Assembly: GCF_964194025.1 (NCBI RefSeq)
Contig: NC_134472.1
Span: 27,094,001-27,158,000 of the forward strand
DNA from: Convolutriloba macropyga
Taxonomy: Eukaryota
DNA length: 64,000 bases
Direction of reading: 5' to 3'
In this document: one piece after another, positions 1 through 64,000 of the stretch
Layout: the number at the start of each line of letters is the position of its first letter
How positions within the stretch are numbered: position 1 is the first letter of the stretch
Made by a program: the position numbers and the translations under genes
The notes under the pieces: model-generated
Databases searched by the model: none
Told to the model about the DNA's origin: nothing
What the model saw: only the letters and a program-made list of their open reading frames with translations

Positions 1-1116
1 CCAAAAGCTGATACCATCCTAGCTGACTCAAAGAACATCATACGTAGAAGCCTAATACCGAATATGACCGACCAGGACTCCCCCGATGATGGTATGAGAT
101 CCCTGTTAAGTCTACCTGTAAAGAATGGCGGGATGGCAATCAGAGCTCCTGACGATTTAGTCCCCGCGTATGACCAATCGAAACTTCTCAGCAGCCCACT
201 AGATCATTTTGACGTAACAACAGCGACACTACATCAAGAGAGAATCAAAACAGACATACGAAGACAAAAACAAACCCAAAACAAACAGAAGTCAGAAGAA
301 ATTCTTGCAAACATGACCGAAGATCTCAAATATTCAGTACAACTAGTCAGTGAGAAAGGCGCGTCTACATGGTTGAATGCACTGCCAATAGAACTACATG
401 ACCTTTGGTTAACCAAAACCGAGTTCAGAGACGCCCTATGCATTCGATATGGCTGGCAGTTCAAAAATATTCCCGAGAAGTGTGCGTGTGGCTCGAAGTT
501 TCTTGTATCCCATGCCCTTCACTGCCCTAAGGGAGGATATCCAATAACCAGGCATAATGAAGTAAGAGATTTCTTCGCCGAGCTTATGCGAAAAACTTGT
601 TACGATATCGAAGTTGAACCTCACCTGCAGCCTCTCAGCAATGAGAGCCTAAAACCCGCAACCTGCAAGGACGAGGAAGCACGATTAGATATCTCAGCTA
701 AAGGCCTATGGGGTTCTCGCTTTGAGAAATCATACTATGATGTTAAAGTTTTCAATCCGTTTGCTCCAACAAACAGACGTATTGGAATCAAAGAGAGCTA
801 CAAGTTCCACGAAACGACGAAGAAGACCAAATACCTGGACAGAATTGTTGAAGTTGAGCATAGCTCTTTCATCCCTCTGATCTTCTCGACCACAGGAGGA
901 AGCGGCCCCGGCTCCACAATAGTTATAAAACGACTTGCATCAAGAATTGCTGAAAAGACGAAAGACACGTATCCTAACGTCATAAATTTCATCAGAACAT
1001 CCCTGAGCTTCGCCCTACTTAGAAGCACAATCCTTTGTATAAGAGGCCACAGAGGACAACGCTCTTACAAGGAGGAGTCTTCACCCTGTGCATTTAATGC
1101 CGAAGTCAACCCATAA
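1..1116 (+). mobile_element. 3' part of a non-LTR retrotransposon ORF (CRE-like clade): RT C-terminus, zinc knuckle and restriction-like (PD-D/ExK) endonuclease
   Basis: ORF 64..1116 (frame appears open from the window start) has LPVKNGGMAI, GASTWLNALP, EFRDALCIRYG, CACG..HALHC, RHNEVRD, EP...RLDI...YDVKV, the typical order in RLE-bearing non-LTR elements. Confidence 0.85.
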
Positions 1117-2539
1117 ATCTGTACATATAAACCTAATTTGAAACCTAACGTGAACTTACATGTATACTGTTTCATACCAAACTTTGACCTCCAGAAACTG
1201 ACTGGTAATTTATTCATTTCATTAGCAGATGTGGTGCTCATTTTTCATTCCAACAGCACACAGTGCACTTTGAATTTTCGTCTTTACGATCAGTTGCTTT
1301 GATTTTGCTCTTTTTGTTTGACCTCGAATGATGTTAGCACCGTTCTGTTATTGTTGACCTTTATTGAATTCAAGTTATTTCACATTTATTTCTACTTTTC
1401 CCCAATATTAGCTTTTTCTGCTTATCGCCTTCATTGATTTTTTATTTCGGGGATCCAATCTAATTTTATGTTGTCCACAAGTACCTTTTATTTATCAAAC
1501 AAGACTTTTTGTTCGTATCAAATGCTGAATCAAATAATTTCCATCCAATCGTCATTGGAAAATACCCTCGGCCAACAGTTTACTTCTGTTGAAATATATG
1601 TTTAGCTGGTGGTAAATGAGTCTGATGAAGTTAGATACCTCGTAATTTAGGTCGCATAATAAATCGTAAGAAACTTCAACGAGCCCAAACCAAATCAGCG
1701 CGATCCAATAAACGTAGGATCTTTTCCGCTAGCGCCCCCGCTCCTATATAACTGAAATTTAAGTACCCCTGAATACCAAAGTTTCGCTCCCTTCTGGACA
1801 GGATACTTAATTCATAGTTACGTGCCTAGTATAATGCATCAACAATCATATTTGCAAGATTTTTCACGAAAATCTTTCAAAGTAGTACACCCCTTTACAA
1901 AGCATGTAATTCCTAAAAATGCAATAAGAACAATGTTTTGGTTGGTGTTTCATTATATGCAGTGCGTTATTATTGTGCAAATTTTAATTTCAAACCACCC
2001 ATCTCTTAATATTTTCTGAATGTCCATCACGCGTATTCACATGTTAAAATTCAAATGCATACCTAATGTATAAATAGAAGGAGTGCCTGAGCGCTAGCAG
2101 AAGTCATCACGGCCTAAAACGGAACTGCCTGAGCGCTAGCGGAACTTCGGAAATCAACACGGCCTAAAACACAGAATTCTAAAGCAATTCTAAAGCAAAT
2201 GTGGAATGATATGATGCGGTACAAACCAGAAAACGTCTGCACGTGGCAGATCTGTTGTGACTGTCAACACTGCAGAGAGACATCGACTAATTTTCTATAA
2301 CTGTTTTAATTGGGAGAAATCCCTTCTGTAAAGAAAATCCCCAACAACAACAACAGCAAAATCCCAATTTTAATCATTTCATCTCGGCAACACTGAAAAG
2401 AAAAATAAATGCAACCAAAGGGTGCTGACAAGAGCTAAAGCTTTCTATTTTTAGAATCGAAATTTATCCTTTATCTGATTCGTTTCTAATTTTCATTTTC
2501 TACAGATTTTGCGTTACTCTGCAAATAATATCATCTACG

Positions 2540-3530
2540 TACCTTTTGAACAAATTTTCCCAATATTATTCCCACGCTTGTGGTTTGTTGCAGCAGTACG
2601 TATGAATCCAAACAACGTCCAAGAGATTGGAATATTCCGCTTGTTATTTTTGATATGTTGCACGAAATCAGTTCTTGCATAACTCATATTCTCCTTTTGC
2701 GCGAAAGTCACTCTGCTATTGCAGTCATTGCGGTTCCCGTTTTGATTACATTGAGAGATTTTCATTGAGCTCTGGTTTTTGCATTGATGCCTCAAACTAT
2801 TTCGCCCATACGTTTGCTAGTATTAGAGCCAGTGATGCACTCATAGCTTTATTATCTGATTGGTCATATAATAGATTCTGGAACGAGGGTGCTTCAGTAG
2901 AGTTCTCTTAGAGCAATTTCTATAGCCTCTCCAACCGGCACATTGGTATACAAACTTTTAAAGCTTTTCAGTATCTTGTGTGCTGGTTTCATTGTTTGCG
3001 CCTGGTAATTTTTGGATAAACGGCGCCAAAAATCTGTTAAAATTTTGATTACTACTACCAGGTATCGAAAGAACAGGTCGGAGAGGTGTATCTTTTTTGT
3101 ATAAAGCCCAATGTTGAGAATTACCGACTAGAAAGACTAGTTCCACTTTTGAGTATTGCAGCCTAACTTATCGAGCGTTGTTTTTTTTGCCTTACCGTCA
3201 TTTGGAATCATTTTTATAAGGCTCGGTACAGATTTTTTTTAACATCACCCTAGTGTTTTCCGCGTCAAAGTTGCCTTGGAATCAATTGGTTTGAGCGAAA
3301 ATGTCAACAGCATCATTTACGCTAACTATGAGAAGGCTTTGACACCGAGTGGCGGTGCTGATTGTCAGACCAAATTTTTTCATCAGTTTTCAGAGCTTTA
3401 TCAAAATTTTTCCATGGGCCTTATATATTGTGTGGACTGTGTCTGATATTTTTCGTCTGCTGTTTTGGCGCACAACTTTCATGTTGAACATTATGCCAAG
3501 CATCCGTTGGTTACCATTCTCTAAATACTA
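2540..3530 (-). mobile_element. Degenerate Penelope-like element, RT fragment
   Basis: Minus-strand motifs YKKDTPLRPVLS...FLAPFIQ (2958..3146) and KSLYTNVPVGEAIEIA (about 2959-2912); interrupted by stops and frameshifts; boundaries approximate. Confidence 0.7.
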
Positions 3531-3890
3531 CCGTGACCGGTCAATTGGCCGACATACAAATTAGCCGACACTTGAGCAAATATAACTACTCGAAAACCAC
3601 AGTTGACGATAATTACCCGCGCATTAAGCGGTAAAAGTAGCGTCCCTTAGTTGTAAAACAAACATTAATTGGCTATTACTGCCAGCTAATTTGGCCATGC
3701 CTCACCGGCGTGTGGGACTTGATATGAACCTATCACAACCGAACAAATTGTTAGGGCCGAACATAAGTAAGTCGACGCTTCTAATAACACTATTTAAATT
3801 ACACAGTTTCGATTTCGATCTTTTTCACGGCGTCTTGATGAAATCTGTCGGCCAATTGGCGTGTCTTCTAATATGTTTGTCGGCTAATAC
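3529..3890. mobile_element. Probable MITE directly upstream of the CDK gene
   Basis: Imperfect inverted repeats TTGGCCGACATACAAATTAG (about 3546) and CTAATATGTTTGTCGGCTAA (about 3868); no coding capacity. Confidence 0.4.
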
Positions 3891-3982
3891 CCCTAGCCCA
3901 AATACTTTGTATACAAAATATGGGACTTCAAAAGGAAAGGACAGATTTTTAATATGAAGTTTTTCAGATGGGTTAAATCAAA

Positions 3983-4517
3983 ATGGCTGATCCTTTGCTT
4001 AACTACGAGAAAGTGAAGAAAATTGGCGAAGGGCAATATGGCGTCGTCTACAAAGCTCGAAATATTGCGACAAATGAAATGGTTGCTTTAAAGCGAATTA
4101 ATATCGATGATCGTGATGGCGTTCCATCTACAGCGTTGCGCGAGATTAGTTTATTGCAAGGACTGAAGCATGAAAATATAGTAAAATTACTTGATGTATT
4201 GTTTGTTGAAGCTAAATTCTATCTTGTTTTTGAGCTTTCAGAAATGGATTTAGGTCAATTTATACGAAGATTCAAACCACAATTAGTCCCTTTCGAGATG
4301 TCGAAAAGTATTTTCAAGCAACTAGTAACCGGCCTTTTCTTTTGCCATTCACGGAGAGTTCTGCATAGAGACATCAAACCTCAAAATGTTCTGGTCGATG
4401 TTGACGGAAGTGTGAAAATTGCCGACTTTGGGCTAGCGAGAGCCTTCACTGTTCCACTCAGACCTCTTACCAACGAAGTGGTAACTCTGTGGTATCGGGC
4501 TCCAGAAATTCTTTTCG
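3983..4517 (+). CDS. Cyclin-dependent kinase (CDK1/2/3-like), exon 1
   Basis: [43 protein letters not shown]; donor G|GTAAGT at 4517/4518. Confidence 0.93.
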
Positions 4518-4829
4518 GTAAGTGCAGTCATAGAGACAAAAATTTAATTAAATGTTAACTTTCGGAATGAGCTCTTTGATTTCTGGACAGATTGGTTGTC
4601 CAAAAGTAGCCTTTAGAACATTCGCTCAACTTGAGTTTATTGGCTATGAAGAAATAACTCGTTTCTAAACCGCTCTAACTACTCTACAACTACGGCAAGA
4701 GCATGCGTTTTATTGACTTTTATTGTTCCAACATTTTTTCAAAATGGGACAATATATATGCGAGGCAGGCTTTTTTTCTTCAGTCAGTTTTTAACTTTTT
4801 ATTTACGCATCGTAGTGAAAAAAGAGGAA

Positions 4830-5800
4830 CATCAAATTGTAGCCCTTAGAGGTGGTGTTCCTCAAGCTTTAATCCTCGGTCCCCTCCTATTTCTATTTTT
4901 TCATAACCGATATCTCTGATTGCTGGTCTGAAATGGATAGCTTTGGATTCGCTGACGATTTCATAGTGGTCGTTACAAGTCAGTCAGAAATGAATGCGGT
5001 AAATGAAAACATATTAGCCTGGCTATGAAAAATTGGCATGCAACCAAGCACAAAGAACTCACATACACTTGACAATAAAGGCGACCTTGAAGTACATTTA
5101 CGCAATAAAAATCTTCAAACTGTATAATCGCAACGTGACTTACGCCTCATAGTATAAAACTTCTACTGGAATAGAAGGTGCCTGCGAAGATCATGTAATG
5201 CAATGGCAGCCCTTTTTCATACCAAACGTAATCTAAGATCAAGTTGTTATTGGAAAAACAAATTAAACGTATACACCGGATATCTCCCAATCGCTGTGTA
5301 TGCTTCTCAGACTTGATTGCCAAACAAAGAAAAACAATCAGAATTTGAAAAGGCGCAACATAATGCAACAAAATGGATATTAGGTTAGCAATTAGGCTAT
5401 CAAAATTGGTTAATAGCTTTACACATCCTACCTTTACGCCTATATGTTGAAATGTATGAGCTGTTAATGTTGATATTCTTTAAAAGAGGAGAGATTTGAC
5501 GTAGAAAATTTAACAGAAATTGAAATCAGTGAAACTACTGGACAAGACACCCGAGGCGAACTTCAGTTATCGAAATCTCTATTAAATGAAACAATCTAAA
5601 ACTTCTTTCGAAGAACGAAACTGCTCTACAACTGAACTCTTTGAGTATATGAGAGATTTGGAACTGTCCTTTATAAAGCTACTATTCTAAGGATTTATGG
5701 AATTTCTTCCTCTGACATTACTCTGAAGAAAACACGTGTACCTGGAGATTGATATGCAGATGTGGCAACTGTAACTATCTAAACAAGATAAAATTGAACT
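4830..5800 (+). mobile_element. Degenerate non-LTR (CR1/L2-like) RT fragment inside the CDK intron
   Basis: GVPQALILGPLLFL (about 4850-4895), FADD (about 4948), RDL; many stops; boundaries approximate. Confidence 0.7.
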
Positions 5801-8587
5801 GATGAAATTGGAAATGGGTAAAACGTCCGTGATATCAACTCAAAATCTTGTTTTCTTACTTCTATGATGTGTTTTATTGAAGAAAAATGACGCAAAAATG
5901 ATAAATTTTGTAACTATTTTTTGTGCCAATTTCTTGCGAGTTTCTCAATTTTTTTTCAAAAAAGTGTATGAGTGAGCATGTAATGGCTCGTCTATTGCTG
6001 TCTGAACGAACCGATTCAATTGCATAGTAAAAAATCTTTGTTGTTAGGTCTACTTGTATTTTAAAATGAAATCATTGATTTGTTCTAATTTTTAGTTCAA
6101 TTGGTTTTTAAGAGCTTTTTTTGCTACCTAATTTTTATTGTTTTTTTAAAGTTCTGATTGCCACTTTAGTCAGAACCATATCATTTAAAAAGTAGTTCTC
6201 ATAACCGCGAAGACTCTCAGAGAGAGACCTATGTGTTTTTCAGAATTCGTTTTAGTAATTGCTCAATAGACTTAATTTTAGAAGATAGTTAATGTTAAAA
6301 ATTAGTTGAAACTGCGCATTTAGAACTTTATTGAAACATAAATAGCTAGCCTCAACGGCAGCTATTTGACGATAATTTGTTAGCTGTAACACATTCCTTT
6401 AAAAGCAAAAAGTGAGGTCTTATATAAATTTCTTAAAAGCATGTATTCAGAAAAGAAACAGAAAAAAATTATGGGCTTTTACTTTTTTACTTTTTAAGGT
6501 TGTCCTTTAAGAAATAAATAGTTCAACCATTTTCTGATTTAGCCAACACAGAAAGATGTGATAAAACGTGGAAATAAACTAAAGAAATCCCAAACACTTA
6601 AACATTTAATCAAATGGTAACTCGTTATAGAGAACGATGAAAAGATTAAGTAAAATTGAAACATTTCGGTATTTGAGCTGATTTTTAGAGATCTAAGCAT
6701 GTAGAGATGTAAGTATGTAGAAAAACGTTTTTTAGTGCTTAAAATACTTTCCAGTACCATGTACTGCCGGCATTTGAGGTTTCCATTTGAGGGAGCAGTC
6801 TTGGTTCCATTTCACCTATTACACCCGAAAACGTTTTGAAACATCCGAAAAATTCAGAAAAACGAAAAATATGTTTTTCAACACTGCTTTGTTCGTATCT
6901 GACGCTGGGTTGGCTTTCGACAATATCTCCAATTGATCTTAAAACCATTGAAACTTGAAATCAGCTTACAACAGAATCCTTCAGCTTTGAGCTAAATTGA
7001 TATACAAAAATTTGCCAGTTTTTCAACTTGAAAAGTATTTTAAAAAACTTCTTTTTCGATTTGTAACGTAGACTCTGAAAAAAATCTGTTTTTTGGTTCG
7101 CTTCAAATTGTAAATTTCAAAAAAGTTTTATGAGTTTAGGGCATATGAAATTAAAAGGGTTGACGCTCTTTTTGAACTATAAGACTCTAAAATCATATTA
7201 AAAGCCAAGTAATTGACAATGCAACTAGTTATTTTCATCTGTTAAAATTATATTATAATGCTTCTAAAATGATAATGCTTCTTATATTATAATGCTTCTA
7301 AAATGAAAAATCCAAAAGTTGGACTAAGTTGCTACGGAAGAAGTGCTTCGTTTTTTGCTTCGAAAAATTGACAATAAAAAAATTGTCAACTCAGAAAAAG
7401 TTTTACAAACATGAGTTATTTTTTCGAACATTCTGTGACACACAATTTTGACGAGGCTTCTCGTTCAAATTAATTAGTCCACCAATCTTTGAGAAGCTTC
7501 CAAATTGGATCTTTTCCGTTTGTGCCCCCAGCAAGTTATGCGCCCAGATTCAGAGCACGTACCGCTGAATTGTACATCATTGTATGAAATATGGCACGTG
7601 TATGTGAGAGGGAGGGGGTGCAAGTCTTTGCACCCACTATCCTGGGGGGGCACAAACTTAAAAGGTCATCCAAATTAATTAGTTCGACTATCTTTGAGTT
7701 CTCCAAAAACTTTCCCACCACGATTCGAGAGTTAATTGCAATTTTTGTACGAGATGGTTTGTCGCGAAGCGGGGCTATTATTGTTCTTATCTTGATTTTT
7801 TGGCTGCAAACCTGAGGCAACAAAATCAATATTAACAAAACTGTGAAATAGTTATGATCTTGAGAGAAGTTTATTCCTTTGCCTCCTGACTTTTTATGTG
7901 ATTCATTAGACCCCTAATTTGGCTTCTGATGAATAACAACAATTCAACAGAGCTAAATCACTAAGGTGTTAAAAAACTAGCTTCTGTGGTTACAATTGAG
8001 CATAATACTGAGCTGACTTCACGGAAAAATTCCTTAGACGCCTTAAGGCAAGCTTCTTGAGAAAAGTTATTGGAAGCACAATTACAACATCGAAAATTTA
8101 TCTTTAATCAGTTTTGCAAAACCACAGCTCAAGAAGACGTGATCACCACAACACACCTTACGAACCAATTGCATGGCTATTCAAAGTGTGGAGAGCTCAA
8201 TTCTAAACAGTTAAGATTGTTTTTGTTTTTTTTTTCGTCGTATCATAGTTATCTCAAATCCTCAACGTTTTATCTTCATTAACCTCGAGAAAAATGAAAT
8301 TGGGGCAAAATAAGTTAGAGTATAATTCTTGGAATTGTTCGGTAAGTTGTGCTCTTCCTTCGGAGCTTTATTTGCCTTGCTTCCCTGAACTATATTCTTA
8401 CATATAAACATTGTGTCATTTAGGCCATGAAAAAAGCTGAGAAATTTCACCTTTTCGGGCTGCGATTTGATTAAAGAAATTGGATGCTGTCTATCATTCT
8501 ATTTAGTAGGATGAGCTATTGCGTGTTCTTGAAAATCTTTTTGTTAGATCATCGTTTTCGTGATGAAATGTACTTTTTGGTGTTCAG

Positions 8588-8988
8588 GAGACGACTTCTA
8601 CTCAATGGGCGTGGATGTGTGGTCCAGTGGGTGTATCCTTGCCGAAATGCTTTTGGGGAAAGCGTTGTTCCAAGGTGACAGTGAAATTGGACAGATTCAT
8701 GAAATATTCAAGCAGCTGGGCACTCCCCGAGAATCATCATGGCCCGGAATTTCCCAGAACAGAATATTTAGAAACACTTTTCCTGATTGGGTGAGAAAAT
8801 CACGCGCTGAACTTTTCCCAGGGATTGATGAAACAGCCGCAGGTATTTTGGACGACATATTTGTTTATAACCAGGAAAAACGAATTTCGGCCAAAGAAAT
8901 TTTGGTTTCATGCTTTGTTCAAAGTGCGCAAGATAGGTTTTCATGTGCTACTAAGCAAGATAGTCAATATTCAATGACAAATCAGTAG
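8588..8988 (+). CDS. Cyclin-dependent kinase, exon 2 (spliced protein about 311 aa)
   Basis: Acceptor TTCAG|GA at 8587/8588 joins in phase 1 to give ...ILFGDDFYSMGVDVWSSGCILAEM...LFQGDSEIGQ...RISAKE. Confidence 0.93.
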
Positions 8989-9525
8989 TTGTGATGGTCT
9001 TTTCTTACTGTAACGAAGTATTTTACTCTTCTGTTTAGACATTTGAGACTTGAAGTTTGTGTTTGATCTGAAATGTTTTTACCCGCCAATTGTAGACATT
9101 AATTGGAAAATATATTTTTTAATTCAATTCTGTTTTATTGTAAATGGCACCAATGAAGAAATTGGCCGTCGAAAAAACTAATTCGTAGTCAAATCGCTCA
9201 AAAAGCAATTGTTTATCAACAATTTTGCGCTCTGGCAGTGTTATTAAGTTTGTTATTATAGTCCTGCGGTCGTCTTTTAGCGATTTTTTGGGATAAACGG
9301 GTAATGCCCTGAGGCCATTTATCACAGCAGCTCTTTTAGAGTTCCACTATTCTCTAAGTGTACAGTCCCGCACTCTCGCAAACACCTAACGCGCCCCTTA
9401 CTGCTAGTCTCTCTGAGTCCGAATTGGTTACTGCCAAAGGCAACCGCTGACCGGTCGTTTCAGAGCAATTCGCTCAACGTTAGTTGGAGAGTTCATTTTT
9501 CTAGATTTTTTTTCATAATCTCGCT

Positions 9526-9668
9526 AGTAGTGGATAAAACAGGGCTTCCAGCCACCAGCAAAATTTGACCCTTTCTCCAAGCGCTAATCACGCATGTCGA
9601 ATCGGGCCAAATTTTACTGATTTCTGGAAGCCCTGTTTTATCCACTACTATATGTTAGCTCTAAATTT
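9526..9668. repeat. Left TIR, containing a 124-nt hairpin (9526-9649)
   Basis: 9526-9551 AGTAGTGGATAAAACAGGGCTTCCAG is the exact reverse complement of 9624-9649. Confidence 0.95.
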
Positions 9669-9797
9669 GATAAAATTAAAATTATTATTCTATGAATTAG
9701 TCAAGAATTGTTTTCTTCCCTTATTTATTCTAGATCTAGCATCTATTAAGAAAAAAAGGAATCAATATACTTCTCATATAAATTAAAAGAAGAAGAA

Positions 9798-10115
9798 TTA
9801 GTTTATTTGAATATTATACTTATAAACATGCTCTCTGAATTGATTTCTAGTGTGACCATATCTATATCTATGAAGATAAATACATAGTCTACATTTCCTA
9901 TTTCTAAATCTATATAATGATATATGTTTATAAACATTACACATACTACACGTTAGATATTGATCAGGATCAGAATAATGATATCCCAAATGTTCTATAT
10001 AATCTTTCACTTTGACCATATTTTTACATACATAACAAGAATATTCTAATTCTTTACAATTATCACAACATTCTTTCCAAGGTTTATTTATGCATTTATT
10101 GCATTTCATTTTCAT
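9798..10115 (-). CDS. Small Cys/His-rich (zinc-binding) Polinton protein
   Basis: 105-aa ORF with several CxxC pairs and a CxxC...HxxxH; divergent from pPolB. Confidence 0.55.
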   Translation of the reverse strand: MKMKCNKCINKPWKECCDNCKELEYSCYVCKNMVKVKDYIEHLGYHYSDPDQYLTCSMCNVYKHISLYRFRNRKCRLCIYLHRYRYGHTRNQFREHVYKYNIQIN

Positions 10116-10160
10116 TTTTCGGAAAATTATTTTTTGATTATTTCCCTAAAAAATTACATC

Positions 10161-13100
10161 ATGTCTCAGTCAACAAATACTAATGTCATAAACTTCTGTG
10201 ATGTCTGTAATTTATCCTTTGAATCAAAGAAGGCTTTATACAGGCATCAATCATACGATCTCAAACATAAGGAACTATTGGAGAAAATGTTTGAGTCTGA
10301 AGAAGAGGAAATCTCGGAGAGGGTGTATAATTTGGATGAAGATGATTATATTATTAAAACTAAACCAGCCACCAATCCTAAAACTAAAACTGAAGAGGAT
10401 ATCTACACCAGAATTAAGTATGAATGTAAAGAATGTCATGAAGAATTTAGAAGTAAAGTAGCTCTAACTACTCATTCATATAGTCACAATCGCATGTATC
10501 TAGAAAACACAGAATACTTCGATATAAACTCAAGTCAGAACATGAGAGAATTTTATATTACTGATAAAGCTGGGAATTACATTGAAGATATAGATGAAGC
10601 AACTAATTACTCTTTAGAAGAAATTAAAAACTGTTACCAGTTTCGTAAAGTTAAGAGTTTGAAATATAAGATGACGGCTGAATGTGATTATAAGAAGAGA
10701 ACCAAAGAAGAAGTTAAAACTACTAATATATTTTTCAATACTGATTATATTAATAATAATGCAATATATGAATATGGTGACTTCAATCGGTGGCTAGATT
10801 TCGAAAAGGAAATATATGAAGGTTATGGTTATGATTTTGAGTTTCTTGGAATAAGAAGTATCCAGTTAAACATTGAACCAACTAAAGCATCTATTGGTAG
10901 TTATATAGATTTACCTCCTGATCTCAAAAACTCTAAATCGATATTAAATATACGTAGTTATAAATACAACTGCTTACAACTAACTATTACTGCTTGGCTA
11001 CATCCCGCCCCACACCATGCAACTCGAGAAAGTAAATATGTAGATAAACTAATTGAACCAAGACAACAACATGAAGATGATTTTGCTTATATAATAAGAA
11101 TACAGAAATTGTATAATGTTAATATTTGGATATACACACCTTGTGGTAATGGTAAAATAGAATTGTTTAAACAAGTGGATGATTTTGATAAAGATAGAAA
11201 AGATGTAAGAATACTAGTTTGGAGTAATGGTCAATTAGAACACTGTGCCCTAATAAAAAATATAGAAACCTTGTTAGAACGACCAAATAAAAACAACATT
11301 AAATATTATTATTGTGATAGGTGTACCTATTGGTTTAACTCACAAATTAAATTTGATAAACACGAATGCAGCACCTCATTCAAACCAGAGATTGTTTGTC
11401 CTAAGAAAAAACATATTACTTTTGTAAATGAACACAAACGTCAGAATATAAAAAATATTATAACTGCCGATATAGAATGTTGCATTGTTGAAGTCTCAAC
11501 TAATGACTGTAAATATGTAATAGCTGAACATATTCCAATAGCTGTGGGTTACACCTGGCAAGGTAACTTCAAACACTACTTCGGTCTAGGCTGCATCAAA
11601 AGATTTGCTAGAGATCTATTAGAAATAGAAACTGAGAATAATTTCAAACATAATGAAAAGATGATATTCACAGAAGAAGATAAATTATATCATGAAACTA
11701 ATAACACTTGTCATATCTGCAACAAAACATGTATTAATAAAGTAAGAGATCATTGTCATGAAACTGGTAAATATAGAGGACCAGCATGTAAAATATGTAA
11801 TCTAAGATACAAACAACAAAGTTTCATTCCAGTAGTATTCCATAATGGCTCTGGCTATGATTTCAATCTGCTATATAGTGAACTCTTCAAACAATAATGA
11901 TAAAAGAAAAGTAGATAACATACCACTAGCTGCTGGTGAGTCTAAGATGTTTAGCATTGGTTGTCTGAAATTCTTAGATAGTTATAACTTCTTAGCTATG
12001 CCTCTAGATCAAATGGCAAAGATATACGGATGTAAAACTAAAACATTATATCCATATGAATACTTTGGTTTAGACTCCTATAATAATCTTATAGGTAATG
12101 TTCAAAAAGAAGACTTTAAATCCTCTCTACATAATAAATTACCAACACAAGAGGAAGTAGATAATTTTAATAATGAAAACAGTCATAAAACTGGAAATTA
12201 TCTAACTATAGAGTATTTACAGAATGATGTGGAAATATTAGACTATTGCATGAATGAGTATGTTAAACTAAGTATGAAAGAATTCAAGCTCAATCCACTA
12301 CATTACGTTAGTCTCCCGGGTTATAGTTTTGATTGTTGGTTAATGTCAATCGGTGTAACATTAGATACATTACAAGATAAACAAATGCTAGATGATTTTG
12401 TTGGAGCAAAGAGAGGTGGTATATGTGGAATAATGGGTGATAGATATATAGATAACAGTGATGGTAAGACCATATGGTACATAGACGCAAACAAACTATA
12501 TGGTTATGCAATGATGCAAAAGTTACCTTATAAGGACTTCCAGTTTACTACTACTACTCTAGATCCGCGAAGCGGGTTCCTCGATACAATATTGAATACT
12601 CCAGATGATAGTGGTCATGGTTACTATATAGTTTGTGATATTGATTATACTAATGAATGTAAAGAGAGAACAGAACAGTTAGCACTAATACCTAATAAGA
12701 GAAAGATAAATGATAATGAATTGGGATACCGACAAAGAGAGAAAAGTAAAGCAAGATCCGAGAAATTAATCTTAGACCAAAACAACAAAACAGAATATAT
12801 GGTTCATTATAGGATGATAAAGTTCTATGTTAAGATGGGAGTAAAAGTAACAAAAATACATAGAGTAACTAAATTTAAACAAGATCATATATGTAGAGAT
12901 TATATACAAAACAATACAAATAAAAGAGCAACAGCTAAAACTGAAGCAGAAAAGGATGTAAGGAAATTAATGAATAACTCATTATATGGAAGAATGTGCA
13001 TGAATCCTCCACACTTCTTTCAAAGCAAGTTCTTGCATGAAGAAGAAAAGATAATGAAAAGTATAAGTAAACCAACATTTAAGAATATAACTAGATATAA

Positions 13101-13825
13101 GGATTATAGCCAAATGGAATATATAAAGAAAAAAATAGAATATGATTCTCCAGTATATGTAGGTGTTACTATCTTAGAATTAAGTAAATTACACATGTAT
13201 GATGTATTCTATAATATTCTACAACCATCCCTCAAAGATCTAACACTTCACTATATGGATACGGACAGTTTCGTATTAAGTTATAGTAAAGGTAAAGTTA
13301 GTGATGAGCATATGGACTTAAGTAATCTAGACATACCTATAAAAACTAATAATAAAGTCCCCGGCAAGTTTAAGCAAGAGCTGGGAAGTAGGATTATTGA
13401 GGAATTTATAGCATTGTCCCCCAAAACATAGCTTCAAAAATTATCCTAAAAACACTAAAGAAAAAGGAATAAAGAAGCATAATAATGCTATGCACATAGA
13501 TTATTATGATGCATTAATGAATAATACACAGAGAACAGTAGATGAATGTAGAATACAAAAAGGTGGTGATAACATGACAACAACAAAAACAAGTAAGATT
13601 AGTCTAAACACATTTGATGATAAAAGATTTTTTGTAAATAATATTAAAAGCTATCCTCATGATGAGAATCTATATCTATGCAAAAGAGAATTAATAAAAA
13701 TGATCCGCCAAGCATCATTAGATGGAGACAAAGACCTACTGGTTAATAATATTCTAGAACTAACCATTAATGATGATAGAAAGTTAATTGAAGTTGCTAT
13801 TATATTATATAATGAGCTTTGTTAA
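10161..13825 (+). pseudogene. polB: Protein-primed family B DNA polymerase (pPolB), two frameshifts (about 11890 and about 13430)
   Basis: N-terminal C2H2 fingers; ExoI TADIE; EndoVII-like CHIC..VRDHCHETGKYRGPAC..CN; FHNGSGYD; FLDSY; YIDANKLYG; KLMNNSLYG; YMDTDS; KISLNTFDDKRF. Confidence 0.95.
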
Positions 13826-13841
13826 TTTTTATAACAAATAA

Positions 13842-14162
13842 TTATAGACTTAATTCATTCATTACATCCATATGGTTGGTAGTTAGTATATTATAAATCA
13901 TTATCTGAGCAATATATTTTTCCATAATGTCTCCCATGATTGTATTCTTATATAGTGTAGCTCCAGCTATTATATTTTTATTATATTCTAGAAATTTTAT
14001 TATCTTCTTAGCCCCATCTACATATTTAGAATAAGTTGAAATTATTAAATCATCATGATTTGGTTCCTTAATATGATCAATAAACTCATCTATAGTATTA
14101 CAACGTCTTTTACAAGCTAAACATCTTTTTAGATTAAGAGAGAAGCTGTTTTCATTATCCAT
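13842..14162 (-). CDS. Hypothetical Polinton protein with a C2H2-like motif
   Basis: 106-aa ORF, CLACK...HIKEPNH; AAAAAATG start context; divergent from the 14199 ORF. Confidence 0.5.
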   Translation of the reverse strand: MDNENSFSLNLKRCLACKRRCNTIDEFIDHIKEPNHDDLIISTYSKYVDGAKKIIKFLEYNKNIIAGATLYKNTIMGDIMEKYIAQIMIYNILTTNHMDVMNELSL

Positions 14163-14198
14163 TTTTTACTCTTATTATAAATTTTCAATACATATAAA

Positions 14199-15101
14199 AT
14201 GACTAAACTAGATAAACTTATAGAATTAAACAATCTAGAAAAACAAAACAGAAGAAATAGATTAGAAGATAAATTAAAACAACAAGATTATTCTGGTGAA
14301 TTAGAAGAGTTTTTCGATCCTTTAACTAAAACTATCAGTGAAACTGCTTCGCAGATAAACGCAAACAATGAACAGAATCTAGCATTAAGTGAACAAACAT
14401 TAAGAGCAATAGATTGGCAAAATCAAGAGTTAGATAAACAAACTAAGATGATCGAGCAAGCTGGTTCCCAGTTTAATGAAACTGCTTCCAAGATGGGTGA
14501 AACCGCTTCGCAGATTGGTGAAACGTTAAAGGGGACCATAAAGCAAACTCAAGATATAGCACCAGTTTATGTTGATACAAAAACAGCCAAACTTCTTCAT
14601 GACATGGGGGCTCAAACTAATCCTCAATTAAAATTAGAACTCGTAGATTTACCTAGTAGGAGATATAAAATGAATGGTGTTGATATAACTCTAGAGCAGG
14701 GTGCATTTTTAGTTAGGGATAATGTATATGAGTTTTCAGAAGGATTTACTGATTTTCTTACTAAAACAAATGTAACATATGATGATAAGGTTGAGGAAGA
14801 TGAAAACAAAATTAAAAGGTTTTTAAAGGATATTAGATATGATGTAGGAAAAGGGGATAAGAAAAGCGCTAGATATAGAACAATAAAACGTATAATGGAG
14901 GTAAGAGATGATATATTTGGCAGGGGATTAAATGGCAACCCAAATAATTTAGTAGAAAGACTAGAATTATTAATACTAGAAACAAAAGCTGGTCATGATG
15001 GGTTATATGATGAAATGCTAGATATATCTAAGCAACTATTATCTATGAATATTATTAATCAAAACCAACAAGATAATTTGGTTTTTAATTATGGTAAATA
15101 G
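14199..15101 (+). CDS. Polinton-associated coiled-coil protein
   Basis: 300 aa; C-terminal GRGL..NPNNLVERLELLILETKAGHDGLYDEM resembles a motif recurrent in animal Polinton ORFs (from recall). Confidence 0.7.
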   Translation: MTKLDKLIELNNLEKQNRRNRLEDKLKQQDYSGELEEFFDPLTKTISETASQINANNEQNLALSEQTLRAIDWQNQELDKQTKMIEQAGSQFNETASKMGETASQIGETLKGTIKQTQDIAPVYVDTKTAKLLHDMGAQTNPQLKLELVDLPSRRYKMNGVDITLEQGAFLVRDNVYEFSEGFTDFLTKTNVTYDDKVEEDENKIKRFLKDIRYDVGKGDKKSARYRTIKRIMEVRDDIFGRGLNGNPNNLVERLELLILETKAGHDGLYDEMLDISKQLLSMNIINQNQQDNLVFNYGK

Positions 15102-15254
15102 GTGAAACCATGACTACGTCCATGAGGGAACCTGCTTCGCAGATTGACCTGCGGTCCTAAGTCTAATTATAATTCTTAGTCTAATTGTAAGACTCATTAT
15201 AAGTCTAATTACAAGACTAATTATTATTTTAATTATATGTAAACAAATACAAAG

Positions 15255-15980
15255 ATGACAAGAAATAGATTCAATCAAGCTAAACATAAATCAACATCAA
15301 CAAACAACTTGACACTAAGTAAGGCTCGTGATTTATTCCTAGAAGATAATGATGATATTGATATGAAGGATACCTATAAAATTACAAATGTTCATCCTCC
15401 TAGAGATGAAAAAGATGTTGTTAATAAAGAGTATTGTGACAATAACTTATTATCCTCTTCTAATAAAATCGGTGAAACCGCTTCGCGGATAGACATTTTA
15501 AGTAGAAACATAACTGAACTAAGAAAGGGTGACTTTGATAAAGTTACAACTAAAACATTACAACTAAATGAAACACAAGTTAATGAAGAACTAATTAATG
15601 AGTTTATTGAATCAACAAATGAAGTCAGAAATACTGTTAAGTTTTGTAATAAAGTTGCTGCAGATACTATCTCTAAATATAATCAATTAAAGCAAGAATT
15701 TGATAATAATAAGTTTAATCAGAATATAACTAACATACACTTAGATGAAATGTTTGCTAACGGTCTGAGAGAAATGAAAGAATACAATAAATCTCTTAGA
15801 GGTGTTATAGTACAATATATAATTGCTATACTTTTACAAAGTAAGTTACTTGATAATAAAGAGAAAGAAAGACTTGAGATGCATTATAGTTTTAATCAAG
15901 AAGATATAATGAAAGAAATAGAAAGAATTTTTACTAATGAAATTAAGCAAAGCAATGACCAATCCAACAGCACCGAGTGA
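15255..15980 (+). CDS. Hypothetical Polinton protein
   Basis: 241-aa ORF; ITNVHPPRDEKDVVNKEYCD resembles a fibre/adhesin-type repeat; coiled-coil remainder. Confidence 0.55.
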   Translation: MTRNRFNQAKHKSTSTNNLTLSKARDLFLEDNDDIDMKDTYKITNVHPPRDEKDVVNKEYCDNNLLSSSNKIGETASRIDILSRNITELRKGDFDKVTTKTLQLNETQVNEELINEFIESTNEVRNTVKFCNKVAADTISKYNQLKQEFDNNKFNQNITNIHLDEMFANGLREMKEYNKSLRGVIVQYIIAILLQSKLLDNKEKERLEMHYSFNQEDIMKEIERIFTNEIKQSNDQSNSTE

Positions 15981-16540
15981 GAGATTACTATATCCAGATT
16001 TGTCATCAGTATCAGAAAGATTGATACGCGAAGCTGCTGCTTTCAATGAACAGCAGATAAACGAAAAGATTCAAGCTAATAATAAATTTAACAACAATAT
16101 TAACATTATAAAAGATATTAGAAATTATTATGAAACTGAAACTAATAACTATAATAAGAAGTTAAGTAGATATAAGAATTATATTGACATAGCTGAGATA
16201 ACAGAAATAGTATTATCATCAATAGCAACAATTGCAACAACAACATCAGTTTCATTAACAGGTATAGGATTAGCTTATTCTATACCAACAGCTTTTGCTA
16301 CAGCAACTGTTTGTGGTTCATTATCAAAAACAATTAATACTAAAATTAGAAATAAAATTATATAGTATTCACAAATGTAGATTTTAAGTAAACAGTTTAG
16401 TGATAAGTTTAATAAACTATATACTAAATCAATGAATGATAATAAAATAGATAATGATGAGTATAATGACTTTGTTAAGTTATATGAGGATTATAAGAAG
16501 AACAAGAAGAATAAGTTGAGTATTTTTTTAGATTAAAGAT
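15937..16540 (+). pseudogene. Membrane-associated Polinton protein (hydrophobic hairpin), with premature stops
   Basis: IVLSSIATIATTTSVSLTGIGLAYSIPTAFATATVCG; frame continues past TAG at 16363 and 16378 into ...SMNDNKIDNDEYNDFVKLYEDY. Confidence 0.6.
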
Positions 16541-16722
16541 ATTAGTGCTTAGTAATAACAATGTTTTTAGTAATAATAATATTAGTTTTAATATTTATCC
16601 GCGAAGCGGTTACACCGATCGATAAATATATAATCATAATCTTAGTTATAATCATAATCATAAACATAATATAATCATAATATAATCATAAACATAATAT
16701 AATCATAATTATAATCAAATAA

Positions 16723-17142
16723 TTATCTTTTCTTTGTACCTAAGTATAACCCTCTTCCTTTTTGTACTACTTTTATACCTTCACCAGTAGTAGCAAATTT
16801 AATTAAATCAGGTGTGGCTGATAAAGCAGCTCTAGGGTTTCTAGATGCAGCTGCACTTCCTATTTTACTTGCTATTTCTAATGCTCTTACTGGATTATTA
16901 GCTACTTTCTTTCCAAAGTTAACTGTAGCCCTACCAACACTGTTAAAGAAATCTCTAAGTCCTTCTGCTTCTATTGTTGCATCAGATACTGTCATTGATT
17001 TATTCCTTCTACATAAAACACAATTACCTTTTAACATCTTAGTTCCTTTTGAAGTAATAGCTCCTCTTATATTAACAGTACCACTATAATGTCTACCTCC
17101 AACACAATATGAATTAGTTTTGAACTTATTTAAAAGACTCAT
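16723..17142 (-). CDS. Basic core-like protein (DUF5679-like Cys motif plus amphipathic helix)
   Basis: YCVGGRH...GTKMLKGNCVLCRRNKS, then EAEG-LRDFFNSVGRATVNFGKKV and C-terminal KGRGLYL. Confidence 0.65.
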   Translation of the reverse strand: MSLLNKFKTNSYCVGGRHYSGTVNIRGAITSKGTKMLKGNCVLCRRNKSMTVSDATIEAEGLRDFFNSVGRATVNFGKKVANNPVRALEIASKIGSAAASRNPRAALSATPDLIKFATTGEGIKVVQKGRGLYLGTKKR

Positions 17143-17160
17143 TTCTTTATATAAAAAATA

Positions 17161-17328
17161 ATGGAAGTTAAAAAGTATAATCCTTTTGTTGTTATTAAAC
17201 CCAAGCCTAAGCCTAAGGTTAAGCCCAAGCCCAAGGTTAAGCTTGAAGCTAGAGGTTTGGCTCTAGAGAATAAAAAGAAATTAGACATTATTTATGCTAA
17301 AAGTTTTGTTAATACTAATAAGAAATAG
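17161..17328 (+). CDS. Small Lys/Pro-rich basic protein (55 aa; below ORF-track cutoff)
   Basis: Manual translation MEVKKYNPFVVIKPKPKPKVKPKPKVKLEARGLALEN...; preceded by TATATAAAAATA; divergent from the 17142 ORF. Confidence 0.5.
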   Translation: MEVKKYNPFVVIKPKPKPKVKPKPKVKLEARGLALENKKKLDIIYAKSFVNTNKK

Positions 17329-17446
17329 TTAGGTATTAACAAGAGTAACAATTAGAGCTGACTAGCTATAAATTTAAGTACAAGTATATGGTTATGTATA
17401 AGTATAAGTATATAATTATGACAATAACTATATTATACTATAATTA

Positions 17447-17565
17447 TAAATTATCGCTAGAGTTATATCTAAAATTATAATTATCGCTAGAGTTATATCT
17501 AAAATTATAATTATCGCTAGAGTTATATCTATGACTTAAATTATATCTATGACTTAAATTATATC
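17447..17565. repeat. Minisatellite (about 29-bp unit x3, then about 19-bp unit x2)
   Basis: ATAATTATCGCTAGAGTTATATCTAAAAT repeated, then ATGACTTAAATTATATCT repeated. Confidence 0.85.
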
Positions 17566-18809
17566 TATGATATTATATCAACCATCTTATTACCATCACT
17601 ATTCAAACTAATAACCTTTCTAGTTAATACTAATGCATGACATATAACATCTGCAACTGCAGCACTAAATTTAAAATTAAGTTGTATTGGTTGTGGACCT
17701 ATATGATCACTTTGATATCTAGTATCAAATACATATATTCTATAACTACTCTTGAATGTTCTATGATTTATATATGGTTTTATATTATGTGGTAGCCCAT
17801 TATAATCTTTATTAAAGCTAACAATCTCTTTAAAAGCCTCATTATAATTATTGGTTCCATAATTAATATTCTTTCTATCCTCGGGATAAAACTCACTACC
17901 AATCTTACAATAACATTCAGTAACATTCATTACATCAAATGTACTTGCATCATGAGTTTGTTCATTAACATTATTATTTTCAAAACCAACTATTATATAT
18001 TGCGGTCTTTCCATACCACTTTCCGTACCTAGATCAAACAAGAAGTTAGTAGCATTGGGTACATTCTTATAAAATGTCTTTCTTTCATAATAACTAAAGT
18101 CTACATTATTCTTTTTATTTAATCCTTTCTGCACAATAATTCTATTATCATTACTAGGATCAATACTAGGTACACACCATGATATATCTCTAATTTCTAT
18201 ATTACCATCATTGGCAACTGCACCACGATTAGCATTAACTCTATATAGAGCTCTCTCATTATTATTCCTTTTTAATATTAGTTTAAATCCTAAACCATAT
18301 ATAATCTTTTCTAAATCATTTACGAAACCAAATAGATCACTCATCTTAATCATCATATACATATGTCCTCATTGTGCAGCAATATGGTCACCTTTAAGTT
18401 GACTATCTCTATTGCCCTGATTTCTAACAAAACCACTCTCATATTCATCACCAGTACTAGTTAATAACTTATACATCAATAGATTAGGATGACAATGATC
18501 TATATATTCAATATTCCTACCACCACTAGTTTCAAGCTTAATTGAACTAAACAATGCCATCATACCATAATTACCTAATCTAATATTAGCATCATTAGCA
18601 AATACACCACCAGCATCATCTGATACAACAAACTCTATCTCTAGACATGAATCACGCAAATTTAAGTGATTCTCTTCTCTATTGAGTATGATATCAATAT
18701 TGTTATTAACCGTATTCATTGTTGCTAGATTATTAGGTTTATATTTTATAATCTTACTTTTATGTATATCATTATTATAACCATAAGTTGTATCCAAACT
18801 AAAATCCAT
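17565..18809 (-). pseudogene. Double jelly-roll major capsid protein, frameshifted at about 18365
   Basis: Two ORFs (18369..18809 and 17565..18362): DSCLEIEF, ALFSSIKLETSGGRNIE, RPQYIIVGF, KIGSEFYP, IYVFDT; about 415 aa combined. Confidence 0.85.
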
Positions 18810-18825
18810 TTTTATTAGATAAAAA

Positions 18826-19668
18826 ATGACAGACAACTTGATTTTATATGAACTACAAAATATACACGAAGCTTTAACTAAAACTAAAAAAGAGCATACA
18901 CTTAACTTTAGAATGATAAAACCAACAGAAAAGTTTAACTTTAGTGAACCTATACTTAATACAACAAAATTAGGTTTAATTAGATTATCTGTTTATAATT
19001 CGGTGTTTAATGTGAATAGGAGAAATAATCAATTCTTATATGCTAGTACTGTTATAGAAGATGATGAAGCTTTACCTCGGGCTCTTATCTCTGACCCTAA
19101 CCTTAACCCTATCTCTACCTCAAGCCCAAACATTACATCTATACTTAATCATAATTATAAAGGAATCCCGTTGCTATATTCAACTATTACACCGGGAGCA
19201 TATGAGTTAACTGACATAGCAGAATTAATAAAAGAAGAAACTGATGGTAATGTTATAATAGAACCTGATAAGAATACGATGAAATGTTTAATGGAAATAA
19301 AACAAGGAGTAATCAGCTTTGATATAGAAAACTCACTAGCCTCCTTACTAGGATTTAGAAAAATAATTTATAAAAAAGGTAGATATAAATCTCAGAAAAT
19401 TATTGATATTATGGGTTTTAGTACTATTAACATTCATTGTAATGTGATATCTGAAGCTAAAGATAATGGTAAAGAGGCAGACATACTATATACTTTTAAT
19501 CTAACTGAACCACCAGGTTACTTGATAAATATTATACCAACTAATATCTTGTATCCAAATGTAACTAAAGATAGAATAGAATATATTGAATTTCATATTA
19601 AAGATGAGCATGGAAGACCTATAGACTTTAATGGTGATGTATTAAGTTTTACTTTACATCTGTGTTAA
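18826..19668 (+). CDS. Single jelly-roll minor capsid protein (penton)
   Basis: SVYNSVFNV, ITPGAYEL, SLASLLGF, INIHCNVI, IEFHIKDEHGRPIDFNGDVLSFTLHL. Confidence 0.85.
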   Translation: MTDNLILYELQNIHEALTKTKKEHTLNFRMIKPTEKFNFSEPILNTTKLGLIRLSVYNSVFNVNRRNNQFLYASTVIEDDEALPRALISDPNLNPISTSSPNITSILNHNYKGIPLLYSTITPGAYELTDIAELIKEETDGNVIIEPDKNTMKCLMEIKQGVISFDIENSLASLLGFRKIIYKKGRYKSQKIIDIMGFSTINIHCNVISEAKDNGKEADILYTFNLTEPPGYLINIIPTNILYPNVTKDRIEYIEFHIKDEHGRPIDFNGDVLSFTLHLC

Positions 19669-19798
19669 CAACTTCGTTGATCTGATTTACACTTACACTT
19701 ATCTGCGAAGCAGGTTCCTCGATACTTGTACTTACACTTATCTACGAAGCAGGTTCCCTGATACTTGTACTTAGACTTAGACTTACACTTAAATTAAA

Positions 19799-20600
19799 CT
19801 ACAAAACTCTCCGATCCCAATTAATTCTTAGTTTACCATTAATATTTTTATTTTTAGTTATATCAATGACAATATAATTATAAGGCTCTTTCCATACCTT
19901 ATTACATATATTAGCAAAATCATTATAACTAAGTTCAACATTATTAAAGAAATCTTGATATATAGATATGAGGACTTTACCTCTCTGTTCAAATAAAATA
20001 AATAGATTACAGTTCTCTCTAACACTCTGCCTATCCAGAGAGAACAGGTTTTGATTAAGATATATCATATTACGTCTATATAACAGTTATTATGTCTACC
20101 TCTACAAAAGTATTCATTAATAACTGGTTCTTTGGCTCTAACATCATCGAATATCATTAGTTTCTTTAAATCTTTGGGTAGTTTATCGGGAGATGGTGAA
20201 TCTTTTATATCTTTAATAGATTCAACATCTGCTTTTGGGTTTATTCTTTCTATACCATGGTACTGATCACCAGTAGGTCCAATGATGTATAGCTTATCAA
20301 AGTATATACTAGCTAGAATTAGTTTTTAATAAGAATGTCTTACCACATTCTCTAGGACCAGATATTATACATCTAAAGTTATCTGGGAATGCGGCTTCAG
20401 TAATTATATCATCATTTAGCCATGAATATAGATCTTCATTTATTTTTACAGATATCGGTGAAACCGCTTCATGGATATTATTAGTAGGACTATTACTAAT
20501 GCTATTACTATTGCTATTCCTATTATATTTACTCCTTTGATATTTTTCATCAAATAGATATATAAAATTAACTCTATCATTATCATTATCATTATAATGA
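19799..20600 (-). pseudogene. A32/FtsK-like packaging ATPase 1, two frameshifts
   Basis: Walker A IISGPRECGKT; manual translation of 20160-20083 gives LMIFDDV...YFCRGRHNNC; then IYLNQNLF...VRENCNLFILF. Confidence 0.88.
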
Positions 20601-21122
20601 TCTACTTCGTAGATCATTAACATTATCATTATCACTATCTGTATCACCACCTCTTCTACAATTCAAACAAAAACACTCATTATATATTCCTGGATATTTA
20701 CATTGATTAACTAGAATATTCAAAGCACTTTTAATTCCAAATCCTCTATAAATAAGATAGATCATATATAAACAATAAGCCCCACAATAAGATTCATCAA
20801 ATTGTTGTATTCTCTCATTAGAGCCTAGATCAACATATTCTTCTAAAAATAAAGGTGGAGTTTCTACACCAAAACTATCGAAGTAATATGTTGGACCACC
20901 TTCTCTTCTTATAACTAAAACCCAATGTGTACCTTCAGTTGGATGTAGATTTACAATAATGTTAGAGTTAGTTTCACTTACCATTTCTGGTTTATCTCTC
21001 ATTACAATCTCAATTGGTGTTAGACTTATATCTTTACCTATATCTTTTATTCTGATATCACTCATAGCATTATTATCAATATTAAATTTATTATTGAATT
21101 CCTCAAAAGTTAGGATGAGCAT
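20592..21122 (-). CDS. Adenain-like cysteine protease (virion maturation)
   Basis: IVNL..GTHWV, YYFDSFG, RIQ..ESYCGAYC (His/Asp/Gln/Cys catalytic set). Confidence 0.92.
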   Translation of the reverse strand: MLILTFEEFNNKFNIDNNAMSDIRIKDIGKDISLTPIEIVMRDKPEMVSETNSNIIVNLHPTEGTHWVLVIRREGGPTYYFDSFGVETPPLFLEEYVDLGSNERIQQFDESYCGAYCLYMIYLIYRGFGIKSALNILVNQCKYPGIYNECFCLNCRRGGDTDSDNDNVNDLRSRSL

Positions 21123-21196
21123 TTTTATATAATAAATTTATTAAATCTAAGTCTATAAGTCTAAATCTAAATCAAATCTATATTTATTATATAAAA

Positions 21197-22853
21197 ATGG
21201 AAACAGGTAGTGCAGTTTTTATTTTTATTATTATAATTGCAATTTGTTATATAATATATGATTCAAGACCAAGTAAATATACAAAACTAGAAGAAAGCTT
21301 TGGTGGATTTATGAATAGGAGTCTAGTTAGATTTGAATATGAAAAGTCACCACTACATACTATTGTTTATGGTGGAACTGGAACGGGTAAAACATATTTT
21401 ATTAGACAATACTTAAAGTTATACTTAGACCATGATCAAGTTCAAGATCAAGTTCAACATCAAATTCAAGATCAAGTTCAACATCAAGTTCAACATCAAG
21501 TTCAAGATCAAGTTCAACATCAAGTTCAAGATCAAGTTCAACATCAATTTCAAGATCAAGACCAAAGGTCCATAGTTATAGTTTGTAAAGATGACAGAGA
21601 CTGGATAGATCCTGAGTGTAATAAGTTTTATACTGGGTTTAATAAATGTGATATAAATATGATCACAAAAAATAATATGCATAAATTACAAAATTGTGTA
21701 ATAGTACTTGATGATATGGGTGATAGGTTAAATAAGGATATAGGTTATTATTTTACTGAAGGTAGACATTATAATATTCAAATGATTGTAATGTGTCATA
21801 AACCAGCTCAAATAATTAATACAGCAAGAATGAGTTGTGATACTATTTATTTAACAACTTTTATTGGACCTGACCTATTTAAAAACTTTAATGAGATATA
21901 TAAATGTGAACATGATTTCAATAAAATAATTAGTGAATTAAATAGTAACTATTATAATTGTATAGATGGAATGTCAGATGAACTTCGTTATGGTATAATT
22001 AAATATAATAAAAAGGAAAATACTTTTATTATTATTAGTAGTAATAGAACAATGATATATGATTCAAGAGTTGGTTTCCTTGATTTAAAAGCTCTTAGTT
22101 TAAAAGATGATTTAGAAAGAGAAGATATAAATAAACTTATAGCATATATGAAACCACTAATGATTAATGCAACAGATAGAAATGTTATTAATCATGATAA
22201 TTATCAGTTTTATTTTAATAAACTTCTTACTTTAAATAATATTAAAATTCAGAATGATGTTTTAACAAAAGAGATGATTAAAGGAAAGGGTATGAAAATT
22301 TTATCAAATATTGGTGGAATTATAGGCACAGGTTTATTTTTATTTAATTGTTTTTATCCTGATTCAATATCAAGAAATGCTGGAACTGTAGCAATGGGAG
22401 CAAGCACAATGTTGAGTAGAGTAAATACATTAGTTAATGTTGGATACGGAGTTGGAAGGTGAAACACGGACAAAGTCCGATTCCTCGATCTGCGAAGCAG
22501 GTTCCATGATCCAAGAGGAATATATAGATCAAGGAAGCAGTTATACTGATCAGTGTAACTGTGACTTCGTCAATGAAGAGATGGGAATTTTGAATAGAAA
22601 GGGAGGAAAGTTTTTAAACAAACTATATATAAATAATGAAGAATTTAGAGAAGAGATTATAAATTTTGTTAAAGATAAAAAAGAATTAGACCTTGATTTG
22701 ATCTTAGATAAGAGATGTAAAACTAATACACTCAATACTTTAGGAAATAAGTATTTAGCAGAGTGTATCACATCTAAAGATAATACTAAAGATTTAATTG
22801 AAATCATGGCTAAATATTATCCACGAAGTTTGTACACCGATTCTACAGCATAG
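21197..22853 (+). CDS. Second A32/FtsK-like ATPase with N-terminal TM segment and Q/D/V/H repeat; frameshift at about 22450
   Basis: HTIVYGGTGTGKT, VIVLDD, FTEGRHYNIQMIVMCH, ARMSCD; hydrophobic AVFIFIIIIAICYII; continues as 22437..22853. Confidence 0.85.
21430..21562 (+). repeat. Hexamer-period coding repeat (CAAGAT/CAAGTT/CAACAT)
   Basis: Encodes (QDQVQH)n. Confidence 0.9.
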
Positions 22854-22925
22854 CTAATATTATCTGCGAAGCAGTTTGGTAAACCACGAACAAAGTTCGT
22901 TCACTGATAATTTTATCTATTCAAA

Positions 22926-23561
22926 ATGCTTTTACAATGTTTAGAGTGTAACTATAAATGTGGAAACATTGCTGTTTTAAAATATCATTATGAATCATTT
23001 CATAAAGATAAAACTGATAAATGTATGTGTGGTAATATAATATTAAGTGGTATTTGTGCTAATGATTTTTCCCCATGGGGTTGTTCTTTAAAAAATGAAT
23101 CTAGTTCTAGTTCTAATTCTAGTTCTAACCCTAGTTCTAATTCTAGTTCTAACCCTAGTTATAATTCTATTTCTAACCCTAGTTCTAGTTCTAACCCTAA
23201 TTCTAACTCTAGTTCTAACCCTAGTTCTAGTTCTGGTTCTAACCCCAGTTCTAGCTCTAGTTCTGGTTCTGGTTCTATCTATGACTATAACTCTAACTCA
23301 GATCCTAACCCCAACCCTAACCTTATCCCTAACCCTAACCTTATCCCTAACCCTAACCTTAACCCCAGCTCAGAAGTATTAACTAGATGTTGTAATAAGT
23401 GTAATTATATAAAACCACTAAATAATTTTGATGAGGGTAAGTATACATGTAGAAGTTGTACTTCAGCTAAAGTTAATTGTCCATATTGTACTTCTGTTGT
23501 GAGATATGGTGGGATACGGGCTCATGTAAAGAAACAACATCCAGATATAGAATTGACTTGA
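22926..23561 (+). CDS. Zinc-finger protein with Ser/Asn/Pro low-complexity linker
   Basis: CLEC..H..H, CNKC..CRSC, CPYC..HVKKQH; TCTAGT and CCTAAC repeats at 23100-23366. Confidence 0.65.
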   Translation: MLLQCLECNYKCGNIAVLKYHYESFHKDKTDKCMCGNIILSGICANDFSPWGCSLKNESSSSSNSSSNPSSNSSSNPSYNSISNPSSSSNPNSNSSSNPSSSSGSNPSSSSSSGSGSIYDYNSNSDPNPNPNLIPNPNLIPNPNLNPSSEVLTRCCNKCNYIKPLNNFDEGKYTCRSCTSAKVNCPYCTSVVRYGGIRAHVKKQHPDIELT

Positions 23562-23979
23562 GGATTTAGTAGAAATATAACTGATCGGTGTAACCGCTTC
23601 GGGGATAAATTAATTAATCCTAGTTGGCTAAGTCCTAGAGCTGTAAGTCCTTTAGTTATTAACCAAACAGAGGAAAGTTGTTCATGTAAATACTATAATT
23701 TTGTATCATTTCTTATTAATAATGGAATAAATATAGAAAAAATAAAAGAAAATATAAATTTATTGAAAAGTATAGATAATTTGAAATAAAAAGTATAAAA
23801 AAATTTAAAAAATATCAAAAAAGAGGGATTCACTCTTTAAGAGCGAAAAAGAGCGATCTTTTCTACTGGGGATCACTCCGAATAAGAGTGAATCACTCTT
23901 AAAGAGTGAAATGTAAATTTTGCTTTGATTTTTTGATTTTTTTTGTTTTTATTTTGGATTTTAATTGATTTTTTTATTG

Positions 23980-24121
23980 AATTTAGAGCTAATATATAGT
24001 AGTGGATAAAACAAGGGATTCAAAAAACAGTAAAATTTGGCCCGATTCGACATGCGCGATTAGCGTTAGGAGAAAGGGACAAATTTTACTGGTGGTTGAA
24101 TCCCTTGTTTTATCCACTACT
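23980..24121. repeat. Right TIR, containing a 124-nt hairpin (23998-24121)
   Basis: 23998-24023 AGTAGTGGATAAAACAAGGGATTCAA is the exact reverse complement of 24096-24121. Confidence 0.95.
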
Positions 24122-24421
24122 CTCGCTCGATGTTTAGTTGCAGAAGTGATGGAAAAGAAATCATCAGCAAACAGTTCAGCAATCTCGATAATTGAAAAGA
24201 AAATTTAAAGCGTAAAAATTGAACTCTGATTTGTACGATCTAACTGTATCGCTATCGCATAATTTCATTAATTACATTCATGAGGAAACTAATGAACTAT
24301 TAAACAAAATTTTTGTGTTATGATCAGGTACTTAATCAAACTAAAGGCTGGTTTCTGTAGAGGCAAAACAGTCCAGAGTGCCATTCTAAGTAAAACTAGG
24401 GTTGCTGTTCTCTCTATTCAT

Positions 24422-25562
24422 CTATTTGTCCTTTTTGTTAGTTTTCATTTTGTGTTTCTCCCTGAAAAGTTTAACTTGATCGCGAGCCCTCCTGTTCAGA
24501 TATCTTCCCCTGCTGGTGTCCTCGCGCGGAGACTTTTCATAGAATGACCTCTCAAAAGGGTTAGGCAATAGAGGTGGGCTTGCGGGTGTTCTGGGAGGAA
24601 CCTTGTAGAAGCCATTCATCGCAAATGACAGATCTCGTTCCAATTTCAACCTGTTTTCTGCCTCAAAACCAACGGATTTATCTTCTTTAATGTTGGGATT
24701 TCGTGGCGCGGTACTGTGATTGTAGTATCTGTTTGTGTTGAGGGTTTGAGAAGGGGAGACAGACAGTTTTACATCCAGTTGTTCACCAACGACTGGAGGT
24801 TGTGTTTGTTTGGCATCAAAGCCGTCGATGAGGTCTTGTAAATTGGCATGGGGGAATTTTGATGAAGCTTGTAGAGTGGGGCTGGGCTCCCTTTCACTCC
24901 GTAGCAACATATTGGACAATGCACTTGTGTAGCATTTGAGACACCTAATAAATGAATTTTGTTCATGCTCTTATATTTTTGTCACCCACCACAAGCAAAG
25001 CTAATAGCCTTCTTGTGCACTCAAAAGGTAAATAGGCTAGGCTAGATCGTATCCAGAATCTGTGAAGAGGAATAATTTTGAGAGTTTTGTGGAGAAAATG
25101 ATCGAAAACGTTGCAGAAATTATGTACTAAAAATGATTTGACTTGTTAATAGTGAACACATGAATTGTCTGATTTTGGCCAGATCGCCTCAAATTGCTGC
25201 TAAACTGATAGCTAGAAAGCTTACCAATCAATGGGGTCAGACTCGTGTATATGTGTACTGTTGTCTGATTGTAAATGGCCAATCAACCCCATTCTAGATT
25301 TTTCCCTCTTCAATTTGGCACCCCTTCCTAAGCCCATACAGCTCTTCTCATCGTTCATTGCCAGTTCGATGTCGCTTTTAACATGATGCTCGATTCGCTG
25401 CTCATGTTGAAGTGTTTTGTGTATGTTGTAATGGAACTTCCTAGCTTTGTCTAAAGAGTCAACCTGCGTTCTGATTGGCGAGTTTGAGGGAGCGTACAGA
25501 ATCACAGGTTGAAGGTCGTTTTTCCTGATGAATTTCGAACTCTGCTGATGATGAAGTGACAT
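24422..25562 (-). CDS. Probable two-exon host gene of unknown function (exons 25562-25225 and 24944-24422, about 286 aa)
   Basis: Donor TG|GTAAG at 25225/25224 and acceptor TTTATTAG|G at 24945/24944 join the two ORFs in frame (...PIDWCLKCYTSALSNMLL...). Confidence 0.55.
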
Positions 25563-26949
25563 TTATAATTTTTTTGGTCTTTGGAGCTCAAGAAAGTTGC
25601 TCAAACAAAGACAAAGATTTCTATCAAAGTGTACACGTAATGTTATGAAAAATTAGTCAAAATATTTGTCAAGATTATAAATTGGTCTGTAAACTGATGT
25701 TTGAAGAAGGTATATAGTCGATTGATGTTGTTAAGAATTGCCTTGGACCATAAAAATCAAACGAAGACTCTCAAATTTAACATCTGATTTGCTGGTTTCA
25801 AGAGAGTCAAGCTGAGAAAACAACAATGTTAAACAATCTGAACAAGATGCGCTCGAACAATTTCTGTTGTTTTTTGTGGTCTGTCTTTGTTAACAACTTG
25901 TTAGTTTGATACACTCAGCCGTGTACTGTAACAAGCCTGACGTTTTTCGATCTTGTGAGCTTACGTATTCACTTCAAAGTGAGAAACTACGTTTTGTAAT
26001 TAATACGTACTATACTCCCTGACGCCGAATGAAGTTTGTTTTTGATTTAGTGCTGGTTGTGCACTTTGATCTAGATTTCGTTGTTTGAAGTTCTATATTT
26101 GCTTACAGGGAAATATGACAATCTGTGGTCAAGTGCATATTAAAAGTGGGCTTCAAAAGGTTCATAGGTAAGCGATAAATTGTACAGTAAATGGCACGAT
26201 CTCTGAACTTTTGAGTTCGGCGCCAGGGCACCGAAGTCTTTAATTGCGGGTTGCGAAAGTGAATTAAAACATGATTCGCGTGTCTGTGCTTTGGCACAAC
26301 TATTTCAGACCTTCCTCTCAATGATACTGTAGGGAACTAATTTTTAATCCTATTTGGCATTCATTTTTATTATACGAATTTCAACAGCTCTCAATTGCGA
26401 AGTTTTGAGTACATATTGTTTCAACTCTCCAAATTTGTTTGGGTTTGAAATTTAATACCATTGGGACTTTTTTGTTGAGCCAATTTTGGATGAGATAATA
26501 AGTGAAGTTTTTGAAATTTTTGAGATCTCAAAGAAAGATTGATGCTCAAAGTTTTGACCTTGTCTCATATCTTATTTGGAGAGAATATATAAGCAGTTCA
26601 AAGCATAACAAAATTTGGGTTAAAATTAGTGATGCACTAAGTTTGTTTCAAGAGCAGTTGTAATTTTTCTTTGGGGGAAATTCGAATTCTTTATCCACAA
26701 GTTTAATCTTACTTTCGGACCGCTAATATGTTGAAAACATACTGTTGCGATTGGTCTTTTTCTAAATATATACCAAGAAACATAAAATCATCGTTCCAAC
26801 CATTCTGCTTGCTTGCTTTCTAATCCAATCGTTTTGAAAATGTATGCCAAATGATCTTTCCTCTGACTTTCTATTTTGGCTTTCTTTTTCTCCAGAATTA
26901 CAAATCAGAATTCAAACCACAATTACGATCAATGATTTTTTTTCTGCTT

Positions 26950-28950
26950 CATTAATAAGGGAACTGTACGACACAAATTGCCATAATGAACAAACGACAG
27001 GCGAGATGAATACCCTATACAGAGTAGAAAATCCACCTTACGTTCACCCAACATTCACCCAATACGTTCATCGAATGAGACTCAGACCAATTGAGTCACA
27101 ATGCGATTTCGAAGATTTACCGGGTATACTCAAGGGAGATTGAAGTTGACCCCACCATCCCAGAGGAGGAACGAGAACCACAAGTAATGGACAACCAAGT
27201 TCATAATGTCACCATCGAAATAGTAATTAACCATCAGGATAACATGGTTCTACCCAGAACTACCCGTGACACCAGAATAGTTACCACCACTACCGCACTA
27301 CCGTTTGGTTGCTTATTTCAAGCACCCTATTAATATTAACTTAGAAAAATAAGTCAGCAGAAATCAGACCTTTTTTGCCTTGTACCCCGCACTTGAAAAA
27401 ACTAAGCAAAATACTGAATAAACCCCTTATTAAACGACCATTTCAGATAGTTGGAAATCACTAGCACAGCTCCTTGATACGGGAGATGCCACATCGCGAT
27501 AGATGTTTGGAACGTTTTTTTTTCAGCATAGATAAACTCTCAACATACACGATAAACAAAAACCCACCCATTGATTTAATTAAATTTTGCAATAAACTCA
27601 TTTTAAAATGCTATTAATTATAAATAGCCGAATTGCAAGAGTTGAAATTATTTGACAATCAACCGCTGCCATTCAAGTCAACGTTACATTCGAAGACAAC
27701 TCAGTCAACTAAGTTAAAATAATTTATTCCGGAATAAAACCACTCAACAGCTTAGCAGTGTTTACATCGAATTCAGCTGGCTTCTACAACACCATGCCCC
27801 AAAAACTCAACCAAAAACAGTAAGTTACTTTAAGTATCCAACCAAATAACCCGTTGCTTTTTGAAAACAGTCCATAAAAATACTTTCTAATTACGTTTTT
27901 TGATCTAACTTTTCTGACACATACACACAAAATCAAACTCAAAATAATGGCAGACCCAAGCCCTCCTCATCTCCACCTTAGACGTTTCTCTGGATTACCA
28001 AATGAAAACTGGGACCAATTTGAAGGCATGCTTTGAGCAAGCATTGCCGTATTAAGAATACCTGAAGCCCATCATCAACGAGCGCACTTTACTTTTATCT
28101 CTGGCTGCCAGAAGCTACGCGAAACAACCTGGACAACTCACTATAAGACCTACACAACCGCTATGCAGGGTAAGATAAAAGAAAAAATTCAAGCTTGACC
28201 TACATTTCCGAAAGATTGACCTCATAATTGAACAGCTTGACGATTTTCTCAACGGCCTACAACGGCTCGCGAATCTTGCAAAAGTAGACGACGCCGACGC
28301 AACCATAGATCGCACAGACGAAAGACAACGAAGAATCAGTAAGCAATTTATACAAGGCATGCTATTCAAACACAAGAAAGTTCTCCTGAAAGAAAATGAG
28401 AACATTGCAGTGAAAAAAAAACAACCGGCGAGATGGATACCCTATACAAAGTAGAAAACCCTGACCAATACCAATTACATTGTTAGAAAAGTCACCACAA
28501 CATTCACCCAATGCGGTCAGCGAAGGAGACTCAGGCAAATTGAGCTACAATACGAATTCGAAGGTTTACTGGGTATTCCCATGGAAGTTTGAAGTTGACC
28601 CCACCATCCCACAGGAGGAACGAGAACCACGAGTAATGGACAACCAATTTCTTGACACCATCATAATAATAATAAACAATCGGAACATGTTTCTACCCAG
28701 AACTACCCCTTCTACCGGAACAGTTAACGTCACTACAGTTTGGTTGCCTATATCAAGCACCCCTATTAACTTAGAAAAATAAGTTATCAGAAATCAGAAC
28801 TTTTCTACCTTGTACCCTGCACTTGAAAAAACTTAGCAAAATTCTGAATAAAAACCTTACTAGAAGATATCATTTCAGATAGGTTAAAACGACTATCCAA
28901 GCTCCTTGATACGGGAGATGACGTAGGAAAGGTAGAGTAAAGCATTAATT
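26950..28950 (+). mobile_element. Rearranged Ty3/gypsy remnants: two copies of an integrase-tail block around a gag N-terminal fragment
   Basis: About 500-bp diverged direct repeats (about 26990-27490 and 28420-28920) with FTQYVHRMRLRP, matching FTQCVHRIRLRP at about 48965; MADPSPPHLHLRRFSGLPNENWDQFE at 27948 parallels the gag start at 43700. Confidence 0.65.
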
Positions 28951-31480
28951 GATGGACTACAACACTGAGGTACTTCAAAAATTTCTTATCTACTCTGTTG
29001 AATAATTTTTCCAAAATTCTATACGGCAATAGGCAGTGTGACTTAAAAATCACGGGGACTTAAAAATGCTTCGTCTGATCTCTATTTCAAGGGAAATGAT
29101 AGAGCGTGTAAATATTCGTTCACTTTTTAGAACTTTGGTCCACATTTTTATCGGGCAAAACAATTGAAACCAATTTCTTCGACAATTATAAATGTTTTGA
29201 AGAAAAGCCTGCTTAAAATTATGCTTGATTAATGAAATTACTATTTTATCGTGGTTACGAGATAAAATTATTCTCAATAATTTGGTTCAAATCCCGCTAA
29301 ACAATCGCGGTGGAAGGAATATTACTAATAAACATCACATCAACTTAACGTCAAAAACTAACAAAACATTCTGTCCCGACAAAATTGCTCCATTTCAACT
29401 TCCGAGCTGATTAAAGATGGAGGTATGGATATTGAAGGATCGAAAGGAAATTAGAGACCGGTCATATTTTGTAAATAGTAAATGCATTTTAAAATTAATA
29501 TCTTTTGGGATAGTCTTGATGCATAACTCAAATATCGTTGCAAGGCGGCAAAGTTGTTTTAATAGTCAGTCAAGCGGCTACGCAATCCTTCCTAATTTTT
29601 AGTATTATTTATTATCGTAGGATCAGTAGGAATAATAATTGCGTGTCACTTGTGACGTGGGAGGCTTTGACTAGCTTAATGATTTTTGTGCTCTTGAAAA
29701 ACAAGTTGAAGAGATCCCCTTTTTGTTTTCTGCCGCTTGTACGAGATTGAAGAGCAGAGTTGGAAGGAGTCGGATCCGAGTTGAAACAAAAGTTAAAATC
29801 AATGGGGCATCAGTTGTGATCAGCTAATCAATTCAGACCACCCATACAAATCAAAGCTCATTGAGAAGTAGCCCTTTATAAAAATCACTCTATAAGCATA
29901 CGTTATTCAATATTTCGGGAGGCGTTAGGCAATTAGAGCTCACAGTTGTCGGGTGCTGAATTGCTGATCGGTTCCCAGAACTTTGTTCCATCTTTTTATA
30001 CCATAATTTTTCTGTTACGTAATGCAGAAAAAAATACTTTATTCCCCTAAGCCGGCAAGAATAGTGCAAACGTTCAAATAGCTTCAAAAGAGGGTGCATA
30101 GAGGATAGACTGAAAATTTACTTCTTTTCAAAGAAATAACATTAAAATTAACTGTTCTTACCGGAGATCGACTAAAATTCTGATTGTTATGCTTCTTAAT
30201 CGAAGTTTTTAAAAAATAATTAGTTTTCAACTGATGGTACCATACGATTTATATTCCTTATAATCTGTAAGATAACCTAAACAGGAATTAAAAAAATGAC
30301 GGGGAAGTTTTTGTTTTGTTCGTGAGCTTTTAACTCTTCGGGTAGATTATTCCAATCTAGAGTTTGTTTCATGAGCGAGCGTTCAAGTTTCTGCCATGAT
30401 AATTTTAAATTCAAATAATTTTCCAGTCCGTTTGTTTTCGATGAGATTGCCAGCTAGGAAGTCGTGGTTCATTGAATGTTTGAAGAGCTGGTTTTAATTA
30501 TTCTTTCAATTTCCAGATAATCTGCCTCCTGATATAAGAACAAGCCACCGACGTCAAGAATTGGCTCTGCGAGGAACAGTGGCCGGGCTAGACTGGAGGA
30601 AGCTAGAATTTTTGCTGCTTCCTTAAACATGGAAGACTGATGTGATTTAGTTAGCTAAATCACTGTCTTCTACCAGATAAAATTCAACCTTTTTCATCTT
30701 AATTAAATAGTCAATAGGAAGAATGAGTTCCCCAGTTTTAAGATGTCTCGTGGATTCCATCTGTCTTCTACCGTCTTAAACTTGTATGCTAAAATTTTGT
30801 TGTGTTTCTGAAGAGACCTGTAGGGCATGTCATTTGTCTATCCAGTTAAATCTGATGCTCAAAAGCATGTAAAAACGTGGCAACCTCAGTATTTTCTTTG
30901 AAATGAAAAATTTAAAAATTAAAGGCCAGTGGCTTTTTTGCATTATTTGTCAGTGTTCACCTCTTCCTTAAGCATTGCATTATTGTTTGCCAAGTTTTTG
31001 AGATAAATATTTGGAAGTTTAATGATTTAATTTAATTGAATGTCTTATTTGCTATTTTTTTCGAGATCTTCTGGTTTGCGTAGCTTTTTGTGCCATAGTA
31101 TTAACAAAAGGCATTTCAAACAGTCTATTAACTGAATTATATGAGCCTGAATTATAATTGTACCTGAATTACGTACTGTTTCGTCTTCCCCAAAGCAAAT
31201 TTTAAGTGCAAATTTTTTATTAATGGTATGTGCGCCTGACTGTTCTTTACACAGTAATTGAGGGATTCTGACAAATTAGATCCTAGCTTTGTTTCATCAA
31301 ACGTTGTTCGCAACTGAAGCTCTTCTTAGAGAAACTGCCCAAATGCGTATGTTGCCTTGAAAAATCAATTCTATAGCTCTAGCGCCGCATGCTATCTTTA
31401 ACAATTAATTTTGCTCTGGGGAAGAAGAAACTGCTTTTCATTCAGGCGCTTATAGTTCAGTTCATAGGATATTTCAAACG

Positions 31481-31771
31481 CATATTGTCATCTGAGTTAT
31501 TTTCTTGGAGGCTATGAAAATCGTTTTAGTACAGTTAGAACTACATAATATTTCCCTGAGAGCTTTGAGAAACGTAGAATTGCATTTTTCGAACAATTTG
31601 TAATGGGAACTATATTATGGGCTGCCTGTTTTCAAATTGTTATCTGAGTTATATTCTTGGAAGCTATGAAAGTCTATAAGTACCATTAGAACTATATGAT
31701 ATTTCCTAAGAGCTTTGAGAAATCTAGAATTGCATTTTTCTAGCATTAAATTTGTAATGAGAACTTTATTA
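31481..31771. repeat. Diverged tandem duplication, unit about 150 bp
   Basis: ATCTGAGTTAT..TCTTGGA.GCTATGAAA...AGAGCTTTGAGAAA..TAGAATTGCATTTTTC occurs twice. Confidence 0.8.
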
Positions 31772-33133
31772 TAGGTCGTCTTTATTTGTCCACCCAAAGT
31801 TGAAAACTCTTGTGTGTATTCAAGAAAGGTGTGATTGGTAATATTCAAATATCATCAAGTGCAGAACTCAAATCTAAAACTAAATAGAACTAAATTTACC
31901 CTCCAACTCCACACATTTACCCTCTCTCGCACACACAAACATGATTTTAGTTGATTTCACTCTCATATGTCATGTAATTTTTGTTTGTTTAAAGTGGTTT
32001 TGAGATACGTTGTTCGTAAGGTATATGCATTGGTAATTGGCTGCATTCATAGAAAATTCGTATTGAATTTGGTGATTTGTTATCTATCGCTTTTTAGGAC
32101 TTAATGTCGCTACTATACCGCTTTAAACTTGAAGATGGGTTATTAGGTTGATTTTTGTGACAAAATAATTTTCTTTAGGACATCGATAACTAGGACGTTT
32201 TAGCTTATTTTTTAGAACATTCGAGAATTTTTTTCAAGTTCTTCGCCAACTTTTCCGTTTTGCCTGTGTCTGTTATATGAAATTTTTTTCCTCTTGGCTG
32301 ATAATTGAAATTCTTTGGGGGCCTCTAACAAGAGAAAGTTAGATTTGAAAACAATATATTCAAGACAAATTGTGGCCAAATTATCTGTACTCTATCGCAG
32401 AGAAATGGTTTTTGACTGCTTTACATCATAAAGTGCTATAATACCACTGTTAATTTTTTCATCAAAATTTATTTCTCTCTCTCTCTCTTTGTTTCCAAGT
32501 GGTCAATAAATTGTTAAATAGGTTTCAGTTGCTTTTTTATCGTGTCTTCTGGAAGGAACAATTTTGTATTGAGGAAATTTATGGATATTGAAAATATTAT
32601 AAATTTTCGAGTTGCTTATATATTGATATTAACTTCTGATTAGACTTTTCTTTATTGCACTTTTGCGCTCGACGACTGAAGAAATTTTGTTATTCCATTA
32701 ATGCGCAAATAAATTTTCTTTGATTTTTTTCTGCGGCTGTTGGTATTGAGTGCATTGAAAGTTGCGTGCGTTTTTCCTTGTCCGTCTGCATTTTTTTTCG
32801 TTTTTGAGTTTCTCTTTGTTCAGAGTCCTGTGTTTCTTTCGATACCCTTGTCCTGAAATGTCAGTAGTTTTTCAATATTTTATTTATTGCTCTTGAACGA
32901 AGTTCATAGCAATTATTGTAAACGTGTTGGTCTTTCTTTATGCAAATTTTTTGCTTGACCGTTTTTGCGCTTTTGTATAGTTCTCTTAAGAGAACTCTAG
33001 CTAGAGTGCTACTTAAGAGTTCTCAAGTGACTTTTCCCCCGCTTTCGTGCTTCATTTTTGAGTGATCTCTATTGCTCTCACTCCGACGTAAAGCTTGTTG
33101 CTAATAAAAGTTCGGTTGCAGCTTAGCAAGAAG

Positions 33134-33216
33134 GGCCTGATAGACGAGTGGGCAGTTCTTCTGTTTAGGGATCAGGAGGTCCATTGTTCGAATCCCGGCG
33201 TGGTAAAATTTTTTTT
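33134..33216 (+). mobile_element. tRNA-derived SINE head or tRNA pseudogene
   Basis: A-box-like TAGACGAGTGG, B-box GTTCGAATCCC, followed by an oligo-T run; no clean cloverleaf. Confidence 0.5.
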
Positions 33217-34837
33217 ATCACCCGCCTGTCGTTCGAGAGCAATTCTTTGGACATTAGGTTTATTTTTTAGGATTTGTACTGCTCCGCTTTTTGCGAGTAG
33301 TGTTCACGCATTTGTTTGATGACGTGCTTTTGAAACTTGATCCAAGTTTTTGAAAGTTAACGAGAAAATTTTTTGAAATTTTGGAGCCAAAAGTTGTGAG
33401 GTTTGATTTTCAGATATGAGATCTGCAATAAATTGGTTTACACTTGAATTTGTTCGAGTACATCAGGTTATTGTGCATTTAAAATCTTTTATGCTCGTAA
33501 AATAAGATAACAATAGTAAAAATTCTGAGAAACAGTAAAAAAAAAATTACAAATAAAACGAATTGTCTCATGTGATTTTTTTTTAAATTTTGACCAAGAA
33601 GTTCGATTTCAGCTGTTTAATGTGGAGATATTAATTCTTTTTTACCAGCAGTAACTAAGAATTATATGCAGAGGCCAGAAAAATTTTGAAAGAAGTCGGC
33701 TACCAATCTCAAACAATATCTTTTTAAATGCTTGAAGAATGTTGAAAATGAACTTCTCAAAAAGGAACAGATCTCTGGGTCCCAACGATTGCAATATTAT
33801 ATTTATGAGATCTTCAAAAATAATAAAACCGCAAATAGAAAAATCAATAGAATAAATACAAACCATCAAAATACAAGGAGAGCATTGAAACCGAGGAACA
33901 GCTTCAATTTAGTCTGATAAAATGATAACTGCAGCCTTACTTAAAATTTTAAATCAGATGGCCATGACAACAATTCCGAAAAAATAAGACTGATTGAGGA
34001 AGTTAGGACCAATTTAGGGCCAGAACTTCAACATCTTGATCAGAATTGGTCTCTCAAAACAGTTTAAATCTGATAAAATTTTGCATAAGTGTTCTAATTG
34101 AACAAGACAAGGACCAATATCAAACAGGAACCACTCAGCTGAAAAATATTAAAATTAAAAAGCTTACAACCCATCTGAAACCACTATTTGGAGAAAATTG
34201 ACTCTAAATTCAAAAAATGATGAAAAAAATGCGCAGATACGTGAAAAAAGTTCACAATGGACCATTTGTCTATTATGACGTAGTTGCAAATGACTTTCTG
34301 AGTTGCACATTAGTTTCTCATTGCAATTTTCTAAGCAAAGGTTTAATTCATTCTTGTTTCTGTCTCTTTTAATGACTGTTGGAAATTTCTGTGCCACGCA
34401 CACTCGTGAAATGTTATCTTTTTATACCATCTTGTTATCTTTAGATTAGTGATAGATTGTTGATTGTCGAAAAGCTATATATTTGTCTTTCTTTTAGTAC
34501 TATAGATGCAATTTCTGAGCGTTATAGTACGCGCTTGCCATTTAACTTTCTAAGATTGATTTTCCCTGCATAATAGATAGATAGTCTGTTTTGACGAGCT
34601 CGTATGACCAAGTCGCATGACACTGACTACCTGAATTCATTAGCTTTGATAACTTACTGAATCAGAAAATGGTTTTTTGGCCGACCTATGAGAGATTTTT
34701 CTAAAAGTTTATTTTTTTCAGTAGCAGATACATTGAAACATATGCTTTGAGCTTCATGTACATTTTGAGCTGCAGTAGTAACCACCCGTTTTTTGGCAAC
34801 CAACCATGTGTCCTCTGATTTTACTTTTAGAAGAGTA

Positions 34838-36523
34838 ATGTCTTCCCCAATGTCGGTGCTGAAGTCTCATAGACGAATGCAAAATCACAACCCAACCACT
34901 GCCAGACGGAGCTCAGATGATCCGCTTAAACTGCCCGAACTGAGCGAGAGAAGTAGGAATCTCTACGGTCGCAATTACCACTCTGGATCTGAAGCTTACA
35001 ACTTCGCCTCGCCGAGAAAACAAAATAGTGACATCGATATGCCTAATCTACTTTGTGACTATACAACTGTTGATATCGCAAACAGAGAACCCACGCCCGA
35101 TAGCTTAGATAAATTCATAGCAGATTATGTACACAATGAGAGTCCAACAAGCAGGCTGAGAAATTCCTCGAATGGGCTCAAAATGTCGCCCAGATCGAAA
35201 GTGAATGGAAACAGCAGTTCTTACAGTCCCTCAGCTCCGGATATAGCTTTGATGACTTCTATGGCTTCTCGATTGCGCCAGGTTGAAAGCCAACTGCAAC
35301 AGTATTCACGTGAAATAATTGAGAAAGATCTGAAGATAAAACAACTTGAAGAACGTCTGAAAACTTCAGAGCGTGAGTTGGATAAGGTCAATGAAGTATA
35401 CTCTAACACAAATATAGGCGTAATGCAGAAAAAATGTGAATCGCTTCAAAAACAAGTTGATGACATGGAAAGTTTCCTTGAAGACTACGGGATGATCTGG
35501 GTTGGAGAGAACCAAGAAGAAGAACAACTGAATGACCCGGATTTATCAAGCGAAGAGAACCCAGGGTTGGGATCTCATAATGACTGGACACCGGCAAACT
35601 CGGTCGATATCTCGAGAAGGATTCCGTTTGATCAGATTTTGAAAGGAGTCCGTGATTTGAATGTTCTGGTGGGCGATGGAATAGCGAGAGTTTCTCAAAC
35701 AAAAACCGGAGCTACTTTCAAGATTCCAGAACCAATCAATCTGGAATTTTACGCGGATGGGTTTATTCTTTTCGAGGGTCCATTTCGTAAATATACAGAT
35801 GAATATTCAAATGAATTTATTCGAGATATTCTAGACGGATATTTCCCCTCGGAGCTTCGAGAGCGTTATCCAGATGGTATCCCGTTTGCAGTCAAAGACC
35901 ACAGGGATTCTTATTTCCTGGAAAGTGAGCAACCGAAGGAATTGTTTCCAGGTTCTGGCCACAAACTTCTGCAAGACTTGGACTCACGGGTTGTCAAATC
36001 TGGCTCCATGAAAGGAAGGAGGAATAGTTTGACATCGAAGGACTTTACAAGGAAGCTTCCTTTGTCTGTTGTGAAAAATGGAAAAGTCATTGACATTCGA
36101 AGTGATATTGAAGCTCAACTAAATCCGAACACTGAAGACCCCGAACAGCCAAAAACTGCTGCTTCAGCATCTGGTAATGGTGTAACAGTTTTAGCCACTA
36201 ATTTTATGAAGAAAGTGTACGAGTTGGACCCACAAGGAGAGGACACGTCAAAAGTGGATCCAGAGATCATAAAAACAGTGTCAACTCTGAGAATCCGATC
36301 TGCTTCCGGACAGAACTGTTTTATTGCCAAAATGTACCACGACGAAACTATAGGGGATCTGAGGAACTACCTACATGCAATACTGCATGAGGCGAAGATC
36401 TATGACATGGAAATTATCACAACTTATCCCCGCAAGGTAGTCCACGATGACAATTCTCAAACATTGCTAGATGCAGGGTTGACACCAACTGCAGTTTTAA
36501 TGCTGAAGGAACCAAAATTGTGA
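34838..36523 (+). CDS. UBXN11: UBX domain-containing protein 11 (coiled coil, SEP, UBX); intronless CDS
   Basis: QVDDMESFLEDYGMIWVGE; SEP FYADGFILFEGPFR...FIRDILDGYFPSELRERYPDG; FPGSG; C-terminal UBX (TYPR..TLLDAGLTPTAVL); first ATG at 34838. Confidence 0.88.
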   Translation: MSSPMSVLKSHRRMQNHNPTTARRSSDDPLKLPELSERSRNLYGRNYHSGSEAYNFASPRKQNSDIDMPNLLCDYTTVDIANREPTPDSLDKFIADYVHNESPTSRLRNSSNGLKMSPRSKVNGNSSSYSPSAPDIALMTSMASRLRQVESQLQQYSREIIEKDLKIKQLEERLKTSERELDKVNEVYSNTNIGVMQKKCESLQKQVDDMESFLEDYGMIWVGENQEEEQLNDPDLSSEENPGLGSHNDWTPANSVDISRRIPFDQILKGVRDLNVLVGDGIARVSQTKTGATFKIPEPINLEFYADGFILFEGPFRKYTDEYSNEFIRDILDGYFPSELRERYPDGIPFAVKDHRDSYFLESEQPKELFPGSGHKLLQDLDSRVVKSGSMKGRRNSLTSKDFTRKLPLSVVKNGKVIDIRSDIEAQLNPNTEDPEQPKTAASASGNGVTVLATNFMKKVYELDPQGEDTSKVDPEIIKTVSTLRIRSASGQNCFIAKMYHDETIGDLRNYLHAILHEAKIYDMEIITTYPRKVVHDDNSQTLLDAGLTPTAVLMLKEPKL

Positions 36524-39500
36524 TTAGCAGTTTTCTCTTAACTTCACAGCTTGTATAGGATTTATCTGATAAGCGTTTGTAAATATTGTACAATTGTAAG
36601 TAATGAAGGCATTAGATTAGAAACTGACGTTAATTAAACTATCAAACTTACATTTCTTTTGAATTATTTTTTTCAGTATAAAGGAACAAGGAGGTCGAGT
36701 AATGTGTGAGCGCACCTTATGTTCCGAAATCCGTTTAAAGAGTAATCCAATGAAACATCCAAATAAAACTACGAAAGCACTTCTATAAATGAAATCTACA
36801 GTCTTTGCAAATTATACCCATCAAAATGGACACCAGGACGTTTGAACACATTTAAGTTGACTTGTTTTTCAGAAAAAGATCAAAAAAGGAATACGCTATC
36901 TACTAACAGAATCTTTCTTTCCAGAAATTTTTCTCATTTCATTGATGCAAGATCAATTGTCCTCATTTACTCATTTATTCAGTTCTTCTTTTGGATTGTT
37001 AATTGCTATCAATCGAAGTTAGTAGCAATTGTATTAGTCATGCGGTCTTTATTTATGCAATTTTTTGCTTGACCGATATTGGTTTTGACATTCTTAACTT
37101 CTCGTCCTCAAAAACAGGTTAAGCCCGTAGCCCATTAAGTGGCCGAGAAGCTCTCTTATAGAGCTACGCCTTACTAGTCTCTAAGTATGCGATTCATCGA
37201 ATCTGATTTGAGGAGACAATTTCACGGGGTGAAGGGCGGTTTTTAATCTTTGACAAACCTTCCTACCTTAAGTTTGATATACCCCCTCCCAAGCACACTC
37301 CCCTGTCCACCTTTCTCTCCAGCTATCGATTTGGACACACTACTCCAACCCTACCAACTTTGATCACTATTGATTGAATGCTGCAGTTTTAGATATTGAT
37401 TTTAGATGAAATTTTCCAAAACGGGTCAACGAGTGTCACAAAAGCTATCAACGCTTAAAATTCGGGTATTGATATCTTGAGAAAAATAAAAATCGTATAA
37501 ATTCAAAAAGAAGACTAATAAGACTTATCATAACAGCACAAATGCCGAATTACAATACAGAGAAAGTCTTTGTCTTGACGAGCAGACCAATTCAACAGTA
37601 GGAGCGAAAACGACACAAATTATGATTTAAATTTTTGATACTTTTACCATCAGAGTGTTGAATACACAAATTTTGCACTAAAACGTAGGAGATATAGACC
37701 AAAAACCTAGCATAGAAGAAATTTTCAGAATAATAGACCAGCAAAGGCAGTCGAAAAATAGGCAAAATTTAATAAAGTTTTCAAAACCAATTCGTTTTGG
37801 CAAAAATTACGAAACAGCTACTTTGGAGGCTTTGGTGAAACCTTGTTGGTCATATACGAGAAAAACAGAAGTTAAAACGACAAAAAAAATTAGAAGCGTT
37901 TGCAAAATTCCTAATTTTCTAGTTTGATGCTAATGTCCTCAGAGCCTTTTCTGTGTCATTTAAATTTGGCAATTAAATCAAGCTCTAAGTAATTTCAGAG
38001 ACCGCTGAATCTCGGAAAGCGATAGAAAAATACTGAAATTCAAATTCACTATAATTTGTTTGTTTGTTATTACCCATACAAACACTTCAGAAAACCGAGG
38101 TGTAGAAAAACAGCAGCCAGTTTGCTCAAATACTTAAAAAATTAACGTTTTAACCTTTAATTTGCGTCTGCCTACCAACTGGAGCGTTCTATGCCCAATA
38201 AGATTACTAAAACCAGTTTATATACTCCAATGCAACTTAATGCCCACTGGGTGCTACATGATAACCCCGTTTTCAAAAACGTAAAAAAATTGTGTGAACA
38301 CAGCGTGCAAAAAGGAAAGAGTGCCAATACAATCGAATTTCTTTTGATGGGAAAAAAAATTCAATTATTGGAAACCGGTATTGGTTGTTAAGCTAAAATA
38401 TAGCCATTGGCTAAATATTTAAGCTTTTTAAATCGAAATCTGAAAATGTTCATCGTTTACAATTTTCATAAATGTTTGAGGAAAAGAGTTTGCTCAACAA
38501 TATGTTGATCTTCTGACCTCATGTAATTAAACAGTTTTTTGAAGATGTCTCTGTTTTGCATAACAAACTGTAAACGTTTTTGTTGAATAAAGAATAAAAA
38601 ATCAAAACCTCAAAAAAACATTTTTGATAGTTCAGCTCCTTTCAAATAATTAGAAATCTGCTAATCAAACATTTAAAAATTCACATAACCACCAATTTGA
38701 CCATTTAAAAAAGTTTCTAGGGTTGATTACATTTACCGCTGTCTTAGTTATAAAAAAATGGAGAAACGTAAAAGCTTGGCGTTTTTACTCTTTATTTTTT
38801 CACAAAACATTTTAAAATAAAACTCAAGTAAAATGAATAATAATCAGCGTAAAATCAGTTGGATTTTGCTATGCAGAGATTAAGCTGATTTTCAAAAATA
38901 GGGATTGAAAAATGGATATACACAAGAAAAATGATCGCTGTCATTCTTTCTTCTTAAAACTTTTTGTCGATTGCATCTTGTTTTTCGTTGGGCAGGGAAT
39001 TCAGTTCATCAAGATCATAGGGCTTATTTATTGAAAATCCTGTGTTCTAGTTCATTCTACAAAGTCGCTTCTTAAAAAGTCATTTTAGGGTAGAGTGTGA
39101 TTATTCTGAAAACTTAGATAATTATATTTAGTCTTATTACCTCTGGAAAAGCTGTAAAAAAATACTCAGTGAAAAGAAATATTTTTATTTTTTGTCAAAC
39201 GGTTTTTGTTTGTGCTAATTATTTATTTAAGAAGATTAACTAATGTTGATTTATGTGCCTCTTTTTGGTTTTTAAAAAAGTTCCAAAAATTATCAAAACT
39301 ATATTTTTGACGTAAACAAAGATGTTGCTCCTATTTGCATAAAAGCTCTTGTAAATGGAAACGTTTTTGTTCTTGCTATTGGAATGTCGGATCTAGCTGT
39401 GTGAGCAGAGAACCACGAGTCTCCTTGTGCCTCAAAGATTGTCCCGATTTTCAGAACCTCACTTCCATTCTTCCGCTCGCATGGATTAAAGCAACACAAT

Positions 39501-39876
39501 ATTTTCCTGAAAAATATAGCGCTATGAAACGGCAGTAACGTAATCTGAATATGAGGTTTGCGAAAAACATAGAAAGTTTGAGGTTTGAGTGCTAGTGAAC
39601 AATCAATAGAGCTTTTTTTAACGCTTAGTAGTTGTAGTTTGATTATAGCTGCGAAGCTGTAAGCTGAGCGTAGCTATATTGCGGTGCTCTTGGTTTTTTT
39701 GTTTCGTCGTCTGACGCTTTATTTTCGTTTTACATTTGTTCTAGAACATTCTGTCTCGTCACTGCTTAAATGGCTTTTTCGCGCTTGATTTCACGCTTTC
39801 TGCGTGACCTAAATTGCGGTTATTCAGAAACAATCTGTTCCTAAAACAAAGTTGATTGTAAGAAAACAGATTGTGT

Positions 39877-39957
39877 GGTCCGACAGCCGAGAGGTTAAGG
39901 CGACTGGCTGTTAATCCGGAGATCGCCGGTTCGAGACGCGACAGGGAAACTTTTTTG
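39877..39957 (+). mobile_element. tRNA-derived SINE head or tRNA(Asn)-like pseudogene
   Basis: AGCCGAGAGGTTAAGGCG (A box), CTGTTAA anticodon-like loop, GGTTCGAGAC (B box), then oligo-T; acceptor stem not paired. Confidence 0.5.
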
Positions 39958-42566
39958 CACCCAAAAACAACCTCCTTTGAAATAAACTTGTAAGTTTTAT
40001 AGGCGGCGGCGATAACTATTATCAACTCACTTCTGTATCTTTTTCCATCTGTATTTTACGGCACGCAAGTCTATTTCGCAGCTATTCCGGCACTCTGCCG
40101 GCTATGTTTATATAGTTTTTATTAGTTTTCTCAAAATGCAGTTGCCTCGAAAATCATCTGCATCTTTGCAAGGTTCACAGCTTTATAAAGATTTCAAAAA
40201 ATTTTCTGGTTGTGTGACTGCTATTTTGAAATACCCATCCATTTAAATTAAGATTGACGCCCGGACTATCAGCTGGCAACTCCACTGCCTCCCATTGTTT
40301 TCATTGAAATAGCTGACAATTTTTGATTTATATGCAGTAGCAAAAATGAAAACGAAATTGAAAAAAAAATGTTCAAAAATAAAAACCTAAAATTGTATTT
40401 TACTCCTTAAATTCTAAAAAAAAACAGGTAAACGGAAGCGTTTAGTTTTATTAGTCATCTAAAAAAATGTTTACGTCTATATGATTGCATTGCATTCCGA
40501 AGCATACGACTGTTTGTAGGGACTGTTTCTTGAAAACTTGATGTTCTTTCTGGAAGTTTATAATTCTTTTGTCACTGGAGGTTTGTTCCCTTGGAATCAG
40601 TTTTTCCACAAGAGAATATTACAAGTTTGTTTGAAAAATTTTGGTTGTCTTCAAATTGATTTTTTTTGCAGAATTACTTGACAAAACGTACCATTTGGTA
40701 GGACGTTTCAGTCGGAGTGTATATCTAGGGGCTGCACTGATGCCTTACAGTAAGGCATTTGAGTCTTATACACAAATAAACAATTTTTCAACTCGAGTTT
40801 GGACTCAAACCGATTATCGTTAAAGGTTGCGAAACGAAGTGACATGAAGTCTTTATGGCGACATCAAGTTTTTTGTAATTCCAAATTTTTCCTTTTTAGA
40901 AATAGGCGATTCCAATTGTTTTGTGAGAACGTAATAGATTGCGGATACGGTAAAAATTACAGGTTTTAGAGCCCCCATTTTATTCCACTTTCTTGCGATT
41001 TCTGGCTCACGGGGAATTTTTTTCACCTGAATAGAAACATACTTTCGAAATGCAATTCTTGGGGGCGACACGGTAATGGTGACAGTATTCGACGGGGAGA
41101 AAGCTACAAATATTTGCATGTTGTGCCGCTCAGCGATTCGTTAGATCCATTTTTTTAATGACATGAGCGACAGTTTTCATTTTTTAATTAAAATTCTTCC
41201 AATTTTCCGGCAGTTTATCAATTTCTCAAGAAATTAGCCCATGGTATTTTTTCAAATGACAAAACTCAACCGTCCGAGACAAACAAATTTCTTTGGTAAA
41301 TTTAATTTCTTTAAAAAATTTCTTACAGCAACGAAAACTGTGGGTCACGGTATTGTTTCGGTTCTGTGGGTCAGCAACGAAAACTGTGGGTCACGGATCA
41401 TTAGACCTTTTCTCAAATTAATCAAGTTAACCTGTTAGATGCAATTCATTAACTAATTTGCAAGCTCTTATCGATTTTTTTTGGTTGCATAAGCAACCTT
41501 AAAAAGAATATTTTGTTTTTAAAACTGCAAAATTCTATACATTTTTTTTAAAGTTTTCATTGCCCAGCCTCATATTTCAAAAAATTTAACCCGCACTGAA
41601 ATACAAAAAATCTGAACGAAAAATTATAATTCCATTTCATTTGGAGTCACTAGTTACTTGACATAAATATAAATTACAGATTATAGGAAAAGAAATAAAA
41701 CAACAGACACTGAACACATATTAAGAACAAGCACAATTGTTTGCGCAATAAAAAAGAAACGAGCAATAAACGAGCAAGAACGAGCATTAAAAAATGTTTT
41801 AAAAAGAAATTTTGAACAAATCTTTTGAAAGCAAGTTCATCGCCAGTTTTTTGTCTTGTTAGGGGTCAGTAATTTTTGACGGAGGAGTCCATCTCAATGT
41901 TAAGAAATTGGAAAAACAACTACTGATGGTAATGTCAGCTTGTGTGCCTTCTCGATTTAGTTTGGCTTTTTTGGGTTGTTAGGGGGGCGGGGCGGGGAGG
42001 GGGAACGATGTAGTAAAAAACCGTCCTCCATCATAGATACCCAATTACAAATAACGATGGAACCGTTAACGGCATCACAAAATCCGTATCAATGTCCTGT
42101 AATATATCATTCATCTTAAGGAGAAAAATAGTTGAAACTGATTGGTCCCTATGCTGTCCGGTCAGCTGTTGAAGTAATATCTTAAATTTGTGAACCACCG
42201 ATAAAAGCACGACAACAAATAATCTGGACCCAGTGCCGAGCATGCAAAAAAGCGTTTCTATGAAAAAAGAGGTTCAAGGGCAAAAAATATGAAGGGAACC
42301 ACCCAACATTGATCTGAGAAATTAGTTGGTATTTGATGTTTTTGAGATGTAAAGATGTATAGATTTTTCAAAAAAAAATTGAATGGATATTGTGCAAAAA
42401 GTGTTTTAGCGCAATAAACATGGATCAAAAAAACTCATTATTGGCAATATCAGCAGCATTCTATGCTTTAAAAAACGTAACTGCTGCAAAAAACTGTGCA
42501 CACAATAATTGTGCTGAAAGTGGGATAAGGCAGGAAGTTGGGAAGTTTCAGCCTCGTTTACCTTAT

Positions 42567-43049
42567 TGTAAGAACCTAAAAAAATTTGGGTAGTATTCCT
42601 TGGAAAAATTCCTTTATATGGTATATATAATTGTCTTTCTTTATACGGTTTTTATTTGTTGTAAACTTTTACTAATCAACAAACCTCAATGTTTGAAGTA
42701 AACTACATTTCCTGTGCTAACTACTAGAGTGTATTTACTATACAAATTTATATCCGGAGTTTATGTTTATTGTAGTATTGTAAAGCTATTAAATATATGC
42801 CTTGTTTATTTGATAGTAAAATCATCAGCTAGAATATATAAATCACTCAGAGCGATTGAGGACAAACTCAAATTAAGCTGTAATAAGTAAATCTTCTTCC
42901 CTTAGTTAAGCGAAACTAAAGATCTTCTTTTCTTTGTACTTTGTAACTGTCGGCCCTAGCATTTCGAATTCCTTGACCGCTACCGTCCTGAGGCCTCTTG
43001 TCCTGATTGTCGGATAAAATTCCTTTTTACCATGGAACAGGCTATTAGA
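42567..43049 (+). repeat. 5' LTR
   Basis: TGTAA...GGCTATTAGA; collinear with 55947-56471. Confidence 0.9.
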
Positions 43050-43061
43050 TGGTGACAGGAG
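43050..43061 (+). promoter_or_regulatory. Primer-binding site TGGTGACAGGAG (tRNA-Leu-like, tentative)
   Basis: Immediately follows the LTR and starts TGG; identical 12-mer follows the LTR at 63922. Confidence 0.8.
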
Positions 43062-43699
43062 CAGCGAGAGTTATAATACGAACAAAATGTTTTGAAAAAC
43101 GTTGATCGCTATTATGTTCCAAAAATTTTTTGAGAAATTATATTTCGTAAACGGAATTCAAGATATAGAATTCTCAAAAAATCTTATTGGTTTTGGCGAT
43201 CCACATAAATCAGAGACGTCCGCAGAAGTTCATTATGTTTTTGTATATCAACAACAACTTGTTATTACTTTTCTAGGCCTTACCAATACTAAAAATGAGG
43301 TAATTGCAACTAGTTCCTTTGATAGCCAGAACAATTTTGAGTCAGCATTTGTTAAAGAGAGAAGCTCATTTTGTCATGACAAAAACAGTATTTGATTCTC
43401 CTATTTAATAGTCATTCTTTTTTATAAACTTATTCTTACAGTTAATCTTATTAATTTTACAGCTCCTGAGGCAGAAAATGAGCAAGTGACTTAGTGATGA
43501 GAGTGGAGATCAGTGGAAAAGTGACAAGAGTAGATTAAAGAAGTGATACTTTGAAATCGGAGCCTAGAAACAGAACTGAGGTGAACTTAAACTGATTAAA
43601 AACAGCAAGTTAAACCACTGGTGATATTTTACTATTTTTTAGCTAGTGCTATTCTTGTGCTGTATAGTAATAGTTAGGGGCGCCCTGTAATCGTTAGCA

Positions 43700-44881
43700 A
43701 TGGCGCACGCGCAAATCACAGTAAGGCCATACTCTGGAACAGAAGAGGAGGACTTCAACGAATTTGAAAACCTTTTTCGAGGATTTGTAGCAGTTTCAGG
43801 AATAAACAACACACAACAGCCGAACATTCTACAACTGCACCTTCGTGATGCAGCTCTTAAATTCTTTCAAAACCTAGGACCCGCCACGCGAGCCAATTTA
43901 GATGGCTGTTTCACTGCACTAGGAGATCAATTCGCTAATTGAGATTTGCAAGAATTAAGTGTTTTGAAGCTCGAAAGTCAACGTTTTGACTCGAAAACAG
44001 ATACGCCTGAAAACTTGCTTGTAAACCTACAATCGAAAGCCTTAAGAGCATACCCTGAGCCAATTTTACCAGAGGTAGCTCCACTAAAATTCAACAGGAC
44101 TTGATCCCGCACCTGCTGCTGCAGAACAGACAAGATTTGACAGAGAAACTGCAACAAGAGATGCACAACAGCAGGCTGCTGAAATGTTCAGGAACGCGCA
44201 AATTAAATGAATTTTCATCAAAGCAATGCCCGGATGGCTACAATCAGAAATCATGGGACGACCAGCAAACACCAGTCCATGATTTACGCACTTTCGCACG
44301 ACAAAAAATGGCTGTACGAAATGTGTCGCAAACAAGACTACCCAGAGGATGGCTTCAACGAAGTAAATCAAACAGTTAGTAAAAAATTGGTAAACGCTCT
44401 CAGCAAGATAACACAAACACAACAGTCATTTGAGAAAAGGCTTCAAGACTTGACTAGCAAACCGGATAGCCACCAGACTAACCCTTCAAATAGTCAGTTA
44501 ACACACTCCATTCAAACCCAACATAGTGAATCATCTTTCGAACTACAAAAATTCACACAAAACAGACCACTGTACCCGGGCTACCGAAGATTCAATCGAT
44601 CGCCATGGCAAATTCGAGGACGATTTAGTAACTCGTCTACAAATTTCCGCCCGAGATTTCAGCAAAACATTAATCGCCCGAACGGACAAAACTACATTCA
44701 AAACTTAATGACAAGTTACAATTCCTGTACACCTAAGGAGCCGTATATCCCAGCAACTCAAACTAGCAGTATATTTTGCTATAATTGTGGATACCCAAAC
44801 CACAGAGCAAGCCAGTGCGCCCGACGCGGTCCACATCCTCAGAGAGGAACTGCCTTTCCCTTTAATCAACCAAAACAATGA
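43700..44881 (+). pseudogene. gag: gag, with stops and frameshifts
   Basis: MAHAQITVRPYSG..EDFNEFE..LHLRDAALKFF; CCHC knuckle CYNCGYPNHRASQC. Confidence 0.85.
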
Positions 44882-44996
44882 GTAAGCCACTAATTCGCTA
44901 AAAACCAGAAAAAATCATTATATAACATCAGATAATCAACTAAACGTACTTGAACTTAATAATATAAACCCAAAGTCAGCCCAGATATTATCTTAT

Positions 44997-47900
44997 GTGA
45001 AATCAAAATTTTTACCAATTATTCCTATAGATACAGGAGCGTCGTGTGCAAAGTTCATTTCTGAAAGCCAATGCGCTGAGCTTGGAAAATACGCTAACGT
45101 AAATATTCAACAATCTCAAACAATACCGAAATGGTCTAAAGTTAAAATAGCCGGAGGTCAACTAATGCAAGTAAAACATGAAGTTGAAATAGAATTGAAA
45201 CTGGCACATAAACCATTCAAAGAAAAGTTCCTAGTACTAAAAACAGCAATTTCAATAACTCTAGAAAACCCTTTCTTTGTAAACATGACATTAGTATTTT
45301 ACCGGCAAAAAAACATAATGCAAAATGATGATTTATCAATAACAACTAACGAAATAAATCCCCAAAATGAGCCAGGAAGTCTTGTAAGGTTAAAAAAAAT
45401 TCCAATCTATACTACAAAAAAAAAACAAACAATAGCAGCAAGTGAACAAATTATGATCCAATGTGTACCTTTGCTAATGATTCAAATGATTTGGAATCAG
45501 TCAGTGGAGTGGTTACGCCCAACGAAAGGTTAGAACAAGAACTGGATATTGCCTTTACGTCTTGACTAATAACAGTCGGGAAAAGAAATGTAATGATCTC
45601 AGCACTCAGTATTACCAATCATGATATCATTTTACAACAAAGGAGCGACAGAAGTCGGAAAATTTTCATTGCTAACGCCAGAACAAGCAGATAAGCTAAC
45701 ACAAACTGATCCGCAATTTAATGCATTAGCGCGACTCAGAAACCCAGATGCAACAATTGCAGAAATAAACCAGTTAATTGAAGATGAGATAAGACGAGGA
45801 AAATCACAATCAACTGGAATTCCAACAGAATACCACAAACTATGGAACTCCCGAAACTTGTGAAGATCCTGAAACACTTCCAACATTGCAGAGACGAATT
45901 TACGACGAAATTTCAACTAATGGTTAGAATTGACCCTATCACTAACCCCACCGATAAAGAAACATTTCTGTCTAAATTTCCATGGCATGGCTCAGTCCTA
46001 CAAGCTGAACAACGAGAATTAGCAGAAAAGCTGTTATTGGAATTTCATGACATTTTTGCAAAGCATAGATTCGATGTTGGTTACAACACAAACTAAAAAT
46101 CAAGTTAAACCCCGAGCATGATTTGCCCCTATATGCAGAAGTCCCCCGACTCCTATCCTCTTAACGGATGAACTACACGTGGAACTTGCCCTAATGGATT
46201 TCTAAGGAATAAATACCACATTATCCCAGTCACGTTACAGTAGTCCTTTATTCGCCCATCGCAAGTAATCTGGTAAACTCAAAATGTCATTAGACCTTAG
46301 GCGAATTAATCATCTTTCAAAAAAGAACGACTACAAAAACTCTAATTTCCCCATCTCAAATATGCCAGATGCTACGAACCATTTTGCGGGGAAAACCTTG
46401 TTCACTAAACTTGACTGCTCGCAAGCGTATCACTGCGTTCAAATGGCCGATAACAACCCAGAACAGTTGCTTGCTTTCAAATTTGTGTCACACACATACG
46501 CCTATAAATGTCTAGCTGAAGTACTCAGCAAGTGACAGGGTTTAGCTCTTTCATTCGGCACTACCTTGACTCATAACTAGCAGCACACCCCTGTACTCAG
46601 TTAATGGACGATATAGGCTGTGCAGTCAAAACATTCGATGAACTGATACCGACACTGCGACAGATATTCGTCTGCATTCGGAAATCAGGCTTAAAAACTT
46701 CACCAGGTAAATGCTCAATCACTACACAACGCATGCAGTTTCCTGGAAGAGTCATAACACCAAAAGGGATTTCACCAGAGAAAGAGAAAAAACAGAAATT
46801 TCTCAAACATTTTAGAATGCATCGAACATTAAAACAAATCAGACGAATATTTGCATTTGCTCAATTTTTCCGAAATTTTATTCCAAATCTTGGCTTGACT
46901 TTGCTTCCGTTCTATAAGCTATTAAAGAAGGATACCAAAACTGAACCGTCAAAAGAACATTATGATAGCCTGGAAAAACTGAAAGCAAACTTCTTAGCAG
47001 CAACTGAAACGACACTAGGACTTCCAAAACCTGGTCTGAAGTATGTCCTACTACGTGATGCAATTACTTACGGCGCAGTTTTCGTTTTAGTGGTCGAAAA
47101 TTACCCCGTTAAAGGCTATGAAAGTCAAAAATTTACGATCCAGTTTCCTTTGGATCATACTTATTCAACAAAAGTCAACTCAAATTTTCCACCTATTACA
47201 AAAAAATTTCTGGGACTTTACTATGCACTAGAGAACTTCGCTCATTTTCTATGGTGTTCGCATCACTCAGTGCTAATTTTAACCAACAACAAAAAATTAG
47301 TGCAGTTTTTCCAATCGAAAGTAATCCCACCAACATTGTGGAACTATTTGGACCGATTATTATCTTTCAACCTTGTGACTGCACATACACCAGGGAAAGC
47401 AAATTATGCTGCTGAATTCCTCTCTCGAATTCAGACTGACAAAAACGCGTGCCTTAGACTTAAAATGAAAGATAAAATACCAGTAACAGAGATAGAAATC
47501 GACACAAAAGCATTGACACGAGATGTGGAAACAAACAAAATTTTAAAGGAAATAACAACTGTTGCTGAATTGACCCCAGAGATTATCAAACAACTACAAA
47601 AGATAGGCATGTACGACGAGTATATGCAAAAAACCCAATTAGACAATCAAATAAGTGAACTTTTTATTCCAACGGTTGCAACGATAAATGCAATGTGTTT
47701 CCCAAATCCGGAAGATATACTTGAAAATATTGTCAATAAACAACACACCCAGTTAGTCTCAAAAAAGGAGCAGAACAAAGATGACAACATCCGACAAGTC
47801 ATACAGTGGAAAAAAGTCTTACACCAGCAAACATGAGATATGGTTCAAAATGCCTGAAAAATTATTTTAAACAATTGAACCGCTTAGTTATTGAAGATGA

Positions 47901-49500
47901 AATTTTATATCGACTTTTCCTCAACGACGTCGCTAAAAAAGAATTTGAACAATGTTGCTTGCCAAAACACCTCTGGAAGGAAACACTCTATCGAATACAA
48001 AATTCTCAAATAGCATTGAAATTACAAGAGTTCCGAAGACGCTTTTTTCCCTGGATTTACAAAACATCTTATTGATTTCATCAAAAAATGTTTTCCCTGT
48101 CTGCAGCTAAAACAACTTCGAGCTAGTTCGATAAAACCACCGTTATAGCAAATATCTTCACGACAGTCATTTCCTGGAGATATGTTACAAATTGACCTTG
48201 TAGGGACATTTAACTCGCCTATATAAAAGTATGTCCTTAGCGATATTGATGTGTTCACAAAATATCTTTTCGCAGTACCCCTGACTAACGGCATCGCAGA
48301 CACCATTGCAAGAGAACTACAGAGCATTTTCTTCGATCATAGTTTTCTGCCAACAACAATAGTCTCGGATCTTGGATCAACCTTTGTTTCGGACTTGATG
48401 ATTGAATTTGCCACAATATTAGAAGTGAAGCTTAAGCATGCAACCTTGAAGCATCCACATACAACAGGGGCGGTCAAAAGATTACACGGACCCTTGAAGC
48501 GTATACTACGGTTGAAGACAGACGAACGATGGACAAATTGGCATATATGCCACCAGCCACTTTTATCCACCATACATCTTATCATACTTCCATCGCATGC
48601 TGCCCTTCAACCTTGTTCCATGGCCGCGAACCAATTAAACCAACTGTCCCGCGATTTGCACGAGCTAACAGGGACGTAATTGGCATTAGCTCAATCTATG
48701 TAGCAGAACTACAAGATGCAATGCAAATAAAATTCGGAGAAAATAAACTCAGCCGTTTGGATTCATACCATCGCTACCGAAGTTTTTATGATGAAAAAGC
48801 ATTAGCGCACCCATTAGAAGAACAATTCTATTGCCTGCTATTGACGTCAAAGCTAACAAAACAAAGCGAATCAATTGGGAAGGCTAAGAAAAAATGGATA
48901 CCACTTTACAGCTTAGAAAAGGTACTGACAATTTCTAATTACATTGTCCACAAAATTGGAGTAAACTTCACACAATGTGTCCACAGGATTAGGCTACGAC
49001 CAGTGAAAAAAAATCAAAAGCTGTTGAAGGTCTCGAGATTATCGATTCATCAAACTTTGTCCCCGACCCATCAAGAAAATACGGCAAAAGCGAGCCCGAG
49101 TTATTTGATGACTATGTGCCAAATCTGTTGGAAAGCGAGTTAAAAAAAAAAACCCAAGTTACACCAATACCACCAGCCGAAGTTAGCCTATCACTTGCTT
49201 TTGCACCTCCAACACGTCACCGGTACTATCACCACCTGCACTAGTAGCATTACCACAACCCCCCCCCCCCCCCATAGCAAGAGTTTTATCAGTTCCTTCA
49301 CCGGTAACACCTAGAGTTATTCAGCCACTAAATTGGAGAGAGATGGCACCAACAATGGAAAAAAAGTCCCAACGAAGAGCCACAGGATACGTCACACAAC
49401 TTTGAAGATCAGAACGAGACTCCAATACCGGGAGTATACGACAATAGGCCACAAGAAACGGACAAACGGACTTATCAGTTGGACCAATAACAAGATCAAA
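44997..49500 (+). pseudogene. pol: pol (protease, RT, RNase H, integrase), fragmented
   Basis: IDTGA; LDLRRIN, KLDCSQAYH, LMDDIG; RH LRDA...HTPGKANYAAEFLSR; IN IDLVG, DVFTKY, IVSDLGS. Confidence 0.92.
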
Positions 49501-49859
49501 AACAAGGAAAAACGTGTCTTTCAGTAAAACAAAACAAATATGACGTTATACCCATTGCGACGATCTCGCAGTACAGTTTACAGCGTCACTTAGTAAATTT
49601 ATAGCACCCTCTTTAACAAAAAGCTTGCTCAGTACACTTTCAACACCAGAAAAATGAGAGTGTAAAAAATCTTATACAGGAAACCAGGAAAGACAAGGCC
49701 CCTCAGTGGAAACAAAGAAAGAGCGTGTTCAAGCAAGTATCAAAAAGTATCAGGCAGGAAACACTACTATCACATCACAACAACCAAGTACAACTAAAAG
49801 CACAAAAAGAAATACAATCACAAAAATCAATTTAATCAGGCCAGAACCACAAGCACAAT

Positions 49860-50273
49860 TCCTCAAGTTTTCGGGCAACCCGAACCATGCACTTTACTCA
49901 TATGCATATTGCTCATCTAACGACCTCATTAAGAACAAGAGGAACGCTCGTGAAAATGTCTATTGCTACCGTAAAGGCATTAAATGGCCTCAATTACAGC
50001 GCACTCTACCTATTGGGTCAATTCTTCCTCATTTTGACTACTATAATAACAAGTTTATCTTCATACTAATCACTATAAACTGCATCAACGAACACCCCAG
50101 TTATTACGCATTTTCCATGACGCTGCATAATTTGAAAAATTTGCCCTGGGAAAATCAAATTTCAAACAATCATCCCAAGACTAGAGAGTAACAAAATTGA
50201 GTTAAACCCTTGCTCTGTTTTACGACTGATTATAAGCGTTTTTTCGGACCTACCCATAAACGTATACTACTAG
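49860..50273 (+). pseudogene. TARG1/OARD1-like macrodomain downstream of integrase (frameshift at about 50165)
   Basis: YSYAYCSSNDL...PIGSIL...FIFILIT....HPSY..F...L..L then (frameshifted) TIIPRL....L....V..LIISVFSDLPINVY; collinear with the TARG1 motifs. Confidence 0.65.
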
Positions 50274-51699
50274 GACGATTCCTACATGTCGCTCAACAAT
50301 TCTAGTGATAAAAAACATTTCAAAATCAAAAAGAACCAAAAATCCAATGTTTATAACGAAATTCGCAAAACACCAGATTCAGGCCTCATTTTTCTGTGTA
50401 AAATCACTGATCATGGCCCTTAAACACCGATAAAAAACTACCTAGCGTCTATTAATATTTAGTAGATAGCTTCTTTACACATCTGATACCCTAATAGCGC
50501 AGAGAAAACCTCAAAAAAGAAAACCTCAAAAAGTTCAGAGAAAACCTCAAAAAACGGCTAAAAATAGGCCTAAAATTGCTGCAAATATACCACCGAAAAA
50601 TGACCCCAGACCAAATACCGCCTCCAAACATTTGCATGGAGCATTGCCATGACCCTTTTGAGAGATCTACTAGGGGACTTTGGCTAATTCTCAACAGTTT
50701 TGCAAAATCGAAATTCAAAATTTTGAAAAATAGACACAAAAAATGCCCAGTTTTCGACCCCCCCCCCCCACCAAAAATTTTCTCCGCCACTAAAAATTTC
50801 ATTAATGACAGACCCTAAATTTACACCTCCACAGTCAATTTCATTGTAGAGGAAAACCTTTGGGACCATTCTGAAAGGTCCAGAGTACACCACTTCGTGG
50901 AAAATTCAAAGTATTGGCCAAAATTTTTAAACGTCAAAAATTCAAATTTGGTAGCCTTTTTTAAATCCAAATTTCTAACAATCAAACATGAAAATTGAAA
51001 ATATCTGGAGGTTAATGGCTTCCAACTCAACATAGCTTTCGATTGATACGATTTTGAGCCTTCCACGTAGCTTCAAGACAGTTCGCGAACGGCTAGAAAA
51101 TTCGGTCGAAAAACTTGATAAACTCAAAAATCGAATTTTGAGACAAACTGCTCACTATCAACTCAGGAAGGACCACTGCAGCAAATTAAAGCCCCCTATA
51201 AAATTGATTTGCATATGTACTCACTTTATAATTAAATAAACACAGCTTTTGTCTGAGTTATAGTTTATTTAGGAGTGACACAAATTAACCCGTCAAAGAC
51301 GCTTTAAGTTCTACTTTCAGTCGATCGACCTTTACAAGTAATTATATTAACAAAACACGCATCCTTCGTGCCTAATTAGCCACTAAATTGCCACAAAATT
51401 AGCTCATGCACTACTCAAAAGATCATGCAGATGCATATAACTACCACAATGGATACTAAATAGCCGAAATCACTACATCTAAATTAATGAACAAAATTGA
51501 TGAAAATCACTTACTAACGCCTAGTCATGCAGACAAACTAGATCATGGTTTACCAGGCGACTTATCTGGCATCTTCTTAGTTAGGTTGGCAGCTGCTTGC
51601 GCTATAAATAACAAAAATAGACATTAAATTATGTTAAACAGCACACAAAACAAAGCAAATTTGCTAAATTTTCGCATTTAAACTTGAATATTCACCTTT

Positions 51700-52643
51700 T
51701 CTCAATGCGGTCTTCTTCTTCTGACTTTTCCTGACATTTTGCAGATACTCCCACCTTTTCTAAATCATGCCTTGTGCTTTCTTGGTCTTTTTTACGCCCC
51801 CACTGCTCAATTCCCGCTTTAACAAATCCCCCGCATCTCCCCCCAAATTTTCCACCAGTTTACCCTGCCGCCTCGGTGACAACTCACGTACCCGTGACAT
51901 CTCCTCCCGTTCTACTCCAAAGCCATAATACCTGTTCACACTATCCATTACCTCTCTATTTTCTCCCTTAGTTCATTTCCATTCGGCAACAACTCATGAC
52001 CCCTCCAGAGTTAATACTGCGTGTGCCCACAAACTAGGTTGCACAATCAAATTGCCCCCTCCAAAATGGAACCAAAAATGCTTTCCCACAATTTTTTCTG
52101 GCGGTCTTTTACGCACCAAACCTCGGAACGCGCCAGCAAACCTCACCGATTGGATTAGCCTCCTACTTTAGATTTGGATTGTGGCATACAAGAACACTTT
52201 CTTTCCGAAAGCTAATGCTGCCACCGATTTGTCCCCTGTAGTTTCTATGTGCCCTTTCGTGAACCACTGCCGCAACTGGAGCTACCCCCCCCCCCCTCCC
52301 GAAAACACCCCGTCCGAACACTCGAACACTCCAACCGATATATATGGCCCATCCCCAACCTGTTCCATGTTTCCCCCAATGACCTCTCTGTCCACTCTTT
52401 ATCCCTACAGCGTTTGAACCTCCCTAGAAACCCATCACTGAACCTAAACACCTGCTCCTCCACAAATACCGGAATCCTAAAATAATCACCATCTAGCAAC
52501 TCCTCCCGACCTCCATCCCTTACCAACTTCAACAAACCCGCCCATTTACGTTTCCCAACCCCTGATGCCGTCTCCACTATTCTCCACCCTCTTTCCCTCC
52601 ACTTCTCCTCAACATCAAACTCCTTCACAAATGCATTCATCAT
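51700..52643 (-). pseudogene. Antisense JmjC-domain 2OG-Fe(II) dioxygenase (KDM2/KDM7-like motifs), with stops and a frameshift
   Basis: One minus frame (52266 to about 51985) reads WFTKGHIETTGDKSVAALAFGKKVFLY...FHFGGGNLIVQPSLWAHAVLTLEGS*VV; HxE at 52251-52243 and distal His at 52023-52021. Confidence 0.75.
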
Positions 52644-52950
52644 TCAATCTGAAATTAAAGGCACAACTCATTACTCACATAAGAACAAATAAATTGTTAA
52701 CACACAATTAACCTCCCCGAAATTTAACATCTCTCATGCTCTAATAACAATCTACCCTGCAAAATATTCATGCTAGCACCCGGAAAAAAAGATTACAACA
52801 AACAGGTTAGCAAAGTTCCAAGTAAAACAACCAATTATATACTAAATAAACAATCAACATCTAAACAAGGCAGATGTACATAACACTAAACTCAACTATA
52901 ACAACTAAAACTAACATCAAAACAACATCTATAAGAATCAAAAACAAAGC

Positions 52951-53361
52951 TCAGAATTCATCCTTTTCAACCAATACAACACTTTCCTCATTTGCCTCTC
53001 CGCCTCCTTCTTTCACGTCTTCCTTTGACCAAGGACAAATCAAGTAACAACTGACAAAGGCACGCAGTAAACAAATACATATCATGAATGCAAGGCTCCA
53101 GTAAACAATGTTGTCAATCACGAAACCACCATCTCCAACATCTCCCATATCATCACAAATCGGCGCCCTTTTTGCCCACACTTCACTCCCCTCCACATTA
53201 CTCCCATTTTTACAAAATCGAATCACAAAACTGAAGAAAAAGCTTTTGCAACACAAATCATCTCTGAAAGTAAATAAACACATTGACAACACATATACTT
53301 ATATGGCACAAAATTTATTATTCTCCTTCTTCAAACACGACGGGGAACAACTATTGAACAT
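52951..53361 (-). pseudogene. Second antisense ORF, Cys-rich with a TM-like segment
   Basis: ATG at 53361, one internal stop, IVYWSLAFMICICLLRAFVSCYLIC followed by an acidic tail. Confidence 0.3.
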
Positions 53362-53558
53362 TGTTCAATAAACTTAGAAGGCACTGCCAAAAACGGTATT
53401 CAATCATAAATTAAAATAGCAAAACCAATGAAAAACAAGAACAAAAGGCAAATCAATTACTTATTAACCGGTCGACAAGCTAGCACAGCTAACAATAAGC
53501 ATCAGATAATAACTTGCACTAATAATTGATTTACTAGAGATTTCACCAAAAAACTTTT

Positions 53559-55562
53559 ATGCTTAACTTTAAAATGCGAAAACTCAACGTACTAACACTC
53601 TTCCTAATATTTTCGAACACATCTTGTTTGTTAGAACAAGATTTTGACGAATATTTATCAAAAGGAATACTATTCATCAAAAATGCAAAAATCTTGTTAG
53701 CAGAAAAAATTTGTGAATGTCCAGTTTTTGATACCATTCCCCCCACTACAATTTCACCGCAAAAGAAGCAATCGAGGAAACTTTGCGCAAACTTTCGAAC
53801 ATGTGGAAAATACCCTCAGTTTTCTGTCCAATTGATTTCTCCTCACAATTCAATACACCAAACGACCAGTTCAATGTAAACTGGCTCATGGACAAAATTC
53901 AAAGCGAAACGCTCGAAGCAAAACAAACTGTCAAAAATCTTTGAGCAACAACGTCAAAATTTTAGCAGAAAACCAAGATAAATCCTTCCGAGACCTCGTG
54001 GAGCAGCCGTTGTAGCAGCAGCTGCACTTGCCGGAATAGGCTTATTTGGTAGCAGAGTAGCAATTGGAATGCGGCCTATCGGGCAAATTCGACCTCTGTC
54101 AAGAAAGCGCTCGGAAAAATGCCGAAAGCATTGACCGCCTAAACGAAGACGCTTCACTCCTAACAGATTACGTTCTGGAAGTTGAGAGCAAGTCCAACGA
54201 AAAATTGTTTATAATTTTAAACGAGCTCGATGAAATCTCTAAAATGCAGAAGACAATGTAAGTAACAAAAAATAAGAATTGGGAAATCATTGATGAACAA
54301 TTCGAAGTCTTTCAACATAATTTCCATGTTCTCCGCGACTGTAATCAAGTGCTTTTCTCCATCCAACAATTAAATTTCAACTTTGCCACCATTGCCTGTG
54401 CTCTATGCAGATATAAAAAGTTGCCGATCAGCACTTTGTGCTTACAACATCAACATTTTAAACTCGATCCCAATTGTGTTGGATAAAAGGCTACCTATGT
54501 CGTTAGTACCTCGCGAATCACTTCTTGCTATTCTTAACTCTGTATATGATGGGAAGAATATGGCATCGAACCGCCTGACATTAGCAATACCAATACAAGA
54601 TCTCCTATCCTATTACGACTCTAAACTGATTCGAGAAGTGTTGACAGCTGATCAGGGACTCTTACTAACATTGGCAATTCCGTTAGCGTCAAGCCAAACA
54701 GCCTTCAAAGTATACGAGTCAAATTTGATACCTATGCCGCAAAAAGGTCAAGAAGAAGCACTCCAATGGCTCACCGAAAGAAAATATCTTGCTGTACCAG
54801 AACATTTTAACTGTTTAGGCTCATCCCGATACGGTATTTGCCATCAGACAATAGAAACGAACTTTGCCCAGTCTTCTTCTCTGGACACTTTGTTTTTTTC
54901 CTTTGGCTATAACACCTTTAACAGTCTGCGATACACAAAAAGTACTCCTACCAGCACAGGAAAAAGCAAAAAATCTTGGGTACGGTATATGGTTCCTCAC
55001 ATCAGCGTGACCGGCATTTACACTAGGGGAAAACAGTGTCAACAATTCTAACGTGCCGCACAACAAAGAGTACCCCGGATGCACAATATGCCTGATAACT
55101 CCAGAATGTGGAGCCCAATTGATCTCAAAATTTGTCAAAATTCGACCCGATCTCCAAAGTTGCAATAAAATTCCCGCCAAGCGCATTGGAGTTAAGTTAT
55201 CTGACCCCTTGGAGCACGTAATTGGCGCTGTACCCGATTTAAACGACCTCCCATATTTTGAAACAAAAACGGAGGCGAACATGCAGCTGATTAGAGAAGT
55301 CAAAAAGGAACTCAAATACGGAATAACTCTTCTTGATGAAACCAAACTCCAAACAATAGCAAAGCCGATAGCATACAAAATGACATTGCTAAAACCCGAC
55401 CTAGTTTCCAAACTTGAGACCTATATACCTATTAAACTGTCGTTAATTCTAACAATAATAGTTTTCCTTGGAAACCTACTTCTACATGCGTTGGTTAATT
55501 TCCTCTTCCACCAACTTGCGATAGTCCGCAAATTTACAAACAAATTTTCAGCGCACCATTGA
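53559..55562 (+). pseudogene. env: env: class I (F-type) fusion glycoprotein, fragmented
   Basis: Signal peptide MRKLNVLTLFLIFSNTSC; basic site plus fusion peptide RPR-GAAVVAAAALAGIGLFGS (about 53991-54053); heptad region; Cys-rich ectodomain; TM LSLILTIIVFLGNLLLHALVNFLF. Confidence 0.8.
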
Positions 55563-55932
55563 TGAAAACACTCGGCCAACCAATCCAAGATCAAGAGCGT
55601 CATCCAAAACGAACCTCAGCCACTTGGCAACAGCTTCCGCAGCATTCGGAGCACAAATACTAGGATCTAACACGTCATTATCCCAAAAAATTGTAACAGG
55701 ATCAACAGAAAACCTTGAATGCCAACGAGGTGCACCTCTTTCAGCGATTTCACCGGTAGAGCAGACGGTTCGCAGAGCTAACTAACTAATTTACTAAAAA
55801 AAATACAAAACATCTTATGGGCTATTTTTTTCATCAATTATTGTTATGTCAAAAACTTTTGGCGAACATTTCAGTGGCTAACTTTCATTTTTATTACTCA
55901 TACTCTGTAAAATCTTTTTTCACCAAAATTTC

Positions 55933-55946
55933 AAAAAATAGGGTAG
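55933..55946 (+). promoter_or_regulatory. Polypurine tract
   Basis: AAAAAATAGGGTAG directly before the 3' LTR TG. Confidence 0.7.
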
Positions 55947-56003
55947 TGTAATTTGATTATTACCAATTGATTATTATCCCTTGAAAAAATTCCTTTATAT
56001 GGT

Positions 56004-56057
<54 letters not shown>

Positions 56058-56471
56058 CTTTCTATATACGATTTTTATTTATTGTAAATTTTTACTAATC
56101 AACAAACCCCAATGTTTAAAGTAAACTACATTTCCTGTGCTAACTACTAGAGTGTATTTACTATACAGATTTATAACCGGAGTTTACGTTTAATGTAGTT
56201 TTGTAAAGCTAATAAACATATGCCTTGTTTATTTGATTGTAAAATTATCAGCTAGAAAAAATATAAATCACTCAGAGCGATTGAAGACAAACTGAAGTTA
56301 AGCTGTAATGAAATGATCTTCTCTTAGTTAAGCGAAATTAAAGAGCTTCTTTTCTTTGTACTTTGTAACTGTCGGCCCTAGCATTTCGAATTCCGTGACC
56401 GCTCCCGTCTCATAAGCTTCTTGTCCTGAAAATAGGAAAAATTCCTTTTTACCCTGAAACAGGCTATTAGA
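55947..56471 (+). repeat. 3' LTR with a (TA)n expansion at about 56009-56052
   Basis: TGTAA...GGCTATTAGA followed by TSD CTTAT. Confidence 0.9.
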
Positions 56472-56530
56472 CTTATAAAAACAGAAAACGATTGCTTAAA
56501 TGTTTTGTTGCTATCCTGTTGTCATAGCTG

Positions 56531-56781
56531 CTCAGGCACTTTACCCAATGTCAGTTTACCCACTGCCAACTTACCCAATATTCTTTAATCTTTTCGTTCA
56601 ATTACCCGACGTTCTGTTGTGATAGTTTCATATCAAGTCCCACGGGCCATTTAATTATATAGTCGGTTAAATACTCGTTCTGGTAACTTTAATGATAGGC
56701 TAAATTAAAGTTGACATTGGGTAAAACGGCATTGGGTAAAATGGCAGGTTGGGTATAATGGCAATGGGTAAAATGGAATAG
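56531..56781. mobile_element. MITE with inverted sub-terminal repeat arrays
   Basis: TTACCCA repeats on the left versus TGGGTAA repeats on the right; right end GGGTAAATTGCCCTGACACCG. Confidence 0.6.
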
Positions 56782-57550
56782 GGTAAATTGCCCTGACACC
56801 GTATTCCCGTATATACAAATCATCCATGGGAGCGATTGCTTATAACAGGAGTTTTGGGCCCAAAAATTGGTAAGAGAGGCGCTAAGCGATCCAAACACTA
56901 CATCGGGAAAACTATTTTGAAAGAAGCCTCACGAAAATCAATTATTTCGACATTATGTTTTTCTCATTCTCGTAGAATTTTGTTTTTAGAGAACCGATTT
57001 GGATTAGATTCTCATCCGATGGATTGTTTCGGAAAAAAAAACTGAATGAAACACTTAAAAACTGTTTTCGGCCAAACAGTCGCTTGGTTTGGGACATAAC
57101 TTAATTTTGAAACAAAAGTTATTTTTAACAATTTAACAATCTCCCATTGAATCAAACTGAACTAACGTGTGTTTGCTAAGTTAAAACATTCAGTCTTATC
57201 TTGCAGTTTGCCTCAGTTGAATGAAATATATGCCTTTTTATTTTTCAAAAAGATTAGTTGCATTTAGTCACTCTATTAAATTGGACTGAATCGTCGATAA
57301 TCTTAGTTGGCGTTTTGAGCTATGAAAAGTGTGAAACTTGGACCAAAATTTATGTCGCAGCAGCCTTGACAAGACATTACCACTTTTGTCAGCGCTTTCT
57401 CGGCATCATCGAACGGCTGGATGTATACGCTCGTGAGTTTTATTGATATCGATGACAACCGTGGCAATATCCACTCAATCAGTAAAAATTATTGAGAGTT
57501 AAGTTTAATTAAAGATGTTCACTTTTGGATCTAACGACAACTTTATAAAG

Positions 57551-58951
57551 CTATTCTTTATCAGGCTGCGTAGCTTCCGTAGACTTTTCAGACTTGTTGG
57601 CCGCGTTGTTTTCTCTAGCAAAGTTAATTATTTCGCTTCTGTTAATCACAAAATCCTTTTCGATTAAATGATGCGGAACTTGTTCAATTTCGCAGAGTAG
57701 TTTTTCCCGAGCTGGGGGCCGTCTGGTGGCTCTTTCCTTCGGAAGTGGTCTGGGAATGAATTCAGAGTCGTAAGTCGTGAATCTTCCACTGAAAGGGTTC
57801 ATCGGCTGTCGTCTACTGGCATTGGGCACGATAGCTCTCGCTACTTTTCCGAGGTTGTAGTTGCATCCATGTCTTGTATAGTTATCTTGTTTTAAAAGTT
57901 CTGGTGACTCCGGGTTTGTGAATACACGGCCAGTTGTAGTTTCATAGAAACTGTTAGAGCGCTGAAGTTTAGTTACGTCAGCGGACTTGGACGCGTCACG
58001 TTCGGCTTTGAACGCCGACTTGATGTTAACACCTGGTGGTAGACCGAGGTAGTTTTGATGGTATGTTGACGTTGTTTTGCCCCGAATCGCCGACTCAATA
58101 GTCCGGTCCCCAAATTCGGGCAACTGAGGAACCATTAGACCTAGAGGTTGACTTTTGGGCAATTGGTAGATCATGAAGGACCTTAAAGGATGCGGGTTGT
58201 TACGTCGGTGGCCGCTGCCGGATCCGGATCGAATTGGGGCTGTTCTTGCCGGCTCTTTCTCGTAAAATTGGGTACTGTATGTTGAAGTGTAGTGCTTCCG
58301 CAACTCACTTAATTCGTCAGAAGCACTCGGGTATGCAGAACGCGGTCGCACAATACTAACCGCAGTCATTGGTCGGGAGAATTGACGGTCGTATGTTGTC
58401 TCGTAGGCATTCAAAAGAGCAGAATGATCACGTCTTAAAATTGTATCACTCGAACGACTAGCAGATTGTGCTCGGTTAGAGCCGAGAGGTGTCTTCACTC
58501 GAGATGAAATCGGGCGATTGTCGCCAGTCGGAGGCAATTTGACTACTTCATTTTCTGGCTCACCGCCCCATGAAGTAACTTGGACGTCATTTAACAGAGA
58601 AGCGCAAATTTCTAAGCACTTTCGCTGGTCTTCGATTTTTGATAGCTTGTCAAAGTAACTAAGTATATTTCTGGCATTAATTGCGTTTAAATCTCGTCTT
58701 TCGCCGTGTTCAAGAACAAGTTTTCCTTCGAGGTAAGTTTTGAGGAGTCCCAAATGACTGTCATCGCAACTTGACAGGACTTCAAAGAATTGGGATTCTA
58801 ATAGGTCCAGAACGTCTCCAGCTTGCTCTGTTGTTTGAAGGACATTAAATTCTTGATTCCGTGTAACAATATCGGATAAAAGTTGCTTTCCCGATGACGT
58901 AAGAGGGTTTAACATTTCCCGATTCGTATTCGGGTCTTCAGTGGACAACAT
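57551..58951 (-). CDS. TEX26-like protein (putative ciliary microtubule-associated protein)
   Basis: Repeated (S/T)TY..(Q/E)F motifs (YETTYDRQF, STYSTQF, STYHQNY, TTYDSEF) and PELL...RHGCN.....AIVP, collinear with TEX26 as recalled; first ATG at 58951. Confidence 0.6.
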   Translation of the reverse strand: MLSTEDPNTNREMLNPLTSSGKQLLSDIVTRNQEFNVLQTTEQAGDVLDLLESQFFEVLSSCDDSHLGLLKTYLEGKLVLEHGERRDLNAINARNILSYFDKLSKIEDQRKCLEICASLLNDVQVTSWGGEPENEVVKLPPTGDNRPISSRVKTPLGSNRAQSASRSSDTILRRDHSALLNAYETTYDRQFSRPMTAVSIVRPRSAYPSASDELSELRKHYTSTYSTQFYEKEPARTAPIRSGSGSGHRRNNPHPLRSFMIYQLPKSQPLGLMVPQLPEFGDRTIESAIRGKTTSTYHQNYLGLPPGVNIKSAFKAERDASKSADVTKLQRSNSFYETTTGRVFTNPESPELLKQDNYTRHGCNYNLGKVARAIVPNASRRQPMNPFSGRFTTYDSEFIPRPLPKERATRRPPAREKLLCEIEQVPHHLIEKDFVINRSEIINFARENNAANKSEKSTEATQPDKE

Positions 58952-61699
58952 TACGAATATTAATATTTTGTAACTTAACTTTTGACCATTTAAGAGCAGT
59001 GTTACAAAGTAATCAGCATTCAAAATGTGTGCGTTTCAAATGTAAGCTCAGCAACAAGGCTTAAAGCTTTTGTAACAATTTTAAAATTGTGCTAGTAAAT
59101 CATTCAAGAGCTTAAAAACTAACGTGTTTTGTATTCTCGTTATAGTATACTACAATTGTCATTTTATTTTTTGGCCACGCAACTTTGGTTCGACGAAAAC
59201 ACGTTGTTTTGTTGTCATAAAATCAGTAATTAATTCATGCATTAAGAAGCAATAATAATAGTACTTCAGAAATCAAGCAGTTATGAAAAATGTCTCGAAA
59301 GTGGTTTGAGTGCTATATTAACAGTTACAGTGTTTTGTAGTTCAGATAAAGGATCCTCCCTTGCAAAAAGCATGGTGATATGTCTTAAGGAACTTAAAAA
59401 AGGCAGTCAAAACTAATGATTATTCAATCATTATCAAAAACTTAAAAACCGCAAAATGTGTACATTAGTTAACAAAAACTTATTAGTTAACCGCGTGAGT
59501 TTTTCAAACCAAAAGCTGGCAAGATTTGGTAAAGAGTTCCTTGCAAACACGCAACTATATCTCATCTACATTTGGCATTAAAAGGAGATTGCATTACTCA
59601 GAACCAATAAGAGCAGCTTACAAGACAAATCATTTGACATGCAAGTTCTCATAAGACCAACATTTGATTAGAACATTCTTACAAGTTAGCTTTTTTGCAC
59701 GAAAATTGCAGGATCAAATAAAATAAACATCCTGCTCACGGCTTCCAATGCTTTGTTGCCACCACCCTACATACTTGAATTTTTGGCAATATACTGCCGC
59801 AGCTAGTTTACTTATCATATGAAGAAACAAAAAAAATTTCCAGTGCACCCAATGGAAACTGAAAAGCTTGCACCAGAGAAAACTTTTATAAAAGTTATTT
59901 ATGTAAAAACAAAGGTAATCATTTTAGAAGACAACTGCAGAGAATTTGATTTTAGAAAATATTGTGAAATTGTTGTTCACAATTCATGAAACCGATTTCT
60001 CACTGTAATCTATGATGACAGTCACTTCAATCACCGCATTGGGCTTTTGCTGACTCTGCTTGTTCTGATTCTCTTACGTGCTCTTCTTGATTTGCCTTGT
60101 GGAGAGAGATGAGGTTGAAAATGTAAGATATTAAATGTCAATTATAGATCTATTAAAAATATTGTCACTTAGTTCGTTTAAGGAGACAAGAAGTAAAACG
60201 TGAATTAAAAAGAATTTTAAAAAAACTGCGGACTGGTTGGGAATTGAACCACTGCGCCAAATATGTGCAGATCAACTGACAAGTGCCCTAAAAGTCGGTG
60301 TAACCACTGTAGAAATGTGCAGTTGACAAGGTAAGTCTGTATTTCTCTCATAAATTAAAAGAATAAGATTGCCGAGACCTTAGAAACGAGAATGTAGAGA
60401 TTTAGTTATTTAGTTATGTAGTTAGTTAGCTAATTTGAAATAGCTAAAAGAAACAATAACTAAAAATAAAAGCAAACTAACCATAAAAAGTAAAACTTTC
60501 AAGGAAAAAGTCATGAAAAGTCAAACGATGTACCAGAGAAAACTTCGAATTTGGACCCTCAAATAGCGGTACATATTAAATAGCAGCCAAGTTTGAGGCA
60601 TCATTTGAGGCACCAGTAAAATATGTGGCCATTTTTGATGGTAAACAGCTGAACTTTTGAAGTTGACAACAAAAGGTTTCAAAATAAAAGTGTTTGTTTT
60701 TCCCCAAAAAGTAGAAAAAGGATTTAAAACGAATACGTTATATCGGATTTGCTGAAACTTGCACGATCAAATACGTAGCTGAACATGGCAAGATAGAGGC
60801 TCATATGAGAGAACAAGGCGAAAACGAGAGCCAAGCAATTTCTGATTATATTCATTTTTGACCAAGTAAAAAAAGCATTGAATGAGTACTCAACTGATCA
60901 TTACACATTATTGTCTACATCATCAGCTCGAGAGAATTTTTTTTGCCAAAAACAGCCTGATGTTGGTCAAAATTGCGCTTAAAGTGCCAAGGACAATGTA
61001 TCAAAAAATTTGTTTGCTGATTAAAAAACTTCAAATAAAAAATTAGAGAAAATTACATAGGTATCAATTGATTTTTCTCCGGTTCTAAACCTAGACAGGA
61101 CTACATATTAAAACATAACGCTTTACATTAGATATTAACAGAAAAAGAATTGAAAAAACTTTTTTGTTATAGAATTTATTAGACAAAATTGAAATTAATG
61201 TTAGCAGGTCCGTAAAAGCTATCTCAATGTAACTTATTTAGAAACTGTTACAAATTATTTTTTCAATGCATATTTGTTCGTGATAACTGGTGTACGTGCA
61301 ATCGTTCCACAGAAAATCTGTTTGCAACTTTACTTTGGACAGACCAAGAAAAAGTGGAAAACAGCCAAATCTCTCAAAAAAATTTTAACGGAGTTGCGAG
61401 TATTAGACGTTGCCACAAAGCATTACAAAAAGTGAATTCAAAACAACCATTTTTGGTCTACATTTTGTTTGTTTTAATTAATTGTGAATTTTCGCATTGA
61501 CTGAAACGTGGCAATTATTGTTGTTGTTAATGAGAACATACACAGAAACAAGCAGAACTTTCATTGACGAAAGAGAAATCATTGAGGAAACAGTAAAAAA
61601 AACCGGTTATGCCCGAAGAACACACAATAAATTCACCAAAAAAGAAAAGCTAACAGCAAAAAGGAATGAATGGGGAGCAGATAAAAAGATAAGGTACAC

Positions 61700-62217
61700 T
61701 GGACAATAATGACAAAAAGGCGGAGAGATAGAGAGGAAACAGAGAGAGCAGTAAGCAATAGCAGAAAGTGATTAAAATGAGAAAAAAACGAAAAGGAGAA
61801 AGACTAGAAAAACAGACAAACAGCAAAAACAAGAGAAAAACAGAAAAGAGCTATAGAAAGAGGTACAGGAAGAGTGAAAACGAGAACGAGTGGGAAAANN
61901 NNNNNNNNNNNNNNNNNNNNNNNNNNNNNNNNNNNNNNNNNNNNNNNNNNNNNNNNNNNNNNNNNNNNNNNNNNNNNNNNNNNNNNNNNNNNNNNNNNNN
62001 NNNNNNNNNNNNNNNNNNNNNNNNNNNNNNNNNNNNNNNNNNNNNNNNNNNNNNNNNNAGGAAGGCAAAGAAAGACAGCAGTTCGAGAGAGAGCAGACAA
62101 AAGAAAAAAACAGATGTAAGGAGATATAGGAAAAAATAAGGGAGGAAAGAAAATAAGAGAGAGAGAGAGAGCGCGAAACAAAAGAATTTTTTTGAGCAAC
62201 AGTGGGCGAAAGTGTGT

Positions 62218-62274
<57 letters not shown>

Positions 62275-62720
62275 CATTATTAAAGCAAAAGATATTGCGA
62301 ATGCAAGAGAGCAAATGGATTTATGAACAGTCAGACAGAAACACAGAAACCAAAAAAGGGAATCAGGGCGAAAGCGAAAACATAAATAAGTGCTGGAAGA
62401 AATGTGTGCGGAAGAAAGTGGGTCAAAGGGAATGAAGAGAAAAAAAGGGATTAAGAAGAAGCAAAAAATCATGGAAAAAATCAGAAACAGTTACTGAAGG
62501 TGCAAAAAACACAAAAATTTAAAGCACAGAAACTGTAAGAACATTGAGAAACAATTGTACAAAAATCAATAAAACAGAGTTTAAAGAAAAACATCGCTAG
62601 AAAAACAAAGAAGGTGATGAAACAGAAGAGAAGAAAGAGAAAAGAGACAGAAAATAAATGTAAGAGAGCGAAAAAAAAGCGAGAAAAGCGAGGCGGGGCG
62701 GTGCTCGTGAAAAAAAAAAC
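61700..62720. repeat. Purine-rich low-complexity region with (GA)n microsatellites
   Basis: (GA)n at about 62155-62275; A/G-skewed flanks. Confidence 0.85.
61899..62058. other. Assembly gap (160 N)
   Basis: Run of N. Confidence 1.
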
Positions 62721-63060
62721 CGCTGAAAAAACTTGCCCGGATGCTTCCAAGACGAAGTCAATGAACAATGTGTTCTTCTGATTGAGCCAATGCTACAAGA
62801 AAAAAATTGGCAGTCAAAGCAACAAAACTACGAGTAAGGCGATGAAGATTTCGCTAACTTAAACCTTGGAAGCTAAAAACCACATTTAAATCTTAGAAAC
62901 AAAACAAATATTAAGCGCAATCGGATGTTAAAATAATGCGTAGAATATTGACAGTCACAGCCACAGAGCTGAGATGATACTGGCTAGTTCCATCAATGGA
63001 GGTTTTTTCGAAAATAGGAAAAAAATATATGCCTATAACGTTTCCGATGCGATAATAATG

Positions 63061-63921
63061 TGTCACGCCCCTATTTCGTCCCTCATAGTTACGTGGTGAT
63101 TTTCCTTAAAATATCCATAATTAAGTGCTTTATATTAATTAATATTCATTTAGTTTCAAGGCCATATATAGCCAGTATTTCCATCTAGGCCTGTAACCTC
63201 TAATTTGTTTATGTTTATGAAAAACAACCGGAGAGTGACAGTTTTAATAGCAAACATATCAAGTGCCTAAAAGCCTCAATATTTACTTTTTTGAGTTTCT
63301 TGAAGATAAATTCACATAATCAGTAATTAACTTTGTGAGAGATTATATACTTGGTGAAGTAATTATTCTGATAAAGTAGGTGCTAATACGGAACTTGTAT
63401 ATGTACTTAACAAACATCAAGAGACGTACAAAAGCCGGAAATTGCCCAACTTGAAAATCAGTAAATATTTGCGAAGGACCAATACAAGGCACAGTCCTGC
63501 GGAACCCACTATCAGCAGAACACCGGAGAAATAGCCTGACTATCAGTTGCTAATAAAACACAGCAAAAACTCAAACTTCTTATTCTATCATTGAGAACTT
63601 TGGTTTTATTTTTCTGATTTATTAATTAAAGATTGAACTGGAAATTCTCTCTAAAATTAATAAGTTAAAACAGGCTACAATGGAGTTATAGTATGGCTAA
63701 ATAAAGCTTTAAAACCCAAGGCAACTAGTGGATATATCGCGCATCCGAACCGCTCAGTAAAAGGCTATTACTAGCTAATTTTATTCAAAATATATCCGCT
63801 AAAAATCGCACTGTGAAACATCAAAATATGTCCTTGAAAAATGACAATTAATCACATTATTTACTGCTATTATTAACCTCAGAAAACACCATGAGGAACA
63901 CCTAGAAATCAGTGCGTAACA
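63061..63921 (+). mobile_element. 5' LTR of a second LTR retrotransposon continuing beyond the window
   Basis: TGTCACGC...GCGTAACA inverted ends, followed by PBS TGGTGACAGGAG at 63922-63933. Confidence 0.75.
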
Positions 63922-64000
63922 TGGTGACAGGAGTTATTAACTGTTTCCTAGTTTAACGGACCGAAATTCCGAATAATTCTTTGATAAATTCGACATTTTC

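Follow-up and report, generated by a model that had tools for sequence, protein, structure and literature searches.

The TIR of a Polinton family in Convolutriloba macropyga was found to be a 124-nt imperfect hairpin. In the reading that I consider fairly probable, the two unlike ends of the copy described here likely came together when subfamilies recombined, and the folded 3′ end of a displaced strand likely acts as the origin of protein-primed replication, a local duplex that would make matched ends unneeded.

A Polinton with unlike hairpin ends

The window is a 64,000-nt stretch of the forward strand (GCF_964194025.1, NC_134472.1, 27,094,001-27,158,000), and all positions given are window-based. 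The element at 9526-24121 is enclosed by a perfect 6-bp TSD and has the following features.

9520..9525, no strand: left 6-bp TSD, same as 24122-24127
9526..9649, plus strand: left terminal hairpin, arm type A (from folding and terminal repeats)
9526-9551: outer arm of the left hairpin
9552-9555: internal loop side (4 nt)
9556-9567: second stem
9568-9607: 40-nt weakly paired tip
9608-9619: second stem
9620-9623: internal loop side
9624-9649: inner arm, a second terminus pointing outward
9650..9667, plus strand: TIR continuation, 18 nt, matching 23980-23997 at 17/18 positions; a flank of the kind carrying A hairpins at the polymerase end
10161..11897, plus strand: N-terminal part of the polymerase gene; it encodes a C2H2 finger and an endonuclease VII-like domain (from ORFs)
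11845..13431, plus strand: C-terminal piece of the family B DNA polymerase (phrog_1907 DNA polymerase, E 3.2e-13)
15101..15255, no strand: site of the rve integrase in other copies, judged from their gene order; the window copy lacks it
17565..18809, minus strand: double jelly-roll major capsid gene, two pieces (PF21738, E 3.5e-23 for 17568-18362)
18826..19668, plus strand: conserved 280-aa ORF, putative minor capsid, named by position only, with no family match
20592..21122, minus strand: putative cysteine protease, from a motif
21197..22462, plus strand: A32-like packaging ATPase (PF04665, E 1.7e-7, above the cut-off)
23980..23997, minus strand: TIR continuation, 18 nt; a flank of the kind that, at the far end, usually accompanies hairpins of type B or C
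23998..24121, minus strand: hairpin of the right terminus, of arm type B, with its outer arm at 24096-24121 and its inner arm at 23998-24023
24122..24127, no strand: right 6-bp TSD, same as 9520-9525

The polymerase gene of the window copy is interrupted by a frameshift near 11845-11897. Its endonuclease VII-like domain corresponds to amino acids 504-549 (about 11670-11807) and is supported by Pfam (PF02945, E 5e-8) and by a PHROG endonuclease VII match. The piece at 11845-13431 has no Pfam or PDB match; from its context and motifs, it is presumably of the protein-primed type. No tblastn match to the integrase was obtained inside the window element, while at the family level the rve integrase is present (PF00665, E 3.4e-8 in another copy) with homologues in several copies. 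The major capsid gene is a single 414-aa ORF in another copy, and its protein has 461 homologues, of which the 120 listed all match PF21738. For the adenain-like protease and the minor capsid protein, candidate ORFs are present, none with a family match above the cut-off. One of them is the ORF at 20592-21122, which I take to be a cysteine protease from its motif and which has a weak Peptidase_C39 match below the cut-off. No HUH Rep initiator was found among the 19 ORFs scanned, a search that divergent forms might escape.

The initial annotation described each end as a 124-nt hairpin with its own perfect 26-bp outer stem, which is true for both 9526-9649 and 23998-24121. A second stem of 12 bp was also described; it is perfect at the right end only, the left end having one mismatch (34/91). 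As had been noticed, the two ends are unlike and yet each is self-paired: they differ at stem positions 17, 20, 21, 23, and 26, and all of these differences are compensated at the paired positions 108, 105, 104, 102, and 99. The folding energies of the four strands of the two ends range from -40.8 to -48.6 kcal/mol (z -11.8 to -15.9), and for each strand 0/200 shuffles were as stable as the real hairpin. The second, opposite terminus reported inside each end was recovered, since the terminal 15-mer has four exact copies, two per end, with the inner ones pointing outward (chance expectation 0.2 at up to 2 mismatches). The inverted match between the left and right ends extends about 18 nt beyond the hairpin.

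The hairpin is a trait of the family

Genome-wide, there are 817 exact hairpin ends. The family comprises about 400 or more copies, and the arms were typed at four positions per element. The hairpin is present also in families whose polymerases are 70–80% identical; divergent families retain the fold with different loops, as imperfect folds of 118-126 nt, and the internal loop is unpaired throughout. Both the conservation of the hairpin and the covariation within ends, for which an alignment of the copies had been proposed, were found. Among 12 type representatives, 7/26 outer-stem pairs are changed on both sides and 0 on one side only, and the covariation score was reached by 0/500 shuffles, although the representatives were picked as self-matched ends, which makes the test partly circular. 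Of the two strands, the one that ends in the 3′ terminus has the more stable fold in 10/12 of these related sequences, by 3.9-12.1 kcal/mol. In an unbiased set, 27/29 candidate end pairs have a TSD with at most one mismatch.

Perfection of the stem is dispensable, as 21 B/C hybrid ends have spread, and so has an A lineage in which a stem mismatch is fixed. One end (C1:12151240) has lost its loop and inner arm and one further end has no tip. No relatives were detected in metagenome contigs by tblastn. In viral contigs, the terminal 15-mer has 77 single matches, and an inner inverted copy accompanies 0/77. A terminus-like site at C10:20707031 was rejected as an outgroup, having neither a hairpin nor a partner.

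Probable recombination of subfamilies, and copying between ends

The A type is rare (about 58/817 ends). As with the other class counts, I tallied by hand 30 A-containing, TSD-matched elements, a selected and not a random sample: 14 combine an A/A end with a B/B end, one combines A/A with B/C, seven have A/A at both ends, and eight have an A/B hybrid end. In the unbiased set, A|B elements amount to 2/27. Unlike-ended elements carry perfect TSDs. Element interiors are mosaic, and the unlike-ended elements are spread over several clades at both ends. A single clonal lineage of unlike-ended elements was not supported in view of these several clades, many forks being weak and the bootstrap unsettled in one tree. 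Since the interiors are mosaic and 14/30 A-containing elements join A and B, the difference between ends is probably explained by recombination. Thus, among the options of the initial annotation, a recombinant of two subfamilies is the most likely for the window copy, which has a type-A end on the left and a type-B end on the right; its unlike ends likely derive from recombination between two subfamilies.

The outer arm of the A/B hybrid end is identical to the outer arm of the partner end in 8/8 elements, and in five of these it is of the rare A type. The hybrid tracts end after the outer arm in four cases and after the loop in four. The outer arm of B/C hybrids is common with the partner in 10/14 paired elements and differs in 4/14. 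Judging from the sequences, copying between partner ends occurs. Such copying indicates that a panhandle forms, and thus the hairpin may be an addition and not a replacement. It had been suggested that correction acts within each end in place of correction between ends; the former does occur in some ends, but the data do not support it as a substitute for the latter. In the unbiased set, the four arms have no shared difference in 20/27 elements, and the same outer/inner mismatch is found at both ends in 3/27.

Copying within an end, orientation, and the inner terminus

The internal loop has been erased in eight ends (5 + 2 genome-wide, plus 1). In the two inner-to-outer erasures, the partner end cannot be the donor, because it belongs to the other type. 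These sequences indicate that arm-to-arm copying occurs within one end, and such copying could postdate integration into the host chromosome.

Another of the earlier suggestions, hairpin transfer or inversion of ends, is not supported as a routine process by the orientation of the hairpins, which is the same in 183/184 ends. AAV has flip/flop terminal orientations, which rolling-hairpin replication with symmetric terminal resolution is expected to yield at similar frequency, whereas here they are nearly absent, which argues against an AAV-type hairpin transfer. One inverted end was found among 14 genome-wide pattern matches, about 1 of 800-900 ends. It lies on an unplaced contig (C3689), and no chromosomal allele of it was found. 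Head-to-head junctions were rejected as a common form: the search patterns gave 0 sites (with a pattern unable to match the 125-nt form) and 1 site. A composite of 124-bp MITE-like units was rejected too, with no solo unit flanked by a direct TSD among the 184 ends and 14 pattern matches; the only solo unit has inverted 6-bp flanks. In the assembled contigs that the analysis covered, whose sequences do not reveal molecule ends, no strand-change joint was listed and no free, replicating or protein-capped element was encountered.

The element at C15:40367263 used the inner terminus, present there as an inverted copy, for its integration, and the TSD beside it agrees with the one at the right end (40382923). 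Thus, the inner terminus can serve as an integration end, as seen once; this integration and the inverted end are one event each.

Comparison with known systems

This family resembles Polinton/Maverick elements (Barreat and Katzourakis 2021, PMC8097293; Jeong et al., bioRxiv 10.1101/2023.08.22.554363) in the length of 13-21 kb, the 6-bp TSD, the terminal triplet repeated twice, the polymerase, the rve integrase (in other copies), the DJR capsid, and the A32-like ATPase. The TIR falls inside the range of 46-1447 bp reported in the same sources, and the repeated-terminal-triplet motif described in PMC8097293 was found. In contrast, the TIR here forms a hairpin of its own that includes a complete second terminus, and unlike-ended copies are common. 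The words "hairpin" and "palindrom" are absent from the available text of both sources, while a note on palindromic Polinton TIRs may exist in Repbase or a subscription journal. Terminal palindromes themselves are already known from protist virophages/PLVs and casposons. The endogenous virophages/PLVs of Halocafeteria seosinensis (bioRxiv 10.64898/2026.07.28.741278) are integrated Polisuviricotina with a palindrome inside the TIR beside the TSD and a proposed replication role. Their palindromes are 52 nt long and occur preferentially in elements whose replication genes are non-pPolB, and priming by the hairpin was proposed, whereas the present case is a Polinton presumably of the pPolB type, with an imperfect hairpin of 124 nt, whose orientation and conversion data speak against symmetric hairpin transfer. 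Some casposon TIRs (PMC4046053) also contain internal palindromes in a self-synthesizing element, but casposons are prokaryotic, use a Cas1 integrase, and have no common descent with Polintons according to that source.

The panhandle origin and homology restoration of adenovirus and PRD1 (PMC11886824) share the displaced strand, the pairing of ITRs, and tip-anchored copying between ends, while their ITR has no self-hairpin. The hairpin telomeres of parvoviruses (MVM/LuIII, PMC1185569) are likewise terminal imperfect palindromes, comparable in size and with unpaired bases that are conserved. In contrast, the present elements have no detected Rep/NS1 HUH protein, a double-stranded integrated form with a TSD, and only rare inversion. 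Template switching at quasi-palindromes (PMC8604942; see also PMC8794818) likewise homogenizes arms, makes multi-base paired changes, and rarely inverts spacers, but here it would act on mobile element termini, whose products are amplifiable by transposition.

A proposed model of replication and its alternatives

A hairpin TIR is found in the family, with several arm types and covariation. Elements with unlike ends, as their perfect TSDs and mosaic interiors suggest, would have recombined as free DNA before integration. The tract patterns suggest that the two TIRs of one molecule sometimes pair and that copying proceeds from the tip inward, in both directions, over the outer arm only, the outer arm plus the loop, or the whole hairpin. 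Template switching of the polymerase between the arms of one end may make and spread paired changes, and may rarely remove the internal loop or invert the end. Selection on the folded 3′ end would keep the internal loop unpaired and the orientation single. On the displaced strand, the folded 3′ end, as the putative origin, would be the local duplex for protein priming and make matched ends dispensable. A 1989 report is said to have found adenoviruses with non-identical ends viable.

Tentatively, the ends may even be autonomous. Each 3′ hairpin would suffice both as an origin and as a site for the integrase, and would hold a spare terminus 124 nt further in. Fold-back would restore a damaged end, and a new cut at the inner terminus, perhaps made by the polymerase's endonuclease VII-like domain, would follow, so that the ends would be freed from matching.

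It is unlikely that the hairpin is instead a signal for excision, integration, or packaging, acting as a local duplex for the integrase on looped-out ssDNA or as a cruciform. The single use of the inner terminus in integration, the internal loop left unpaired in all families compared, and a published model, known second-hand, that puts the integrase on a stem formed by TIR pairing are consistent with it. However, routine use of inner ends by the integrase predicts solo 124-bp inserts with direct TSDs, none of which was met among the 184 ends and 14 pattern matches, and the folding bias of the 3′ strand fits an origin but also an integrase 3′-OH end.

Priming by the hairpin itself is quite unlikely. 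As in parvoviruses, the 3′ end would fold back, its own hydroxyl would prime, and the junction would be resolved by a nuclease, for which the endonuclease VII-like domain is a candidate. The 3′ terminus is indeed perfectly paired with the inner arm, that domain lies in the polymerase gene, one fold-back-like end and one inverted end exist, and priming by a hairpin was proposed for palindromic virophage/PLV ends in a preprint (bioRxiv 10.64898/2026.07.28.741278). However, those protist elements mostly have non-pPolB replication genes, and the present element retains the repeated terminal triplet and the polymerase context of protein priming. As far as is known, the domain is not hairpin-specific either, since other Polintons also fuse endonuclease domains to pPolB. 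The single orientation would require asymmetric resolution, for which the left end of MVM is a precedent (PMC1185569), and head-to-head junctions were nearly absent.

Very improbably, the palindrome is functionless, an ancestral fold-back accident preserved by the mere mechanics of template switching and of copying through the panhandle: template switching can homogenize arms and invert spacers without selection (PMC8604942), one-sided intermediates are missing among the type representatives, and stem-mismatched hybrids have spread, but pure copying should remove the internal loop and yield a perfect tip, products that are rare (8 ends), imperfect folds persist in divergent families with differing loops, and a useless palindrome should vanish, whereas arm loss was met at one end only.

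Implications

Polintons have been studied mainly in silico, and panhandles still await direct evidence according to PMC11886824. The present family is a genomic record of both processes: copying from one end to the other in graded tracts anchored at the tip, and copying from arm to arm inside one end. Its graded conversion tracts are indirect genomic evidence for the panhandle. It also shows unlike-ended elements between perfect TSDs and an internal terminus able to become a real end. With its natural 124-nt end sequences, the requirements for the origin and for the integrase end are directly testable. If the ends are autonomous, free recombination of halves across hundreds of copies would be allowed, and the element would be a hybrid of protein-primed and hairpin-telomere systems.

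Hairpin ends of the Polinton element

In the window, a Polinton/Maverick element is bounded by identical target-site duplications (TSDs) of 6 bp. Its gene set, terminal inverted repeats (TIRs), terminal motif and TSD place it in this family, the last two being as known for Polintons (PMC8097293). Features of the window are as follows.

9526-24121, Polinton/Maverick element
12545-12585, 14323-14358, 14484-14516, 15113-15147, 15459-15508, dispersed repeats, both orientations
16583-16620, 19691-19768, 20444-20482, 22478-22550, 23583-23610, dispersed repeats, both orientations
48164-48424, integrase-like weak tblastn match outside the element (26% over 87 aa, E 1e-4), probably another transposon

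The element carries a frameshifted gene for a DNA polymerase with an endonuclease VII-like domain, a double jelly-roll capsid gene split in pieces, and an A32-like ATPase gene. The protein-primed subtype of the polymerase, a protease and a minor capsid protein are putative labels, presumed from context and sequence motifs. A search inside the element found no integrase; in other copies, an rve integrase lies at the place corresponding to its gap here. The dispersed repeats (D5-D8) are about 25-35 nt long, and some lie within ORFs.

Each end of the element is a 124-nt hairpin in which a 26-bp perfect stem is followed by a 4x4 internal loop and then by a 12-bp stem, with weak pairing at the tip. 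The initial annotation had described each end as its own perfect hairpin; this geometry holds except for the left 12-bp stem, which has one mismatch. The left and right hairpins differ at five stem positions, every one compensated on the paired side, which bears out the reported compensatory differences. The four end strands fold with z-scores of −11.8 to −15.9, and for each strand 0/200 shuffles were as stable. There are four copies of the terminal 15-mer, and the inner ones face outward.

A hairpin shared across the family

A search pattern covering the two tips gave 817 exact ends in the 1.18-Gb genome. Positions 17-26 define six arm types: A (the left end of the window copy), B (its right end), C, D, E and F. 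Below, A/B denotes the outer (tip-side) and inner arms of one end, and A|B the two ends of one element. Among 12 representatives, both partners were changed in 7 of the 26 outer-stem pairs and there were no one-sided changes; the covariation score was reached by 0/500 shuffles. This is supportive rather than a probability, because the representatives were picked for being self-matched and a shuffle control can be beaten by sequences that are related. The hairpin is conserved with covariation inside each end. The fold persists, with other loops, in two divergent TSD-bounded elements whose polymerases show about 70-80% identity. For one common flank type, the two ends of a copy have few bases in common past position 124, and the TIR thus amounts essentially to the hairpin. 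Contigs from three other organisms (labelled B, C and D) span the hairpin region at at least 80% identity; the hairpin end is therefore not limited to this genome. At C1:4117367-4117492 (contig, then position, in the same assembly) lies a 126-nt hairpin that is very divergent and has identical 16-nt tips, and Polinton genes were not found within about 20 kb on either side.

In the literature on Polinton ends, the Halocafeteria virophages and PLVs are one close report of terminal palindromes, mainly with non-pPolB replication genes (bioRxiv 10.64898/2026.07.28.741278). Casposon TIRs sometimes contain palindromes (PMC4046053). Hairpins or palindromes are unmentioned in the text of two Polinton surveys (PMC8097293; bioRxiv 10.1101/2023.08.22.554363).

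Why the two ends differ

An unbiased set was made from all 46 exact ends of contig C1 and the first 4 of C2 with their partners. It gave 29 candidate pairs, of which 27 had TSDs with at most one mismatch and 2 were dropped; three ends had no full partner hairpin. The four arms lack a shared difference in 20/27 elements, while 4/27 have sites unlike between ends but self-paired (two being A|B like the window copy) and 3/27 show one outer/inner mismatch that is repeated at the opposite end. In a hand tally of 30 selected TSD-matched elements containing A (2 rows with poorer TSDs left out), 14 have A/A and B/B ends, one A/A and B/C, seven A/A at both ends, and eight an A/B hybrid end. Four further elements with A and clear TSDs are A|B (two) and A|A (two).

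Along the window copy, identity to ten other copies fluctuates from about 80 to 99%. Its polymerase-side flank clusters with A|A elements, and the far flank with mainly B/C elements. Because of these swings and groupings, the window copy is most simply a recombinant with ends left unhomogenised, which makes the suggested recombinant of two subfamilies its likely nature. Two elements (C8:67584191 and C9:46000340) have the same flank combination and are A|A.

Correction acting only within each end, as first proposed, is contradicted by the hybrids. In 8/8 A/B hybrid elements, the outer arm matches that of the partner end. The shared arm is type A in five, although A is rare (about 58/817 ends, approximate because two different patterns were used), so a random donor is unlikely. 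The tracts end after the outer arm in four and after the loop in four, and both directions occur. There are 21 B/C hybrid ends genome-wide; among 14 paired elements with such hybrids, the outer arm was common to the partner in 10 and unlike in 4. These tracts fit what tip-anchored panhandle copying would leave, a process proposed for adenovirus and PRD1, for which direct evidence is called missing (PMC11886824). The B/C hybrids are skewed 19 to 2 towards a C outer and B inner arm, which may be a lineage effect or polarity. A position 7 change lengthening the terminal triplet repeat is in both arms at four ends (two otherwise hybrid), in the outer only at three and in the inner only at none.

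Judging from the sequences, copying within an end also takes place; the DNA may have been free at the time or part of a host chromosome. The internal loop has its outer side on both sides at five ends, its inner side on both at two, and is homogenised at one further end; each case takes two or three specific changes, and the partner was normal in 6/6 checked. The partner has the other type in both inner-to-outer cases, which leaves the end itself or a different molecule as donor. It is known that template switching from one inverted arm to the other can homogenise arms and invert spacers (PMC8604942). Overall, recombination is the likely source of the window copy's asymmetry, with sequence copied between ends as well as within them.

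Some ends depart from the usual form: C12:55080178 has a stuttered inner arm in three partial copies, which suggests polymerase slippage at the hairpin base, C1:12151240 has one end without loop and inner arm, and C4:8921122 has an end without the 40-nt tip.

Orientation and use of the inner terminus

With flank tags taken from observed flanks, 183/184 ends read share one orientation; the exception, a stuttered end, has the standard orientation too. A genome-wide pattern of an inner arm followed by a non-usual base gave 14 sites (12 ordinary ends, one solo hairpin and one inverted end), and would overlook roughly one in four inverted ends, as well as all those with mismatches. The inverted end is the right hairpin of a TSD-bounded element with C|B ends on an unplaced contig (C3689:32547-49991); a search for its allele found none. 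Hairpin transfer with asymmetric resolution, in the manner of the MVM left end (PMC1185569), is possible. Symmetric hairpin transfer, with the end inversion that the initial annotation had offered, is unlikely because orientation is near-uniform.

A solo hairpin at C6:50921207-50921330 carries the outer-type internal loop on each side, and its 6-bp flanks are inverted rather than direct; the stretches covered around it, between about 21 kb before and 22 kb after, gave no Polinton genes (partly by blastn only).

At C15:40367263-40367491, the left end of an A|B element is an inverted hairpin duplication with 22 nt lost at its centre. It starts exactly at the inner-terminus copy and has a TSD that agrees with the right end at 40382923. 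This single case shows that an inner terminus can turn into an integrated end; genome junction patterns gave no further such junctions.

A possible role of the hairpin

In 10/12 representatives (not independent of each other), the strand with the 3′ terminus folds better. Across families the internal loop remains unpaired though loop-erasing products arise, and unlike-ended elements are common and TSD-bounded. An integrase-end signal partly fits all three. Hairpin priming of replication, proposed for the Halocafeteria virophage and PLV palindromes (bioRxiv 10.64898/2026.07.28.741278), is possible. The same three traits fit a putative role as a local origin. During strand displacement, the 3′ end of the released strand could fold back straight away, giving a 26-bp duplex the same as the terminal origin, which would spare that strand a search for the other end 15 kb off. 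The hairpin-ended TIR is a striking end architecture and a new form of Polinton TIR.

Follow-up and report, generated by a model that had tools for sequence, protein, structure and literature searches.

A decayed, env-bearing Ty3/gypsy provirus occupies positions 42567-56471 of the window, by which we mean the whole 64,000-nucleotide stretch of Convolutriloba macropyga DNA that was analysed. A first-pass annotation had read it as LTR, gag, pol, macro, antisense JmjC, antisense membrane (TM) ORF, env and LTR, and this is confirmed: the outer boundaries of the element are exact, and its genes are all there, though broken. The features are as follows.

42562-42566, no strand: target-site duplication CTTAT (5 bp), left copy, flanking the 5' LTR
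42567-43049, plus strand: 5' LTR, 483 bp, beginning TGTAA
43050-43061, plus strand: primer-binding site, complementary to the 3' end of a host tRNA-Leu
43700-44881, plus strand: gag with a CCHC knuckle (Pfam zf-CCHC, E 6e-4), broken by 5 stops, 43% identical to an uninterrupted relative
44886-50273, plus strand: pol (protease, RT, RNase H, integrase, linker, macrodomain), with stops and frameshifts
49850-50273, plus strand: TARG1/OARD1-type macrodomain, broken, the C-terminus of Pol in relatives
50274-51663, no strand: 3' part of the slot, non-coding, without a conserved ORF
51664-52643, minus strand: antisense JmjC ORF of class A, with 5 in-frame stops and a frameshift, HIE near 52250 and the distal His near 52023
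52649-52655, minus strand: splice-acceptor-like TTTCAG, 5 nt before the JmjC ATG
52951-53261, minus strand: antisense small single-pass membrane ORF, found by a family profile hit, frameshifted near its start
53264-53270, minus strand: splice-acceptor-like TTTCAG, 2 nt before the membrane-ORF ATG
53271-53573, no strand: divergent gap between the antisense ORFs and env, a candidate promoter, with no TATA box in the window copy
53574-55785, plus strand: predicted F-type env, broken; the modelled fold of a relative matches paramyxovirus F and baculovirus F
55933-55946, plus strand: polypurine tract
55947-56471, plus strand: 3' LTR with a (TA)n expansion
56472-56476, no strand: target-site duplication CTTAT (5 bp), right copy, flanking the 3' LTR

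The order of domains in Pol (protease, RT, RNase H, integrase), together with the LTRs, the tRNA primer site, the polypurine tract and the short target-site duplication, is that of Ty3/gypsy elements; close homologs of Pol are unnamed, and named matches are at most 33% identical, over short parts. The two LTRs share 428 of 472 aligned bases (90.7%). Since gag, pol, env and both antisense ORFs alike carry stops or frameshifts, the window copy is dead.

The core of the integrase ends at about 49200 and env starts at 53574. The roughly 4 kb of extra sequence initially reported between integrase and env is thus borne out in length (4.4 kb as measured), but its first 1.1 kb belongs to Pol, being a linker and macrodomain that run in frame with integrase in uninterrupted relatives, and the true extra slot is therefore 50274-53573 (3.3 kb). 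For the same reason the macro sequence cannot be kept as a separate accessory gene: it is fused to the end of Pol. Neither did the further decayed ORFs proposed in both orientations (for example at 50498-50818) gain support as genes from the clusters of slot ORFs in 80 relatives, in which the sense strand contributed a 106-170 aa ORF belonging to another subfamily and one ORF that overlaps JmjC.

As the window's own macro and JmjC pieces matched no Pfam family, the identity of both was taken from uninterrupted relatives. The macro domain named in the first-pass annotation proved to be TARG1/OARD1-like, that of relative L037 matching human C6orf130 (OARD1) with an E-value of 1.2e-15. All 44 uninterrupted domains of relatives have the Lys motif and 37 of the 44 have the Asp; these correspond to the catalytic Lys and Asp of TARG1 (K84/D125 numbering). 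Such a macrodomain would travel with the integrase and may take off ADP-ribose.

That env is of the F type is predicted from a model of a relative (pLDDT 72.7), for which the PDB matches displayed are all F proteins, with a best E-value of 1e-6 and low TM-scores. Comparison with baculovirus F gave an E-value of 1e-17, and an RxKR site is followed by a hydrophobic peptide. PF12259 was detected on 2 of 120 homologs, and env sequence searches of PDB returned one weak hit, then weak hits to HA2 and F0 at E 0.025 or worse. The membrane ORF encodes 74-115 aa with the family motif CC-x-NGT..W..C ahead of one hydrophobic helix. The CC-x-NG(T/S) sequon, found in all eight sequences tested, and the single helix suggest an N-out glycoprotein, and we would place it, with low confidence, at budding or in opposition to a host restriction factor. 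An Atlas search with this ORF gave an M2-like score of 0.83, which lies below 0.9 and is a lead only.

Conservation of the slot across the family

The 1.18 Gb genome from which the window comes was searched with pieces of the element, giving 123 matches for macro, 151 for JmjC and, for env, 150 scored of 1308 candidates. A census was then made of about 10 kb around each of 80 macro matches, picked by hand. An antisense JmjC is present in 53 of these 80 loci (54 of 81 if the window is counted), and with the window included the JmjC sequences divide into 17 of class A, 31 of class B and 6 of class C. The small membrane ORF was found antisense in 65 of the 80 and in sense orientation in none. The order is fixed in relatives as pol-macro, antisense JmjC, antisense TM and env, and where macro and env were both found the gap between them is 2.4-5.9 kb in nearly all loci, one of 372 bp and one of 8.4 kb being the exceptions.

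JmjC is absent from 27 of the 80 loci, mostly members of one successful env clade (20 rows, support 100), and hence it is dispensable; in some copies JmjC or the greater part of the slot is missing. In the JmjC-minus clade the TM ORF occupies the slot, often accompanied by a 137-aa antisense orphan ORF and by the 106-170 aa sense ORF (11 loci). The 137-aa ORF occurs in 12 loci, with a median dN/dS of 0.14 over 30 pairs, and an Atlas search with it found no match.

For 20 copies the 5' half was also fetched. Their LTRs are at least 99% alike in 9 of the 20, and 5-bp target-site duplications are visible in at least 10, which, taken with the census, indicates that the family has been active recently and that the interval is part of it. 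Nested unrelated insertions in the interval would have refuted the first-pass annotation. An independent insertion confined to one copy, with its own termini, is excluded by the slot being common in place and orientation to most of the 80 relatives, and the accessory region is family-wide and under purifying selection.

The JmjC protein and its substrate

Uninterrupted JmjC ORFs of relatives are stand-alone and 355-412 aa long, with no Pfam hit to an attached reader domain (PHD, CXXC). In an alignment of 15 sequences, 16-51% identical to the first, residues W155, T157, H160, E162, H236 and E251 are invariant and K177 is nearly so. The model of a relative (pLDDT 89) has its best fold matches in PHF2, ceKDM7A and KDM2A (Z 14.2, rmsd 4.3-4.4 A, about 250 residues), followed by JMJD5 at Z 13.5 and JMJD6 at 13.0, with KDM4A and KDM5B within Z 13.0-13.5, and then by TYW5 at 12.9 and FIH at 12.7; the top five Foldseek matches are all ceKDM7A. 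Five of six profile hits likewise were to KDM7/PHF2, but weak (best E 0.025). The JmjC assignment of the first-pass annotation thus holds, its fold being supported by the model of the relative and its HxE...H triad being invariant, and the fold is predicted to be KDM2/7-like. Fold, HxD/E...H triad, and 2OG-binding Thr and Lys are all those of a 2-oxoglutarate dioxygenase.

None of the 15 class A/B members reaches the Pfam JmjC gathering score, which may account for the lack of annotation of the family, and a PDB sequence search with the window's broken JmjC gave chance hits only. A second type of JmjC, class C, is shorter; it has HxD...H in 21 of 22 stretches, and its Pfam JmjC E-value of 7e-4 misses the cut-off. 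In all 16 unsaturated class A/B pairs dN/dS lies between 0.19 and 0.57, values which come from related pairs and include post-insertion mutations; they exceed those of env (median 0.10 over 8 pairs).

Relatives of this JmjC also reside in other elements. Among 20 further JmjC loci fetched from the same genome, nine have env upstream of an antisense JmjC and represent a second gypsy family (after-env), two show the layout of the window, one has integrase, JmjC and env without macro, and three lie beside SET-domain and tyrosine-recombinase ORFs. A separate, decayed repeat family that has no pol or env close by resembles the window slot itself (50274-51663 plus the JmjC stretch) at a level of about 80%. 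The JmjC profile also matches 370 representative proteins from outside this genome, which carry neither names nor context. Of 153 that were checked, 120 fall below 60% identity to every locus fetched, and both motifs can be seen in 28 of 35 long ones. No JmjC relative with genomic context was found in viral contigs or in metagenome contigs with one homolog.

The likeliest role of the putative demethylase is anti-silencing, that is, removal of histone methylation which helps the element to escape silencing by the host. The protein would act as an Fe(II)/2-oxoglutarate dioxygenase on methyl-lysine, and H3K9 seems the most likely site, a choice that we hold with somewhat less than even confidence. 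The modelled fold alone leaves the substrate unfixed, as JMJD5, KDM4A, KDM5B and JMJD6 score near the best. It might thus be argued that this is an active dioxygenase with a non-histone target, either a hydroxylase or arginine demethylase resembling JMJD5, JMJD6 or FIH, or an RNA modifier resembling TYW5. On one hand, the closeness of their scores to the best one and the lack of a reader domain would agree with this idea, and the very high diversity of JmjC alleles suggests a changing target. On the other hand, the best matches span some 250 residues, including C-terminal helices of the KDM2/7 type, against 191 for JMJD5, the profile hits point mostly to KDM7/PHF2, and a related JmjC adjoins a SET domain in another element. 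We regard a non-histone target as unlikely, though well worth keeping in mind.

Antisense start codons and the host leader

The antisense ORFs are preceded by sequences resembling splice acceptors, of the T-rich TTTCAG, TTCTAG or TTTTAG type. Such a motif occurs no more than 32 nt upstream of the TM start codon in 27 of 29 distinct sequences, as compared with 403 of 5584 antisense ATGs (7%) and 139 of 4899 sense ATGs. Among 14 uninterrupted JmjC ORFs, 10 have it at the first Met or ahead of it and two more have it ahead of a second Met, and it precedes all nine 137-aa ORFs listed; neither the class C JmjC nor the JmjC of the after-env gypsy family is preceded by one.

In the acoel Symsagittifera roscoffensis, 30% of genes are trans-spliced according to the paper that gives its leader exon. 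This exon has 2612 matches in the host genome, and its reversed control has none. In four LINE-like families the first exon follows the leader in two forms, one immediate and one with an intervening TTTCAG, TTCTAG or TTTTAG hexamer, which suggests that these hexamers serve as leader acceptors in the host. We considered that the 31 acceptor-plus-exon hits might be unspliced LINE copies and rejected the idea, as all eight inspected have the leader upstream and so represent two leader-capped forms. A search of the genome for leader-capped retrocopies gave no hits for TM and eight for a JmjC-type start, none of which was JmjC. No joints at the acceptors occurred among the rows listed from four contig sets of unrecorded type. 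In these four sets depth over the slot is below that over pol and env, a value that is not a copy number.

That acceptors accompany the antisense start codons suggests, at the level of sequence, a trans-spliced antisense operon. A promoter in or beyond the TM-env gap would drive the antisense RNA, and the acceptor before each ATG would take the leader; the gap may hold an internal bidirectional promoter, an unproven proposal. Antisense placement would, moreover, keep the acceptors off the packaged genomic RNA.

The HBZ gene of HTLV-1 is expressed antisense from a transcript that starts in the 3' LTR, and it is conceivable that the present genes are made in a comparable way, through cis-splicing of a 3' LTR transcript, or else by divergent transcription from the TM-env gap. 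Acceptors before the ATGs fit cis-splicing equally well, a symmetric TATATA box lies in the gap of three of nine relatives (and not in that of the window copy), and conservation of the gap follows that of the backbone (77-97% to L037). Still, the five elements scanned share no antisense AGGTRAG donor, and the host leader system appears to use the very same hexamers. We hold these routes to be less likely than trans-splicing, to which cis-splicing is nevertheless a fair rival.

Exchange of the slot and comparison with known systems

In copies L040 and L041 the sequences agree at 95% throughout pol and at 94% from the TM start to the LTR, and across the 2.7 kb slot between these alike flanks blastn found no match. 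The same pattern was seen for L037/L041 and L037/L096. One env clade (support 97; env DNA 83-97% to L037; the env tree being a quick tree with many open nodes) has 23 copies, which carry 12 slot alleles if sequences are grouped at 78% identity across half of the slot. Where it could be measured among six copies, identity is 90-94% for macro and 94-97% for env, whereas for JmjC it is 26-51% in 14 of 15 pairs (mostly 27-39%) and for TM 31-52% in all 15. JmjC and TM also vary independently, as between L040 and L099 JmjC is 95% identical but TM 37%. In a quick tree of 31 JmjC rows, classes A and B separate with support 98, and copies of that env clade occur on both sides. It is thus well supported that the slot is exchangeable between near-identical backbones.

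Synonymous sites are saturated between slot alleles (pS 0.78 for L037/L082), whereas the dS of env is 0.17-0.22 within the clade. The slot alleles must therefore be far older than the backbones that carry them, and hypermutation is ruled out as the source of their diversity by the same comparison. The likely route of exchange is recombination by template switching, in which slot alleles would move between backbones during reverse transcription; that so many of them persist might reflect conflict with host defence.

One might also see the slot as passenger DNA, picked up by transduction or random insertion and useless to the element. This idea could draw on the decayed repeat that resembles it and on copies which lack JmjC or most of the slot, but it is largely refuted already by the fixed order and orientation across env clades, the invariant catalytic residues, dN/dS values below 0.6 for JmjC and at a median of 0.14 for the 137-aa ORF, and the conserved acceptors, and we consider it extremely improbable.

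By domain order and env the element is a Ty3/gypsy member with an F-type env, and it works like a complex retrovirus with accessory genes. Our main reading builds on its observed architecture and the conservation of this, the diversity of slot alleles, the acceptor motifs and purifying selection: an env-bearing Ty3/gypsy element has a TARG1-type macrodomain at the end of Pol and an exchangeable slot with trans-spliced antisense genes, among them a JmjC that probably lifts repressive histone methylation against silencing, and for this combination the chances seem to us evenly balanced. A bolder version, tentative and somewhat doubtful, would see here an invertebrate lineage of complex retroviruses with a cassette-exchange locus, that is, a trans-spliced antisense counter-defence operon (three classes of JmjC eraser, a Vpu/M2-like membrane protein and orphan ORFs) whose genes are exchanged between nearly identical backbones, with balancing selection at work, its JmjC pool being common to other retro- and DNA transposons of the host.

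HTLV-1 HBZ is an antisense regulatory gene, and HIV Vpu and influenza M2 are small single-pass membrane accessory proteins; their likeness to the genes of the slot is one of gene type, drawn from other virus groups and without shown homology. The present family shows that an accessory-gene-rich, complex genome can arise outside Retroviridae as well. If the JmjC proteins do erase silencing marks, they would be chromatin counter-defence enzymes encoded by a retroelement, and might help explain why about half of one acoel genome consists of LTR elements (PMC9911081). The JmjC and macro enzymes can be assayed directly, and because near-identical backbones with different slot alleles amount to a natural experiment, the arms race between host and element becomes readable gene by gene.

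No description of a JmjC-bearing retrotransposon, of chromatin counter-defence enzymes encoded by a retroelement or of such an exchangeable slot was found in the open-access literature. The comparisons below draw on the accessible portions of the papers cited. Closest are the F-type env Ty3/gypsy "ancient errantiviruses" of Chary & Hayashi (PMC13524379), which have in common with the present family the gag-pol-env order, the F-type env, tRNA-Leu among the primer types and recent multi-copy activity; as far as those portions go, only the present family has an antisense pol-env slot of 2.4-5.9 kb and a C-terminal macrodomain. A broad-sense errantivirus is described there as a three-ORF genome with env next to pol, from which this family departs. 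Macro, JmjC, antisense, accessory, acoel and Xenacoelomorpha are absent from the accessible text, and the supplements gave no acoel or JmjC hit. Env-bearing gypsy elements have been described as simple gag-pol-env, and the non-insect prefilter of that recent survey, which admitted pol-env gaps of up to 1000 nt, would tend to skip elements like the present one.

Plant gypsy elements of the Retand/Tat group (PMC11963269) resemble ours in having a long post-pol region with antisense ORFs, but their ORF is TRP28, of unknown function, and the abstract names no JmjC, env or allele exchange. Orchid gypsy elements with an AlkB m6A demethylase (PMC9289625) have likewise captured a 2-oxoglutarate dioxygenase with a proposed counter-defence role; that enzyme, as described in the accessible text, has an RNA-acting AlkB fold and was captured recently, whereas the JmjC described here is deeply diverged and belongs to an env-bearing animal element. 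Bdelloid LTR elements with a variable ORF3 (PMC5408684) illustrate modular extra ORFs across retroelement classes, with an F-type env in one lineage. Their ORF3 is, in the portion available, one alternative ORF (env, a GDSL esterase or a DEDDy nuclease), whereas the present family retains env and has antisense extras that change places within a single backbone.

Comparable in gene content, outside retroelements, are the endogenized giant viruses of Amoebidium (PMC11244446), with a KDM4-like JmjC that is also stand-alone and reader-less and has been proposed to act against chromatin silencing. According to the accessible text it is KDM4-derived, has introns and belongs to a DNA virus, while ours sits in a retroelement and has a predicted KDM2/7-like fold. 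A macrodomain within a retroelement, finally, has a counterpart in the macrodomain ORFs of epsilon-like ERVs of fish (PMC4977317), which belong to another virus group.

JmjC ORFs in further mobile elements and arrays

Class A JmjC, one of three groups (A, B and C) of antisense ORFs lying between pol and env in the gypsy element family, was found in a repeated unit of the source genome, G000 (L051-L053, e.g. G000:C16:5182000-5191900), where it lies in convergent orientation alongside two ORFs, one for a SET domain (Pfam E 6e-11) and one for a tyrosine recombinase (E 2e-4). It is possible that this unit is a Crypton-like DNA transposon bearing a methyl writer and a methyl eraser together, both activities being predicted. 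At two other loci (L054/L055) class A JmjC stands in line with ORFs of 186 and 726+ aa, neither of which has a Pfam match.

A second env-bearing gypsy family (L056-L065 and L233) carries a 143-aa sense ORF, and its antisense JmjC is located downstream of env; near-identical copies are numerous, with dN/dS of 0.19-0.48. Partial JmjC sequences also form tandem arrays, those of class C fragments on C2 (G000:C2:27097000-27110000) and those of the class A 5' part on C6 (L071). In L045, L047 and L048, which belong to the subfamily without antisense JmjC, the interval between pol and env holds three copies of a non-coding ~180-bp repeat with a palindromic core, spaced about 1 kb.

Spliced leader and tRNA-Leu-type genes

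The host spliced-leader exon, with 2612 matches across G000, forms the start of several dispersed LINE-like families (L235-L254), to which it is joined both directly and via a TTTCAG-type, splice-acceptor-like hexamer. Trans-splicing may be a means by which non-LTR elements renew their own 5' end.

tRNA-Leu-type genes (199 pattern matches genome-wide) form long tandem arrays at G000:C11:45156000-45211000 and C1:80691000-80726000. The arrayed genes are of the type that primes the window's gypsy element.

Other features of the window

The remaining features are listed below; host genes and Polinton/adintovirus-like ORFs were judged by eye only.

3977-8988, candidate host gene, CDK-like kinase in exons
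9525-24121, AT-rich element with candidate ORFs for protein-primed DNA polymerase, capsid proteins, packaging ATPase and protease
26977-28920, tandem duplication of ~1.44 kb, copies 81-88% alike
34769-36523, candidate host gene, 584-aa ORF
57551-59035, candidate host gene, 494-aa ORF

The AT-rich element, whose terminal inverted repeats are 150 nt long and 87% identical, looks like a Polinton/adintovirus, its ORF identities being putative. The tandem duplication contains a fragment of an integrase C-terminus.

Follow-up and report, generated by a model that had tools for sequence, protein, structure and literature searches.

Transposons in the genome of Convolutriloba macropyga carry a family of JmjC-like genes that is real, under selection, and previously undescribed in the literature searched, and that is exchangeable cargo of several transposon classes. 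One broken copy lies within an LTR retrotransposon in the stretch of 64,000 nucleotides analyzed here (the window; contig NC_134472.1, positions 27,094,001 to 27,158,000), to which all positions refer unless a locus is named; its open relatives elsewhere in the genome supply most of the evidence set out below.

The window gene and its host element

The element in the window is a dead copy of 13.9 kb, with the following parts.

42562..42566, no strand: left TSD, CTTAT
42567..43049, plus strand: 5' LTR (TGTAA...TATTAGA), with a PBS-like TGGTGACAG directly after it
43691..44881, plus strand: gag with a CCHC zinc knuckle (zf-CCHC, E = 6e-4; tblastn match to sister gag), broken
44886..49143, plus strand: pol (protease, RT, RNase H, and integrase; RT, RNase H, and rve matches), broken by stops and frameshifts
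49898..50267, plus strand: macro domain remnant at the end of the integrase ORF (tblastn, 34 to 40% to sister macro domains)
51696..52643, minus strand: main coding exon of the JmjC-like gene, with its ATG at 52643, between pol and the env-like ORF
53538..55562, plus strand: env-like third ORF, broken (44 to 70% to a sister ORF of 837 aa)
~55947..56471, plus strand: 3' LTR, preceded by a purine-rich tract and carrying a TA-repeat expansion
56472..56476, no strand: right TSD, CTTAT

With LTRs, TSD, PBS, gag, and the protease-RT-RNase H-integrase order all present, the carrier is a Ty3/gypsy LTR retrotransposon. Its two LTRs are identical at 406 of 445 aligned bases (91%), and the LTRs of sister elements end in TATTACA or TATAACA, followed by TGGTGACA. 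An earlier note on this DNA, made from the letters alone, had called the element env-bearing. The third ORF is indeed in place, and its sister ORFs (640 to 840 aa, sense, after pol) contain an RDRR motif and then a hydrophobic stretch, but neither the window copy nor the sisters matched any family in Pfam or PDB; the name env is thus used here as a putative label for position and architecture, including these two sister features. Sister integrase ORFs match the macro domain (PF01661) at their C-terminal end with E values of 3e-3 to 1.3e-5, and tblastn did not find this domain in the other JmjC-bearing LTR clades examined. The macro-bearing integrase ORFs of the window's own LTR clade are as follows.

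L055:4559-7648
L058:1446-4421
L053:7217-8038

The same note had placed two JmjC-like peptides in one minus-strand frame of a dead gene lying antisense between pol and the env-like ORF, within the LTRs and TSD. Our coordinates agree on each point: a single frame, running from 52281 down to 51997, holds both peptides, with the His-x-Glu and Lys motifs within 52281-52171 and the distal His motif within 52167-51997, and four in-frame stops (52170, 51996, 51975, and 51762) interrupt the gene, whose frame also breaks between 52314 and 52269. The window peptide by itself recovered zero matches in Pfam or PDB, so its assignment as JmjC rests on its unbroken relatives. Its subfamily looks decayed (dN/dS of 0.76 for L003/L002); the coding strand of this subfamily (51694-52643; L003:1844-2497) also consists of 37 to 38% G, versus 19 to 30% in eight open copies.

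Three other features of the window lie outside the element. A 494-aa open frame adjoining it (57551-59035, minus strand) has no Pfam match and is probably an exon of a host gene. Two copies of a MITE-like element of ~125 bp with terminal inverted repeats of 46 to 47 bp occur at 9525-9650 and 23997-24121, and a direct duplication of 1.43 to 1.45 kb, 81 to 88% identical, is found at 26977-28920.

Distribution of the family

A search of the 1.18-Gb genome with the window peptide gave 387 candidates, 150 of which were scored; all 150 were matches, which puts the number in the genome at at least 150. Most have no stop inside the match, and many lie within stop-free frames of 360 to 498 aa. Thus, the window gene is not a chance reading frame. 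Thirty matches spanning the score range were picked by hand for a survey of their contexts. (i) Twenty-seven sit in LTR-type elements, where the gene is antisense to pol in every case (27/27); its slot lies between pol and env in some and after env in others. (ii) Two adjoin ORFs for a SET domain and a tyrosine-recombinase-like protein. (iii) One has no recognizable neighbor. In the reverse direction, we took 15 elements that match the integrase DNA of the window element: in 14 of them the JmjC gene runs antisense in the interval from integrase to env, and in the remaining one this entire interval is missing, the macro domain and most of env with it. The segment is therefore present in sister elements, a point that the earlier note had left for checking. 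The same note's proposal that the element captured a JmjC gene stands insofar as the gene is real cargo, but not as a single capture by the window element, since several LTR clades and two families of DNA elements share it.

These second carriers are two multicopy families in which the JmjC gene lies beside an ORF with a SET domain and a tyrosine-recombinase-like ORF.

L051:1513-5942 (also L097 and L101/102): DNA-element family 1
L062:1630-4960 (also L103, L106, and L108): DNA-element family 2

The linkage holds at 4/4 and 3/4 loci of the two families, with a co-directional arrangement in one and a convergent arrangement in the other. The recombinase of one family matches Phage_integrase (E = 2e-4), and that of the other shows RH...H...Y-like motifs by eye only; we regard both as candidate Crypton-like tyrosine-recombinase DNA elements. 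The presence of a SET domain partner in both families points to lysine-methyl chemistry.

The family is not confined to this genome. A profile search outside it recovered 390 clusters at E ≤ 0.001; among 155 outside proteins, 94 are <40% identical to any locus examined here, and P0016, the one full-length outside protein searched against this genome, matches nothing in it at more than 37%. A scan of IMG/VR gave 75 pattern matches, of which zero were confirmed.

Several loci met in these searches deserve separate mention. One LTR family has an antisense second ORF without a Pfam match between env and the JmjC gene (L063:6254-7009; 252 aa). Fragments or copies of the JmjC region form tandem arrays (G000:C6:24149227-24157884, C3986:25232-29837, and C6:30432542-30445659) with periods of about 1.1-2.2, 3.5, and 4.1 kb. 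The nearest DNA relatives of the window JmjC region (L109/L110, L111/L112, and L115/L116) show none of the gag, pol, and env genes in the surrounding ~5-10 kb and are possibly non-autonomous or satellite-like derivatives. Apart from the transposon-borne family, the host genome contains an intron-bearing KDM7/PHF8-like gene of its own (L122:4763-5834; G000:C7:60.15 Mb) and a KDM5-like gene in a 1,450-aa open frame at L091.

Fold and catalytic residues

AlphaFold models of two different open copies reached pLDDT values of 81 and 90.9 (with a pTM of 0.86 for the latter; AF2). Foldseek searches of PDB with these models listed only JmjC proteins as matches, with KDM7A first for both (E = 1e-8 and 6e-8) and JmjC chains in general at E values of 1e-8 to 1e-6 and Z scores of 13 to 14. 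Re-alignment with VIA, which covered matches from Foldseek's own list, gave Z scores of 14.4 for PHF2 and KDM7A (rmsd 4.6, 243 aligned; about 245 residues), 14.3 for KDM2A, 14.1 for JMJD5, 13.8 for TYW5, and 13.6 for FIH and UTY, at 9 to 13% identity. Hence, the models place KDM7/KDM2 first but within 1 Z of JMJD5, TYW5, FIH, and UTY, which amounts to a tie. With KDM7/KDM2, the structural alignment continues past the barrel into the helices that follow it (up to residue ~310); with JMJD5, it ends at residue 243. In the ESM Atlas, JmjC clusters and unnamed eukaryotic clusters alike scored 0.95 to 0.96; the recognition value, 2285, falls slightly short of the benchmark of 2300. The best match in a viral fold library is a giant-virus JmjC protein (E = 9e-7); because it is no better than the cellular matches, we claim no donor.

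No member scanned exceeded the Pfam cut-off for JmjC or Cupin_8 (best E = 0.0098; 16.8 bits versus a cut-off of 24), so that of the searches proposed in the earlier note, those with Pfam failed and those with predicted structures recovered the JmjC/DSBH fold, confident models matching only JmjC oxygenases among the PDB structures listed. Profile searches of PDB gave weak matches (best E = 0.024), of which 8/9, 5/6, and 7/8 were to the KDM7 family with the same His-to-Lys spacing and none was to a JmjC hydroxylase; a match to SLX4 was taken as chance. The KDM7-like exon of the host matched the family profile weakly (probability of 18%).

Across 16 diverse open copies, W145, T147, H150, E152, S158, G165, K167, Q220, P221, H226, V228, T230, V237, G239, W240, E241, and A242 are invariant (16/16). 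These include the iron triad HxD/E...H (H150, E152, and H226), which is also present in the window copy, as well as T147 and K167, which align to the KDM7 Thr and Lys and which, as in KDM enzymes, would bind the C5-carboxylate of 2-oxoglutarate (2OG). All of these copies thus retain the cofactor residues first recognized in the broken copy (the Thr, HxE, the Lys, and the distal His), and HxE is kept in 87/91 outside homologs where the motif was found. By its predicted fold and cofactor residues, the family probably comprises JmjC Fe(II)/2OG dioxygenases. All 16 copies have a basic C-terminal tail with 5 to 7 K/R per 12 residues. The invariant Glu241 falls at about the position of the Asn of GGNF in the host KDM7-like gene. 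In KDM7, this Asn is a pocket residue, and a Glu here would suit a positively charged substrate.

The resemblance to KDM7 had led to the suggestion of KDM7 membership. The KDM7/KDM2 enzymes (KDM7A/KIAA1718, PHF8, PHF2, and KDM2A) are the top structural matches (Z scores of 14.3 to 14.4), and the T-x-x-H-x-acid motif, the Lys at +17 from the His, and the P-x-x-x-x-H-x-V-x-T motif align. At 9 to 13% identity, however, the family differs from them in several respects: the S-V-W-Y motif after HxD and the GGNF strand of KDM2/KDM7 are absent, with HxE...S and GWE instead; there is no Pfam match to JmjC or JHD, nor to a PHD, CxxC, or Tudor reader in the main ORFs, the predicted last exons being too short for one; and the genes are borne by transposons. 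Because of HxE, the missing W-Y motif, GWE in place of GGNF, and the lack of a reader domain, to which the structural tie with hydroxylases adds, we do not consider the family a member of KDM7. JMJD5, JMJD6, FIH, and TYW5 (Z scores of 13.3 to 14.1) have the same fold and cofactor residues in a stand-alone domain, but they gave no PDB sequence-profile match, and the C-terminal helices and basic tail of the family differ.

Predicted introns and antisense orientation

Splice signals flank the main exon of the window gene at both ends.

52649..52665, minus strand: predicted splice acceptor of a 5'-UTR intron, a pyrimidine-rich AG ending 5 nt before the ATG
51602..51695, minus strand: predicted phase 1 intron of 94 nt (GT...AG; GT at 51695), prediction only
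51543..51601, minus strand: predicted short last coding exon (similar short basic peptides follow the same donor position in related families)

A pyrimidine-rich AG stands 0 to 6 nt before the start codon in 10/12 genes tested, the window gene among them; of the remaining ATGs in these loci, 9% show this feature (binomial P = 2e-9). The test omitted four of 15 families (L026, L067, L074, and L080), whose chosen Met has no evident acceptor, and if these are counted as misses the figure becomes 10/16. At the other end, a phase 1 GT follows the basic tail in 11/11 genes, a weak count because the ends were picked by eye and the codon GGT includes GT anyway. Stronger evidence is that a candidate acceptor lies 58 to 170 nt downstream of this GT in 10/11 genes and that the short peptides past it are alike within clades. 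Contigs from four unlabelled runs, aligned to one family member, showed no GT..AG joint, a result that has no bearing on expression. We therefore predict from these signals that the JmjC-like genes contain introns, and the earlier statement that the gene has none is probably wrong. Introns on the sense strand of a retrotransposon are lost from its genomic RNA. Splicing of the sense genomic RNA does not remove introns on the antisense strand, so these would survive reverse transcription, which may explain the strict antisense orientation.

Selection and exchange

We estimated dN/dS by the Nei-Gojobori method for 24 non-independent pairs, of which nine are saturated and were not used. Five between-subfamily pairs of open copies (dS of 0.3 to 1.4) gave 0.13, 0.14, 0.15, 0.18, and 0.36, and three pairs with dS above 2 gave 0.15 to 0.17. 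The values of 0.36 to 1.9 for five near-identical pairs are those that decay after insertion should produce; two further pairs, which include the decayed window subfamily, gave 0.41 and 0.76. With most between-subfamily values at 0.13 to 0.18, the evolution of the family, which the earlier note had wished to see measured, is one of purifying selection. An overlapping sense ORF as the cause of the constraint was rejected, as open frames on the other strand do not exceed 152 aa in any of nine copies (9/9).

Three element backbones are 94 to 97% identical in DNA from the 5' end through the integrase and macro domain and again over env and the 3' LTR. Across the ~2-kb interval between these two parts, the two pairs compared (L055/56 versus L057/58; L055/56 versus L053/54) gave no blastn match over 80 nt, and the JmjC proteins of these near-identical backbones are 39% and 52% identical, with saturated synonymous sites (pS of 0.77 to 0.79). 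Positive selection in place of exchange was rejected, since the JmjC synonymous sites are saturated while the backbones are 94 to 97% identical. Integrase and JmjC trees (quick trees with a midpoint root) disagree as well: by integrase, E060 groups with E123/E125/E126/E127, whereas the JmjC genes of these elements are split among different well-supported clades; the two JmjC genes from the DNA elements group with E055, E058, and E060 in the JmjC tree. Because near-identical backbones carry diverged alleles and the trees disagree, we read the JmjC gene as a cargo module that is apparently exchanged, without claiming a direction or a donor.

Proposed function

The product may be a nuclear methyl-lysine demethylase acting against host silencing, a proposal that we judge to be evenly balanced between right and wrong. 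A separate spliced antisense mRNA, predicted to come from its own promoter, would yield an Fe/2OG enzyme of ~40 kDa, which the basic C-terminal tail may bring into the nucleus. There, it would remove a repressive histone lysine methyl mark, presumably at H3K9 or H3K27, and loss of the mark would loosen host silencing so that the elements stay transcribed. Because a DNA- or histone-reader domain is absent, the enzyme would act in trans on element copies. The KDM7/KDM2 lean in sequence and structure, the basic tail, Glu241, the SET partners, and precedent bring the demethylase to this middle ground; the structural tie with hydroxylases and the absence of reader domains count against it.

The same two observations lend themselves to a different reading, possible but on the unlikely side, in which an active JmjC hydroxylase of the JMJD5/JMJD6/FIH/TYW5 type, or an arginine demethylase, acts not on histones but on a host defense protein, an element protein, a tRNA, or a factor in splicing or translation. 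In keeping with this, the domain is compact, stands alone, and lacks readers, and its structural scores tie with JMJD5, JMJD6, FIH, and TYW5; the exchange of diverged alleles recalls an arms race in which a protein target keeps changing; and an orchid gypsy element encodes an m6A demethylase for RNA that belongs to the same superfamily (PMC9289625). The weak profile matches, however, are almost all to the KDM7 family and none to a JmjC hydroxylase, the alignment runs past the barrel for KDM7/KDM2 (~310) but stops at 243 for JMJD5, and the gene is linked to SET domains. That linkage can also be turned in another direction: a demethylase might serve self-regulation, integration-site choice, or competition between elements by resetting the marks of element-borne SET enzymes, instead of opposing host silencing. 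A SET writer and a predicted eraser do reside in the same DNA element at 4/4 and 3/4 loci of two families, the LTR integrase bears a macro domain, and one slot holds diverged alleles; yet no SET gene was found in the LTR elements examined, which make up 27/30 contexts, and we consider this improbable. A hitchhiking nested insertion or catalytically idle passenger of no benefit to the element, which the decay of the window copy and its closest DNA relatives and the location of some copies outside recognizable elements might suggest, is very improbable and, on sequence evidence, largely refuted by selection on the catalytic residues; against it stand the fixed slot and orientation (27/27 antisense), the occurrence of the gene in 14/15 sisters, the invariance of the catalytic residues, and a dN/dS near 0.15.

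Taking the favored demethylase one step further, we tentatively picture, with somewhat less confidence than in the enzyme itself, a transposon-specific JmjC family that is a swappable anti-silencing cassette. A histone demethylase gene, intron-containing and antisense in env-bearing retroelements, would pass in diverged versions from one near-identical backbone to another and between element classes. With SET writers as its partners in the DNA elements and macro domains in the integrases, the elements would have a chromatin writer/eraser kit of their own for an arms race against the host.

Comparison with known element-borne enzymes

As a kind, the cargo is already known, in that other elements encode chromatin or nucleic-acid modifiers; the papers cited here are described from the parts available. 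The endogenized giant viruses of Amoebidium have intron-bearing, KDM4-like JmjC-only genes that are proposed to evade silencing (PMC11244446). They resemble the present family as JmjC-only genes on a genomic parasite with introns (predicted in our case) but are recognizable KDM4 paralogs in giant DNA viruses, whereas this family is unknown to Pfam and resides in LTR retroelements and tyrosine-recombinase elements. Orchid Ty3/Gypsy elements carry an extra ORF for an AlkB m6A RNA demethylase, read as a counter-defense (PMC9289625). Both cases are gypsy elements with an additional 2OG/Fe dioxygenase; the orchid enzyme is of the AlkB class (Arg-bound 2OG), with an RNA substrate shown and a single lineage, while ours is of the JmjC class (Lys), antisense, present in many families, and exchanged. 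Fungal DNA transposons carry TET/JBP genes, and HarbingerS and MuDR carry SET genes, in a paper that also cites the Vandal anti-silencing protein (PMC12730594). These too are chromatin-modifying cargo passed among unrelated transposons, though the enzymes differ; the available text reports that no retrotransposon with TET was found, and the string "jmj" is absent from it. The plant LTR elements Grande, RIRE2, and Retand have an antisense extra ORF after pol with its own promoter and no assigned enzyme (PMC7264820); the position is alike, and an enzyme is assigned only in the family described here. The ORF3 cargo of rotifer retroelements is likewise common to several element classes but encodes an esterase or exonuclease (PMC5408684).

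A full-text literature search, with most subscription journals and Repbase Reports outside its coverage and supplements excluded, found no LTR retrotransposon and no Crypton-like element described as carrying a JmjC gene. An element-encoded JmjC is also absent from the available parts of PMC9406493, PMC13524379, PMC6431247, PMC8616336, PMC6338049, and bioRxiv 10.64898/2026.10.09.758095.

Significance

Much about the escape of transposons from chromatin silencing in animal-like genomes is still open. Most known element-encoded countermeasures belong to plants, fungi, oomycetes, and giant viruses. Because it is invisible to Pfam, the family has probably been missed in other genomes, and the 390 outside clusters (E ≤ 0.001), together with at least one full-length member foreign to this genome, bear on its wider presence. 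It offers many natural, selected, and diverged enzymes for direct substrate assay. The exchange of alleles in a fixed slot would parallel, in eukaryotes, the anti-defense gene slots of phages, and if the substrate is not a histone, the family would represent a new JmjC chemistry selected by mobile DNA.
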